A DNA stretch of 58,249 nucleotides, filler included, from Asterionella formosa (Eukaryota), in assembly GCA_002256025.1 (NCBI GenBank). It is 5 parts of 5 records of this genome, joined end to end, with 100 filler letters (N's around TTAATTAATTAA, not from the genome) between each part and the next. Parts side by side here need not be neighbours in the genome. Positions count along the whole stretch, not along the records: positions 11,697 to 23,292 come from NKIB01008335.1; 4 more parts are not named here. One strand, 5' to 3'. The notes under the pieces are model-generated. The model was not told where the DNA came from and made no database searches. It saw nothing but the letters and a program-made list of their open reading frames with translations. Positions 1-58,249 of the stretch are shown in pieces (the first letter of the stretch is position 1; every line of letters begins with the position of its first letter). The position numbers were made by a program, and so were the translations under genes.

Positions 1-584
1 CGACAATGATAGCTACCAGCCACAATGAAACGAAACCAAAATGCGCGCCACGCACGGTTGGCCAGTCAACCATCAACCTTGTGTTTACTTCGCAGGTACG
101 GAGTACGTGATGTATCAGGTATCATACCGGTCAATAGCAATTGTTCATTGTCACAATGGCAACAACGAATCGAAAGCTATATAGTCGTCTCAAACTACTT
201 ATAGTCTGTCATCGATTTTTTCTTGTGATGCGGTCTGGCTAGGTGCCACAAACTTCAAAACTGTGGTGAGCCACATCAAGCATAACCCTTGAGTTCGGAG
301 CGATAAGAGTATTTTGGTCGGAAGGGTCGTGAGAAGTTTGCTATGAAGGCAAAAATGGAGATAATAACGCCCCATTGCAACAATAGAACATTTGTTATTT
401 CCAGTTCTTTAGATGTGTGTGCTCCCTCCAAAGAAACAATGATTGCGGTTGTTTGAGATCCAACCAGTTTGAGCACCACTCTTTCATCCTTTATTCTACA
501 TTTCAATTTTTGGGGTTGAAAACACTTTGGATATCGTGGGACTTAATACAAGATTTGATGATTTTTATAATCTTCTCCATCGTT

Positions 585-893
585 CTAGCTTGTCATGGCC
601 AAGGTTACCATCGGAACTGGCGGCTCCGCATTTAATGTGCGACCTTCTTGTTTTTTCAAGCCTCGCACAGCTGCGAGTTCATAATCTTCCAAGCCAAATG
701 CCTGTTCCACTTCACCATACCAATGAGGGAACCATCGATACAGAGTTCGATGTGCAGTCTTCTCGACGTATAAAGCGCCAGTACAAGAGATAATGGTGCT
801 GCCAAGCGTGATGGTCGCGCCTGAAATAAAGGGTCGGATGATTGACGTCCAAATTTTATGTGACATGGATGTTCTGTACTTCTGATAGGACAA
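585..893 (-). CDS. Small hypothetical protein (102 aa, one hydrophobic segment)
   Basis: ATG-started ORF with protein-like composition; no recognisable domain. Confidence 0.3.
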   Translation of the reverse strand: MSYQKYRTSMSHKIWTSIIRPFISGATITLGSTIISCTGALYVEKTAHRTLYRWFPHWYGEVEQAFGLEDYELAAVRGLKKQEGRTLNAEPPVPMVTLAMTS

Positions 894-1998
894 GGGGAGG
901 ACAGGAGTGAGTGCATCAATAGAATGTGTGTGGAAGCAACAGTTAACGTAAGGATCGTTTTACGAAATATTGGAAGATGATGCCTAATGATCAAACCCTC
1001 TAACAAAGTGGCGAACGGCGCACGGCAACAAAATTATGACTGACTTATTTCTCAAGTTGGCGCTTCCATTACTATTGCTACTGAATCTTCAATACGTCTC
1101 ACTCTTACGACTTACGAGATGAATCGATTTGCCGATTAACAATATGAGGTGCATCAGTTCTTCTGGTGGTTTTTAAAGAACAGACACATGGCATCGGTGA
1201 TGCAAGTTCTTTTCTTCGTAGTAGCAATCAACGATGAGAACCCCAGACATCGGATCTGTTCCGCCATCCAACAGAGGATGTGATGTAGCTGTGAAAATGT
1301 GTACACATGTGCGTACAGTATCAGTTTTACTTCGCTCTCATATACTATACGTAGTGCCTACAGTGCATACTATCATTTTCTAATTTGTTTTACTCTGGTA
1401 TGGTGTATACAGTATATGGAAATGCATTTATATATTTCCATGTATATGTACATGTTACATCTGCAGCTGTATGGTAATTACTCCAGCAAGTCAGCCCAGC
1501 ATTAAGATGTGTACCGGTAGTACCAGCTACTCCGTTCATGGTACCTGGTACTCTTTGACATTATTGGTGGTCGTTACTGCTGGAGTACTTACTTGCACAG
1601 CACCTTGTTTGCTCACGAGCGTGCTGTTCTTCTTTTCACTGACTGCTTGCTGCTGCTCCAACTATCGTCAACGCGCACTCACTTCAATTTTGGACCACCT
1701 GGTAACAGGTTCCTGGTGCCAGGTAACTACATATAATAGAAAGCTGGAGTACCAGGTATGGTACCAGGTACAAGCCAATTTATATAAGCCTACATTCCCA
1801 CATTATTCGTACCTGAATTTCCATATATAGATATATGTATCGTTATTTAACAGATGACCAGCGCGCGCAGCGCCACCAATTTCCAAAACAAGGGCAACAT
1901 CCTCATCCTACTCAACCAGTACCATAGCTACCGTACAAATGCAGCAACTGTGAAAATATTCCATAGATTCGGTCCAACCCAACCCAACCCAACCCACC

Positions 1999-3429
1999 AT
2001 GTTTCACATCAGAGAAGACACAAGAAATCTGGTTGATTTAGTGAAGGAGGTGAGTCGAAGGAATATCGGTCTATAATTGGGGACATGCACAGTATTGTAG
2101 TGGTTACAGAACTAGCGAAAAAGTATTTCTTCTGATGATGGTCACTTACATTCACAGCGCAGGTTTGACGAAGCATGGCAACAAATCGATCAAGACCCAT
2201 CTTGTGTGTACGATACACATCATGGAAGTGGACGTACGGCACTCCATGAATTGTGCCGACTTACAACCTTTTCGACTGGTTTTGCCGTTGAGCATCCGGA
2301 GTATTCAGACGAGGAGAACGACGAGCGAAACGACCCAACATCAGAGATCAATCAGGACCAGTTCGATATGATCGATTTGGCTAGGCTCATTATCGAAACT
2401 TCGCACATACTTTTGCAGCAACCAGACACTTTGGCCCAGTACATCATTTATTCCTTCGAGCAATCAATCTTGATTTTCAAAGATATCAATGGGAATATAC
2501 CCTTGCACACACTATGTGAAAACTGGAATGTAAACTACGAAATGATGAATTTAATGTTCAGTTTATGTGACCCAAATCAGTCATCGAAGGACAAAAATAT
2601 TCCCACTGTTGGAGATCTTATTTCGCACAAGAACTACTTGCAGTGCACTCCGTTGCACCATATCTCGCAGTGTGTATGCTCCTTTTCTGCCTTGAAGCTC
2701 CTGTTGGCTCAATGTTCGACTGGAAAAGACTCTATTTTAAGAGTTCGTGATAATGACGGAGAGACACCGCTGCATTGGGCATTTAGCGCTGGCGTATCCA
2801 AACGGCGTCTTGAGCTATACTTGGCCAAATCAAAGGACCTTTTGTATGAAAAGAACAATGACAACGAAACACCTCTTTTTGCGATTGACATTGAGGACTT
2901 TCCTTCAGCTCGTGCCATGTGGCAAAGGGTTGTGCTCATTATGGGTGTCATCCTGGAACGTGAATATATTGCCGACCCGATGTTTGCTCTTGCTGAACTG
3001 AGCGATCTGATGCCACCGTCATTTATCAATCTGGGGCTTCGATTCTATCGGGAGGAATTGGGAGACGTTGATGACCATGGACGATCACCATTGCACGTGG
3101 CGGCAATGTGCCCATCAAGGGATTTGGGTGATGCCAATTTCTTGACACTCTTGGAACATTATCCTGAGGCAGCGAGACATCGATGTCGTAAACGTCGTTT
3201 GCCGATTCATGTGGCACTCGAAACGGCCAAGTCCTTGGATTGTGTTAAAGCCTTGCTGGCAGAGTATCCCGAAGGACTGTACGAAATAGATCCAGTTTCC
3301 CAGCTACCATGCTTCTTACTGGCTGGCGTGGTGTTGGAGGGATGCTTGCCCATGGTGGACAATCGTCTCAATTCTTGCTATACTATCCTGCGAGAAGATC
3401 CATCGGTCCTTCGCTCTAGTTGCTTATAG
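1999..3429 (+). CDS. Ankyrin-repeat protein, 2 exons (1999-2049, 2158-3429)
   Basis: Repeated ankyrin cores (GRTALHELC, GNIPLHTLC, CTPLHHI, GETPLHWA, GRSPLHVAA, RLPIHVAL). Intron 2050-2157 (GTGAGT...TTCACAG) joins ATG 1999 in frame to the long ORF. Confidence 0.8.
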
Positions 3430-3454
3430 ATTTTATTAAGGTATAAGTTACACA

Positions 3455-4249
3455 CTAAAAGGCCCGAATTTCCAAAATCTGCAAATCAATGTTACCTAGA
3501 GCAAAGTTCGGATTGAGATCTCCATCATACTCGAATTTGCTGTATGCCATTTGAACGCCCACAACATTTGCTTTGTCAAACACTTGACCTGGTACAGTTT
3601 TGGCAAAAATAGTGGGAATTTGCGAGTCAAACATGATCTTGACTACCGTTGTTTCAGGACCAGCGTTAAAGAGAGACAAAAGAGGATTTGCATTCTTTCC
3701 AATATCAGCACTTGTGGTCCAACAAATACCATTGAAATCAGTGCTGTCCCGAACCACAACCTTGAAGCGCTTTCCTTGACCGCCTTTGAACTTGAAGGTC
3801 AATCCTTTGCATTGCTCCATGTTGTATTTTAAAGCTGGTGTACTACGAATCCCAATAAATCCTCCATTGTTGGCATCAGTAACACTCCCCACCCATTTGC
3901 CACTGGCATTATCAAACTCGGAACTCGACACGCCACCCATGACAACATCATCGAGTGGGGCTAGAGTAAAGTCATTTTGACGATCCGAGGGCTCCCAAAT
4001 CACATCTCCGGGTAAAATTGTTTTGGTGGGTGTTGGGGTAAAAGGCAATTTGACGAACTTGCTGGACTGCTGAACAAATCGTCCAAGTTCCCATGGTTGT
4101 TTCGAGGACGTTGGGTCCTTTGGGTCGAATTGTGCTTCAATTTCAGGCACTGCTGGCCGTGAGTTCCAGCCAGACGATTTGCCCGCAAACGCATCGCTGC
4201 ATGTTAGTAGTGAGGAGAGAGAAAGTAAACTCAATAAGAGGGAGTTCAT
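3455..4249 (-). CDS. CIA30/NDUFAF1-like domain protein, probably plastid-targeted
   Basis: DDVVMGGVSSS...NNGGF motif and C-terminal SKFEYDG.LNP. N-terminal signal peptide ends in SDA|FA, resembling the ASAFAP cleavage site. Confidence 0.8.
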   Translation of the reverse strand: MNSLLLSLLSLSSLLTCSDAFAGKSSGWNSRPAVPEIEAQFDPKDPTSSKQPWELGRFVQQSSKFVKLPFTPTPTKTILPGDVIWEPSDRQNDFTLAPLDDVVMGGVSSSEFDNASGKWVGSVTDANNGGFIGIRSTPALKYNMEQCKGLTFKFKGGQGKRFKVVVRDSTDFNGICWTTSADIGKNANPLLSLFNAGPETTVVKIMFDSQIPTIFAKTVPGQVFDKANVVGVQMAYSKFEYDGDLNPNFALGNIDLQILEIRAF

Positions 4250-4374
4250 TCCTTGGCGTGTTTTGCTGGACGACGAGAGTTTTTAATGGCACTAAAGGAA
4301 AGATATATAATGTCGGGTTCTCATGTTCTCATTCCCATCGTGCGTACCTATGGTTGGAAAATATTTTCGAATCT

Positions 4375-4568
4375 AAAGGTTGCTGCATTTCAACCCTATG
4401 ATAGAGGTAGGGTTTAAAAACAATATTAAGTCAGAGTAGTCAAACATTGACTTCTTACGAGTAAAACACAAAGGTATATCGCTAAACGGAGCTTTCACTA
4501 ATATACACCCTTTCCATATGCTTAGATACAGTCATTGATCAAAGTAGGGGTATAGGTCAACTCTATAT
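4375..4568 (-). repeat. Dispersed repeat, inverted copy of ~44455-44650 (probable DNA transposon terminus)
   Basis: Blocks such as TTAAGTCAGAGTAGTCAAAC and CACCCTTTCCATATGCTTAGATAC occur as reverse complements at 44455-44650. Confidence 0.8.
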
Positions 4569-5862
4569 AACGTCAGGATACATTTGGTCAGAGAGAGGTT
4601 CCGGTTTTTAAAATCCAAGTGCCATAATACATTTTCAATTGGAGGCACCAATCAGCTTTGGAAGGAAGTTCAAGAGAGACTGGGCAATTTGATTTAAGGA
4701 AAACTGGAAATAGAAAAACGCGGATCTTGTGAGATTAATCAGACAGAAATCTAGGTTCTGGAACATGCAGTGGAAGCCACCCTTGCATCATCAGCTTTTT
4801 TAATCCTTTCAATGTTCTTGGCCATTGAAACTCAGGCTATAAATTCGATAGCAGCTTACATGACCATTTGGAAACAGTTCTAATAGTAGAATTGCTTTGT
4901 CATCACAGATGATTGTAGAGTAGATAACATTGTACTTAGCTACTCCATACTTCATCAAATCCTAATGATAGATTATTCCGCAAGACAAGCGCAGTATGTG
5001 CATATGCCCTTTTTGAATTAGTCAACACAAACCTGACCCAATGGTTTGTTTTCGGTTCTTGAATGATCAGTGGATCCTAATCGAATTTTCACACTTGTGT
5101 GAATTATTCTCATTCATTATGACAATACTTCTTCGAAAAAATCTCTACTCACACCACCCATAGACATTGATTCTTACATTATCTTTCAGCAAAAGCAACC
5201 CAAATTAATTTTTCCTTTGCTAATTGGCTATGGTAGATTTTAACCAACAACTCAGAACATAATGCTCGTCCTTGCTCATACAAGTCGATACAAATCATCA
5301 TATTTTTTCGATTTGAACTGGCAGCAGACTCAAACCGACTTTTGCTTTCCATTTGAATTATTATTCTACTATGTCATGATGATTGAATTACCTAGCAAAT
5401 CAAAACAGTGTATTTGAAAATTGGACTATGTGATGGAAATTCGAATCTTTTATTCAATGAAATCTCAGCATGCCCAAACCAAATTTGATTTCGATCTGAA
5501 TTGCTATTTTTCGTCATATTGTCATAGTACCTGGTACTCGGAGTACTACAGTATGCACCTACCGTATACCGTTTGGTCTGAACCGTCGAAAACCATGTGC
5601 GATTTCAAAAATGCATTTTATATATTACCGGTATTCAAACATCAAGTGAGTCATACAAATGGATTCTGGATTCTGGATTCTGTCTTTTGGTATACTGTTG
5701 TGTTGAATTCATCGCATGTACCTGGTACCAAGTTGTTTTCAGGGCAGTATACCGGTAGCTATGTACCGGCATGCCTATGTACGTCTGCCTTTGTCAACGT
5801 GTTCGTCCGGTAAAACTGAAATGCAACACATCATTTCGTTTTGCTGTGCGTTGGCTGTTCAT

Positions 5863-5903
5863 TACCAGTGATACCTGGTACCTGGTACCTGGTACCAGTA
5901 CCA
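5863..5903. repeat. TACCWGG/TACCAG micro-array
   Basis: taccagtgatacctggtacctggtacctggtaccagtacca. Confidence 0.85.
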
Positions 5904-6146
5904 GCTCGACATCATATATGTATGCGCTGGCTCGGTTGACTGCGAGGACGCCACATCAGAAAACTCACAAACAAACCTTTGTTACCCCCCCCTTCTTATG
6001 AATTCTCTCACATGATCAAATGATTTCACAGGTTCCTCGATGATACCATCCTGCCATTACAAATCATAAAAACTTGAGGTGACACTTTCGACTCAGTAAA
6101 GGGACACGTAGTAATTGTAGCTTCCTCAGCGAAACTAAGAGTCATC

Positions 6147-7337
6147 ATGAAACTAATCACGATCATCATAATTAGCATGCTTCTTTCCATCGCTTCTTTG
6201 GGGTCTACCAAAGCCTTGACGACACCACTCAACAAGAAATCTACTGCTCTTGATGTCTTGACGCAACTGAATCAATCCAACCGACTGGCCCCGTACGTTA
6301 CGCCCAATGGCGTGGCAGTAGTAACAGGCGGCAACAGTGGAATTGGTGCCGTCTGTGTGGAAACACTCGCCTTGACTGGGATGAAAGTAGTCTTATGTGC
6401 ACGCAACTTGGAGTCGGCCCAGAAGACAAAAGAAGGAATAGCAAAGCCTTTCCAGGAGTTAGTGGAGATTCAAGAATTGGACCTAGCGGACTTGAATTCG
6501 GTGAAACAGGCCTCTCAAGACATTTTGGACAAGTACGGACAAATTGATTTGCTATTGAACAATGCCGGCGTCATGGCTATTTCTACAAAGCAACTCACAA
6601 CTCAGGGTATTGAAATGCAGTTTGGTACCAATCACGTGGGTCATCATTTTCTAACTCGACTGCTAGTACCCAATATGAAACCAAATGGCAGGGTTGTGAC
6701 AGTGGCCTCCGTGGCGCATACGTTCGCTTCTGGTCCTACCATTGATTGGGAACCAAAAAAGTACTCTCCCTGGGGAGCCTANNNNNNNNNNNNNNNNNNN
6801 NNNNNNNNNNNNNNNNNNNNNNNNNNNNNNNNNNNNNNNNNNNNNNNNNNNNNNNNNNNNNNNNNNNNNNNNNNNNNNNNNNNNNNNNNNNNNNNNNNNN
6901 NNNNNNNNNNNNNNNNNNNNNNNNNNGGAGCCTACGGACAATCTAAATTGGCAAATATTTTGTTTGCCAAGCGACTTCAAGAACTAATGATAGAAAGTGG
7001 AAAAGCAGATTTGACATCTGTGTCATTGCATCCTGGTGTTATTGGAACATCCTTATGGCGCAACATGCCCTGGTTCGTCCAACCCTTCAAGGGACTCTTT
7101 GCTGACAAGACTATTGATCAAGGCGCGGCAACTAGTATGTTTTGTTGCCTTGCCGACAAGGTAACTCCAGGAGCATACTACTCGGATTGCCAAGTGAAAG
7201 AACCAAGTACAAACGCTCAAGATAAGATTCTTACTGCGAATCTCTGGGAGTATACCGAAAATTTGATTTTTCAAAAGGGTTTTGAAATGCCCAAAGCACT
7301 CATCACAGAAGGCTTATCGGCTGGAAAAAAATCATAA
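6147..7337 (+). CDS. Short-chain dehydrogenase/reductase (retinol dehydrogenase/WWOX-like) with N-terminal signal peptide
   Basis: TGGNSGIG, LDLADL, LLLNNAGVM, FGTNHVGHH, YGQSKLAN catalytic motif, LHPGVI. Contains an N-gap at 6782-6926. Confidence 0.9.
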   Translation: MKLITIIIISMLLSIASLGSTKALTTPLNKKSTALDVLTQLNQSNRLAPYVTPNGVAVVTGGNSGIGAVCVETLALTGMKVVLCARNLESAQKTKEGIAKPFQELVEIQELDLADLNSVKQASQDILDKYGQIDLLLNNAGVMAISTKQLTTQGIEMQFGTNHVGHHFLTRLLVPNMKPNGRVVTVASVAHTFASGPTIDWEPKKYSPWGAXXXXXXXXXXXXXXXXXXXXXXXXXXXXXXXXXXXXXXXXXXXXXXXXXGAYGQSKLANILFAKRLQELMIESGKADLTSVSLHPGVIGTSLWRNMPWFVQPFKGLFADKTIDQGAATSMFCCLADKVTPGAYYSDCQVKEPSTNAQDKILTANLWEYTENLIFQKGFEMPKALITEGLSAGKKS

Positions 7338-7415
7338 ATACATAGAACATTGCAGGACTAAACAGAATTTCTACTAAATCTTACAATGATTGGATTTTTT
7401 GTGTCCAAAGGTGAA

Positions 7416-8915
7416 TCATTCCTCTACCAGCAATGGTTCATCATCATAGTTAGAATCACCAATATAGCCAATGTCACCATTGTCAACTACTAAATCAACA
7501 TTTTCTAGCAACGATATCTCACTTTCCTGGCCAACACTGACATGCGAACCTCGCAGCTGTAGTCGCTTCCAATGAATTTCTTCGTGATCATATCCTACAA
7601 CTTCTGACACATTCCTGAATCCTTCTTGTCGCATCAAGAGTGCCAAATCGTGTCGCATCCTCGACACGACTCCAGGTCCTTCAAACGCCAACACACTGTA
7701 AACTTGTACCAAACTTGCACCAGCCTTGAGCTTCTCCATGATATCGCGGGCATTGGATATACCACCAACTCCAACAATGGGTATGCTCCCTTGAGTCGCT
7801 TTGTACAGAATACGAATGCATTCTGTCGCTTTCTCCTTGAGTGGCATACCAGAAAGACCACCTGGTTCTGACTTGTGCTCGGACTGTAGTGACTTTGGGC
7901 GGGCGCTGGTAGTATTACTGATAATCAAGCCGTCAATGCCACATCTCAATGCCGTCTGGGCAATGTCTATGAGCTCATGTTCTGTCAAATCCGGTGCCAA
8001 CTTGACTAACAAGGGAATTTTTTTATTTTCCAATTTATTTCGTTCAACAATTGCAGCTTCCAGCAATGTCGATAAAGAATCAGGCTTTTGCAAGTCACGC
8101 AAACCAGGTGTATTGGGCGAACTCACATTAATGACCAGGTAATCGGCATACATCCCCAAGGTCCGAATTCCAATTTCATAGTCTTGCACCTCGTTCTCTG
8201 AATCTTTATTCTTGCCCAAGTTCACCCCAACAATCAAAGGTGCGCGATAGCTAGGACCAGGGAACACGAGCTGCCAAAGCTTCAAGCTTGATTTGGCAAT
8301 AATGTCGAGATAGTGAAATGCCTGGTGCAGAGGCTGCGAGGATTCCTCGTCCGTAAGTTCCTTTTCTTCATGTCCCGCGGGTGCACTTTTCCCATTTCGA
8401 AACACTTTGAGATTCTCAGCCACTACATTCATGCCTTGACTGTTGAATCCATAGCGGTTAATGATTCCCCCATCATGCATCAATCGATACATACGGGGTT
8501 TTGGATTTCCAGGCTGCGGCAGAGGCGTAATGCTTCCGACTTCAACACTCCCAAATCCCATTTGTAGCAGCTGCAGAGGAACGTCTGCGTCCTTGTCAAA
8601 TCCAGCAGCAAGTCCAATAGGGTTGCTAAAGGTGATTCCCAGCACTGTTGTTTGTAAGTCTACCGATTGCTCCGTGGAGGATGGATGATACCGAGGGGCA
8701 AAATTGTATTTGGCAAATAAAATGGCGGCGGCATGGGCTTGCTCTGGGTCCAGGAACCGTCGCATCAATGGCGTCATGATTTCGTCGGCAATGTAGTGAT
8801 ACACGAGTGACGATCGTCCTTCCGAAGGCAATTTTGTCGTCACTTCGACGGCAGCCACAATCGCAGTGCCTGCCAGAGCAGTTCGAATCACGGAGCGTCT
8901 TAAGGAGCGCAGCAT
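7416..8915 (-). CDS. pyrD: Dihydroorotate dehydrogenase (quinone), class 2, mitochondrial
   Basis: NPIGLAAGFDK, QPGNPKPRMYRL, IINRYGFNS, NLGKNK, NVSSPNTPGLR, LVKLAPDL, GGLSG, GASLVQVYS. Arg-rich N-terminal presequence. Confidence 0.95.
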   Translation of the reverse strand: MLRSLRRSVIRTALAGTAIVAAVEVTTKLPSEGRSSLVYHYIADEIMTPLMRRFLDPEQAHAAAILFAKYNFAPRYHPSSTEQSVDLQTTVLGITFSNPIGLAAGFDKDADVPLQLLQMGFGSVEVGSITPLPQPGNPKPRMYRLMHDGGIINRYGFNSQGMNVVAENLKVFRNGKSAPAGHEEKELTDEESSQPLHQAFHYLDIIAKSSLKLWQLVFPGPSYRAPLIVGVNLGKNKDSENEVQDYEIGIRTLGMYADYLVINVSSPNTPGLRDLQKPDSLSTLLEAAIVERNKLENKKIPLLVKLAPDLTEHELIDIAQTALRCGIDGLIISNTTSARPKSLQSEHKSEPGGLSGMPLKEKATECIRILYKATQGSIPIVGVGGISNARDIMEKLKAGASLVQVYSVLAFEGPGVVSRMRHDLALLMRQEGFRNVSEVVGYDHEEIHWKRLQLRGSHVSVGQESEISLLENVDLVVDNGDIGYIGDSNYDDEPLLVEE

Positions 8916-9109
8916 TGATGGTAGACTGTACTAGCGGAATATGTAGCAGTGGATAGGGTTTTGGCTTTCTTGTGTTTTTGTTAAAGCAATGGCTAAAGAA
9001 ACTCAAGTTGTGACTTCGATTTGCAATGAAATCTTTTCTAGTCCTGTGATGCTGAATGTGTCCTCATCACAGCAAGATTTTCTGTTGACTCTGTTCGTAT
9101 ACTGGTGCA

Positions 9110-9188
9110 GTACCAGGTACCAGATACCAGGTACCTGGTAGTCTACCGGTACCTGGTACCTGGTACCCTGGTAGTTTATCTACCGGTA
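9110..9188. repeat. TACCWGG/TACCGG micro-array
   Basis: gtaccaggtaccagataccaggtacctggta...taccggtacctggtacctggtaccctggta...taccggta. Confidence 0.85.
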
Positions 9189-9547
9189 TGTGGCCTATGT
9201 CCTATGTAGTTAGTATGTAATAGCTAATAATAGCTATACATTTATCACGTTTGATAGCTATATGGCTAGTATACCAATATGTAGACCAGTTTTCTTTCCT
9301 TTTTACAAATGTAGCTCCGGTACCTGGTACTACACCATCACACATTTGCTTGTAAGTTTGTCATAATAGTTTTTTGCGGGTTTCGATCTATCGTAGGATA
9401 CTGGTATTGGATTTTTGCTATTATAGAATCCTGATTATACAACAGTATAGAATAAATAACCTAAAACGACACTGGATGAAGATCTCGCCAAAGCATGGAG
9501 AAATGGCAAAGTCCAAAATGATTGATCATTGCAGCCATTAGAGCAAA

Positions 9548-11081
9548 CTAACTACTGCATCCCCTCTGATTAGGCCCTTTGAAATCACGTTGATGAATCC
9601 ACGCATTTGCTCCATATTTGACTCCAGCCACTACTGGTAAGGCTTGATGAGTCGTTCGCTCATCCTTTTCATTTGGATCTTCATCCTTTACTGATGACCA
9701 CAATACTGCACGGCCCTTTTTGGGAGTGACTAATAGGAAGAAGGGCGGCGGAAAAATGTGAGAGCTAGTACATTGGGCGAATGTTGTTGATATGTAAACA
9801 TCAAATAACACACATACCAGTTAAATCCAAGACAGGAAACTGCGTTCCCCCACCGGCTTCAACGTCATTAAGGTATACATAAAACGTCAACAACCGGCCC
9901 CCAACCTGACGTGAAGATTGATGTTCGATATAATCGTGATGAGTTTTATAATACTGGCCAACGTCATATCGCAAAAGTTGCAAATACTCAGAGTTCTGCT
10001 CTGGAATACCAGTTACATTGCCAATTCGGTGCATGATATCCTTGGCTATTGGATCCTCATAGCAATCGTTCTGACACCATGCATTTTTCGACGTACGTCC
10101 ATCGTTTACATATGGCTCAAAAGTACCGTCGAAATTCTTTTTTCCGACATCTGCGGAACGCTCATACCCTGCCGTCGTTCCCAATTCAATTAAGCGATCA
10201 CTTTCTTCGTCGGTGGCAAAGGAGTCGAAGACAACCAACCATGGACCAAGCTTGTATGTTATGTTTGTTTCGTTATCACCTGCCGCAAGAGTAGGCCGAG
10301 ACAACACTTTTGGACTGTACTGTTGATACTCGGGGCGAGTTGTAATTTTTAGAAACATTTCATTCAATGAGCCCGGTGCCCATGCATTGGGAGCATCTGG
10401 ATCGATGGGGCAACGGGTCTCGATAGTCACCTGATCACAGCTTTCACAGACGGGAGCACAGTTTCGTTGCATGTACGAAGGATTGTTGGTACACTGCGGT
10501 TATTTAGTACAAGTGAGCAAAGAATAAATCAGCAAAGGAACAAATTGCACGAGAATTGGGATATAAGGATTTAAGATTCAAGTTGCTTCTCACCTCTCCT
10601 AACGTTGCCCAATATGCGCACGATTCATTCCTATTCTTGCACACTGGCAAAGCCTGGCGGAGAAAGTCATCGGAAGCTACCCTTTCCACATAAGCCTTAG
10701 CCTTCTCCATGACTTGATCGACTTCGGCTTGGTGCGAAGGGTGAAAGCTTTGTGGTAGACCTAAATCAATTTCACTGGGGTCACAAACTCCACAACTCAC
10801 AGGACAATTGACTTTCATCCATTCAACATTCATGTCACTGTAAATATAGGAAGTTGATTAGCTACTGGTGCTTTGTAAAAGTGTGATTTACGATGAGGTC
10901 GCTAAATGACAGTCGGCCAGATTTCTTCGTACCATTCTCCCAGAGATTGCCAGTAACCACATTGTTCGTCCTCATCGCGACAGCTACAATGAGTTCCATC
11001 CACTAAACAGGTTCGCTCATCAGCGTCTTGAGCAAGTGCAAGAGCAGCAGCGCCAAGGAAGATTACAGAAAAACGAAGCAT
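9548..11081 (-). CDS. Secreted/ER prolyl 4-hydroxylase alpha-like protein with two ShK domains, 4 exons (11081-10933, 10837-10594, 10493-9818, 9729-9548)
   Basis: Signal peptide. Two ShK motifs (C..W...GEC......M..NC..C..C) are restored across GT-AG introns. 2OG-Fe(II) motifs RTS, LQLLRY..GQYY..HHD, YLNDVEAGGGT.FP, HQALPV..G.KYGANAW. Confidence 0.9.
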
Positions 11082-11163
11082 TTTTGTGGTCAATGGATGT
11101 TTTTATGTGTGAAGTGTCATCATGGAACTAAAGCAAAGCAATCATGTGACGAAGTCCTTGTTG

Positions 11164-11218
11164 GTGCACAAACGCGAACCCAAACTTAACGTAACTGCCG
11201 AAGTTCGCGTTTGTGCAC
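11164..11218. repeat. Perfect 16-bp inverted repeat with 23-nt spacer
   Basis: GTGCACAAACGCGAAC (11164-11179) / GTTCGCGTTTGTGCAC (11203-11218). Confidence 0.9.
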
Positions 11219-11596
11219 TCGTGAGGAAATGGGCGTTTTCACAATAACGGCAACACATGATCGATAATAGGAGGAGGAACTTCTGACCTCTTTGCCATGA
11301 TACCGCTTTCAAATGTACACGATCATGTTACCAGGTAGCAGGCGAGAGACAATTTTGCAAAAAAGTCGTAGTACCAGGAACTATGTAGGTACCAGGTACC
11401 TGGTACCTCGGTGTTTGTGAGGGTACGATACATGGTATCATCTGGAATTTTTTTGAAGACATACCAGTACCTGCTGCTGCATGACCTGTGATACCAGTCT
11501 TCCATTGGGTAGCAGGTACCAGGTACCGGTAATTACCAGGTACCCTGGTACCCGTTATATCCCGCTACCTTTTTTTGTACTCCTATCTTACATTAC

Positions 11597-11696
11597 NNNN
11601 NNNNNNNNNNNNNNNNNNNNNNNNNNNNNNNNNNNNNNNNTTAATTAATTAANNNNNNNNNNNNNNNNNNNNNNNNNNNNNNNNNNNNNNNNNNNN
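11597..11696. other. Artificial contig-join linker
   Basis: N44-TTAATTAATTAA-N44, giving stops in all six frames. Confidence 0.97.
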
Positions 11697-12190
11697 AAGG
11701 AGGTAATTCCGAAGGTGACAAAGAAGAAGAATAGCGATTCTCCTCCAGCATCACCTTCACCAATCATGCAAAGTCACGTTCTAATGACACAGGCCAAACT
11801 ACCCTTTCTACCGAAAAACATGGATTTACTCAGAAAAACCCAGAAGAAACAGTCTCCTCTACTACGCACACACATTGGAACATCTCAGATCGATCAGGAA
11901 AATCATCCCATAGCAAAGACAGTGCCTTCTGCAGGCGAGCACACCGACGACAACAATCCAATTTCTCCAACCCAACCAATGGCACTCCGAGCTCTGCAAC
12001 CTGACCCCCAAAAGAAAAGGATCATAGCAGATACTCATACTACCGGCCACACAGAGAACAAAACAGTGCGTATTACTACACAATCAACAGATGAACAACA
12101 AGACTAGGACACAGATAGGAACCACATCACCTTCGAGAAAAACGACAACAAAAACAACATGATCAACTTTTGGACACAACTGACCACCAG

Positions 12191-14700
12191 TTAAAGAGAC
12201 ATGGACATTTTGTGAATACGCTCCTTTGTCAAGACCATTTTTTTGGAGTCGTGGATAAAAATTTCAAGGCAATTCGGAGGCAATTTAACTTCAATTAAAT
12301 GTTTTGTCCTGGACATTAGAATTTCCCGCGCAGAAAACCTCTCATCAGATGAGTCAATTATGTCGGTGGTGAGAGCTGTACTCAAGGCCATTCTTAAATC
12401 ATCGTTCCAAGTCACCATCCATCCTCCAATTAGCTACTACCGTAGGAAATATGTCCTTGATAACACAAACAAAGCAATGGCACTCTTCCAGTTTCAGTGG
12501 AAACAAAAGCAATTCACAGGTACAGGTATATACACAAAGGGGTTATGACAAAGGACAACTTCTTTGGTGTCCTAAAGGTTGAATAGGAAAGGATCAATTG
12601 AGAGATCAATATTGCGTCATCATAATTGATTCTACTGACTTAAATCCTAGATATTTCATCCAGTTCGAGGCAGTAGTGACACACAGCGTCCTTAGGCCAG
12701 CCACATTCCTGAAGAATTGTTGGCTCTGTACGAATAGGTTCCTCGCCTCCAGCATTGCATTCTTTGATCAAATCTGGAAAGCACTTCTTCAAGAATGTAA
12801 ACTTGAAAGCTAGCCTATTACAGTTCAATGTTAACAAATTGGCATTCCAGTACTCCTTTACGTGGATGCTGTCCATTCCAGGATTCATCGCAAAGAAAAG
12901 TGGGCCATATTCAGATGAATATTTGAGTGAATTTGGAAACTTGCGTTCTTGTCTGAAATCAGAAAACCTTCTTTTAATAGTTTTTCCTCCACTTTTCATT
13001 TTTAAGAAGAAATGTCTTTCCAATAGCGTGCACCATATTTATGGCCTCAATGCATCTTTTGCACCAGTCAAGCTGATGTTGTTCTCCTTGCATCTACAAT
13101 TCAAGTGAAAGTGCGCAAGACCTGTATAGTGCTTTGCTCTGCAAATATGAAATATATCTACTGAATTGTCCACTGTCTGTAATAATTGTACTTTCATCTC
13201 CTTGCTCACTGGAATCATAATCATGAACCAACTCCATAATTTTCCAGGTATTGTTGGCTCCATCACAAAGAATTTTTGACATTTTCTTTGCTGCTTCTTG
13301 CTTGTGCTGTCTCACCATCATGTGGATTGAATAGATTGTCAGCTTCAGATGAAAACCAACAATTATTATCCATGCAATGGACATCATGAACAAGCCTCGG
13401 TGCTGAATCATTACAAAGTGGTAACACTGACATTGGTGATTCAATGGATTTTGTCTGATCAGCAGCACACATGAAATTGACACTTATAAAACCTGATTCT
13501 TGATTTTTGTTACCATCACATTCCTGTTGTAGTTCCGAGTACAGCACTGAAAAATGACTTAGACCATCACCCATGTGACCAACTTTGTCTCCTATTGCTC
13601 CATGTAAGGACCATGCAAAGCTCCGATTCCAAAAAGTTGTAGATGACCTGATTTAGCACACACATTTTATTGATCACACGGACCCATTCCTTAATTGAAA
13701 ACTATTGGCATTGACAGAATAAATTTTCATCTGCCATGTAAAGAAATGTTGCCTTCAGATGGCTAAACCAGATATGTTGTGTTGCTGTCATGATATGATC
13801 GAAAGGAAAGATTCCTAATGGCTCATAGTATGCGAAAAACTGATTTTGGGGTTGCCAGAGAAGTCAACAAAGTAGTAGAATCTTGTTCTCAATTTTATAG
13901 TTGATTTGTCATTATTGCCAATTTGGGTATTGAATGCAAAAACAAATGATGTGGATGGCTGAATGCAATTTCTCCCAAATGTTTTATGGAAGGCTTTGAA
14001 AAAACTCTGAGTATATGTTCTTGGGTGACTGGCTCTGGTATTTGCAAGTCTGTGATGAACACTCTTGAACTGTTGTACATATCCACTACGTTTTGTATTG
14101 ATATCCACTGGCACTGCCAATTTCCTTTGCCGTCAAATCGGAATAAATCGCATATTTTGGCAAAGATGATGATGCAATCATAATCTTTCCATTCATCCTT
14201 CATTGACAACACTCTTGATTTATCAAATCTTTGGGTGTAAACATGGGGAAGTGGAGTGGCGCATCATCATCAAACACTTCAATCTCCATCCAGACTTTCT
14301 GTGGAAGGGTTCTGTCATTCTTTTCATTGTGTATCCTCATATGGAAAAGGATTCAAAAGAATAAGACACGCACATTTTATGGGTCTCCACCGGTTGCTTG
14401 TATCCAACATATGTGTTCTATTCTTCCATTCATGCCAATCATTTAAAATGCGTTCGCTGTTTTGCCGCTGTTACTGCTGGTTCGGATGTTGCATTTCAAA
14501 GAGCAAGTATATTTCTTTAGCTTATTGTAAGGAGTAATGAAGATTGTTCAGACTACGATGGTATTATTTTCAAATTGTTTAATACGCAGGTGTCATGGTC
14601 ATCTGATTCTGTTGATGAATCAGGATTTGACTGTCCCTTGCTCCTGGAAGTAGTGGCAGTAGCAAAATTGGACGAGATCAACATGAGTGTATCTTAAGTT
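12191..14700 (-). pseudogene. Degenerate long ORF of unknown (probably TE-derived) origin
   Basis: Chain of overlapping minus-strand ORF fragments in shifting frames. Part of it (14590-14670) recurs at 49556-49635. Confidence 0.35.
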
Positions 14701-15380
14701 CTTGAAAGGATTGAAGCTTTGGGAATCGGGCAGTCGTCCTGATCTAGTAGCATTTGAATCACTCGTCACTTGCGCTCCCATGGTGCAAGAATACTGCTTT
14801 GATTAGTGCTCCACAGTTGGCTGATGATTGAGATCCTGCCACAGTGCTGTGACAATATTGTACTATCAACATCATCATCATCTTCTTCTTCTTCCAATGG
14901 CTCAAAAAGGTTTCCACAGTAAATTCTGGTCCCAAGGTAAAACGTCGCTCTCGAATGTGTGGAAAGACTCCCATTCATAACAACGCCCTTCCAAATGGTC
15001 AAGGCGGCATCCAAGCTCACCACTGTGCCCAAGAGAATGAGCTTGGCTGAGGCTTGCTGGTGCTTTGATAGCAAAAAGGCCTCTCCTCTGGCTCGTCTTT
15101 ATCAATGCAAGTACACAAGTGAGGAAATGCATGGTAAGTGTAGTTGTCTTGTCCTGTCATTATTTCTCTTGTAAGCAAAGGAGCGGATAGAATAATACTC
15201 TGGAATCAGCTGAGCCGAATTTGACATCATGGTTGATTTCAAGCAATCATGAGGGAGCAAGCAAAATATTCAGAAATTAGGTCAACAATGTTGCTTGTTG
15301 GAAATGGTGCTGGGACAAGGGTTTCCTCGTCTGAATCATGGTGGAAGAGAGGGTCGTAAATTTGGAGGAGAACTTTCCTA

Positions 15381-15810
15381 TTACGAGTATTGCTCGAATC
15401 CTTCAAACATTTATTCGATGGTACCAGGTACCCTGGGAGATTTCGATACTGCACCAGTAAGTATAGAATTACTCCCTGGGGCAATACCGTACCACGCACG
15501 ACCATACCCAGTACCGGTTATCCACAAGGAGACCGTCCGAAAGGAAATACAACGTTTATTTGATTTTGGCGTGTTGGAGAAATGCTACGACTCGGCACAT
15601 GCCGCGCCTACATTCATTATAGCAAAAAAACAGGTACTAAACTACACTTTCGCCGGATAAATGCAAATATCAAAAACGAAAACCGTTTCCTATCCCAAAA
15701 ATATCCGAACTCATCCAAGATCTTGAAGGGTTTACATATGTCACGGCATTAGACCTTAACATGGGATACTATACAATTCGTTTAGATAAAGAGGCACAAA
15801 ACTTATGTGG
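15381..15810 (+). mobile_element. Ty3/gypsy reverse transcriptase fragment (frameshifted)
   Basis: LFDG/TLGDF...PYHARPYPVP...KEIQRL...GVLE...AAPTFIIAKK...KPFPIPKI...GFTYVTALDLNMGYYTIRL. Confidence 0.85.
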
Positions 15811-15897
15811 ATCAGACGTAGTGATCTTTTAGCACTGCTAACAGCAAAAACTTCCACAAAATCCGGCTGAGAATGGACTGATATCCATCAGGCCGTT

Positions 15898-16833
15898 GCT
15901 AACGGTGGACCAAAATGCAAACCAAACAGTGTTTTGGTTTCGGTAACCCTAAAAAACGATGCTAATGGGAGTGAAAAACCCAACGCAAACACATTACGTT
16001 TAGGGGATTCCGTGCCCATATCCCAATAAGTTACCCAAACGCATTACGTTTAGGTTTTTTTTCTCCCAAAGTTACCTAAACGTAGGATTCCATATTGTCT
16101 ACTTTGAATGTAGTCACTAGAAACCCAATAAACATAATCGCACAATCACTACATATAGGACGCATCATATGCCGGTACTGGTATATCATATCTATATACA
16201 ACAATTGCTATACGGTACCGGTACCAGGGTACCAGGTACCATACCACACTGGCGAGAACAACAACAACAACAACAAATCGACTTCGATTTATTATGTGGA
16301 ACACATAAATCAATCTTCTGTCACCACGACTTCATCTTCGTCGTCCTCTTCAACTGAGGCTGCTGGTGGCGGTATCACTCTGGCAACTGGGACTGGTGCA
16401 TCGCCACGTCCCTTTGTATCAATATATCTGGTAAGTAAGTAGTAGATGTTTTGTTGCAGGTAATGGCGCATGGCCAATTCGTTTGTACCAAGACACCATT
16501 GTTTTTGTTTGCGGCATTCAATTCTCTCTGGGTTGCTGAAACTGCTGTCAGTTGTATTTCATCATGAAGAAGTGTGGTCGGAGTATATGGTAAATTGCGG
16601 GGAAAACTAACTAATTCCCAAATAGGAATTATAATATTTCATTTATAAAAGTAGTCTTATAGAAATATTTAACTTTTTTTATAATGGTTTTGTCATCCTA
16701 CGTCACAGTAGATGGGTGGTTGACAGCATTTAGGATTTCCCAAAAACCGATAGCATCGTTTTTTCGTCAGTTGACCAAAACCAAAACCAATCCAAAAAAA
16801 GTTTTTGGGTTTTGGTTTGGGTCAACGGTTAGC
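15898..16833. mobile_element. Putative non-autonomous DNA element with degenerate ~70-90 bp terminal inverted repeats
   Basis: gctaacggtggacc...ttttggtttcggt...aaaaaacgatgcta at the left matches the reverse complement of tagcatcgtttttt...ttttggtttgggtcaacggttagc at the right. Internal CATTACGTTTAGG repeats. Confidence 0.5.
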
Positions 16834-17284
16834 TAAAATGACGCTCGAGGTCATTAATCTATGTTAAATACTAATGAATGTACCTGTTGTACTGACAAGT
16901 GTTTTATTTTTTAATAGCTCGTAATTTCTCAAAATGTCCTCATCAGTCAAGAAGATTCATTCTGTATTCAACATGAATTTATATGAAGATATGCAATATT
17001 GATAAATATCTTGCTTTAGGTGATATGTGTGACTGTTTTCAATCATTTACACAAAAGCCCTTTCAACACCATATTCTATTGCTCATATAGTGCACATATC
17101 ACGAAGGGCATATGTACAAACATATATTATGATGGACAAAAGTTCCGGCATCATGGTGATGACTGAAAATGAAGAAATTTAGAGATTTTTCATGTAGAAC
17201 TCAACGACATCAGTTGGTATAGAAATAATTTCGGGTACTAACTATGATGGACAAGAGTCAAGAATTACAAACACGAGCGACATC

Positions 17285-17457
17285 ATGATCTTCCATCCAT
17301 TTCCAGCCCATCCCTGGTCAGTTCCAGTGTCAATGACCGTGTATGGTCCCTCAGGAAATTTGGCAATGCGTAAAGTGTTATTTATGGGGCGTGGGCATGT
17401 GTCTGGATTGGGTGGGTGAGATTTCCCAGTTGCGCCGTACTTGGATGCTTTGAGCAT
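17285..17457 (-). CDS. pol: N-terminal fragment of copia pol (aspartic protease), truncated
   Basis: ATG 17457 reads MLKASK...YTVIDTGTDQGWAGNGWKIM, then runs into an unrelated repeat. Confidence 0.6.
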
Positions 17458-17645
17458 GTTTTGACGTTTGATACCTGGAATTGAAGCAACAACGGTTAGC
17501 AAAACAAGTAACACCTACAAAAACTTTCGTTAATTTGTTGCTATTTTATCGTGCTAAGTTGTTCCTAAATTCCTAAGTTGGTGTACCATATGGGTCTCTC
17601 TGATGCCTAATGTCTAAGAATGATGCTTCCAGCATGGGTAGGGTT

Positions 17646-19112
17646 TTAGCCTAGCCTATTGGCAGCTTGAGCCATCGAGTGATTACTGTCGTCGTCACTG
17701 TTTGTCTTCTCGGCCTTGCGCATGGGAGACTTAATCTTCTTAGCTCGGACACGGCGTGCATCAGTCTTTTCGACTTTCTTGCGTTTGTTTCCTTTGTAGG
17801 AACCATTTCCACCCCCTTTCTTTCCTAGGGTGTTCTTGTCCTTCTCAAGAAGTTCCCTAAAGAAGTTTAAGGACTCTTCGTCTCCCTGGAGTTGGTGAAA
17901 CTTCCGGGTCTTAAATGCCTTGAGGGTGTCTTCAGTTTGTCCTCCCTTTTCCATGCCTGCATTCCCCTTTTCCTTTGTATTCTTGGGGACCTCACGATGA
18001 GTTTCATTCTTGGGCTTGGAAGGAGTCTTCCTGCCCCTGTAGATCTCATCGTCGGCATCGGGTCCCACCATTCCCAAGAGTAGGTGGTAGATCCCATCAA
18101 GGGTTCCATCCTCCTTGTACCTCTCGAGACTCTCCTTGACATCCTTCGTGTTATACTTGGGGTCAGTCAACTTGGCAGTGTACAGCTTCCACCAATTGTA
18201 ACTGTCGGGGATTTCATCTGCTTTGAGTTTCTTTTCCGTAACAATTTTCATGTACTGTGTAAGTTTACACATACACTTGGTGAACGAATTATGAAACTCG
18301 CGTAGAGATCCTCCTTCAGTAAGGCGGAGATCGTCCAGCACCTTGTTGTACTTTTTAATCCAGTGAATGACCAGTTCTTCCCCTTCATAGTAACCACGGA
18401 GTTTGTGCCAAGCTTCATGTCCATCATGCTCCTCCTTGGTGGTGAGTGCCAATCTAGCAACCGCTGTAGTTGAGATGGAAGCAACCAGCATGCCCCAGAC
18501 AAGGCCGTTTTCGTCGGGGTTCTTGAGGGCATAGTTCCGGGATTTGATTACCTTGATTAGGTTCGAGGTTGCAAAATGCCCGATACTCTGCTGGCTCCAT
18601 TCCAGCCAATCTCCATGGTCGCCGGAAAATTGTCTGAGCTGCTGGACAGGTGTAGTGAAGACACGTTGGACTGATTTGTTCCCGGGCCCCCAGTGCGTGA
18701 GAGCCGCTGGGGTAGGCCAGTTGTGAGCTACATGGCTATAGCGAGCTGCCACCTCATGTTTCATCTCATCAAAGTCCTCCGGGGTCTCCTCGATGTCCAA
18801 GAGTTGCCACTTAGCTAGGACAGTAAGCCATTCGAGAGCAGGTTGGACTGAATTGATAAATGCTGGGCTTTGGATTTGGTGGACGTTAAGAACGTTGCGC
18901 AGGTTGTCCATCCCAGTCACTTTCATGGTGGTGAGGATTTTTCTCATTGCAACAGCATCAGTATGCCCGTCTTCATCGGGGTCATCTGCATGTCTAAAAT
19001 TGACTAGGAGAAGATCGAGGACCATCTGATAGAGCTCGGGAGATATGCTTTCGGCATTATCTTCCACGGCTACATTGGCGTGGACCGCATGGTTGCGAGA
19101 AGATAGAACCAT
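17646..19112 (-). CDS. gag: Copia Gag-like protein (488 aa, intact)
   Basis: FSGD..DWLEW and DGHEAWHKLRGYYEG capsid-like motifs. Basic Lys/Arg C-terminus without a clear CCHC knuckle. Confidence 0.7.
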   Translation of the reverse strand: MVLSSRNHAVHANVAVEDNAESISPELYQMVLDLLLVNFRHADDPDEDGHTDAVAMRKILTTMKVTGMDNLRNVLNVHQIQSPAFINSVQPALEWLTVLAKWQLLDIEETPEDFDEMKHEVAARYSHVAHNWPTPAALTHWGPGNKSVQRVFTTPVQQLRQFSGDHGDWLEWSQQSIGHFATSNLIKVIKSRNYALKNPDENGLVWGMLVASISTTAVARLALTTKEEHDGHEAWHKLRGYYEGEELVIHWIKKYNKVLDDLRLTEGGSLREFHNSFTKCMCKLTQYMKIVTEKKLKADEIPDSYNWWKLYTAKLTDPKYNTKDVKESLERYKEDGTLDGIYHLLLGMVGPDADDEIYRGRKTPSKPKNETHREVPKNTKEKGNAGMEKGGQTEDTLKAFKTRKFHQLQGDEESLNFFRELLEKDKNTLGKKGGGNGSYKGNKRKKVEKTDARRVRAKKIKSPMRKAEKTNSDDDSNHSMAQAANRLG

Positions 19113-19148
19113 ATTGGGTTAGTACTCACCTGTGTGTTCGAGATAACG

Positions 19149-19764
19149 TGTTAGCCAGCTTTATAAACACAGGTGAACTTTGGGTCTTTATTCCCTTATG
19201 TTTTGTTATTGCAATCCTCTTTATTAAATTTAGTAACCACTTATCCGGGTTACACTTGGATATCCCCCACCGGGTTCCTCCATAGTAACCCCCACTCATG
19301 GAGAGGATACAAGGTAATCCCCTTGGGAACTAACCGGGTTATAGGTTCGTTCCCTACACAGAGAGCCAGTCAGGATCTAGATTACTCTAGGCCTCTTCCA
19401 TAAGGGTCAGGTGGTCCATTGCTGCTGGAAAATAGCTTCCCGTACCCTCCGGGTGCGTTACTCCCGGTTGGTGCATGGATCCGTGCAGGTTTATTATGCT
19501 CCTGCAGCATCGCATTCGCCGTACGACTCCTGCTACCCACATCACAACGTACGTATAGATGCAGTCCCTCCATAATGGCGACGTACCCGATAGACCTAGA
19601 CCTGGAGGTAATCACATTCTATCACACAAAGGAGGATTTCTCCCCACGAGGTTTTGTGTGACCCCGTCCTTGATCAGGCAGTGAGTATATTACAGTAGTT
19701 GGAATCACTACTTCCATCGCTTGCCCGTAGGAGCTACACGCCAATGTACTATGTGTACCTGACA
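19149..19764 (-). repeat. 5' LTR (~616 bp)
   Basis: Minus strand starts TGTCAG and ends CTAACA (near-inverted termini), contains AATAAA, and is followed by a PBS-like CGTTATC. Confidence 0.65.
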
Positions 19765-19769
19765 CTTAC

Positions 19770-20592
19770 CTCTTGCAGTTGGATTTTGGTCAACCCAAGG
19801 TAATTTCACTGCGGAAGTGGACTAAAATACAGAGTGGCATCAGTTGCCGGACAACAAACACAAGGAGTCACAAAATACAATAAAGATGCATACAAACGAT
19901 GTGAAATGAAAATGTCCCAACTACAAGAATCCTTCTGGAAACAGAAGGAAAAGCGACAGAACGATGGTGCAGCCTACAAGGCGCAATTCAATCGGAAAAG
20001 GAAACGAAACGAAAAAATTCATGCTGCACGATTTGAAGCTGTCAAACAAGAAAGGTACGTCAAGAAAACTGGAAAGACTTACAGCTCTGGGGTGGCTTTA
20101 TTAGAAGACCAAGATCAGGAGGCCACAACAAAGAATGCAAATGCGCAATGCAAACATTGCGGCCGGAATGATCATCAGAGAAAAAGCATCACACTCTGTC
20201 CAGTCTTTCAAGGCAAAGCGAATCAAAGTACCGGTACTGGTATTACATGTGCATCCAGTGTGGCCGGCATAAGTTTGCAACGCCCTGCAGATCAGGCAAA
20301 TCAAATGGATGTAAGTAATTCATGTTGACCAATCATATTATAAATGTGGAAGCGGGCACTTACAATGGAGTTTTTGGACAGGAGATTTTAGGACTAAAGA
20401 TTCCGGCACACGACTACCATTCCGATGATGACGTTTCGGCACTTAATAATTCTGATTCCGATATTTTGGCGAAAGTAGAAAAGGCCGATTTTGTCGAGTT
20501 TTTGGACGACGATAGCTAAATGTTGGCTGGGTCTGACGGCGATTTAGATACAACCCTAGTACCTCGAGCTGGGGGTTCAAATGCAGCAACCT
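19770..20592 (+). mobile_element. 3' end of a Kolobok/Mutator-like DNA transposon (transposase C-terminus plus terminal region)
   Basis: Frameshifted P...HCGSGLKYRVASVAGQQTQG motif, basic coiled region and CKHCGRNDH...CP Zn knuckle. 20455-20592 matches the repeat at 44170-44650. Confidence 0.5.
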
Positions 20593-20859
20593 GAAGGATA
20601 CATATTGTCTACGATGAGAAAATATTGTCTACGATGAGAAAAGGCAGCATGCTATTGTTCTGACTGGTGTGATACTTCCATTGTAAGTGCGTGTACGGTG
20701 GTACAACACATAAACCGGTATACCTAAGATCTATGATAGGTGCAGGTTTTTGAGGGGAACCTTGGCACGTTGTAATACTTCTCTGCGAATCTGCATAAAA
20801 CAACATATTTTTAATGAATAATATTTTTTACTTTTTTGTATGTATATGCTTGACTTACA

Positions 20860-21485
20860 GGTAAATTTTAGCCCTTTCATCACTCCCCCTACCGGTAGTC
20901 CAATTGTATCTGTCCCACCATCGCAAACAATGTAATCCCAATCACAGACATGGTATTCAGAATCATTTCCATTATTTGGTAACCATGATAACCATGATTT
21001 ACTTGAAAGTCTTGAAAGAAGATCACCAGTTGCATAATTAAAAATTGCCAAGGCATAGAATTGCAACAAAGTATAGTCTCTGACACTTATAAATAGTTTC
21101 GACTGCTCCATCCATCATGTCAGTGCTTTTTGTTGTGAGGAGCCAGTAATTGAAAGTGCTGTTCCATTATCAAATGATTGTCCAGCCAAGAAATGAAACA
21201 ATGGTGATGATGTAGGTGATGGGTCTGCTGGCGGTTTGAGCTTCCATATGACAATGGCAATGATGGCACCTAGTCTAAGATGCCAATCACCACAAATGTT
21301 GCCAAGACTTGCTCCCCTCCCTTGATGCCGAAAAATAGGCTTTTTCAATTGTTTCTTGGTCAAAAGTAGAGGCACTGGCAATTTCAGAATCATCGACAAG
21401 AACACACAGCATTGAATTGTAATAGTGTTGCAGATTCCAGCTGGTGGCCATGTTCATCGTGAACCTTGTTGGTGCTAGCAGGAGC
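20860..21485 (-). pseudogene. Fragment of a type-II membrane LRR gene (N-terminus/TM/LRRNT), paralog of 47052-47600
   Basis: Nucleotide match to the 47 kb gene. VDDSEI, IIAIVIW, DNGTA...SSQQ.A, DYTLLQFYALA.FNYATGD, with frameshifts. Confidence 0.8.
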
Positions 21486-21614
21486 ACTGATCATTGCAGA
21501 AAAATTAAAGCAACTTGTTTGATGTTACAGAGAATCTGGTCCTAGCTACTACTGGTAGCGCTACTATTAGCAACGTGTCAGGCTACATAGTACAGTAGGA
21601 GTGAGAGTGGAAAT

Positions 21615-21700
21615 TGCGGAGACAAAACCGATACATACAGGCATTTCCTCTTATACCTGCGGAGACAAAACCGATACATACAGGCATTTCCTCTTATACC
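21615..21700. repeat. Exact 43-bp tandem duplication
   Basis: TGCGGAGACAAAACCGATACATACAGGCATTTCCTCTTATACC x2. Confidence 0.95.
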
Positions 21701-22702
21701 GGTATTCTAGACGCTACACTCTACACTATATACTCTTTCCGGTAGTATTTCTGTTATTACATCAAATCTGATGAAATCCATATCTTAGCTGAATTTGCTA
21801 CCGGTATACTTTTACCGTAGGTAAAATTTGTTGGATCGACGTGACGTGACGTGATTGATGTTATGTAGAGATGCATCTGATGCTAACGGTACCTGGTAGT
21901 ACAGTACGATACCCAGTAACAGTACCAGTGCCAGGGGACCACAGTTTGAACCAGCTTATTACAAAGCCTCAAGCATGTGTATTGAGGTGGGTAGGCGCAG
22001 GTACGAAACTACACTCTACCAGGACCACTATTGGAACCAGCATACCGGTATACAGAATCGTGCATGCCAATTGAGACGGGCAAGCGCAGGTTCGAACACT
22101 TGTCTTTGCATTGTTTGAACAAAATTCCGTTCCCTCATGTTTTTCCACCTGGAATCTTTTTTTAACGTAGAAAATATACCAATGACGTAGATGATGACGT
22201 GTTTTCAGCACCTTTTATCAGATGTAAAAATGATACCAATATGCATACGGTACCCTGGTACTATGTGAAGATATTAGCAATCATACTGGCTGAGGAACCC
22301 CCAATGTGGAGCGACTTTTAATGTCCACTTCCACCTTCTATAGATTATTCCATACCGGTACCGATCGAGACCTTTCCAATATACCTGATACCGCAACGAC
22401 AGGTATTGTACTGATGTATCTGAATAGCTCGTACCACCTAATTAATTGCTCAAGCTGTCCTCATCAGTCATGCAACTATTTTACACAAGATTCATCCTTT
22501 ATTCTACTATAATACATACATATACAAATACATTCATTCATACATACATACATAGATGAGGGACAAAAGTTCCGGTATGACTGAATGAATTTTTGGACCT
22601 TGCTGTTATGTAGAATTGAACGACATGAGATGGAAGCGAAACTATTATCCCGTAAAATAAGGGCAGGACTCGAGATTAAACAACGAGAACAAGAAATCAA
22701 AC

Positions 22703-23292
22703 ATGGCGCATATTGCACCTTCACTCCATGCTTCATACGCCCGTACCCACCATGAAGCTCCAATTGTGAATGAGCATGGCGTACAAGCAGAGTACGTAAG
22801 GAATGGACTCTGTCCTTATCATCCAGACATTCAGCTTCGCAAAAAGAATGCGTTTGGAGTTTGGAAGACTGTACGAGACAGCTGCCCAAAATGCGATCGT
22901 CTGAATAGTACCCAAGGGGCTACTGCTCCAGTGACTCCAATGCCTCAGCAGTCTCCTTCTTTGCCAGCAACCCAAATTCCAACCACTTCAATTCAGTCTC
23001 CAATTGCTGCAATTCTTTCAAAGATGAGATTGAATGAACGGAATGCTGACATTCAAGAAGAAGGTCTCTTTGAACTTCAGAACTTGGCTGCGAATGATGA
23101 AAACCACAGGGTGACGATTGCTGCAGCAGGAGGTATCACTACGATTCTGTCTGCAATGAAGACTCATTCCTCCAATGCTACTGTGCAAGAAAAAGGTTGT
23201 GGAGCACTTTGTAGCTTGGCTTTGAATAATGACAAGAACAAGGTGACAATTGCTGAAGCAGGAGGTATCATTACGATTCTGTCTGCAATGAA
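22703..23292 (+). CDS. CPxHP...CPxC-domain plus armadillo-repeat protein, truncated at contig end
   Basis: GLCPYHPDIQLRKK...WKTVRDSCPKC, P/S/T linker, then 42-aa ARM repeats (N..N.VTIA.AGGI.TILSAM). Confidence 0.8.
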
Positions 23293-23392
23293 NNNNNNNN
23301 NNNNNNNNNNNNNNNNNNNNNNNNNNNNNNNNNNNNTTAATTAATTAANNNNNNNNNNNNNNNNNNNNNNNNNNNNNNNNNNNNNNNNNNNN
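23293..23392. other. Artificial contig-join linker
   Basis: N44-TTAATTAATTAA-N44. Confidence 0.97.
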
Positions 23393-25134
23393 CTGAGGCT
23401 GAAGCGAAGGCCCAACGTCACCGTGGCATGATCAACATCATGGTATCTTGCGCTTTCACAAGTCTTGTTGCCATTGTAGCTGTTGTACTTGCAGTTGTGC
23501 TTACTCAGAACAACAAACCAAATAATCCAACATTAGTTCCAACATCATATGTTCCGGACAATCAAATGTTGGCTCCCACATTTGTAATTCCCTCTACACC
23601 ATTGTATTTTTTTTGTCTAATAACTCGTTTGATAATGGGGTTGCACTTTTGACCAATGGCACGCCACAACAGCGGGCAATGGTCTGGTTGGAAAGTGAGC
23701 AAGGTACTGGAGAAATCATGTATACTGCTGGGTTGCTTCAAATCTATGCCTTGGTGACTCTTTATTATGCAACCTCTGGAGACCAGTGGCCCAACCAAGG
23801 TTTTAATGATCAAGTCAGTGGCAGATCAATGTGGCTATTGAGTATCGACAATTATTGTGATTGGTTTGGATTGAAATGCGATGCAAATAGAAGCCAGGTA
23901 ATTTCAATGAATTTGACTAACAATACCTTAATGGGGTTCATTCCCCCGGAAATTGGTCGTTTGTCAAGTTTAGGTAAGTTAACATACCCGGCAAGAGATA
24001 AAAACAAATCATTGAAGATTGCTTCACTAATGAAATGAGTCACATCATTTTACGACAAAGAATCTTTTGATTTTTCATCAAATGCCATAGATGAATCACT
24101 ACCAAGCGAACTGGGTCTATTGACAAGTGTTACAGATTTATATGTACAGCAGAATCTGCTTACTGGCCCAATTCCAAAGGAGCTTGGACAGTTGACCAAC
24201 ATTACAACATTGTCATTGTATGAAAACAAGTTGACAGGAACACTTCCACCAGAAATTGGCCAATGGGCTAACCTTGTTGTTAAATTGTTTCTACAAAATA
24301 ATATATTTCAGGTACCACTTCCGACAGAGATTGGATTGTTGACAAAACTATCAGCATTGTATATGAACTATAATGACTTCACTGGTCCACTTCCTTCAGA
24401 AATTGGATATTTGACAAATCTCATTGATTTTAAAGCAAATTTCAACAGTCTCTTTGGTACACTTCCTACAGAGATTGGATACCTGAGAGGTCTAACATCA
24501 TTGTATGTACAGGAAAACCAGTTGACTGGTCCGCTTCAACCAGAAATTGGCTTTTTGAAAAATATCATTGATTTTAGAGCAAATTCCAACCGTCTCTTTG
24601 GCACAGTTCCTACAGAGATTGGATTCTTGACAGGTCTAACAGTATTAGTTCTTTGGGAAAACCAGTTGACTGGTGCACTTCCGACAGAAATTGGCAATTT
24701 GAAAAATATGGCATTATTTGCTGCAAGCACAAACCATTTCAATGGAACACTTCCTTCAGAAATTGGATTCTTGACAAGTCTAACATTATTGCATCTATTT
24801 AATAATCAGTTGACTGGTGCACTTCCAACGGAAATTGGCAATTTGACAAGTCTCAATAATTTTCAGATTCATTCCAATATGTTTACTGGTGAAATTCCCA
24901 CAGAAATTGGTCTCATGTCTTCATTGAGTAAGTTTTGTTTATCTGAAACTGACATTTCTTGACCATTTGTTCTAAAATTTCACTTTCTTGACAGCCACAT
25001 TAAATTTTGGAAAGAACAATTTTACAGGGCCAGTTCCAACAGAAGCATGTAATATTGCAACAATAATTTTTTGCCCACCGCTGATTTGCAACTGTGGTAG
25101 CTACTGTTCCGCAATTAAGCTCGATTGTGATTAA
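23393..25134 (+). CDS. Type-II membrane LRR receptor-like protein, 5'-truncated; 1-nt frameshift in a T8 run at 23607-23614
   Basis: TM helix, PQQRAMVWL...LQIYALVTLYYATSG.W...CDWFG..C cap, 24-aa LPTEIG LRRs. Introns 23974-24060 and 24928-24994 splice in frame. Cys-rich C-terminal cap. Confidence 0.8.
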
Positions 25135-25282
25135 TCATTTTTGCTCTGATGATTTGTGAATATGCATAATAATAATTTTCTTTCTTAAAGCTGCCAGTAG
25201 TTAAATACCAAGTATCTGCTGGTATTGATTCGAGTCATTTATATTTCATTTTAAATATTAGCAAATTGTTTGTCTATTTTCT

Positions 25283-26258
25283 GTCCTGGAATCTTGGCAT
25301 GGCATTGTCTGGTGTTGGCGTGGGCAATTCATCAAAATAAATCCACTAGCTTGCCTGTTGAGCAGTCCATCGTTTAGTGGGATCCCACTTCATTATATTG
25401 GAGAATAACGTGAGACTGACTGGTGATATTCCTAGAAAGCGATCCCACAGTTTTGCAGGTATAATATATGGTAGGAAGTTCAATGGTCTCATTTGCAATC
25501 AAGGGTAGTTCTAAAATACCTGGCCGTATGGCCTCATGTGGTGTGCCTAGTTCATTGAACAGTTTTCTGATCATTTCCATCTCTGTCTTGCAAGTCCAAA
25601 GTGGTTTTCCCAATAGCAGCTCTCTCATGACACAGCCAGCTCCCCAAATGTCGATAGACTCATCATACCTGGAGGCACCCAACAACAGCTCTGGTGGTCG
25701 ATACCACAATGATATCACCTTGGGGGTCAATGGTACTTTGTACTTGCGACTCAGTCCAAAGTCTGCTAATTTCAGCTCACCATTATATAACAAATTGGCG
25801 AGCTTTAAATCACGTTGTAATATGTTACGAGCATGTATAAATTCCAGCGCTGAGAAGAGTTGCAACAAGAGACGCTTGACTTGACGAAGAGAAAACGGTG
25901 ACTTGCGATGTATCTGATAGTGCTGATCAACTAGCTGAGCCAGATCATGAGGGCAGTAGTCAAACACGAGAAATACAGCTGAGGATGATACTGCCAGCAC
26001 TGTTTGGAGTTGAATAATGTTTGGATGGTGTTGGCTGCTCCAGAGCATAGCAATCTCCCAAAGTGTAGTTATCGGAAACCCTTCAGTGGCTTCCTGGTGA
26101 GGTAAACACCGTTTGAGGGCCACCAGCTGGTTTGTGTGTTTGTCTTGGGCCTTTTACACAATTCCGTATGTTCCTTCTCCAATGCGTCCAATCTTTTCGT
26201 ATCATTCTCCCACACTGGGGCAGCGTTGATTCAAAACCCAATATCCAATTCTGACATC
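25283..26258 (-). pseudogene. CDK10/CDK11-like cyclin-dependent kinase pseudogene
   Basis: RCPSVGE*YEKIGRIGEGTYGIV*KA, PITTLWE (for PITTLRE), QRDLK (for HRDLK), LADFGL, LWYRPPELLLG. Two in-frame stops and a scrambled C-terminus. Confidence 0.85.
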
Positions 26259-26345
26259 ATCTTATGATATTCTATGGTAACGGTTCTATAACCGGCAATG
26301 AATTAATAATCATATGTACACCACTCATGCATAGTACTTTCGTTA

Positions 26346-29300
26346 CTCTCCCTCTCAACCAAAAAAGAGTCGGGGTCACCAACCCATAAGAAGCAGCCGA
26401 GCGGCCTGAAATTTGATAGTGCAAAGACCTTTAGTGAACTGATCGGCAAGCTGGTGTTTGGTATCAATAGGTTTGATATGGATATGAAGGTTGACAATTT
26501 TCGTGCGAAACCAGTGATATGGAATGCCAATGTGTTTGCTTGGTGAGAGGAGATAGTTGTGCCATGCGTGCAAATTTTAGACAATCATGGTTATCCTCAT
26601 AGAGAATTGATTGATCGATGGCATGATAAGGACCAGTACCCTCTGCAACATCTGTGAACGATTTGGAATACGCATGATATGCAATACTTGGTTGAATTTC
26701 GAATACAACGGGCATAAATTCTTTGAGTGTTTCACGAATTGGAATGAGGTTGCGCATCGCCTGAGAAAGAGCCACATATTCGGCCTCCATGGTACTCAAG
26801 GCAATCTGAGTCTGCATCTTGGATACCCGGAGGAGAGGGCTCTCTTTGTACAGCACAACATAGCCAGTGCGGGACTTGACTGAAATGGGATCTTGATTGT
26901 TTTCAACAGCAAAAAGATCCGCAAAATCGGCATCCACATGATAACAATCCACCCTTAGTGTGTTTGTTGGCTTCAACAGAAGCCACATGGTTTTTGTTTT
27001 CTGCAAATAGCGAAGGAAGCGGCGAACGGCAATAGCGTGAGAATGATGTGGGGCATGGGATAATCTAGCGGCTTGATGAATGGCATAAGCAATATCTGGG
27101 CGGGTATTTGCAGTCAGGTACATCAGCATGCCAATGATTGAATTGTATTGCCAGGTTTCAGTGAACGGATCTCCATCGAAATCATTTTCTGAGGGAGTAG
27201 TAGTCGATGGTGTATCCACTCCATTACAATCAGACATGCCAGTTGCTGCAAGGACTTTGTCAATTAGTCCGGTTTGAGTGAGATTATATTCCTGCAGTCC
27301 AGTTTTTTATATTTGAATTCCAAGAAAGGCACCAACTTCTCCTTCATTTCTAAGTGCAAAAGTGTGACGCTGTTCCTTTTCATGGACGCCAAGGCTTTGG
27401 ATTTTTGCTTCAAGAACAAGTGAGTCCGCTCCAGCAAATATGGTGTCATCGATATAGCAGACACAAATAATTCCTTGTTTCATGAACAAGCATGGATCAA
27501 TTTGAGATTGAGTGTACCCATGTTCCAAAAGTCCCTCCCGAAGTTTCTCAAAGAAGGTGCAAGGAGCTTGACAAAGTCCATATAGACTTTTTAGCAGTCG
27601 CAACACTTTATTGGTGCCGGACTTGGGTCCAAAATGCGAGGGTATTCCAGATACACTTATTCTTTGAGATTGGCTTGAGCAAATGCGTTGGTGTAGTTGA
27701 CTTGATGGGTTGACCAGCCCTCAGTGAGAACACTTAACAATAGCAAGCGAATGGTAGACAAAAGTACAACAGGTGCATAGGTCTCGAAGAAGTCAATGCC
27801 CTCCTTTTGGAGATCTCCTTGTGCACAAACGCGTGCTTGGAAGCGATAGCTAAGGTGTGCCACCTGGGAACCGTTTCAGTTTGAATACCCATGTTCCTTT
27901 TAATACATTGAGGTTTGCAGTTCTTGGCACAGATTCCCAGGTATGTTGAAGAATGAGTGTTGCAATCTCTATTTGCATGGCTTTAATGTACTCTTCTGAA
28001 TTTTCGCCATGGATAGCCTGATGAAACGTTGGAGAATCAGGGTCATCTTTGTGGCGTGTTTTGGATGCATACACTCGAGGGTCAGTAATGTTGTGAACAA
28101 CTGTCAAAACAGGTAAGTAATTCTGCTGAATATGCCAGTTGTTTCTTGTAGAAATTGTCATGCTTGGTTTGATCCATCATGGTCAACTATACTTCGTCAA
28201 TATATTTTGTACAATTATACTGACCCTTATTTGTCCTTTCAGATCGTCGAACTGCTGGCACTGGTGGTGAAGAGTGGGGTGAACTTGCAATAGAATCTGG
28301 TATGTGTTTTGTGTGTGCACTATCAGTGCTGAGTGGAATAGGTGCTTTAGGAGGAGGTATTGGAGGAGATGCTCCCTCTAAAATGCCGATATTTTGTTCT
28401 GCTGGTGTTGATGGTCCTTCAGGTGGTAAAGCTGCCGTAATGAAGTGTGTGGGGGAAAATGTGGTAGGAATCCGCTGTTGTCGATGAAGCTCCCTCTGTT
28501 TTTGTGCTTGTTCATCTGAAGTGAGCCAGTCGTCTTGAAGATGCATTGGTGTTTCAGTGTTTGAATCGTTCGGTATGTAGATTTTATTTTCCAGACACAA
28601 ACCGTCCCAGTATTCAGTAGGGTCTTCATCTTTTCCAATTGACGCCACCGTGGAGAAACTGTCGTCAAAAACCACATGATATTGAGTGGTAATACTCCCA
28701 GTTAGCAAATTAAGGACCAAGGGGACTTCACTGGAGTGAATGGAGCTCAATCCAAGGAACACACCTTGTCGTGATTGTGGTTGCTATCTAGGCAATTTCT
28801 TCCCAGATTGAAGAGTTGGGTCAAGAACATACACTGGAAATCCCCAAGTGTGAAGATCTCGCAGTCAATGTCTGGGAATTGTGCTTCCAGTGTAGAGATC
28901 AGCTGGGCAAAAGGAATGATTATTTGGTGTATGATTGTAAAGGTGCACAGCGTAAGTAACTGCTATAGGCCAAAGTGTGCTGTCGATCCCTCCTTTTCAA
29001 TGACTGGAAGCATGGAGAATCATTGAGCGTGCCATGTCAGATACTGTTCTAATAGCCCGTTCTGCTACACCATTTTGATGGTGTGCATTTGTTCCACAGT
29101 ATTGAAGATGCTGAGTATGTTCTCGAATGTGTTGAACAAAAGAGTTTGCCTTGAATGCGCCACTGTCAGTGAGGTAGGATTGTATAATGAAACAATTGTC
29201 CATTGCCTGTTGCTCATAGTTTTGTTTTGCTCTGATGGTTTCAACAGCAGAGAATCCCAATTGGTGCTCCACCTGAATGTATCTGGTGCCATGATCAGCA

Positions 29301-29560
29301 AATATGCAGCCCCCTTTGTAGGTGTCTGCTGATGGCTTTCCATACAAGTCAAAGGTGCGTCCTAAAAGGCGAGATTCGAAGTGATCAAGAGAAACTCTAA
29401 CACCAGGTCCAAGATGTTCAGCCGTCAGTGCGCCAATTTGTTCAGGATTTGCGATGATTCTGGAAGAATGGATTCTGGAAGAATGTGTTGGACGACAGTG
29501 TCCTTTAGAGTATTGACAGATCTCGCATTTTAGGTCAAATGCATTTGTCTGCAAATAAAA
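26346..29560 (-). mobile_element. pol: Degenerate Ty1/copia pol (integrase-RT-RNase H) with polypurine tract
   Basis: YLTDSG...HHQNGVAERAI, FLG...QYHVVFDD, FETYAPVV, KSLYGL.QAP, CYIDD, TRPDIAYA, IALSTMEAEY, QLADQFTKGL...LMGW. PPT GAGAGGGAGAG near 26347-26357. Many frameshifts. Confidence 0.93.
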
Positions 29561-30608
29561 AACCATCACATTTCCATGATGCATCATAGGATTATGATCA
29601 TCTAATCATAATTTTTCGTTATATCATCTAATAATTTTGATAAATGCCCTCGTAATTTAAATAGTATCCCTTTTGACTATGGAAATTTAATTTATATATG
29701 TATTGTTTCTTTTAGTTTCCTTTATTTAAATTTCTTGGTAGGATAATATACCAGTTAGAGTAATGTGGTTTGGCTCATCATCCTTGCCAGTCCTCACTCT
29801 GATTTTTGCAACAATGACAAAGCAGCCATGTCGAGAGGAACGAATGTTTGTGATAAAATCTTCATTTGTCGTTCAAGTCATCATATGTCTTCGATGAATC
29901 ATCATCTACATTGTACAGTATGTTTGTACTATGCAATCCGTTAAGAGCTTGAAAAGAAATCCAATGAGAACGAAATGGCTCATCAAACAAGACGAAAGTT
30001 TCCGGCCGGTCTGTCACCAGAGCATCAATCAGTGTTACAACCTCAATCATAGCTAAACAACATCCATTATAGAACAGCACAATCTACTTCTCCGTAACAT
30101 CGTCTCTCTAACAAGAACGTAATACATCTAGAATTGAAACGCAGCATAGCAGGCGATATGCACAAAGAAGCATGAGACTGTCTATTTATAGTAACAGAGT
30201 GATTCTGGTTTCGTAATTTTCATGTCTCATTAGATTTTCTGTGTCATCGTTTTAGTTCCTTATCTTTAAAGACAAGAGCGTATTCTTTGATTGGAACACA
30301 AAAAGATGGAAAGCAGCTGCAGCCAGTCGGTTTTCCGTCCATTTAGCTAAATACTCGACGTTTGATTCTTTCTGTGTAGTAAGTTGCCTTGTGCCAACAT
30401 TCGGCTGTACATGTATATTATTAATAGTATATATATTTATTTGTAAAGGAATAGACTACCGGTATTCCACACACGAGTGTACTACAGGACGGAATCCAGA
30501 ATCCGTTGGTCTGCCATACTTGATGTCGAAATCAACAGAACGACATCATAAATAATATTTAATTTATCATATTTATTGGAAAAAGAAATTTCGTCCCCCT
30601 TTTTTTGA

Positions 30609-30626
30609 TAACCCTAACCCTAACCC
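30609..30626. repeat. Short interstitial (TAACCC)3 telomere-like repeat
   Basis: taaccctaaccctaaccc followed by tagcct. Confidence 0.7.
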
Positions 30627-32785
30627 TAGCCTACATAGCTTTCATATAAACCACCAATATTTTGTTTGCTACACGGAAATCAGTTGGCTCGATGACACTG
30701 CTGTGATGGCTGCTACTCATAATACTCATACATGCACAGCATCATTGTGTTCGAATCCACTCTGATGCCTCAACCAAAGTTGTTGGAGCTTATTGAGTGG
30801 ACAATACAGATGAGGTCTTGTAGTAAGTATGTAATGAATAATATGTTTACTTATGCCCATAGGTACTATATATAAGCCCTTTCATCACTCCTCCTGCCTG
30901 TTACATACGGAGTAGTTAAAAGCATATATAGTATGCATGACAATCATCATCATGCATTGTAGATACCAGTACCGGTAGGTTAAAAACATGCCAGTATGAC
31001 AATCATGCATCATGCAGATTCCAAAAGTTGTATGCCGGTATAAAAGGATGAACAAAATTTCCGGCACCTTCCGCCCATCTATCATCCATGAGGAATGACG
31101 CATCTTTGACATATAATTCTACGACAAGTGGTGGCACCGCCTCCTCCATCAATTCCACCAATTTTCTCTCTGATCTGCTCACCCCCCGATGACCCCACCT
31201 CCCAAAACGAAGGTAAAAGCCGAACCCATCGACAAGGGTGTACCTGATAGCGTTTGTTCAACCAATGACATCACTGGAAGCCCCACAGCATCCTCTCATC
31301 TGCTGTAGTGTCAGCCAGTGCACAACGGACGTACCTCTGCCTGTTCTGATGCATCTGCTTGTCAACATACCTCAAACCTCCTTAGCTGGAAGCACGCAGT
31401 GAACTGAAAAGGAAGCAAGTCTTTGCTTCTGCTAACTTTCACTTTGTCTGTACATTGGGGAAAATTCTCAATCATTTCCGGAATTTTGCTTACCGTAAAA
31501 CCTGGTGTCTTGTATCCCCCCAGATACCAGTACCCCCCTTTGTACATCTGGCACAACACTCCCAAATATTTCATGTGTATAGAAAAAATAACAGCATAAT
31601 ATTGTATTCTAGCGATTTGTTATTGCATTTATACTATAATTGTATTCTTACTGGATACCATCATGAAACAAGAAGCAATGCCAACATGGGCGATGTCAAT
31701 GACACTTGCAATGGCAACATGATCCTTGGCCTGTGATTTATTTCAACAGTCGAAGTTGCAAGATTGTTGTGGTGGGATTAACAGGCTGAATGCTCAGGCA
31801 ATGCTGACCTTGATGTTGTCGGCTTGCTGGAAGCCTTCATAGAATCATTTTGTCTGCTGCTCTTCTCATGGATGCAGAAATATTTATGTGATTGGCACAT
31901 ATATTCATATCCATCACGATCCAAGTAGTAGAGTCTACGCAAATTAATACTGTTGTAGGATTAAGTATAAAGAGTACACACTCTAGGAATTAGTATTGAT
32001 TCCATCATGATGCTTGGATGCGCCAGTGCACCAAAAATAGAAATTCTATATATATATAGTAGAAACCGTTTAAACTAAAAACAACCATCATATATCTTTT
32101 AATGTTGTTATTTACGTTTGCGAGAAAACGGTGAAGTTGGTATTTTCATAATTTTGGATTGAGCCAAAAAGGACCAATGTCTTGTACTCCCCTCTAAGTA
32201 AAATTAGTCGTGGCTGTGTACATTGAGTGGTACAAGAGACCAGGTTTTACGGTAGCAGAATACCGGGTGAGCTAAAATGACCCTCGGGGCCATTTACTCT
32301 ATACTAAATACAGATACCAGGTATCATACCAGTACATTGGAGAGTACGGTAAACTTCCACCTTCTCCTACCTAACGATTATTATTCCTGTATTTTTCCAA
32401 TAAATGTAGATGTTGGTATAGCTATACTACCTGTACGTGGTACCAGTATAGATATATCCAGAATATAATTTTAATCACGTTAGACAAAAATTCCAGGATA
32501 GGAATGACTGAACGAATTTAGATCTTGCATGTACTGTAGAATTCCACGAGAGGCAGTGGAAGAACTCAAGAATTATGTATGTACCGGTAGTTCAAACACG
32601 AGAGAGACAAGGACAAGGAAAAATCAGGCATTCGATACAGGAAGGAACCAAATCAAAGTATGTAAAATTCGGAGGAGGTCTCCAAGACCAAGGGAAACGG
32701 TACTGGGCAAGAATGAAAAAGAATTACAACACGGGCAAGATCAAGTCCCACCACGAAAAATAAAGCGTCCTTTCATAAATCAACA

Positions 32786-33870
32786 ATGGCGTTGAATATC
32801 TTCCCTACTCTTGTTTCATATGTCCCTACCCAGCATGATGCTGTAATTTTGAATGAGCATGGAGTACAAGCAGATTACGCAAGGAATGGACTCTGTCCTT
32901 ATCATCCAGACATTCAGGTTCGCAAAAAAAGAGATTTGGAGGTTGGAAGACTTTGCTAGACAGCTGCCCTCATTGCGATCGTGAACGAATGAATACACAA
33001 GGGCCTCCTGCTCCAACGTTTCCGATGCCTGTCACTTCAATTTCGTCTCCGCCTGATGCGATAAATGCAAACCAGATCTGCAATTCATCAGCAGCCATGA
33101 CAACTCTGCCAACAACAACAAATTATGATCATCTTCCTTCCCCTGCAACTCCAACACCAAGCTTTAGCAATTCATCTGATCCCATTCCTGAAGGTTGGTC
33201 AAAAATGAAGGAAGCTATGGAGAATGAGAATTCCAGACCAATCGAGCTTCCTGTGGAATTCATTTATAGTTGTACAAACAACTTGAATGATTCCTTGAAA
33301 CTTGGTCAAGGAGCTTTTGGTGCTGTCTACAAAGGCGAGTATATAAATCGGGTTTTTGCTGTTAAACATATCCTTGATGGCATCGCTGTGAAGAAAGATG
33401 AGTTGCTGGAAAAGACTGTCCCTTACCGTACAAATGTTAAAACTGAATTGGAGGTGAGCTCATTCGTGGTATCAAATATTGCATGTTTTTAAGACTTTAT
33501 GTTTCTCATTCTACTGTCATACTGTTTTAGGCATTAAAGAGGTTCCGACACCCCAATATTGTATCCTTGTATGGCTATCATTTTCCCCCTGATTCGTCTA
33601 ATCAATTCCTTGTATATGAGTATGCATCCAAGGGTTCTCTTAATAAATTTTATGAGAGTGAACGAAATAGATCATGTCTCTCGAGTAAGATCCGACTTCT
33701 AATCATGTTCGACATTATTTGTGCCATCCATTTCCTTCATACTGATGCAAATGATAACTTCATTCTGTTTCATCGTGACATAAAATCGGCTAATATCTGG
33801 CTTTCAAATAACTATACTGCCAAACTGATTGATTGTGGCCTTGCCAAGTTTGTGCCTGTCGATGACTCAT
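32786..33870 (+). pseudogene. CPxHP...CPxC-domain plus IRAK/Pelle-like kinase, disrupted
   Basis: N-terminus paralogous to the 22703 gene, with a 1-nt deletion near the A7 run at ~32924-32930. LGQGAFGAVY, FAVK, intron 33454-33530, FRHPNIV.LYGY, HRDIKSANI, AKLIDCGLAK, then cut by copia sequence. Confidence 0.8.
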
Positions 33871-33874
33871 ATTC

Positions 33875-34943
33875 TATTGTGGCGTGTGCAACATCAAATC
33901 TCCCAATTTTTACTACCCAATTCAACATGCCAATTAACATCTGAAACTTTCGATGTTTGTCATCACTAAGTAGTGTGGTGTCATCGAGTTCTGGATGATC
34001 ATTTGCACTCATTGGAATTGTACTTTTGGGTTGCACACCAAACATCACCTCAATTCTTGCAATCAACTCTTGTATGTATTTCTTGCATCCAAAACACCAC
34101 CTGCACTTCTTGTCCTTCTTGAAGTCATTCCCAAGGTAATATTCTGGAGGACCTTCAGACTTGATCGTATAGACCTTCTTGAGTCCTTCCATAATTACTT
34201 CAGGAGTTTTTGACACTATCATGAAGTCATCTGAGTGGGTGCAGATATATTCATAGTGTGAAGTATCATTGCTCATCTTGTACCACACATCTTTGTCATA
34301 CCTAGTTGGCTGGAACCCCATTCCCCGGATCGTGTCCGCAAAATGCGCCCATCAACGCTCAGATCTTGATCTCAAACCATATAGTGCTTTTCGGATGAGA
34401 ATGATTGATCCCCTCAACTCCTCTCCAAATTCTGGTCCAGCACGGGAGTATACTAGCTCATTAGTGTATGCATTGACGTAAGCATTTCCAAAATCGCCAC
34501 AAAGCAGCTTCAAGTTCTGCTTGTGTGCAATCACATGTAGCATTCTAACACTTATGCCTTTCACAGTTGAAGAGTAAATAGATGTCCGCCAGTCACAAGT
34601 CTTGCCTTGCGCTGTAGATCTTGTTTGACATCAAAGATCACTGTCAGTGTTGTCCATTGATATCCGACTCCAGGGTTAAAATCTGGCTTCTTAAATTCAA
34701 AACATTCCATTTCGACAAGTGAGGAGATTTCACGTTTGATTGCCTCTTGCCAGAATGTGTTTCCACTTTGCTTGTCCAATTCCATTGCATGGGTGACATT
34801 TCGTGGGACCGCAATGCCATACTTGAGAATTTGCTTCCTAATCTTAGGATGCTTCTTCTTTCTTATGTCGGCACGCCTCACTGTGTACACCTGATCACAT
34901 CCATCAAAATGATGCTCATATAACCTTGCAATTCTTCGGACAG
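33875..34943 (-). mobile_element. pol: Degenerate Ty1/copia RT fragment (diatom CoDi-like)
   Basis: KYGIAVPRNVTHAMELD..GNTFW, FDVKQDL.RKARLV.GGH, GDFGNAY, KALYGLRS, YICTHSDD, YYLG, FQMLIGMLNW.V.IGRFD. Confidence 0.9.
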
Positions 34944-35043
34944 NNNNNNNNNNNNNNNNNNNNNNNNNNNNNNNNNNNNNNNNNNNNTTAATTAATTAAN
35001 NNNNNNNNNNNNNNNNNNNNNNNNNNNNNNNNNNNNNNNNNNN
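34944..35043. other. Artificial contig-join linker
   Basis: N44-TTAATTAATTAA-N44. Confidence 0.97.
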
Positions 35044-38000
35044 AAATTGTATGATTGGGGTCAGGTTCAACATGAAATGCTTCTGTCCATCTCATCTGCC
35101 GGTTCAACTTCAATTCGTTGTCGCATATATCAGTTGCCAATACTGCATTAACCAAGAGCTCTTTGAAACGCTCATATTCATCAGGTGAGGGGTGAATGCA
35201 AGTCTGCAAGTCCTTGAATTGCGGCTCCTTCAGTATTTCCAAGGCCAATGCAACAGAATGCTGCTCGGCCACACATTTGTTTTGGTACTTGGAAGCAATG
35301 GGGGCGTTTTCTTTGACCAATTGAGCATTCGGTACACCAGTGTGGTCAACATCGTGAACCAAAGCGGAAAAGACAATCACGAACTGAAGAAGTGGATCAG
35401 AGCTAATACCATAAGTTGATTCACTGAGGCTTCCGTTGCCGTCCTTTTCGTGACGGGAGATAATGCGTTTCAGTAACTTATTCGCGGAAAGCGCTACATG
35501 ACTCGCATGTTCAAAGTTATGAAAGGGGTTTTCACGATAGAGAGCAGCGATTTTGCCGACATAAGAGTGAAGCTGCTCTCGAACTCGAGGACTAATATGT
35601 CCCGCTGGATCCACTTTCTTTTCTCGTAAAAAAATCATGTCAGACATCCGTCTGGATATACGAGATTTTTTGGGTGTCATGTTTTGCATTGTCCCTTGGA
35701 AAGGCGTCAACAAATTGTCGTTGTCTGCTCGTTGCATCGATCTTGATAAAGGTCTCGGTTTGCCCCTGGAAATAGAGCCAGTGTTCCTTGAAGCCATAAG
35801 TTTCAATAGGAGACTCATCAAAATATCGGTATTCCAATCTGTAAGACGTTGGTCCTTCGAATGGCCAACGTCGACGTCGTTGAGAGTGTCCGTGTTAGTG
35901 TTCTCCCATAATGAACTGAAAGCGCGATGCTGTGGCTCATCATCTCGAGTACTTTTGACTTGGCTTTCGTTTCTGGTCGCGTCGGAAGAATCATCAATCG
36001 TCGGCCTACAGGCGACGGCCGAACGGCGCTTTGGAGTTAACCAATAAGTGATAAGCTCGCCTTTACCCTTTGCTTTCACTGCGTCATCTCGTCGAGTAAG
36101 CCAATGCTCCTTCCCGGCGAAATTAATCAAAGTGGCAGTTTCTTCCGAGACTTGTATCATGTTCCTAGCTCCGAGACTTTCCATACGAGATGCGACATTC
36201 ATTGTATCACCAAACAGCTGAAACCTCGACTTTTCACCGCGCAGCACACCTCCAATCACTGACCCGCTATGCAAGCCTATCCTCAACGCCAGATCAGAAG
36301 TGCCTGGGCCCAATACTACTTCCAAGTCTCTTGTCATCTGTGACATCTGCAAGAGACATTCGTATGCAAAACGGGCCATTACAACAGCGTGGTCCTTGTT
36401 ATCCACCGGTAACCCAGTGACAGCAACGTCTGCGAGATCGGACTTTGTCAGAAATTATTCTTTGGAAAATATCTAAACGATTGAGTATTTTGTACTTACA
36501 GCAGTCACCAATGGTTTCGACTTTGAACACAGCTAATCGTTGCGCAATAATGTCAAACGTATGGTATATCGTTTCAAGTAGCTGAAATACTTGAGCAGGC
36601 TCACGCTCGCTAGACCATGCCGTGAATCCAGCGATATCAGCAAACATGACAGTTGTGTTTGGGTATAACTCAGCAATTGGAAAATCGTCAGAAACGTGAA
36701 CTTTTGTGAGGTCACTGCGTGTTATCATTCGCTTTATCTTCTTTAGCATACCATGGGGATTAATTTCAATTTCATCTTCAGTATGTACTTGCTGCTGGTT
36801 CTGCGACTGTAATAGTCGATCTCTAACCCCAGCTGGAAAGAGAGAGTCGACAATGGCAGTGGAACTTTGCGCGTTCTTCTCTACCATCTGCTGTCGCCTC
36901 TCGACACGTCCATCGTATAGCAGAAACAGTGCAAGATTAACGCAAAATAATAGGGCACACAACACAGGGAATAAAGTTGGCCACAGAGAGTCAAAAGAAT
37001 CCCGATATCCTGACGTGGGGTAAATGTCGATAACCGGGAAGCACAGCGAAGCATTGATGCTTGTACTTTGCGAGATTTTCAGTGATTGGTCCCCAAAATA
37101 TACCTGATTCTGCATGAAAAATTCTTGAAGCCTTGTCTGCGTCTCCTCGAAGGTCAAGGACACGACCATTTCATCAAAGCGAGAGTCGTGTTTGTCAGAA
37201 TTGTCGATGAAGGTCGCGTCAGGTCCCAATACTTCAATAGACATTGTTGATGCACAAGGATTCCGGAAAACGACGATCAAATTAACCTTGTCTTCCAGGG
37301 CATCTTCGAATTGCTTTACAAAGTCAGAAGTAAATCCAACCACACCAACAACGTTTTTGTCCGCCTTATTGTCAATCACAGGAGTATAAATGGTGTGGAG
37401 AGGCATGAGATCTCCTTGCTCGTTCGGCGAGACTGTAATATCCGCCACGGTGGCCCTCCTGTCCAATAATGCGTTCAATTCTGGTGCTAACTTTGGTTCC
37501 GACAGCTGGTTGCGCATGACCAAGCCAGCCTCCTCGACAGTTTTTGGGGGCGGAGCAATTTGCCAATACGGTAGGTATGGACCATCTGTAGTGTCATTCT
37601 GTGGTTGTCCAGATCCGTCCAAGGAGTAAATACCTTGACTGATCGTGCGTTCTCTTATAGAAACATTAAATCCAAGCATATATTGGTGGTCGGTGGCATA
37701 CTGGTCCCACTCTGCACGAGTCCTGCTCGTCACTAGAGGCGAAAACGATATGCGGGCGGCGTGGACTAACGACACTCCTCCAGTATTGCGCAACGCAAAG
37801 TCAGGGAGACTTACAAACGGAAACGAACTGTTCGTTTCTACAGCATAGCTTGTCAAGGTGACGCTGAGAGTAAATCCGGCCCACAATTTGCTTTCAAAGT
37901 TCCGAAAGAGCGCATCTGAAAGCTTGTCAGCGTTCGCGTGAAAGGAAGTACAAAATAGTTCATCATCGTCATGGTGGATGACGACGTAAACAGCAACTCC

Positions 38001-38204
38001 AGCGAATAACGCAACGCCAAAAAGAGCCAACACGACGATCACTTTCAGTACAGCCACCTGCCTAGTCTTGGAACGTATCGGTCCTTTGCTGTGGTTATTC
38101 GAAAGGACGCTTGCCAAAGCAGTTTCGTCCTCGAAAGGGTGATTGGACATGCCAACGATCGACCGTTCTGGGACCTCTTTGGTTGGTCTGTTAGAGAGAA
38201 ACAT
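35044..38204 (-). CDS. Receptor-type class III nucleotide cyclase fused to a class I phosphodiesterase-like HD domain; 3'-truncated at contig edge
   Basis: TM, extracellular sensor, TM, then VMFADIAGFT, KVETIGDCY (intron 36430-36499), RIGLHSG.V.GGV, RFQLFGDTMN.ASRMES. PDE motifs FHNFEHASHV, HDVDH.G..N, AEQHS, LATDI. Start codon uncertain. Confidence 0.9.
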
Positions 38205-40479
38205 TGTTAAATGCTCTGGGATATCTGATACAGTAGCAGTTGATATGGCAAGTAGAAGGCTGGAGGGATACTGGAAGGAAGTCTCACAAACTAAATGCAA
38301 ACGCCAATACCGGTACCGGTATCATAAAGCAAGATCCTATCAAATGACTTTGATATTACTGTTTTTTTGGGCAGGTCGTTTGTTGTGCACGTCAATTCTG
38401 GACCTGCTGTCATTTCACACATTTCTTCGAGAAATTGTTTTCCTTCTATGTAAAAGAAATATGTCTATGATGAAAAACATCAAAGGAATCCACAGTACAA
38501 ACGCGGTATGTAAATAAAATAATTGAAAAATAGTCTGATCTTAATCTTATGTTGCAAATATATCCTAAGGAGACATCAGAAGTAGAAAAAATACACTGGT
38601 AGAGACTGAGAGTTTGAAATGCTTACTAAGTATTCATAGACTGGCTGACGACTGCGTGTGTTTAATCTTACTTTTTTCAGAACTGAATACCGTTATGTAG
38701 GGATGCAATTTGGGAGGGGCTTAGTTCCAACATGCGACCTGCCAAAAGTCGTAAATGAAGCTTTATATCAAACAACCTGTCATGGAAAGACCAGTGAGAC
38801 CATTTGAAAAGAAAAATAGATATGAATGACTGCTCCGGCAATGTCGGTACCGCTAGCCAGGATTGTCAATTATCGTTTGTCAGTCACACACCGGCAAATA
38901 GATGAATATTGCCTATGTATGATCGTACAGACTTAAACAAAATTCAAACTCTTGCGACGTTCGGAAGTTCGCAAGCGAAGTAACTTCGAAACTTCGCTGA
39001 AAATAGATAGAAGCAAATCAAACCGGAACCGGTATTAAAGGTCCGAGCAACAGTATGGTACCGGTACTACCGGTAGCATAACATTCGTGTACTCCTCGCA
39101 TGATGATAAAATCAAACAATGACTGGAACAGATATGAATAAAAGACGAGAAATGGCTTGGATATAATTGTTCCTTTTTATGACCGATTGCAATTTCTGGG
39201 GACATCAGGTAGACCCCCGTAGGCCAAGTGGCCAAGTAACGGTAATGGCAAAAACCTTGTCTACTATTCCATAATTTGGATTTTAAGGTTGCGCAGTTAC
39301 ACATCGCGAGGTCTGTTTTTTCCCAAAATAATTTAATGATGAACTTCAATCTACACATTACGTACAAAACTAAATAAAAAGGTTAAAAGTAAAAGTAAAA
39401 TTAGCTTTCACCAATACGACTACCGGTAACGTACTGTGCAAATCCTTAGGGAAAGTACAGGCATTGGTCGAGGCTAGTTGCATCAAAATAATAATTATAG
39501 TAGCCCACGTTGCGCTGGTACAAACTATTATCCTTATCCCTACCGTAGAAAGGAATATCACGCCAATTTGTTTGCTTCGATCGGTTCACCATGCTGCTCA
39601 ATATCGCCGCCGTTTCCAGTGCAAAAGTGATTCCCCAAAGGGGCTTTTATATTCGTTTGTATAGTCATGAGTGGCTGAAATGTTTTTGGGGAATCACCTT
39701 TCATATGATATTCAAAAAGTTGTAGCAATATCCGTTATGGCTGCCATCAGTGACCCTGCCATTCATGGTGTTTGGTTGCCCATCAATCAATTCAGGGAAT
39801 ATTTTCACAAAAAGTAATCTTTTGGCGATAACATAAAATTTAATACTAATAGATTGATAAGGTATCTCAATAAGGTTTTTCCAAATCAATCTTTGGAGTC
39901 AACAAACAAGGTCGCGATTTCCACAGCAGGCAGCAAGAACCACAGCAGGCAAGAAGGTGATGGTATTTCGACATGAGTATCAAACGAAGGGCTTAAGTAG
40001 GCAAAGATTTATTTACATTACAGGAAAGACAGTATCAGCGGTTCCTAAGCTTCCAACGTATGATAATTCATCTGAATGGGAAGAGAAATGTGTTCCATTG
40101 AAGAGGCTACTAAGAAGTGGAACAAGTCGGGGAAATGATGGTCAAATTTTCGTGATGGTCACCAAATAAATTTATCTAGTAGTGGTAGTAGTACTTCATC
40201 TCAACGATTAGATAATGAATTTACTCTACATACTGTCTTTGATTCAAATAGTAAAGGAGATGAATTAAATTCAAGGAAAAGGACAAGGACAAGTGAACAA
40301 CAAGAAGGAGAAGAAGAAGGCAAAGAAGCAACTAGTAGACTTTTATTGCTAGGGGGAGTGATGAATCATCAGAACTAGCTACAGCATCACTGAGCAATGA
40401 CATCCAGCTACTAGACTCATCATTTGAGTCATCATCCTCCCTGCAATCATCTGCTCCTCCTAGCAGCAAAACGAACTAC

Positions 40480-41860
40480 ATCCAGAAACAAACAAACACA
40501 ACCACAACCTATTGGGACTCCCCTGAAGCCAAGAAACTTTTCAACCCCCTACCAAATGAATCTACCCTGAATGCAATCGACAACCAAATAGAAATCCTCA
40601 GACAAGCAAATAACTCCAGCTCTGGATACCTCCCATTGATTCACAATCTCAACCATATTAACCAAGAAGATGAAATCACCCATCATCACAAGTGGAACAT
40701 CCAACAAAAATGCCAATACATGGCTCTCTCACTCCAACTTGCAAAAGAAAACATGAATATATGGAAAGGGGAACATTGTTGCACTTTTGCTGTTAAGAGA
40801 TGCATTGATGGTCTCAAAGTACTCTGCCCTCAATTGGCATGACCTTCAGAAAGAAGATGGCTTAAAAGTGGAACAAATGACGGCTAAGTCCTATGGAGGT
40901 GCCCAAAAACGGTTAAAAAAAACAATAATAAAGCAAACACATGGTTACCTGGGATCTCAGTTACCTAAGCTGGAACCAGGACAAACGCAATCAATGTTGT
41001 TCAGAATAGATGAGGACACCGGACCATTCTGGATGACTCAAGCTGAACGAGATGAAAAGCGCCATGACTTGGTACTGGAAGGGCAAAGAATCACAAGACA
41101 ACACACAAAGGATGAGCTCCTTAAACAACCACCAAGGCAAAGAGGAATATTAGCAAAGGGTAAGAAGCAAGCAATACAATCAAAGTCGCAAGAACACAAC
41201 TTTACCAATTGAAGAGACTAAAATCAAAAAGTTATCGAAGAATGGCTGGGAAAATAAACCAAAGGGTCTGTTGCAGGTACTTTGGGAGCGTGGATTGAAA
41301 TTGGAGAACTACACGTTGAATGGAAAGCAGGATGCATTTGGATTTGTCCAGAAAGAGTTTTCTTTAAGTCGCTGATGGGAAACTGTCTTGATTCCGAGGA
41401 AGAGGAGACACTACTATTGCAGTCAATGGGAAGGGAAATGGGAGTACTTGTTGACCGAACGCCGAAATGTCACCACTGTGAACTTGCAGGAGAGGGAATC
41501 GAGTATTCTTGGGGTTGCACCAAGAATTTTTACCGTTGGGTTTCTCTGAAGAGGAAACAGGGTAAAGAGAACTTCAGGTCTGTGGAAGGAGAGAGCATGT
41601 CAACAGACAAAGTGTTAACAACAAAAAGGATAAGACATTTTTCAAGGCGAGCAAGACAATATTTATGTGCATACTTCAAGATTTGGAAAGATCTGGATAA
41701 ACAACAACATGACAGGATGGACGCCGAAGTTGACACAACAACACATGAAGCGGACCCCATCAGCGTTGAGAAGCTTGTCAAGCAATTCAAAACACACCGC
41801 TGTGCTCCCGATTTCGACAAAACTTTCTGCAATGCAACCTATGTCAACAATCTAACATAG
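40480..41860 (+). mobile_element. Degenerate IS630/Tc1-mariner-like DDE transposase
   Basis: W...KPKGL.QV..ERG across frameshifts, DRTPKC(H)HCELAGEGIEYSWG..K..YR, FSRRARQY, FKTHRCA.DFD. Confidence 0.7.
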
Positions 41861-42168
41861 CAAACAACAGAGCAACGAAACAAACAAGAAGCAAACAAGA
41901 AGCAAACAGCCACTTAAAAATAGAAAGATTAGTTTAAAAATGCATGCAGCAGATTTGTAACAGTCTCTCGCTTTTATATAATTGTAGCTAGGTCTACACT
42001 ACAGAAACCTTAGCATGCACTGCCTCGTACTATTGTCTCTGCTTTCTATTACATTCACACATCCCATATGTTGATCATGGTTTTCACAAAATACAAATCA
42101 TTTCATGTGAACAAAAACATCCCCATTGCATTCTCAATTGAATGACTATACTAGGTTTGGCTAGCCAC

Positions 42169-43062
42169 TTAATTCTCGAAAAAGATACTATGCAATCCAA
42201 ATACCAAAAAGATACATCCACCGCAAAAGGACACCGTCTTTTCACTAATTTTGGACGCCAACATTCGGCCACCCATAACAGCCAATCCTGTACACATGGA
42301 ATGTCCAAGACATCCACCAATAGTGACTCCATATGGATTCTTGGCTGCTGCGAGGGCAATGGTGGCAATTTGACTCCGGTCCCCCCATTCGGCCAAAAAG
42401 GTGAGCGTGAGGGATTGTATAAACACTCCTGTCCATGTCAAAACTTTATTAGGTAAGTGTGCAACTTGCGCTTCCATGTCGGGTGTTTCTAAATCCGTCT
42501 TTTTCCCTGCCAACAACTCCTCTTCAACTTCGTCCAGTTCTTCCGACACCTTGTCTTTCTCCATCCCCCTACTCTCGACAATGAGTTTGACTCCAAAGTA
42601 CAGAAACAAAACCCCTCCCAGTATATGTGTGTATTGTTTCGGTAGAATGTTTGGCAAAATCAAGCCCATGCAAGTAGAGAGAATCGTCATTACAATCAGA
42701 GCCACAATGGCTCCACCAAAGACGGCTGACCTAGCATGGCGCATGGACAAGACCGCCGCAATAAAGAACGTTTTGTCTCCAATTTCCGTAGCTAATATCA
42801 TGGCTACCCCACTCGTGAATCCATTCCAGAAGCCCCTCGTGTCTGGAAGCCACAATAAGGACGACGATTTCTGAATGAGCAGCGGCCCAGCAAGCGCCGC
42901 TTCCATCTTAAGCAATCCTTCATCGAATTCGTCTTTGCTCAGTGAGCCATCATGATTTCCATCTAGACTATCGAACCAGTCAGACGGAGATGCTGGCGAT
43001 GACGAACGCAAAAGGCAGAAGAGGGATAGAAACATCAGGAAAGAACGGCGCACCATGGTCAT
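42169..43062 (-). CDS. GDT1: GDT1/TMEM165 (UPF0016) Ca2+/Mn2+:H+ antiporter with signal peptide and N-terminal EF-hand
   Basis: Two E-x-G-D-(K/R)-(T/S) motifs (EIGDKT, EWGDRSQ), acidic central loop, DGNHDGSLSKDE EF-hand loop. Confidence 0.92.
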   Translation of the reverse strand: MTMVRRSFLMFLSLFCLLRSSSPASPSDWFDSLDGNHDGSLSKDEFDEGLLKMEAALAGPLLIQKSSSLLWLPDTRGFWNGFTSGVAMILATEIGDKTFFIAAVLSMRHARSAVFGGAIVALIVMTILSTCMGLILPNILPKQYTHILGGVLFLYFGVKLIVESRGMEKDKVSEELDEVEEELLAGKKTDLETPDMEAQVAHLPNKVLTWTGVFIQSLTLTFLAEWGDRSQIATIALAAAKNPYGVTIGGCLGHSMCTGLAVMGGRMLASKISEKTVSFCGGCIFLVFGLHSIFFEN

Positions 43063-44169
43063 TGCTTGGTTTTGAATATAATTATGGTATACATTGATAA
43101 ATATACCGGTAATAAATATTTGTCCTGATCAGCATGACATGTTGGATGGACAATGATTTGTATTCAATTTCATTATTTTAATTAGGCATGATATTTATAT
43201 GTTCACTTGTTAGAATACGAAAAAATTACAATTAAGTACCGACATGGGATCGAGGAAGGCTATTGAGGCTGACACCAAGGCATGGAATACAACGATCAAA
43301 ACTTGATGCAAGTACAAAGTGTATGTTAGACGATGCTCTCTGCTAGAATACTATTAAGGAATCAGTTTTGATTCAGTACTGTTTGATAACATTCATCCTG
43401 AAAGATAAACAAACTTGTTTCAGTTACTAGCTATGTTCTAACAGTTGCGCATTGATCCAACAACAAGGGCCAGAGCACTTACCAATTTTGTTTTGTCCAG
43501 CCAGATTGGCGGTTTCCCACTGCATGCAAAATGAGCTATTGAATCACTTGAGAAGGAAGCAATCATTTAGTCGTTGTGAGCGCAACAATTGATCATCCTG
43601 GCATGTGCCCTCGATGTACCATGATAGCTAGAAGATTCCATTCACTTTTCTATTTTCAATCATTCTAACAAGCCACAAGGTGTGGTCGTATCATTGTCCT
43701 TGTAATGTGGCTGATGTGATCTTTTATTTCGAACTGTGGTACCATGATTTCAAATGTATTAGCCATGTATGCATTTATAAAACTTGTAAATGTATAAATA
43801 CATAGTATACAGTTGAACACTTGCATTATCTGTGCTAAATTGTTGCCTAAACGAATTAGTGACCGGAATTTAGTTTTTCTGGTAGCACTAAGCATGTTTC
43901 ATAGCCTGGTGTAAACAACAGCCCAATTCAAAATGATGATTCAGAATGGGCTGGTAGTAATAAGGCCAAGCAAGGGTTTATGTGAGCAAGGGTACTGGTA
44001 GAGTCCTGGATCAACACAAGCACACTTTAATGCGTGTAATGTCAGTGTCACCACAAGGGATAACGAGACAGGGGAATAAAAGAATTGACCACCAGTCTTC
44101 AGAGAATCATAGGCAATGGCCTTGACCATGCTTGAGTTGGTAGATAGGCTCTGAGATTGGTATGAAAAT

Positions 44170-44650
44170 ATTCCGATATTTTGGAGACAGTTGAAAAGGC
44201 CGAATTTATTTTTGGTCAACTATGATTGCTCAACGTTGGCTGGGTCTTAAGGCGATTTAGATACATAGGTAAACTTCAAATAGAATCAGTATGTAACTTC
44301 TAGCGAGAAAATGCAGAAAGGAACTTCGGATTTTTACGATGCCAAGAAATATAGTGATTTCCCCAGAAATTTCTCCCGAATTTTCTAGTTCTTTTAGCAT
44401 AGTAAAAAACACAAGTTCTTTTCTGGAATTTCTCGCCAGATCCTATAAAGTGAAAGTATATAGTTGACCCCCCATACCTCTACTTTGACCAGTGACCGTA
44501 TCTAAGCATATGGAAAGGGTGTGAATTGGTGAAAGCTCCGTTGTTGAGTGACATAAATTTACATTCTACTCATAAGAAGTGTGCGTTTGACTACTCTGAC
44601 TTAATTTATTTAACTCTACCTCTAATCTAGGGTTGAAATGCAGGAACATT
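44170..44650 (+). repeat. Longest copy of a dispersed repeat also at 4375-4568 and 20455-20592
   Basis: ATTCCGATATTTTGG...GAAAAGGCCGA...GTTGGCTGGGTC...GGCGATTTAGATAC is shared with 20455-20552. The distal part is shared with 4375-4568 (inverted). Confidence 0.8.
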
Positions 44651-45259
44651 AAAAGATTCAGAAAGCAATAGAAGGCTTCGGGACGCAATTTCAACCTTGT
44701 AAAATAATTTACAAATGGCTGAATGCAGCAAGTTGCGGTAATTTGGCTGATTCACGTAGGTAGTTGATGGGCAGAGGACATAGGTATTCAAACATAAATA
44801 TATTGGAGCGTTGTCAGGTTCGCCAAATCAGTTTGAGCGATATGATTCAGTCCAAAATAGGTCATTTAGAAAAATATAATGTAAAACTGTTAAATTCACT
44901 AGATTTTAGTAGGATAAGAAATTTACAATTATTGTTTTAGGCACATGCAAATTGTTTCAGACATCAGCAAAAGAATTTCAGACAATTCCCTTTCAGACGA
45001 TTATCACTCTTTTTCACTTTAAAAACGCTTTTTCGCTTGAGGGTTGCGGCCCAGGCTTAATCATACTAGTTTGGAGCAAAGTGTCCCTACTAGTGTTCTA
45101 AAATCGGCATTGAACAGGGAGTTCGTTTCTGAGAAATCCCATGATGTGATTGTCCATTTGAATATTTAAATTGAATAGAAATCGGCGCCAGATTGATAGA
45201 GTCCATTTCAAACAACTACATATTTGTATTATCTATTTTGTTGGTGAATGTTGATATAA

Positions 45260-45640
45260 TAATAACTACTCCACGAGGGAATGGCTAAGTTGTTGCCTTT
45301 GATCTGATGTTGTGAAATTCGATTCCCGCAATTGTTTTGAGAAGCAATTGTTGGGTTTGACTCCCAAACTCTTTCCGTCCCGCGCGGTCTTGCCTGGTGT
45401 GCAAGAAATAGTGGGTTGTCCCCATACAAGCAGCTTGTGTCGCCTTCCTAGGCGGTCGAAGTTGCCTCTAACGCTGCGGCTAAGACGATCACCTTTCGCG
45501 AAAGGTGGTGGGGGACTCACCTACACCAACAAAACTAGGGAAGCACAGGTCTTGTTGACAGGTAGCACAATGAAGTACTTTCCTTGAAAGAGGTGAGTAC
45601 AAATGGATAAAACATACTAACATTTAATAACTACTCCACG
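45260..45640 (+). mobile_element. Putative tRNA-derived SINE (349 bp) between 16-bp direct repeats
   Basis: TAATAACTACTCCACG at 45260-45275 and 45625-45640. A-box-like TGGCTAAGTTG (45282), B-box-like ATTCGATTCCC (45317). Multiple hairpins. Confidence 0.5.
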
Positions 45641-46601
45641 CCAAAACACATGGATAAATCAGTAGTATGCTGGCGGTATGTGAAATCACGGATCTTGTTA
45701 AAACAAAAGAAATGATATTTATACGTTTATATTGAATCTATGTTGCTGGATTTCTCTACGCCCAAGGGGCATCTATATACCAGTTTATCAGTGCGTAGTA
45801 TCTGTACTATGCAATATCGGTTAATGATGATGGGAAAGCTAGTAATAATTTTACTCTCTTGTATGGTTATCAGCTTTGTGGTGATGATCGCGCTTGTTCA
45901 ATCATGTTCCTTGTTGCTGAGCTGAAGTGCTTGTCAGGACATGTTGCTAGCATGAGTGTTATTCAACAGTGTTTAGCTCTTTGGTGCACATCTCAAAACA
46001 TTGTGAATCATTGTATCACCACAACCTGAGTTTTAAATGCATAGTTTCTTGACAGGTCGTGTCATCGTCCTAGTATTGTAAATATAGAAGAGGCAAACAT
46101 TTATTTCCATATGGTGGCGGGCGGGCTCACACTAGCTGATAATGGTGCAAAAGCCATCAGGTTATGCACCAATGGCAGCAGCATTCTGCGTTGCACAGTG
46201 TTTTTGGGTGTTAGCTACCCTGTTTGGAGAGTAGCTTTCTCATCTTAATGTTTTCAAAAGAGCACCAGACGCCAGGATCCAATGTGAATTCAACTATCAA
46301 CAGTTCGCTTATCCCCCACAGGCGGTTTATTGTTGTCAGGCAAAGGCGTGGGGCGATGAGTCGGCGTTGGTGCTTTGGATTTGGGAAGTCTGGAAACCAT
46401 GGAAAATCAGCCATGAATCTCAACCAAGCTACATGTTGATGGACAAGTTCCAGGTGAATTTGATGGCTAGAGGCCTCAATGCAATTAATGATTGTGGCAC
46501 TGCTGTTGACTTCATTTGTGGTGGCTTCACATCAAAACTTCAAGTTTGGACATTGGAGTGAACAAGCCCTTTAAGGGTTTTGTTACTAGGGATGATGCCT
46601 A

Positions 46602-46701
46602 NNNNNNNNNNNNNNNNNNNNNNNNNNNNNNNNNNNNNNNNNNNNTTAATTAATTAANNNNNNNNNNNNNNNNNNNNNNNNNNNNNNNNNNNNNNNNNNN
46701 N
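46602..46701. other. Artificial contig-join linker
   Basis: N44-TTAATTAATTAA-N44. Confidence 0.97.
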
Positions 46702-46753
46702 TAGTACTGTGTTAATCGAATACAGTTGATGAAATTGATAGCAACGAGGAAGT

Positions 46754-47051
46754 TGTCAAACTTAAACTTTCACTTTACTAACTGGATTGTTTCAAGATAA
46801 TGGTCTCGAAACACTCTTATTACTCACACTGCATTTTAACATTTTTTCTTGACCTCTGATTGCTTTTCCTTGCGTTGTGCCTTTTACCACGTCAGCCCAG
46901 GTAACTCTTGGTAGCGGCTGTACGGTTTTAACTGTAGTACTGTACTCTCTCGTGTCTACTATACCCTTCACGCCTGTCCTGTGGCAGTCAGCTCGAATTT
47001 TTTCAACACCAGGAGACATTCCACAGGATGACTCCTTCTTGCATGTCGACA
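46754..47051 (-). mobile_element. Probable LTR inserted into the 5' end of the LRR gene
   Basis: Minus strand starts TGTCGAC where homology to the paralog at ~21480 stops. Candidate end TTTGACA at 46754. No TSD, so the element may continue past the contig edge. Confidence 0.45.
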
Positions 47052-48692
47052 CTGCTCCCACTAACACTAACAACGTTCAGGATGAACTTGAGCAGGTGGA
47101 ACCTGAATCACTATTCAAAGCTGTTCTTGCTTGTGGACGATTCTGAGATTCCAAGTGCCTCCATTTTTGATCATGAAGCAGCTGAAAAAGCCTATTGTCG
47201 GCGTCAAGGGTGTAAAGTCTTGGCAACATTTGTGATGATTGGCATCTTAGGTGCCATCATTGCTATTGTCATATGGAATCTCAAACCGCCATCTCCTACA
47301 TTATCTCCTACATTATCGCCATTGTTTGATTTCTTGGCTGGATATTCATCTGATAATGGAACAGCACATTCAACTATTGGCTCCTCACAACAATTGGCAA
47401 TGTCATGGTTGCAGCAGTCGACACTAGATAATATGCCCAGAGACTATACTTTGTTGCAATTCTATGCTTTGGCAGTGTTTAATTATGCGACTGGTGATAC
47501 ACTTTCAAAAAATACATGGTTGCAAGATAATGGAACTGCTTCTCAATACGATTTTTGTTATTGGAATAATATTAATTGCGAAGCTGGGAAAGATTGCGAA
47601 GGTGGGAAAGAAATCACTAATTTGCAACCTATTTCTTCTCAACTTGTTGGATCCCTTCCGCCCGAGATTGGGCTCTTGACAAGTGTCACTTCTCTATATT
47701 TGTATGACAATTATTTCACTGGCACACTTCCGACTGAGATTGGAAACTTGAAAAGTCTCACTGTTCTTTATTTGTCCTCTAATACTTTCACTGGCACACT
47801 TCCGACTGAGATTGGTCTCTTAACAAGTCTCACTGGTTTATACTTGGACTCCAATACTTTCACTGGAACACTTCCGACAGAGATTGGACTCTTGACAAGT
47901 CTCAATTATCTATATTTGTCCTCCAATACTTTCACTGGCACACTTCCCACAGAAATTGGACTCTTGACAAGACTCACTGGTCTAGGTTTGTCCTCCAATA
48001 CTTTCACTGGCACACTTCCCACAGAGATTGGAAACTTGACAAGTCTCACTGAGCTATATTTGTTCGTCAATACTTTCACTGGCACACTTCCCACAGAGAT
48101 TGGACTCTTGACAAGTCTTGTTTTTCTATTTTTGTACCCCCATACTTTCACGGGCACACTTCCAACAGCGATTGGACTCTTGAAAAATGTCAAAAAGCTA
48201 CGATTGGGTGGCAATGCCTTCACTGGCACACTTCCTCCTGAGATTGTACTCTTGACAAGTCTCATTGAACTAAATTTGGGCAACAATTATTTCAATGGCA
48301 CAATTCCCACAGAGATTGGACTCTTGACAAGTCTCACTACTTTCAATTTGGACACCAGTTTTTTCACTGGCACACTTCCCACAGAGATTGGAAACTTGAC
48401 AAGTCTCACTCTTCTATGTCTGTTCAGCAATTCTATCACTGGCACACTTCCCACTGAGATTGTACTCTTGACAAGTCTCATTGAACTAAATTTGGGCAAC
48501 AATCATTTCCATGGTACAATTCCCACAGAAATTGGACTCTTGACAAGTCTCGATTATCTAGATTTGTCCTCCAATACTTTCACTGGCACACTTCCGACTG
48601 AGATTGGTCTTTTGACAACAAGTCTCAGTGGACTAGGATTGAGTAACAATTCATTTACTGGTTCAGTTCCCCCAGACTTTGGTCCTTTCTAA
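47028..48692 (+). CDS. Type-II membrane LRR receptor-like protein with 14 near-identical 24-aa LRRs; native 5' end disrupted
   Basis: TM FVMIGILGAIIAIVIW, QQLAMSWL...LQFYALA, CYWNNINC cap, 72-bp tandem LRR units. Confidence 0.85.
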   Translation: MTPSCMSTLLPLTLTTFRMNLSRWNLNHYSKLFLLVDDSEIPSASIFDHEAAEKAYCRRQGCKVLATFVMIGILGAIIAIVIWNLKPPSPTLSPTLSPLFDFLAGYSSDNGTAHSTIGSSQQLAMSWLQQSTLDNMPRDYTLLQFYALAVFNYATGDTLSKNTWLQDNGTASQYDFCYWNNINCEAGKDCEGGKEITNLQPISSQLVGSLPPEIGLLTSVTSLYLYDNYFTGTLPTEIGNLKSLTVLYLSSNTFTGTLPTEIGLLTSLTGLYLDSNTFTGTLPTEIGLLTSLNYLYLSSNTFTGTLPTEIGLLTRLTGLGLSSNTFTGTLPTEIGNLTSLTELYLFVNTFTGTLPTEIGLLTSLVFLFLYPHTFTGTLPTAIGLLKNVKKLRLGGNAFTGTLPPEIVLLTSLIELNLGNNYFNGTIPTEIGLLTSLTTFNLDTSFFTGTLPTEIGNLTSLTLLCLFSNSITGTLPTEIVLLTSLIELNLGNNHFHGTIPTEIGLLTSLDYLDLSSNTFTGTLPTEIGLLTTSLSGLGLSNNSFTGSVPPDFGPF

Positions 48693-49752
48693 TATTCGTG
48701 GTGCATGTGTGAGGGACAGAATCAAACAATGTAAGTATGACATTACTGTATTTGGATTAATGTTAACTTGCATGACAATTTAACTATGAATATACATAAA
48801 TACATTTATTTTATATGTAATAAGGTGAGTTAAAAGTATGTACATAATAATAATGTAGTAGTGGTATGAACGAAATTGATACACTCCTCAGCGTACACTT
48901 CGCTGTACACCAATACGGATAGGAAAGGTACAGTGCTGTGTAAGGTACCAGGTACTCCCTCACTCATCTCTGTCTGCTTCGAAAAGCTGATTTGCTTGTT
49001 GCTGTTGTGACGATCACTTCCTCGTACTCACAACTTACTTTCATTTGATTCCCTCATCGATCTTGGTATCGTTTCCAGAACAAGTTCCCCTGTTACCTTA
49101 CCTTACCTTACTTGATTGAGACTTTCTCCAGAGCGAGCTCGCTCAGGACGGAGAAACAACGACGACATAAAGTCATCAATGAATGACATGGAACCGAATG
49201 AAACACTCCAGTAAGAAGCTGCTAAAGTACTACAGTACAACTACCGGTACACTGCTTGTGTTGAGAACAGAGTCGACCAGCCATGTCTGTTCATCCCTCT
49301 AGTATTACCAGTACTCGACTACTCCTACACCCATGTATGAACTGGTTTGAGCTCATCATTGTGCATCGTAATTGCAGAGGTGGTTGGCAGCCAGCCAGCA
49401 GTTCGTTTGGATTAGGCCTTACATAATACAGTGCTCTGGATACTTCCGGTTCCAGCAATCATCAAGGCTTTGTATGCTGCTGGGTTGGCTTGGCTTGGCC
49501 TGTCTTGGGTATCTCTTCACACAACTGCAGCGTTGTGAACCAGCAGTTCAGCTGCTATTGCTATTGCCACTACTTGCAGGAGCAAGGGACAGTCAAATCC
49601 TGATTCATCATTAGAATCAGAAGACAACAACACTGAGTTGGATCCAGCGACGAGTGAAACTACCAGTATTCCTGACTTGGAGGCGACCTCATTTATTAGA
49701 AAAGACCAACAAAGCTATGCTTGCATGGCTGGTCGCCGGGATTTCAGTCTCG

Positions 49753-50050
49753 CTACTGCTTGTATGGTACTTGATGGATTCTGGAGAGAACCTCCACCCA
49801 AGCCCGGACTTTCATGCCAAGATGCAGTGGAGTGCTACCCTTGTCGTCTTTCATTGTTGTGACATCAGGAGAGGCATCCAAAAGGGCCCTGATAACCACC
49901 ACATTGGCCCCTTCTTCTACTCCAAGGTACAACAGAGTGTTTCCATAGTGGTGTTGCACCTTTGCAGCTTCAGGACAAGCTTTCAACTGGGCTTCAATAA
50001 CATCCAGCCCAATAGGAATGAAATGACAATCCGGGAAAGAGTGAAGCCAA
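49753..50050 (-). pseudogene. Ankyrin-repeat fragment
   Basis: LKACPEAAKVQHHYGNTLLYL...ALLDASPDVTTMKDDKGSTPLHL, with no intact start or end. Confidence 0.6.
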
Positions 50051-50421
50051 CGGGTACACGAATTAAATTGAAGTATCATACATATTGAGCAATGATCCAT
50101 CGGACGAATTACATCAAGAAAGGGTTGGCGATAGTGGTTGCTATCCAGTAGCCGACCCGGCGCTGGCTCACAGGACTTGAACATATACATGTGCTTAACA
50201 GTACGTGACAAATTAATTCAATGTTCAAGTAGATGTTCAAGACCTGGATACACGTGCTTTCTGTAGGCAATTTAGTTGGGGAAGACACTTCAAGGCGGCG
50301 AAAAGAACCAACCTGTAGTCAAGCATGGTGCACCAATCACGATCGGTGGATACCGGTGATTCTAAAGTATCATTACCCTTGTACTGGTACTCCCTAACCC
50401 TAACAGATCTGGATAAATCCT

Positions 50422-50790
50422 TTACGAGATCACGCAGCAGCCACACATGGCAGCTCTATCGAAATCTTGCTTTTGAGGTGGCCCAACTTTGGCCTTTTGT
50501 GGGGGCTCCTGTGCAGTGGCAGCAACCACTTGGTCAACAGACACAGCAACTTTTCCTTCATTGACAGCTTGTTCAGCTTCATCAGTTGGAAGTGGAAAAC
50601 TAACATCTTCGACAGTTTCAACCTCAGAATTCTCTTTTCCTTTTTCTTCTTTGATCTCAGTAGTGTTTTCAACTTTCATGTCAATTGGGTGACCACCAAC
50701 TCTCTTGCCCAAGCGGACAGAGATAAATGTGACCTTCTTTTCATAATTTTTCAAATCACTAAGCACATGCTTTTGAGCGCAAAATTCCAA
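50422..50790 (-). CDS. Partial or degenerate acidic protein ending in a CaaX-like motif (CGCCVIS*)
   Basis: Glu/Lys-rich tail with terminal Cys cluster; upstream frame broken. Confidence 0.35.
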   Translation of the reverse strand: MEFCAQKHVLSDLKNYEKKVTFISVRLGKRVGGHPIDMKVENTTEIKEEKGKENSEVETVEDVSFPLPTDEAEQAVNEGKVAVSVDQVVAATAQEPPQKAKVGPPQKQDFDRAAMCGCCVIS

Positions 50791-50929
50791 AAAGTTTTCT
50801 CTTTCAGTGTTTCCTTGTCAACCTCTTCCAACCAATGGCACATCATACCATTCTTCAACAAATTTCTGGAAATCATTCAGCCTTCCTGATGCTGTGAGTA
50901 CCAATATCCTCCACCTCATATCCATCTAG

Positions 50930-51300
50930 ATCACACAATAGCTACTAGTGAAGCAGAACTTGATGCAGCCACCACCTTATCACAACATGTTTTGTGGCTA
51001 TGCAGGTACATGGAAGATATGTCAATTTCTTATCATGATGCTACTGCCATTGGAGAAGACAAGAATTTTGCTGCACAAATCATTGTGCATGCGAGCAAAT
51101 TAAAGCGCAATGTACATCATATTGCTACAAAAAAGGCTTTGCAAGAAAATGTCCATATTGGGAGAGTCCATTTTACCTGGGTTTTATCTGTTCACAATTT
51201 AGCCATCCATTTTACCAAGATGCTCCCATATTCTATCCTTCATGCACATTGCATGACTATGATGGGATATCAATTTATTGATGCAGGTCATCTTGCACGC
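50930..51300 (+). mobile_element. Copia RNase H remnant
   Basis: SEAELDAA...WL...IGED...HHI...NLAIHFTKMLP. Confidence 0.65.
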
Positions 51301-53131
51301 CACAACAGTTCTTTGACAAGTTATGAATCAACTCTTTCCATCATGATGTGTCAATAGATGTCTGTTTGTCTGACAGTACCTATCTTATCTAATTATTATT
51401 CTTTGCTCTACACCAACTTAATCAAATCACTCTTTTAACAACCACACCTTCCAATCTCCTTTTGAGCTTGTCAGGTTAGTTATCAGACTCCTCTCCTCTC
51501 TTGTCTCCTTATTCATCAACCTTGTTGATCTCCCTCATCCTCTCCTCCTTCATTGCATGCTATGGTCATAATCAATTTACCAGTATGCTTCTCATTTTCC
51601 CTAACCATGAGTATGGTTCCATTAGGGGGACTACCATACCTAGTATTAAATTCTCATCCAGTTCCCATTCACATGCATCCGTCCAAATGTACGTCAGGCA
51701 ATTCACTGAAGTACCAGTACCAGCGTGGTACAATAAGAATATTACCATCAATTTAGAAATGGTAAACTATTTCATTTTCATATTCTTTCACTCTTTGCTT
51801 TACTCCACTCTTTGCTTTATTCTCTCATCTCTCTATTTCCTGTATCATTTTGTTCGTGCACATAAATAAGAGTGCAGAGCTGAGCAAGAGTGAGATTGTT
51901 GATAGGGTCACCATTGGGTCCATTGTATACCTTTTCACGTTTTTGAGTAAAAAACTCAAATGCAGTCTTGATGTCCCTGGAATCATCTTAACGGATCTGG
52001 AGAGGAGACCACATTGGTTTCTTGGTGATGGTAAAGTCATCATTCAGTTGACCACCAGAGTACTGTTTGACAACTGTACCAGTGGTCACTTGGCCAAACT
52101 TGGTAGGTAGAATAGTAGTAATATTAGTGGATACTGACATTGCAAGGAAGTGGGAGTGTATGGAAAAGATAAGAAAGCAGTGATAAAAGAAGAGAGTGAA
52201 GAAAAACTAAAAAATAGGCCAGGCAATTGTCTCAGTGGGCAATACTGGGTAATAAAGAAAAGAAAGAGAGATTTTTAAAAGGGGACCAGGCGATTGTCTC
52301 AAGGGGCAATACCGGGTAAAAATGAAAGAATATGCAATGAAGTTTGCTGAAAGAAGTTTGACACTGTCACTGGGACAAGAAAATAAACTTGTTTTAGAAA
52401 ATGGCTCTGGGAACAAAGGAGCAGGAGAAACCAACTGAAGAATGCGCAGATATAAGCGTTTTGGGCTCGTAACCACTTGAAAGAGAAGTTGTAGATTAAC
52501 CTGAACAGAGAAGGTGACAATGCGTTCATGGTGAGGGAATAGGTGGGAATGCATGCAAATACCGAACATTCTTGTCTTTTCCTTGTGATCATATAATTAT
52601 GATCATGCAGTAAACTTTTACCGAGCTTGAAGTATGATGAGACTATCATAGTTATAATACCATTGCATCATATAATTAGTTAAACATAGTCATATGATGT
52701 GTATACTTTTGTCATACATCTATCTTAGCATGATCGTAATTCTCATCGATATCACTGTATAAAATAGGATGAAATTGATCGAAATTTAGAACTATATTTA
52801 GCTAAGAATGGTTCTATGATTCTATATCTTAAGTGGCTACAGAATGCTCTACAATGCTCTCATTGCAATGATTGTTGGTGCCGCTTTCACTTCCACCTTC
52901 CCCCCAATCGAATTCTGAAGGTTGTTGTACTGGTTGCCATGCCGTTGTTCCCCTGCTTGCTTTGTTCCATTTACTCCTGAGGGTTGTTCTGAGTTTGCAT
53001 TCACGGATTTTCCTATTACTATTGAATCCGTTTTGTTGTTCCAATCAGCCATACTAACAAAGAGAAGCAATTCATTGTTAGCTGTTCATGTTTTGCTTAC
53101 ACAACAACATTCATTTCGCTTCTATCTTGCT

Positions 53132-53275
53132 TCACTGAAAGAGGACGAGTCATTCCATATTTGTAGTCCCAGCAATTGATCATCAAGGCATTTATCGAAA
53201 AGGCGCTATTGAATCACTGAAAGGGGACGAGTCATACCATATTTGTAATCCCAGCAATTGATCATCAAGGCATTT
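53132..53275. repeat. Two near-identical 62-bp direct repeats, 82-bp period
   Basis: TCACTGAAAGRGGACGAGTCATWCCATATTTGTARTCCCAGCAATTGATCATCAAGGCATTT x2. Confidence 0.9.
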
Positions 53276-53869
53276 GATCTTGACAAACCGTGATGCTATG
53301 CACAGCTTGTTGATTCCGCCGTTCTCCATCATATTCACTCATTCTTATCGTGCTGTATTGTCACTTCAGTTTTTCGCATCATGTGTTGCTTGAGATCCTT
53401 CATTTCAGGAAGTGGATGCAGCATGACAAGGAACATGAAAGGCATTTGCTCATGCCTTACCATCAATTAATCCGCCCTTCTCTTCTAAGCCGCAAATATC
53501 ATTGCGCTGTATTATCACTTTCGTTTTTCGCGTCATCATCTGTGTTAATCCTTCATTTCAGGAGCAAAGTGTATGCATGAAACATTGTTTCAAATGTTTC
53601 AGCCATGAATACATCTATATAAAGATTTGTAAGAAGTTTAAATGTATACATAGTTGAACATTTGCATAGTTTTAAACACGCTCATTATACGGCACATCCT
53701 GTGTATACTAATATCAATCTTTATTAGTCATCCATGCACCTGTATAGTATGAAGTATTGAAATAATCAAATATAGATAGTCTTCACAAGGAGCAGTGCAT
53801 CATATATGCCATGTTATTTTAATTCCTATCAAACAGCGAACAAGAAAGGAGTGCCCGGTGTGTAGGAAA

Positions 53870-54065
53870 AAACCCGTTGAAGTTTGGCAATGATGTTAAG
53901 AAGAGGAATGACATCATGGAGAGATTGCAAGAGGGCAATGTATTCAGCCTCAGTAGTAGAAAGGGCCACTTCGCTCTGAAGTTTGCAAAGCAATAGAATG
54001 GGACAGCCAACATAACAAATAACAAAACCAGTGCGCAACATCACTGAAATTGGATCCTTCAGTAC
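53870..54065 (-). mobile_element. Copia RNase H remnant
   Basis: DPISV..RTGFVI.Y.GCPI...KLQSEVALSTTEAEYIAL.QSL.DVIP. Confidence 0.85.
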
Positions 54066-54759
54066 AAGAAATTCCTCCAATGGGAAATTAAAAATGTTGT
54101 GTTGACTTTGAATTTGAATTGATCTGCTCGTCCTGTGGGTGTGGGGGTGCTGCAGCTTCTCGGTTGGAGTTGCTGAAGAGAAATTTGCTGAATCTAACCT
54201 GCTTGGCAAATCTTATTGTCCACCGTGATTGTATGGTCATTGGCGAACTTGGCTGCTATCTGGTCACATGTGCTCAGCTTGACCTTTCGAATATTTATTT
54301 TTATTTTCCTCCAGCAAATTGTTGTTGTCACAAACACTTTCTAGAAAAATGCGCTTGCCTCCAATGTTTGCTTCCATTAGGGTTAGGCTTGTGTAGTACG
54401 TGTTAGCGGCAATCAAATGCCGCCACTCTGACTCTGTCTTGTCTGAAGTATTCCATCATGTCGGACAGCACCGCATTGCGTTGTAAAAGTCTGCTGGCGT
54501 TTGCGCCCCACACAGCTGTCAACGTTGAATATTTGCGTGGGAATGCCATGGGAGAAGGGCTAGAATCAGCAGACGATGCGCTTGGCAATATGCGCTTCTT
54601 TCCCAGTGGCTGGCAGGCCCACCATGATCGACTACCGGTAGGTAATGTAAGGTACTGTAACAGTCACTACCGGTAAGATCAGTTAAGTTCAGATCAGATC
54701 ACAATGATTCTCTGAACGGTACTGATTCACCTAACTACAAGATGTATTTGTGTCAATTC

Positions 54760-56100
54760 ACTGTATGATATCTGAATGGTTGCTTCAAATAGCCGAGGTC
54801 GAACAATAGCAATCAGCAATGCAACAGCTATCATGTCTGATTCTTCATTGACTTGCTTTGGGCTGGGATTGTGCTTGTTGAAGACCGGAATCTGACACTG
54901 TTCAAAACTAAGAATATTATTACAATTGAAGATGAGAATATGATTTATACCGGTATGGATAATATATTGTACAGCTAGCACGGGCGTGGTATGGTAAACT
55001 AGGTACCACCTACCTCGTTCCTTCCATTCCAGACTGAGAGCAAACAACGGGTAGATGTTGGCCACTTGTGCACTGCAATCTGCAGTTGATCCACCGCAAA
55101 CTGGTATCATCGGCTGTAATGACAGGACAGTTTAAATTTGCATTATAGAAGCAACTAACAACTCTTGATGTGGTCATTTGATAACAAGCGAGCGATGAGT
55201 CCCTCAACTTGTCTTTACGGTCCATATCGTGGTGTAGAATACATGATGCGACAGCGGTCACCAGCCACTGGGGATTCAGAAACAAGCAAATTGCAACAAC
55301 CCATTTTTTTCATATCGATATCATTATACGTAACCACCACCGAGAAGTTCTCTCTAGTACTCCTACTAGGAGATGGGATGACCATGTTCATGTCATCAAC
55401 CTACATCAATGCAAGGGATCGGTCAAAATCCTTGTCATTATCATCATCACCATCACCATCATCATTACCATCATCATCATCATCATCAGCAAAACTATGG
55501 ACAGCCAGCCAGGAAACAGTCTGAAGTTCCAACTCTTGACATGCTTTGCTTGCGTATATACTTTACTACACTGCACTGCTTGCCATCAACCTGCAAAAGC
55601 ATCATTTCCATCTGTTGTATGTAAAGGAATGCATTGCTTGCAGTGCTTGTCAAAAAATCGAAAGCTCTGCAATATTGGTAAGGAAATGAAGGTCATCACT
55701 GATATCATATCATCCACTTTCGTTATATTTCTTTCTGAAGCCAGGGCCATGAAGAAAATTAGCTATCTGCAATCTGCAACCTACAATCTACATTACGGGC
55801 TTTGACAGGCTCTTTCACTTCGATTTATCGCTTAATGAGCATGCTGGTTTTCCACGCCAAAGCCATACCAACATGAATCGCAGTTTAGCATGTAACACAA
55901 TATAGCTACCTCATCTGGAAAGTGTGTGAGTCGATTTTGCGACAAAATAGACAAGTCGCTTCAACTGGAGCAACAATCACTTCTCAGGGAGTGACACCAA
56001 ATCACAATTACTGAAATCCTGAAATCAAGATGCATGCTTTCGGACTGGAAATTAAACCACCAACAACACATCTGAAATCCATGTGAGTCGATTTCCAGCC
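54760..56100 (-). pseudogene. Probable Roco-protein COR-domain pseudogene
   Basis: DDLHFLTNIAELSIF and FLNPQWLVTAVASCIL resemble COR motifs; many stops and frameshifts. Confidence 0.5.
55435..55488. repeat. Imperfect (CAT)n microsatellite
   Basis: tcattatcatcatcaccatcaccatcatcattaccatcatcatcatcatcatca. Confidence 0.9.
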
Positions 56101-58077
56101 AAAGATAGCTAGTTCCTAGTTTATGCATAGAATTTGCTTCCCAATGCCATGTGCAGCAGCCAAATTTTCTTGACAGAGCTTTCTTTCAAAAGGAAAGCGA
56201 ATGGATCGCATCGCGCTGGTCCAACAATGATTTAACTAACTAATTTAACTTTATTGAGTTGTTTCCAGATCTTGAAAGCAGCTGATTCCGAAGCTTGCTT
56301 CTTTAGCAGGAACTTCGACACCACCAGTGGGAAAAATCAAGAAGGAGGACATTCCTACTATCATCAAGACCCCATTCCATGGTATAAGCGCTTTGCTATA
56401 AATTCCATACTGGTCCAATGTGCACGCCTCTGGACAACGATCTATCTGTAGGTTGTGGTATGGTGCAGTGCCGGTGGTATGGTGGTATTCTTCTTCATGT
56501 CTTGTACAGAGGGCAGGTGCAGCACCTACACCTAGCGAAGGGGAGATTGAGACTTGGGAGGAGGCATTCGATGTTTGTTTCTTTTGAGGGTCAGTAAAAC
56601 TGGTCTGCTAAAGTTGATTGTCAAGTTAGGGCATGAGAGAGTCACGCTAGAACAAATAACGGATTCAATGAGCAATCACAAAAGAGACTTTGACTTTGCC
56701 ACTCCACTCCGCTCCGTTACTTGCTTCCTTTCCATTGACCGGAAGAAGCAATACAACCAGCCACTCTCAATAGTGGACACAAACAAAGCTAAATAGCACA
56801 AGCGCGGCACTCACATCAGCCACCAGTTCTGTTCTGTTCCGTCGCGTTCGCGTTGACTTGAATCTCAGTTACCACCGGTCACCCATTGCGCCGTGCATCA
56901 CTTGCTTTCATTTCTCGTCATGTTCACACTGGAGAATACCGGCTCAGCAGCCCACTCGCCACTCGCCGCCGTATTCGTCCTCCAAAAGTCAAAGGTCCCA
57001 CCCGAATCTCGCCGGTTCCCACTAAGTCGATGAAGAAAGCAAGAGGCACCCGTGTGTCAACCGTAACAACGAAGTATTCCTAGCCGGAGACCGTCGAGGT
57101 TGGACCACAGGGAGCCAGTTTTTTTCGTAGTTGTGGTGGGGATCGCTCACTCATCATGAGGGATTGTACGAACAAGCACGCAATAAGACAAGCGTTAGAT
57201 GCGATATTTAAAAAAGCATCAAGATTTCGTGGAGGATTCATTTTATTGGCGCATGGAGATGGTTTGTTTGTACTTTACATTTTAGAGGTTTTTTATTTAT
57301 TTTAAGAACGAAAGTGCAAAAGTGTACCGGAAATAATATTCTCATTATTATTATTGTTACTGATCACAATGATTTGCTTCTGAAGATGCATTTGAACAGA
57401 TTACCCACCATGACGGCACTGTTTTTCTTGCATCGGCACTAAAATACAGATGTCATAGAGCAAGAATGATGACGCAAAGGAAGGTACCGGTATGTATATC
57501 GCTGCACACAAATTCAGGTACCAGGTACCGCGAGTAGTGTGATACCATGTTCCTAGTATCAGGTACCACTTAAAAACTGTAAGCCACCGCTACGGCCACT
57601 TTTGAATTGTAAGCCACCGCTAGACGGAGTAAACGCACGGTTTGAACTTATTATACAAGATACGCTATTTATTGTCACGAACGAGTTGTTCAGATTTATA
57701 TAGCGAGTAAATACTTCCGTACTTGTATTGTTGCATTGTGTACATTGTTAATTAGGTATTATCGCCCAAAGGTTGCTGTCGACGTGAAATTGCGAAAATT
57801 GGATATTTTCACGTTTACTCGATTGAGCAAGCATCACCTTTTATATACGTATTCAGCTATGAGAATATTCCTCCGCTAGAAAACTAATTTAGTATCCTCT
57901 AAAATTTATTTAATATGACTACGACGGCATTGCGCTTTCGCTCGTGCGCCATAATAAAGAGATAAATTCACTAATGGAAAACGTCAAATAGGAATTCCTG
58001 GCGCACCCGAATTATGAGTACAAAAATTAAATGCAAACACACAACAGTCACCCATCACCCATCACAAAACCAACATC

Positions 58078-58249
58078 ATGACCTCGAAAGCGCCTCAACA
58101 AGGCAATGTCTTGCCTCGAAAGAAATTGTCTCCTGAAGAGTTGGTCAGTGTTCAGATTTGTCTTAACAATGTGATTAGGGAGCTAGAAGCTAAGAAGGCT
58201 AACAATGGTGGAAAAATGCCTTATGGTGCTATTTCTAGGACAGTATCAG
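58078..58249 (+). CDS. 5' end of an ORF running off the window, possibly a DNA transposase
   Basis: MTSKAPQ...KKANNGGKMPYGAIS is open to the window end. Preceded by a duplicated TGTAAGCCACCGCTA (57578, 57608) resembling subterminal repeats. Confidence 0.4.
   Translation, partial: MTSKAPQQGNVLPRKKLSPEELVSVQICLNNVIRELEAKKANNGGKMPYGAISRTVS

Follow-up and report, generated by a model that had tools for sequence, protein, structure and literature searches.

Evidence for separate gag and pol cistrons in a diatom Ty1/copia-type family with candidate splice signals bracketing gag

In nearly all LTR retrotransposons and orthoretroviruses, a Gag-Pol fusion both sets the Gag:Pol ratio and packages Pol. 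The gag and pol frames of foamy viruses overlap, and the splice acceptor of these viruses lies inside gag. A literature search for pol-only spliced mRNAs in LTR elements turned up foamy viruses alone. According to PMC5580714, the Gag:Pol ratio of the Ty1/copia elements copia of Drosophila, EVD of Arabidopsis and BARE1 of barley is set through a canonical U1 site and the host's major spliceosome; their introns exceed those of the host in length, and unspliced RNA predominates. A single LINE-1 RNA carries two ORFs that do not overlap, the second of which is much less expressed (PMC4091050). In diatoms, the Ty1/copia elements termed CoDi have the order PR-IN-RT-RH, and the authors of PMC2806351 looked 5' of the polyprotein ORF2 for an ORF1. 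We report herein a diatom family in which, at the level of sequence, gag and pol are separate, non-overlapping cistrons, an arrangement that holds across the clade.

The window, i.e., the whole stretch of DNA analysed, comprises 58,249 nucleotides (filler included) of the Asterionella formosa assembly GCA_002256025.1. Positions 17285 to 19763 on its minus strand are best explained as a truncated, defunct member of a Ty1/copia family that is transcribed, a 2.5-kb 5' fragment made up of an LTR, a PBS-like site, the leader, gag, a spacer and 58 codons from the start of pol. Similarity of the 5' LTR (395 nt; 19369 to 19763, with a putative 3' boundary) to positions 6134-6528 of L001, a full-length relative, begins at 19763. 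The LTR ends were placed from flank-divergent contigs, those with three distinct flanks stopping at L001 6134/6137 and two contigs diverging past 6528, and from 6-nt inverted termini (GTCAGG...CCTGAC). Directly 3' of the LTR lies a presumptive PBS-like sequence starting with TGG (19344 to 19368), which is the same in all five copies that cover it; no tRNA genes were found in the window. The 5' leader (19113 to 19343) is without 209-345 nt that are present in other copies at about 19232. A TATAAAG is also found in the leader of this copy, at 19165-19159 on the minus strand.

The original prediction had described, on the minus strand, a consensus donor CAG/GTGAGT (19124 to 19132, exon end 19130, intron start 19129) 17 nt before a gag ATG at 19112, and a CTAAC (17499-17495) followed by a CAG ending at 17475, another 17 nt before an ATG at 17457; all of these were located as claimed. 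The candidate branch point, a pyrimidine tract and the acceptor CAG (17477-17475) together occupy 17475 to 17499. The gag gene (17646 to 19112) is an intact, copia-type ORF of 488 aa with 95% identity to P0001. Between its stop and the pol ATG is a non-coding spacer (17458 to 17645) with stops in all frames; the distance measured, 188 nt (a 1-nt deletion) versus 189 nt in full-length relatives, bears out the prediction of about 190 nt with no overlap. From its own ATG, pol extends over 58 codons (17285 to 17457) that include the protease motif DTGTD and are 93% identical to residues 1-58 of the L001 pol by tblastn. By both DNA similarity and tblastn, the match to full-length relatives ends at 17285; the breakpoint is thus 17284/17285, and the rest of the window is without similarity to family DNA. 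The frame runs on through unrelated sequence (17242 to 17284) to a stop, and the supposed separate protease ORF has to be given up for this window, as only the first 58 of its 72 codons match pol. None of the 88 other ORFs of at least 50 aa in the same piece of the window matched Pfam at E<=0.01, which indicates that no pol lies downstream of the fragment. Neither an LTR pair nor, by self-BLAST, a second copy of the element was found in the window.

The classification as a copia retrotransposon stood as to type, although only part of an element is present in the window. That the family is of Ty1/copia type is supported by an RVT_2 match at residues 902-1101 of the L001 pol (E=4.8e-17; 62.8 bits, cutoff 31.6), a region absent from the window copy itself. 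Integrase-core matches were weak and below cutoff (rva_4, E=0.095, residues 350-438 of the L001 pol; rve, E=0.0022, residues 293-372 of the relative P0103); both lie upstream of RT, and the DTGTD motif lies near the pol N-terminus. The gag of the window matched Retrotran_gag_2 below the Pfam cutoff (E=0.0098), and 11 of 26 aligned members of the gag family matched the same model, with a best E of 1.5e-9. A comparison of the gag profile with solved structures returned no capsid, only p300 matches at chance level (E>=0.018). The element has a purine-rich, PPT-like run in addition to the TGG-start PBS-like site. Both LTRs are found in no single record; the window has the 5' LTR alone, and in L001-L003 and L005 the assembly has collapsed to pol-LTR-gag. 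The named diatom pol proteins matched (28-39% identity) come from Nitzschia and Skeletonema, and the family had no match among IMG/VR viral contigs.

In L001, gag occupies 306-1772 and the pol frame 1878-6062, and L005 has the same layout; both encode a gag of 488 aa and a pol of 1366 aa (PR-IN-RT-RH). Across the 189-nt spacer the gag frame meets five stops and the other two frames are likewise interrupted, and 1-nt indels in two of the six copies aligned alter the relation between the gag and pol frames. A continuous or frameshifted gag-pol ORF, which would have spoken against the original prediction, was sought and not found. Among 94 gag relatives, no fusion to pol was seen and no length exceeded 585 aa; a search for gag-pol fusions among longer proteins also found none, which is weak evidence. 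Pol relatives at 42-64% identity stand alone, and all 21 at 43-100% identity have lengths of 1035-1394 aa. Fused pol forms (1724-1956 aa) occur only at identities of 41% or less; one of them, P0123, has a gag-like N-terminus (E=1e-4), and two others, P0147 and P0132, showed no significant similarity to the window gag (best E 1.7 and 0.27, respectively). Among 21 pol ORFs that start no more than 80 residues before the protease motif, 13 begin with MKV, and in these the catalytic Asp is at residue 36-47 and the Met column is aligned throughout. The stand-alone pol relatives and the shared MKV start show that pol has its own conserved AUG. Given this AUG and a spacer filled with stops, the clade must set its Gag:Pol ratio and package Pol in a different way.

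The leader donor is the sole GT, out of 307 in L001, that scores at least 8/9 against MAG/GTRAGT, its own score being 9/9. It is located 3' of the PBS-like site and 5' of the gag ATG; retroviral major donors likewise lie downstream of the PBS. The acceptor before pol is one of three among the 493 AG dinucleotides of L001 that qualify under a composite test (a YAG, 12/18 or more pyrimidines, and CTRAY 15-40 nt upstream with no AG between), the criteria of which were chosen after the site had been seen; it has a branch A 21 nt from the AG, 13/18 pyrimidines and an AG-free interval. Both strands of the rest of the window (~111.5 kb) contain two 9/9 donors and 23 composite acceptors; at these rates, a 460-nt leader would be expected to hold about 0.008 such donors and a 189-nt spacer about 0.04 such acceptors. 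The donor and acceptor bracketing gag therefore exceed chance. As to conservation, each signal was present in all six copies that cover it, but these copies are 94-97% identical, so that their agreement says little. In L006, a 4-nt insertion just upstream of the donor restores the CAG. Introns of the host are of the GT-AG type, their donors reading GTAAGT and their branch points CTGAC, and the window contains more AGGTRAGT than expected (9 observed vs. 3.15 expected). The single definable host intron is 73 nt long versus 1655 nt for the proposed intron, a difference that counts against splicing.

A pol AUG of its own, a stop-filled spacer, a sole 9/9 donor and a good acceptor all count in favor of splicing. 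We tentatively regard a spliced, gag-less pol mRNA as the best, albeit unproven, explanation, with a probability somewhat short of even. Full-length RNA would serve as both genome and gag mRNA, and a minor fraction of it would be spliced from the leader donor (19130) to the pre-pol acceptor (17475), which precedes the pol AUG by 17 nt, with the removal of a 1655-nt intron containing all of gag. The pol AUG of the spliced RNA would then be as far from the 5' end as is the gag AUG of unspliced RNA, and Pol would enter particles without fusion to Gag, as in spumaviruses.

The element was found in 18 RNA runs from 18 studies, and the family is apparently abundantly transcribed in freshwater and estuarine metatranscriptomes. 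The splice sites and separate AUG required by the spliced pol mRNA of the original prediction are present, but its junction, L001 288 joined to 1945, was absent from the contigs of four metatranscriptome runs (X1, X3, X5 and X12; 82 contigs), an absence that is weak evidence because contigs drop rare forms and cannot show that a minor RNA is lacking. The only joints seen in these contigs were a circle closure and a 65-nt LTR skip. Among the contigs listed, unspliced ones span the donor in three of the four runs and the acceptor in all four, with word depths of 16-182, and a spliced form that accounted for much of the RNA would therefore be expected among the assembled contigs. Moreover, X12 yielded a 57-nt contig of a variant with a deletion in gag, which indicates that short junction contigs can survive assembly. 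The RNA libraries may contain some DNA. Contig depth in X1 was 86.5 for gag and 100-117 for pol, and was equal in the other runs; such depths cannot rank gene parts. No gag-less processed copy with donor joined to acceptor was found among seven DNA sequences.

Two other routes to Pol were discarded: every frame of the spacer contains stops, which excludes readthrough or frameshifting, and the 39 ATG triplets between the gag and pol start codons exclude leaky scanning to the pol AUG. The main rival to splicing is L1-like internal initiation, in which the full-length RNA is translated into Pol without being spliced, as happens for ORF2 of LINE-1, be it through internal entry, through shunting or through termination-reinitiation of an unconventional kind; the splice-like signals would then be unused, or would act only as a site for U1 binding and so shield the long transcript. 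We consider this route unlikely, though less so than those discussed below. Unspliced RNA alone was seen in all four runs, a low yield of Pol would fit the Gag:Pol ratio, and the 2-7 upstream ATGs of the leader make translation unusual anyway. The fold of the spacer, however, is unremarkable (z = -1.70; 12 of 200 shuffles were equally good), and comparison of the element with Rfam gave no match at E<=0.1. We know of no precedent in LTR elements for reinitiation across 189 nt after a 488-codon ORF, which we count against bicistronic translation. While two non-overlapping ORFs and a stop-rich spacer match the LINE-1 layout as given in the section of PMC4091050 concerned, and the U1 site of EVD also represses premature termination according to the portion of PMC5580714 on that element, a sole consensus donor and a good acceptor, each 17 nt before an AUG, would be left unexplained.

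An internal promoter, from which a subgenomic pol mRNA would start in the 3' end of gag or in the spacer, seems improbable. PMC2194720 describes a minor promoter at the gag-pol junction of the copia element Tca2, but derives Tca2 Pol itself from LTR-driven RNA. The spacer of the diatom family is A/T-rich, and a ATAAAATA stretch located some 85 nt upstream of the pol AUG is a candidate signal by eye. A scan for bacterial-type promoters returned none, a result without weight for this element. Starts or loose ends of contigs do not cluster in the spacer, although contigs cannot show RNA starts, and the loose ends at L001 1834 and 1866 read as diverged spacer copies. Least probable is a short intron that fuses Gag to Pol in frame, from a weak donor in the last gag codons (L001 1720, ACA/GTGACG, or 1732, ACA/GTAATC) to the same acceptor, with the removal of about 215-225 nt. 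Such an intron would be nearer in length to the 73-nt host intron, the fusion would solve the packaging of Pol, and a weak donor would yield little fusion product; both donors are indeed in frame with the acceptor. Nonetheless, they score poorly, the last 270 nt contain five in-frame GT by chance alone, no such joint occurs among the contigs of the four runs, and the conserved Met/MKV start of pol and the perfect leader donor would have no explanation.

With splicing as the preferred reading, it is conceivable, at a little below an even chance, that this clade of diatom Ty1/copia elements has as a whole abandoned the Gag-Pol fusion, its Pol being translated from a subgenomic mRNA that is spliced and lacks gag. 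If true, an LTR retrotransposon would have arrived independently at the strategy of spumaviruses, which would imply packaging of Pol without fusion. If splicing is the route, the element would be, to our knowledge, the first LTR retrotransposon with a pol-only spliced mRNA. Abundant transcription in metatranscriptomes makes the question answerable directly from raw reads or by RT-PCR.

Among the systems to which this family may be compared, LINE-1 differs in being a non-LTR element without splice signals around ORF1, and its inter-ORF spacer is shorter than that of the diatom element. Tca2 of Candida albicans, also of Ty1/copia type, resembles the diatom family in that its gag and pol are not linked by classical recoding (PMC2194720). 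Unlike the diatom family, with its five in-frame stops and 189-nt spacer, Tca2 has one UGA between gag and pol in a single frame. Foamy viruses share with the diatom element a conserved pol AUG of its own, here preceded, at the sequence level, by a leader donor and a pre-pol acceptor. Their spliced pol mRNA has been demonstrated, whereas none was seen here in the contigs of four runs; furthermore, the diatom element has 189 non-coding nucleotides between gag and pol, is of Ty1/copia type with IN before RT, and has no env. Copia, EVD and BARE1 belong to the same superfamily as the diatom element but have a single gag-pol ORF, and their intron takes out protease/pol to leave a gag-only RNA. The intron proposed here would take out gag and leave a pol-only RNA, the mirror image of gag-only splicing in these elements.

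The original prediction placed gag of a minus-strand Ty1/copia-type element inside a candidate intron, and the splice signals, gag and a second ATG on which it relied were all found in place. The donor, CAG/GTGAGT, has its exon end at 19130, and the gag ATG (19112) lies 17 nt past the cut and opens an intact 488-aa ORF with a TAA stop at 17648-17646. Past a CTAAC motif (17499-17495) come a stretch rich in pyrimidines and a CAG whose last base is 17475, and the pol-side ATG (17457), separated from the gag stop by 188 nt, also lies 17 nt past the acceptor cut. The ORF starting there has 72 codons, and pol residues 1-58 alone are present (93% identity). By BLAST, similarity to full-length relatives begins at 19763 and breaks off at 17285; in addition, this copy is without 209-345 nt of leader present at about 19232 in other copies, and its spacer carries a 1-nt deletion. 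Because similarity stops, pol is confined to its first residues, and leader and spacer bear deletions, this copy is a dead 2.5-kb 5' fragment with LTR, PBS-like site, leader, gag, spacer and the first part of pol. At 19764-19771 (minus strand), directly against the first base of the LTR, stands AGGTAAGT, which has the consensus of a host-type splice donor, and given this donor the element may have inserted a few bases inside a host intron.

The window (58,249 bases) is not a single genome stretch; it consists of five pieces, each about 11.6 kb long, with N44-TTAATTAATTAA-N44 spacers in between (11597-11696, 23293-23392, 34944-35043 and 46602-46701), and neighbouring pieces need not adjoin in the genome. 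A 145-N gap (6782-6926) lies within the first piece, and the copia fragment sits in the second (11697-23292), where none of 88 other ORFs of at least 50 aa matched Pfam at E<=0.01. Just past the break of the fragment are frame-shifted ORFs (15253-15832, plus strand), again with no Pfam match at E<=0.01, whose translation may resemble the beginning of a reverse transcriptase of Ty3/gypsy type. Another copia pol remnant (33881-34899, minus strand) matches family pol residues 773-1134 (41-45% identity, E=1.3e-80); it spans two frames and is truncated where the third piece ends, which puts its gag/pol junction outside the window. A more distant RT/RNase H remnant (26424-27618, minus strand) matches pol residues 954-1288 (24% identity, E=2e-13). 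A host gene (34988-38321, minus strand) that combines a guanylate-cyclase domain with a cyclic-nucleotide phosphodiesterase domain is cut by a piece boundary and interrupted by a GT-AG intron (36499-36427); this intron, the sole definable one, is only 73 nt long. Host introns are of GT-AG type, their donors reading GTAAGT and their branch points CTGAC. Leucine-rich-repeat ORFs at 47648-48690 and 24311-24867 (both plus strand) contain 72-nt tandem units (about 77-82% identity), and the two loci are mutually related. Such genes, a guanylate cyclase-phosphodiesterase fusion and leucine-rich-repeat proteins, would fit a diatom.

A gag-based scan of metagenome contigs yielded six loci of this family at 94-97% nucleotide identity. 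The full-length relative L001 is 6806 nt long, its first 123 nt recur at its end, and it is a collapsed 6683-nt unit of internal region plus one LTR. Gag occupies 306-1772 and the pol frame 1878-6062; L005, the other full-length relative, has an identical layout. Counted from its first ATG (1962), L001 pol has 1366 aa, with a protease motif (DTGTD) near the N-terminus, weak integrase-core matches upstream of RT and an RVT_2 match (E=4.8e-17), which is probably the copia domain order. By its profile matches the gag family is copia-type, 11 of 26 aligned members matching Retrotran_gag_2 (best E=1.5e-9); the window gag reaches E=0.0098, under Pfam's cutoff. Similarity starts in the window at 19763, the equivalent of L001 6134. 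Three distinct upstream flanks occur among contigs that stop at L001 6134/6137; past 6528, two contigs diverge. The LTR probably spans 19763-19369, with a 6-nt inverted repeat (GTCAGG...CCTGAC) at its termini, a purine-rich run before it and a TGG-start PBS-like sequence immediately after it, and the donor would therefore fall between the PBS and the gag ATG.

Several features of the leader and gag vary. TATAAAG occurs within the leader at 19159-19165 (minus strand; L001 253-259), with the donor's exon end 35 nt further on, and an RNA starting there would be without the PBS and a usable donor. Just downstream of it, four copies have an upstream ATG, and the window copy and the L006 locus have ACG. 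L001 carries a (TTCG)n-type run (159-204), and leader length differs by 209-345 nt among copies at one point (window about 19232), the window form being the shortest. An in-frame 59-aa deletion gives a 429-aa gag in locus L003 (5010-6305), in proteins P0002-P0006 and in several contigs, and also in RNA (a contig of run X12, L001 536-576, at about half the local depth). Two diverged copies (P0007 and P0042, 70-86% identity) have lost the PBS and most of the leader, and in them sequence from the LTR forms an in-frame fusion with the gag start.

At the sequence level, the reading frames show gag and pol to be separate cistrons. In L001, five stops (one TAA, four TAG) follow in the gag frame before the pol frame opens, and the two other frames are closed too, which bears out the earlier claim that the genes are separate and do not overlap. 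Readthrough and simple frameshifting are ruled out by stops in all three spacer frames, and leaky scanning to the pol AUG by 39 ATG triplets between the two start codons. One-base spacer indels in two of six aligned copies (window and L003) alter the gag/pol frame relation; they are weak evidence for separation, as either copy may be defective.

An all-against-all HMMER search (E<=1e-3) returned 94 gag relatives, all of at most 585 aa and many of them full-length proteins of 430-490 aa at 22-35% identity; a gag search confined to longer proteins found none (weak evidence). The pol query gave 68 relatives. Those at 43-100% identity (21 proteins) have 1035-1394 aa and therefore none is fused to gag. 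Longer proteins (thirteen, of 1724-2354 aa) come up only at <=41% identity to pol. One of them, P0123, has a gag-like N-terminus (E=1e-4) and a protease motif at residue 497; for two others, P0147 and P0132, similarity to the family gag was not significant. A fused form therefore exists among diatom copia elements that are further removed, and the split looks like a derived state. Named pol relatives come from Nitzschia and Skeletonema, and at the sequence level the comparison shows a split common to a clade.

Of the 68 pol relatives, 21 have the protease motif no further in than residue 80; 13 of the 21 start with MKV, and the catalytic Asp is at residue 36-47. Pol of the studied family starts with MLKA and has its Asp at residue 43. 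An alignment of 20 N-termini, including two proteins called with longer ones, has a common Met column. This shows, at the sequence level, a conserved AUG for pol, and the conservation of this initiator and of the residues following it argues that Pol starts at its own AUG without fusion to Gag.

On the 6.8-kb sense strand, the leader donor (9/9) is the sole GT of 307 to score at least 8/9 against MAG/GTRAGT. A composite acceptor test, with criteria chosen after the site was seen, was passed by 3 of 493 AG, one of them lying 17 nt ahead of the pol AUG. The remaining window (about 111.5 kb, real host introns included) holds two 9/9 donors and 23 composite acceptors, and from these background rates about 0.008 donors would be expected by chance in the leader and about 0.04 acceptors, by the post hoc criteria, in the spacer. 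Conservation among family copies had been proposed as a check: donor and acceptor are each kept in 6/6, which carries little weight at such high identity. In L006, a 4-nt insertion just upstream of the donor recreates CAG. At the sequence level, canonical and striking splice signals bracket gag.

The element was found in 18 metatranscriptome runs of 18 studies (freshwater, lake, estuary), at 0.35-0.41 of sampled words, which suggests that its host is widespread and that the element is strongly expressed. It is near-identical across these runs (X1-X18), and DNA carry-over is possible. Contigs of four runs (51, 17, 6 and 8) were aligned on L001 and cover its whole length (word depth 16-182). Among the contigs listed, unspliced ones cross the donor in three of the four runs and the acceptor in all four. 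The only joints seen were circle closure and a 65-nt LTR skip (L001 6428-6494, one X1 contig of depth 5.7). The spliced junction proposed originally did not appear: no contig of the four runs joins L001 288 to 1945 (donor to acceptor). Assembled contigs lose rare variants, and RNA libraries may contain DNA; a 57-nt X12 contig was recovered for the 177-nt gag deletion variant, and abundant junctions therefore survive assembly. No gag-less processed copy occurred in 7 DNA sequences. Because the contigs show no junction yet drop rare variants, and the spliced form of the Arabidopsis copia element EVD is far outnumbered by the unspliced one, a spliced pol mRNA is excluded as a major species but may occur as a minor one.

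We tentatively favour the production of Pol from such a minor mRNA, spliced and without gag. That unspliced RNA is translated by L1-like internal initiation, the donor being at most a U1 site, is rather unlikely: the spacer fold is not unusual (z = -1.70; 12/200 shuffles fold equally well), and no Rfam family matches the element. An internal promoter, for which the minor one of the Candida albicans copia element Tca2 offers a precedent (PMC2194720), seems improbable, and a Gag-Pol fusion made by a short intron more improbable still, as no contig of the four runs joins the gag 3' end to 1945. The unusual architecture is well supported; splicing to a gag-less pol mRNA is an attractive and directly testable claim, as yet unproven.

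A literature search for spliced pol mRNA in LTR retrotransposons returned foamy-virus papers only. Gao et al. 2003, on gag/pol recoding, reportedly mention plant copia elements whose gag and pol do not overlap, and are said to suggest bypass or internal entry for them. Among diatom CoDi elements, Maumus et al. (2009) sought an ORF1 upstream of the polyprotein ORF2, and their account of the CoDi ORFs discusses no expression mechanism (PMC2806351); the split may already be on record in Additional file 1 of that paper (ORFs per family). The CoDi passages of Llorens et al. (2009) do not address a gag/pol split (PMC2774666). The excess of unspliced RNA has a parallel in EVD, where unspliced RNA likewise lies far above spliced RNA (PMC5580714).
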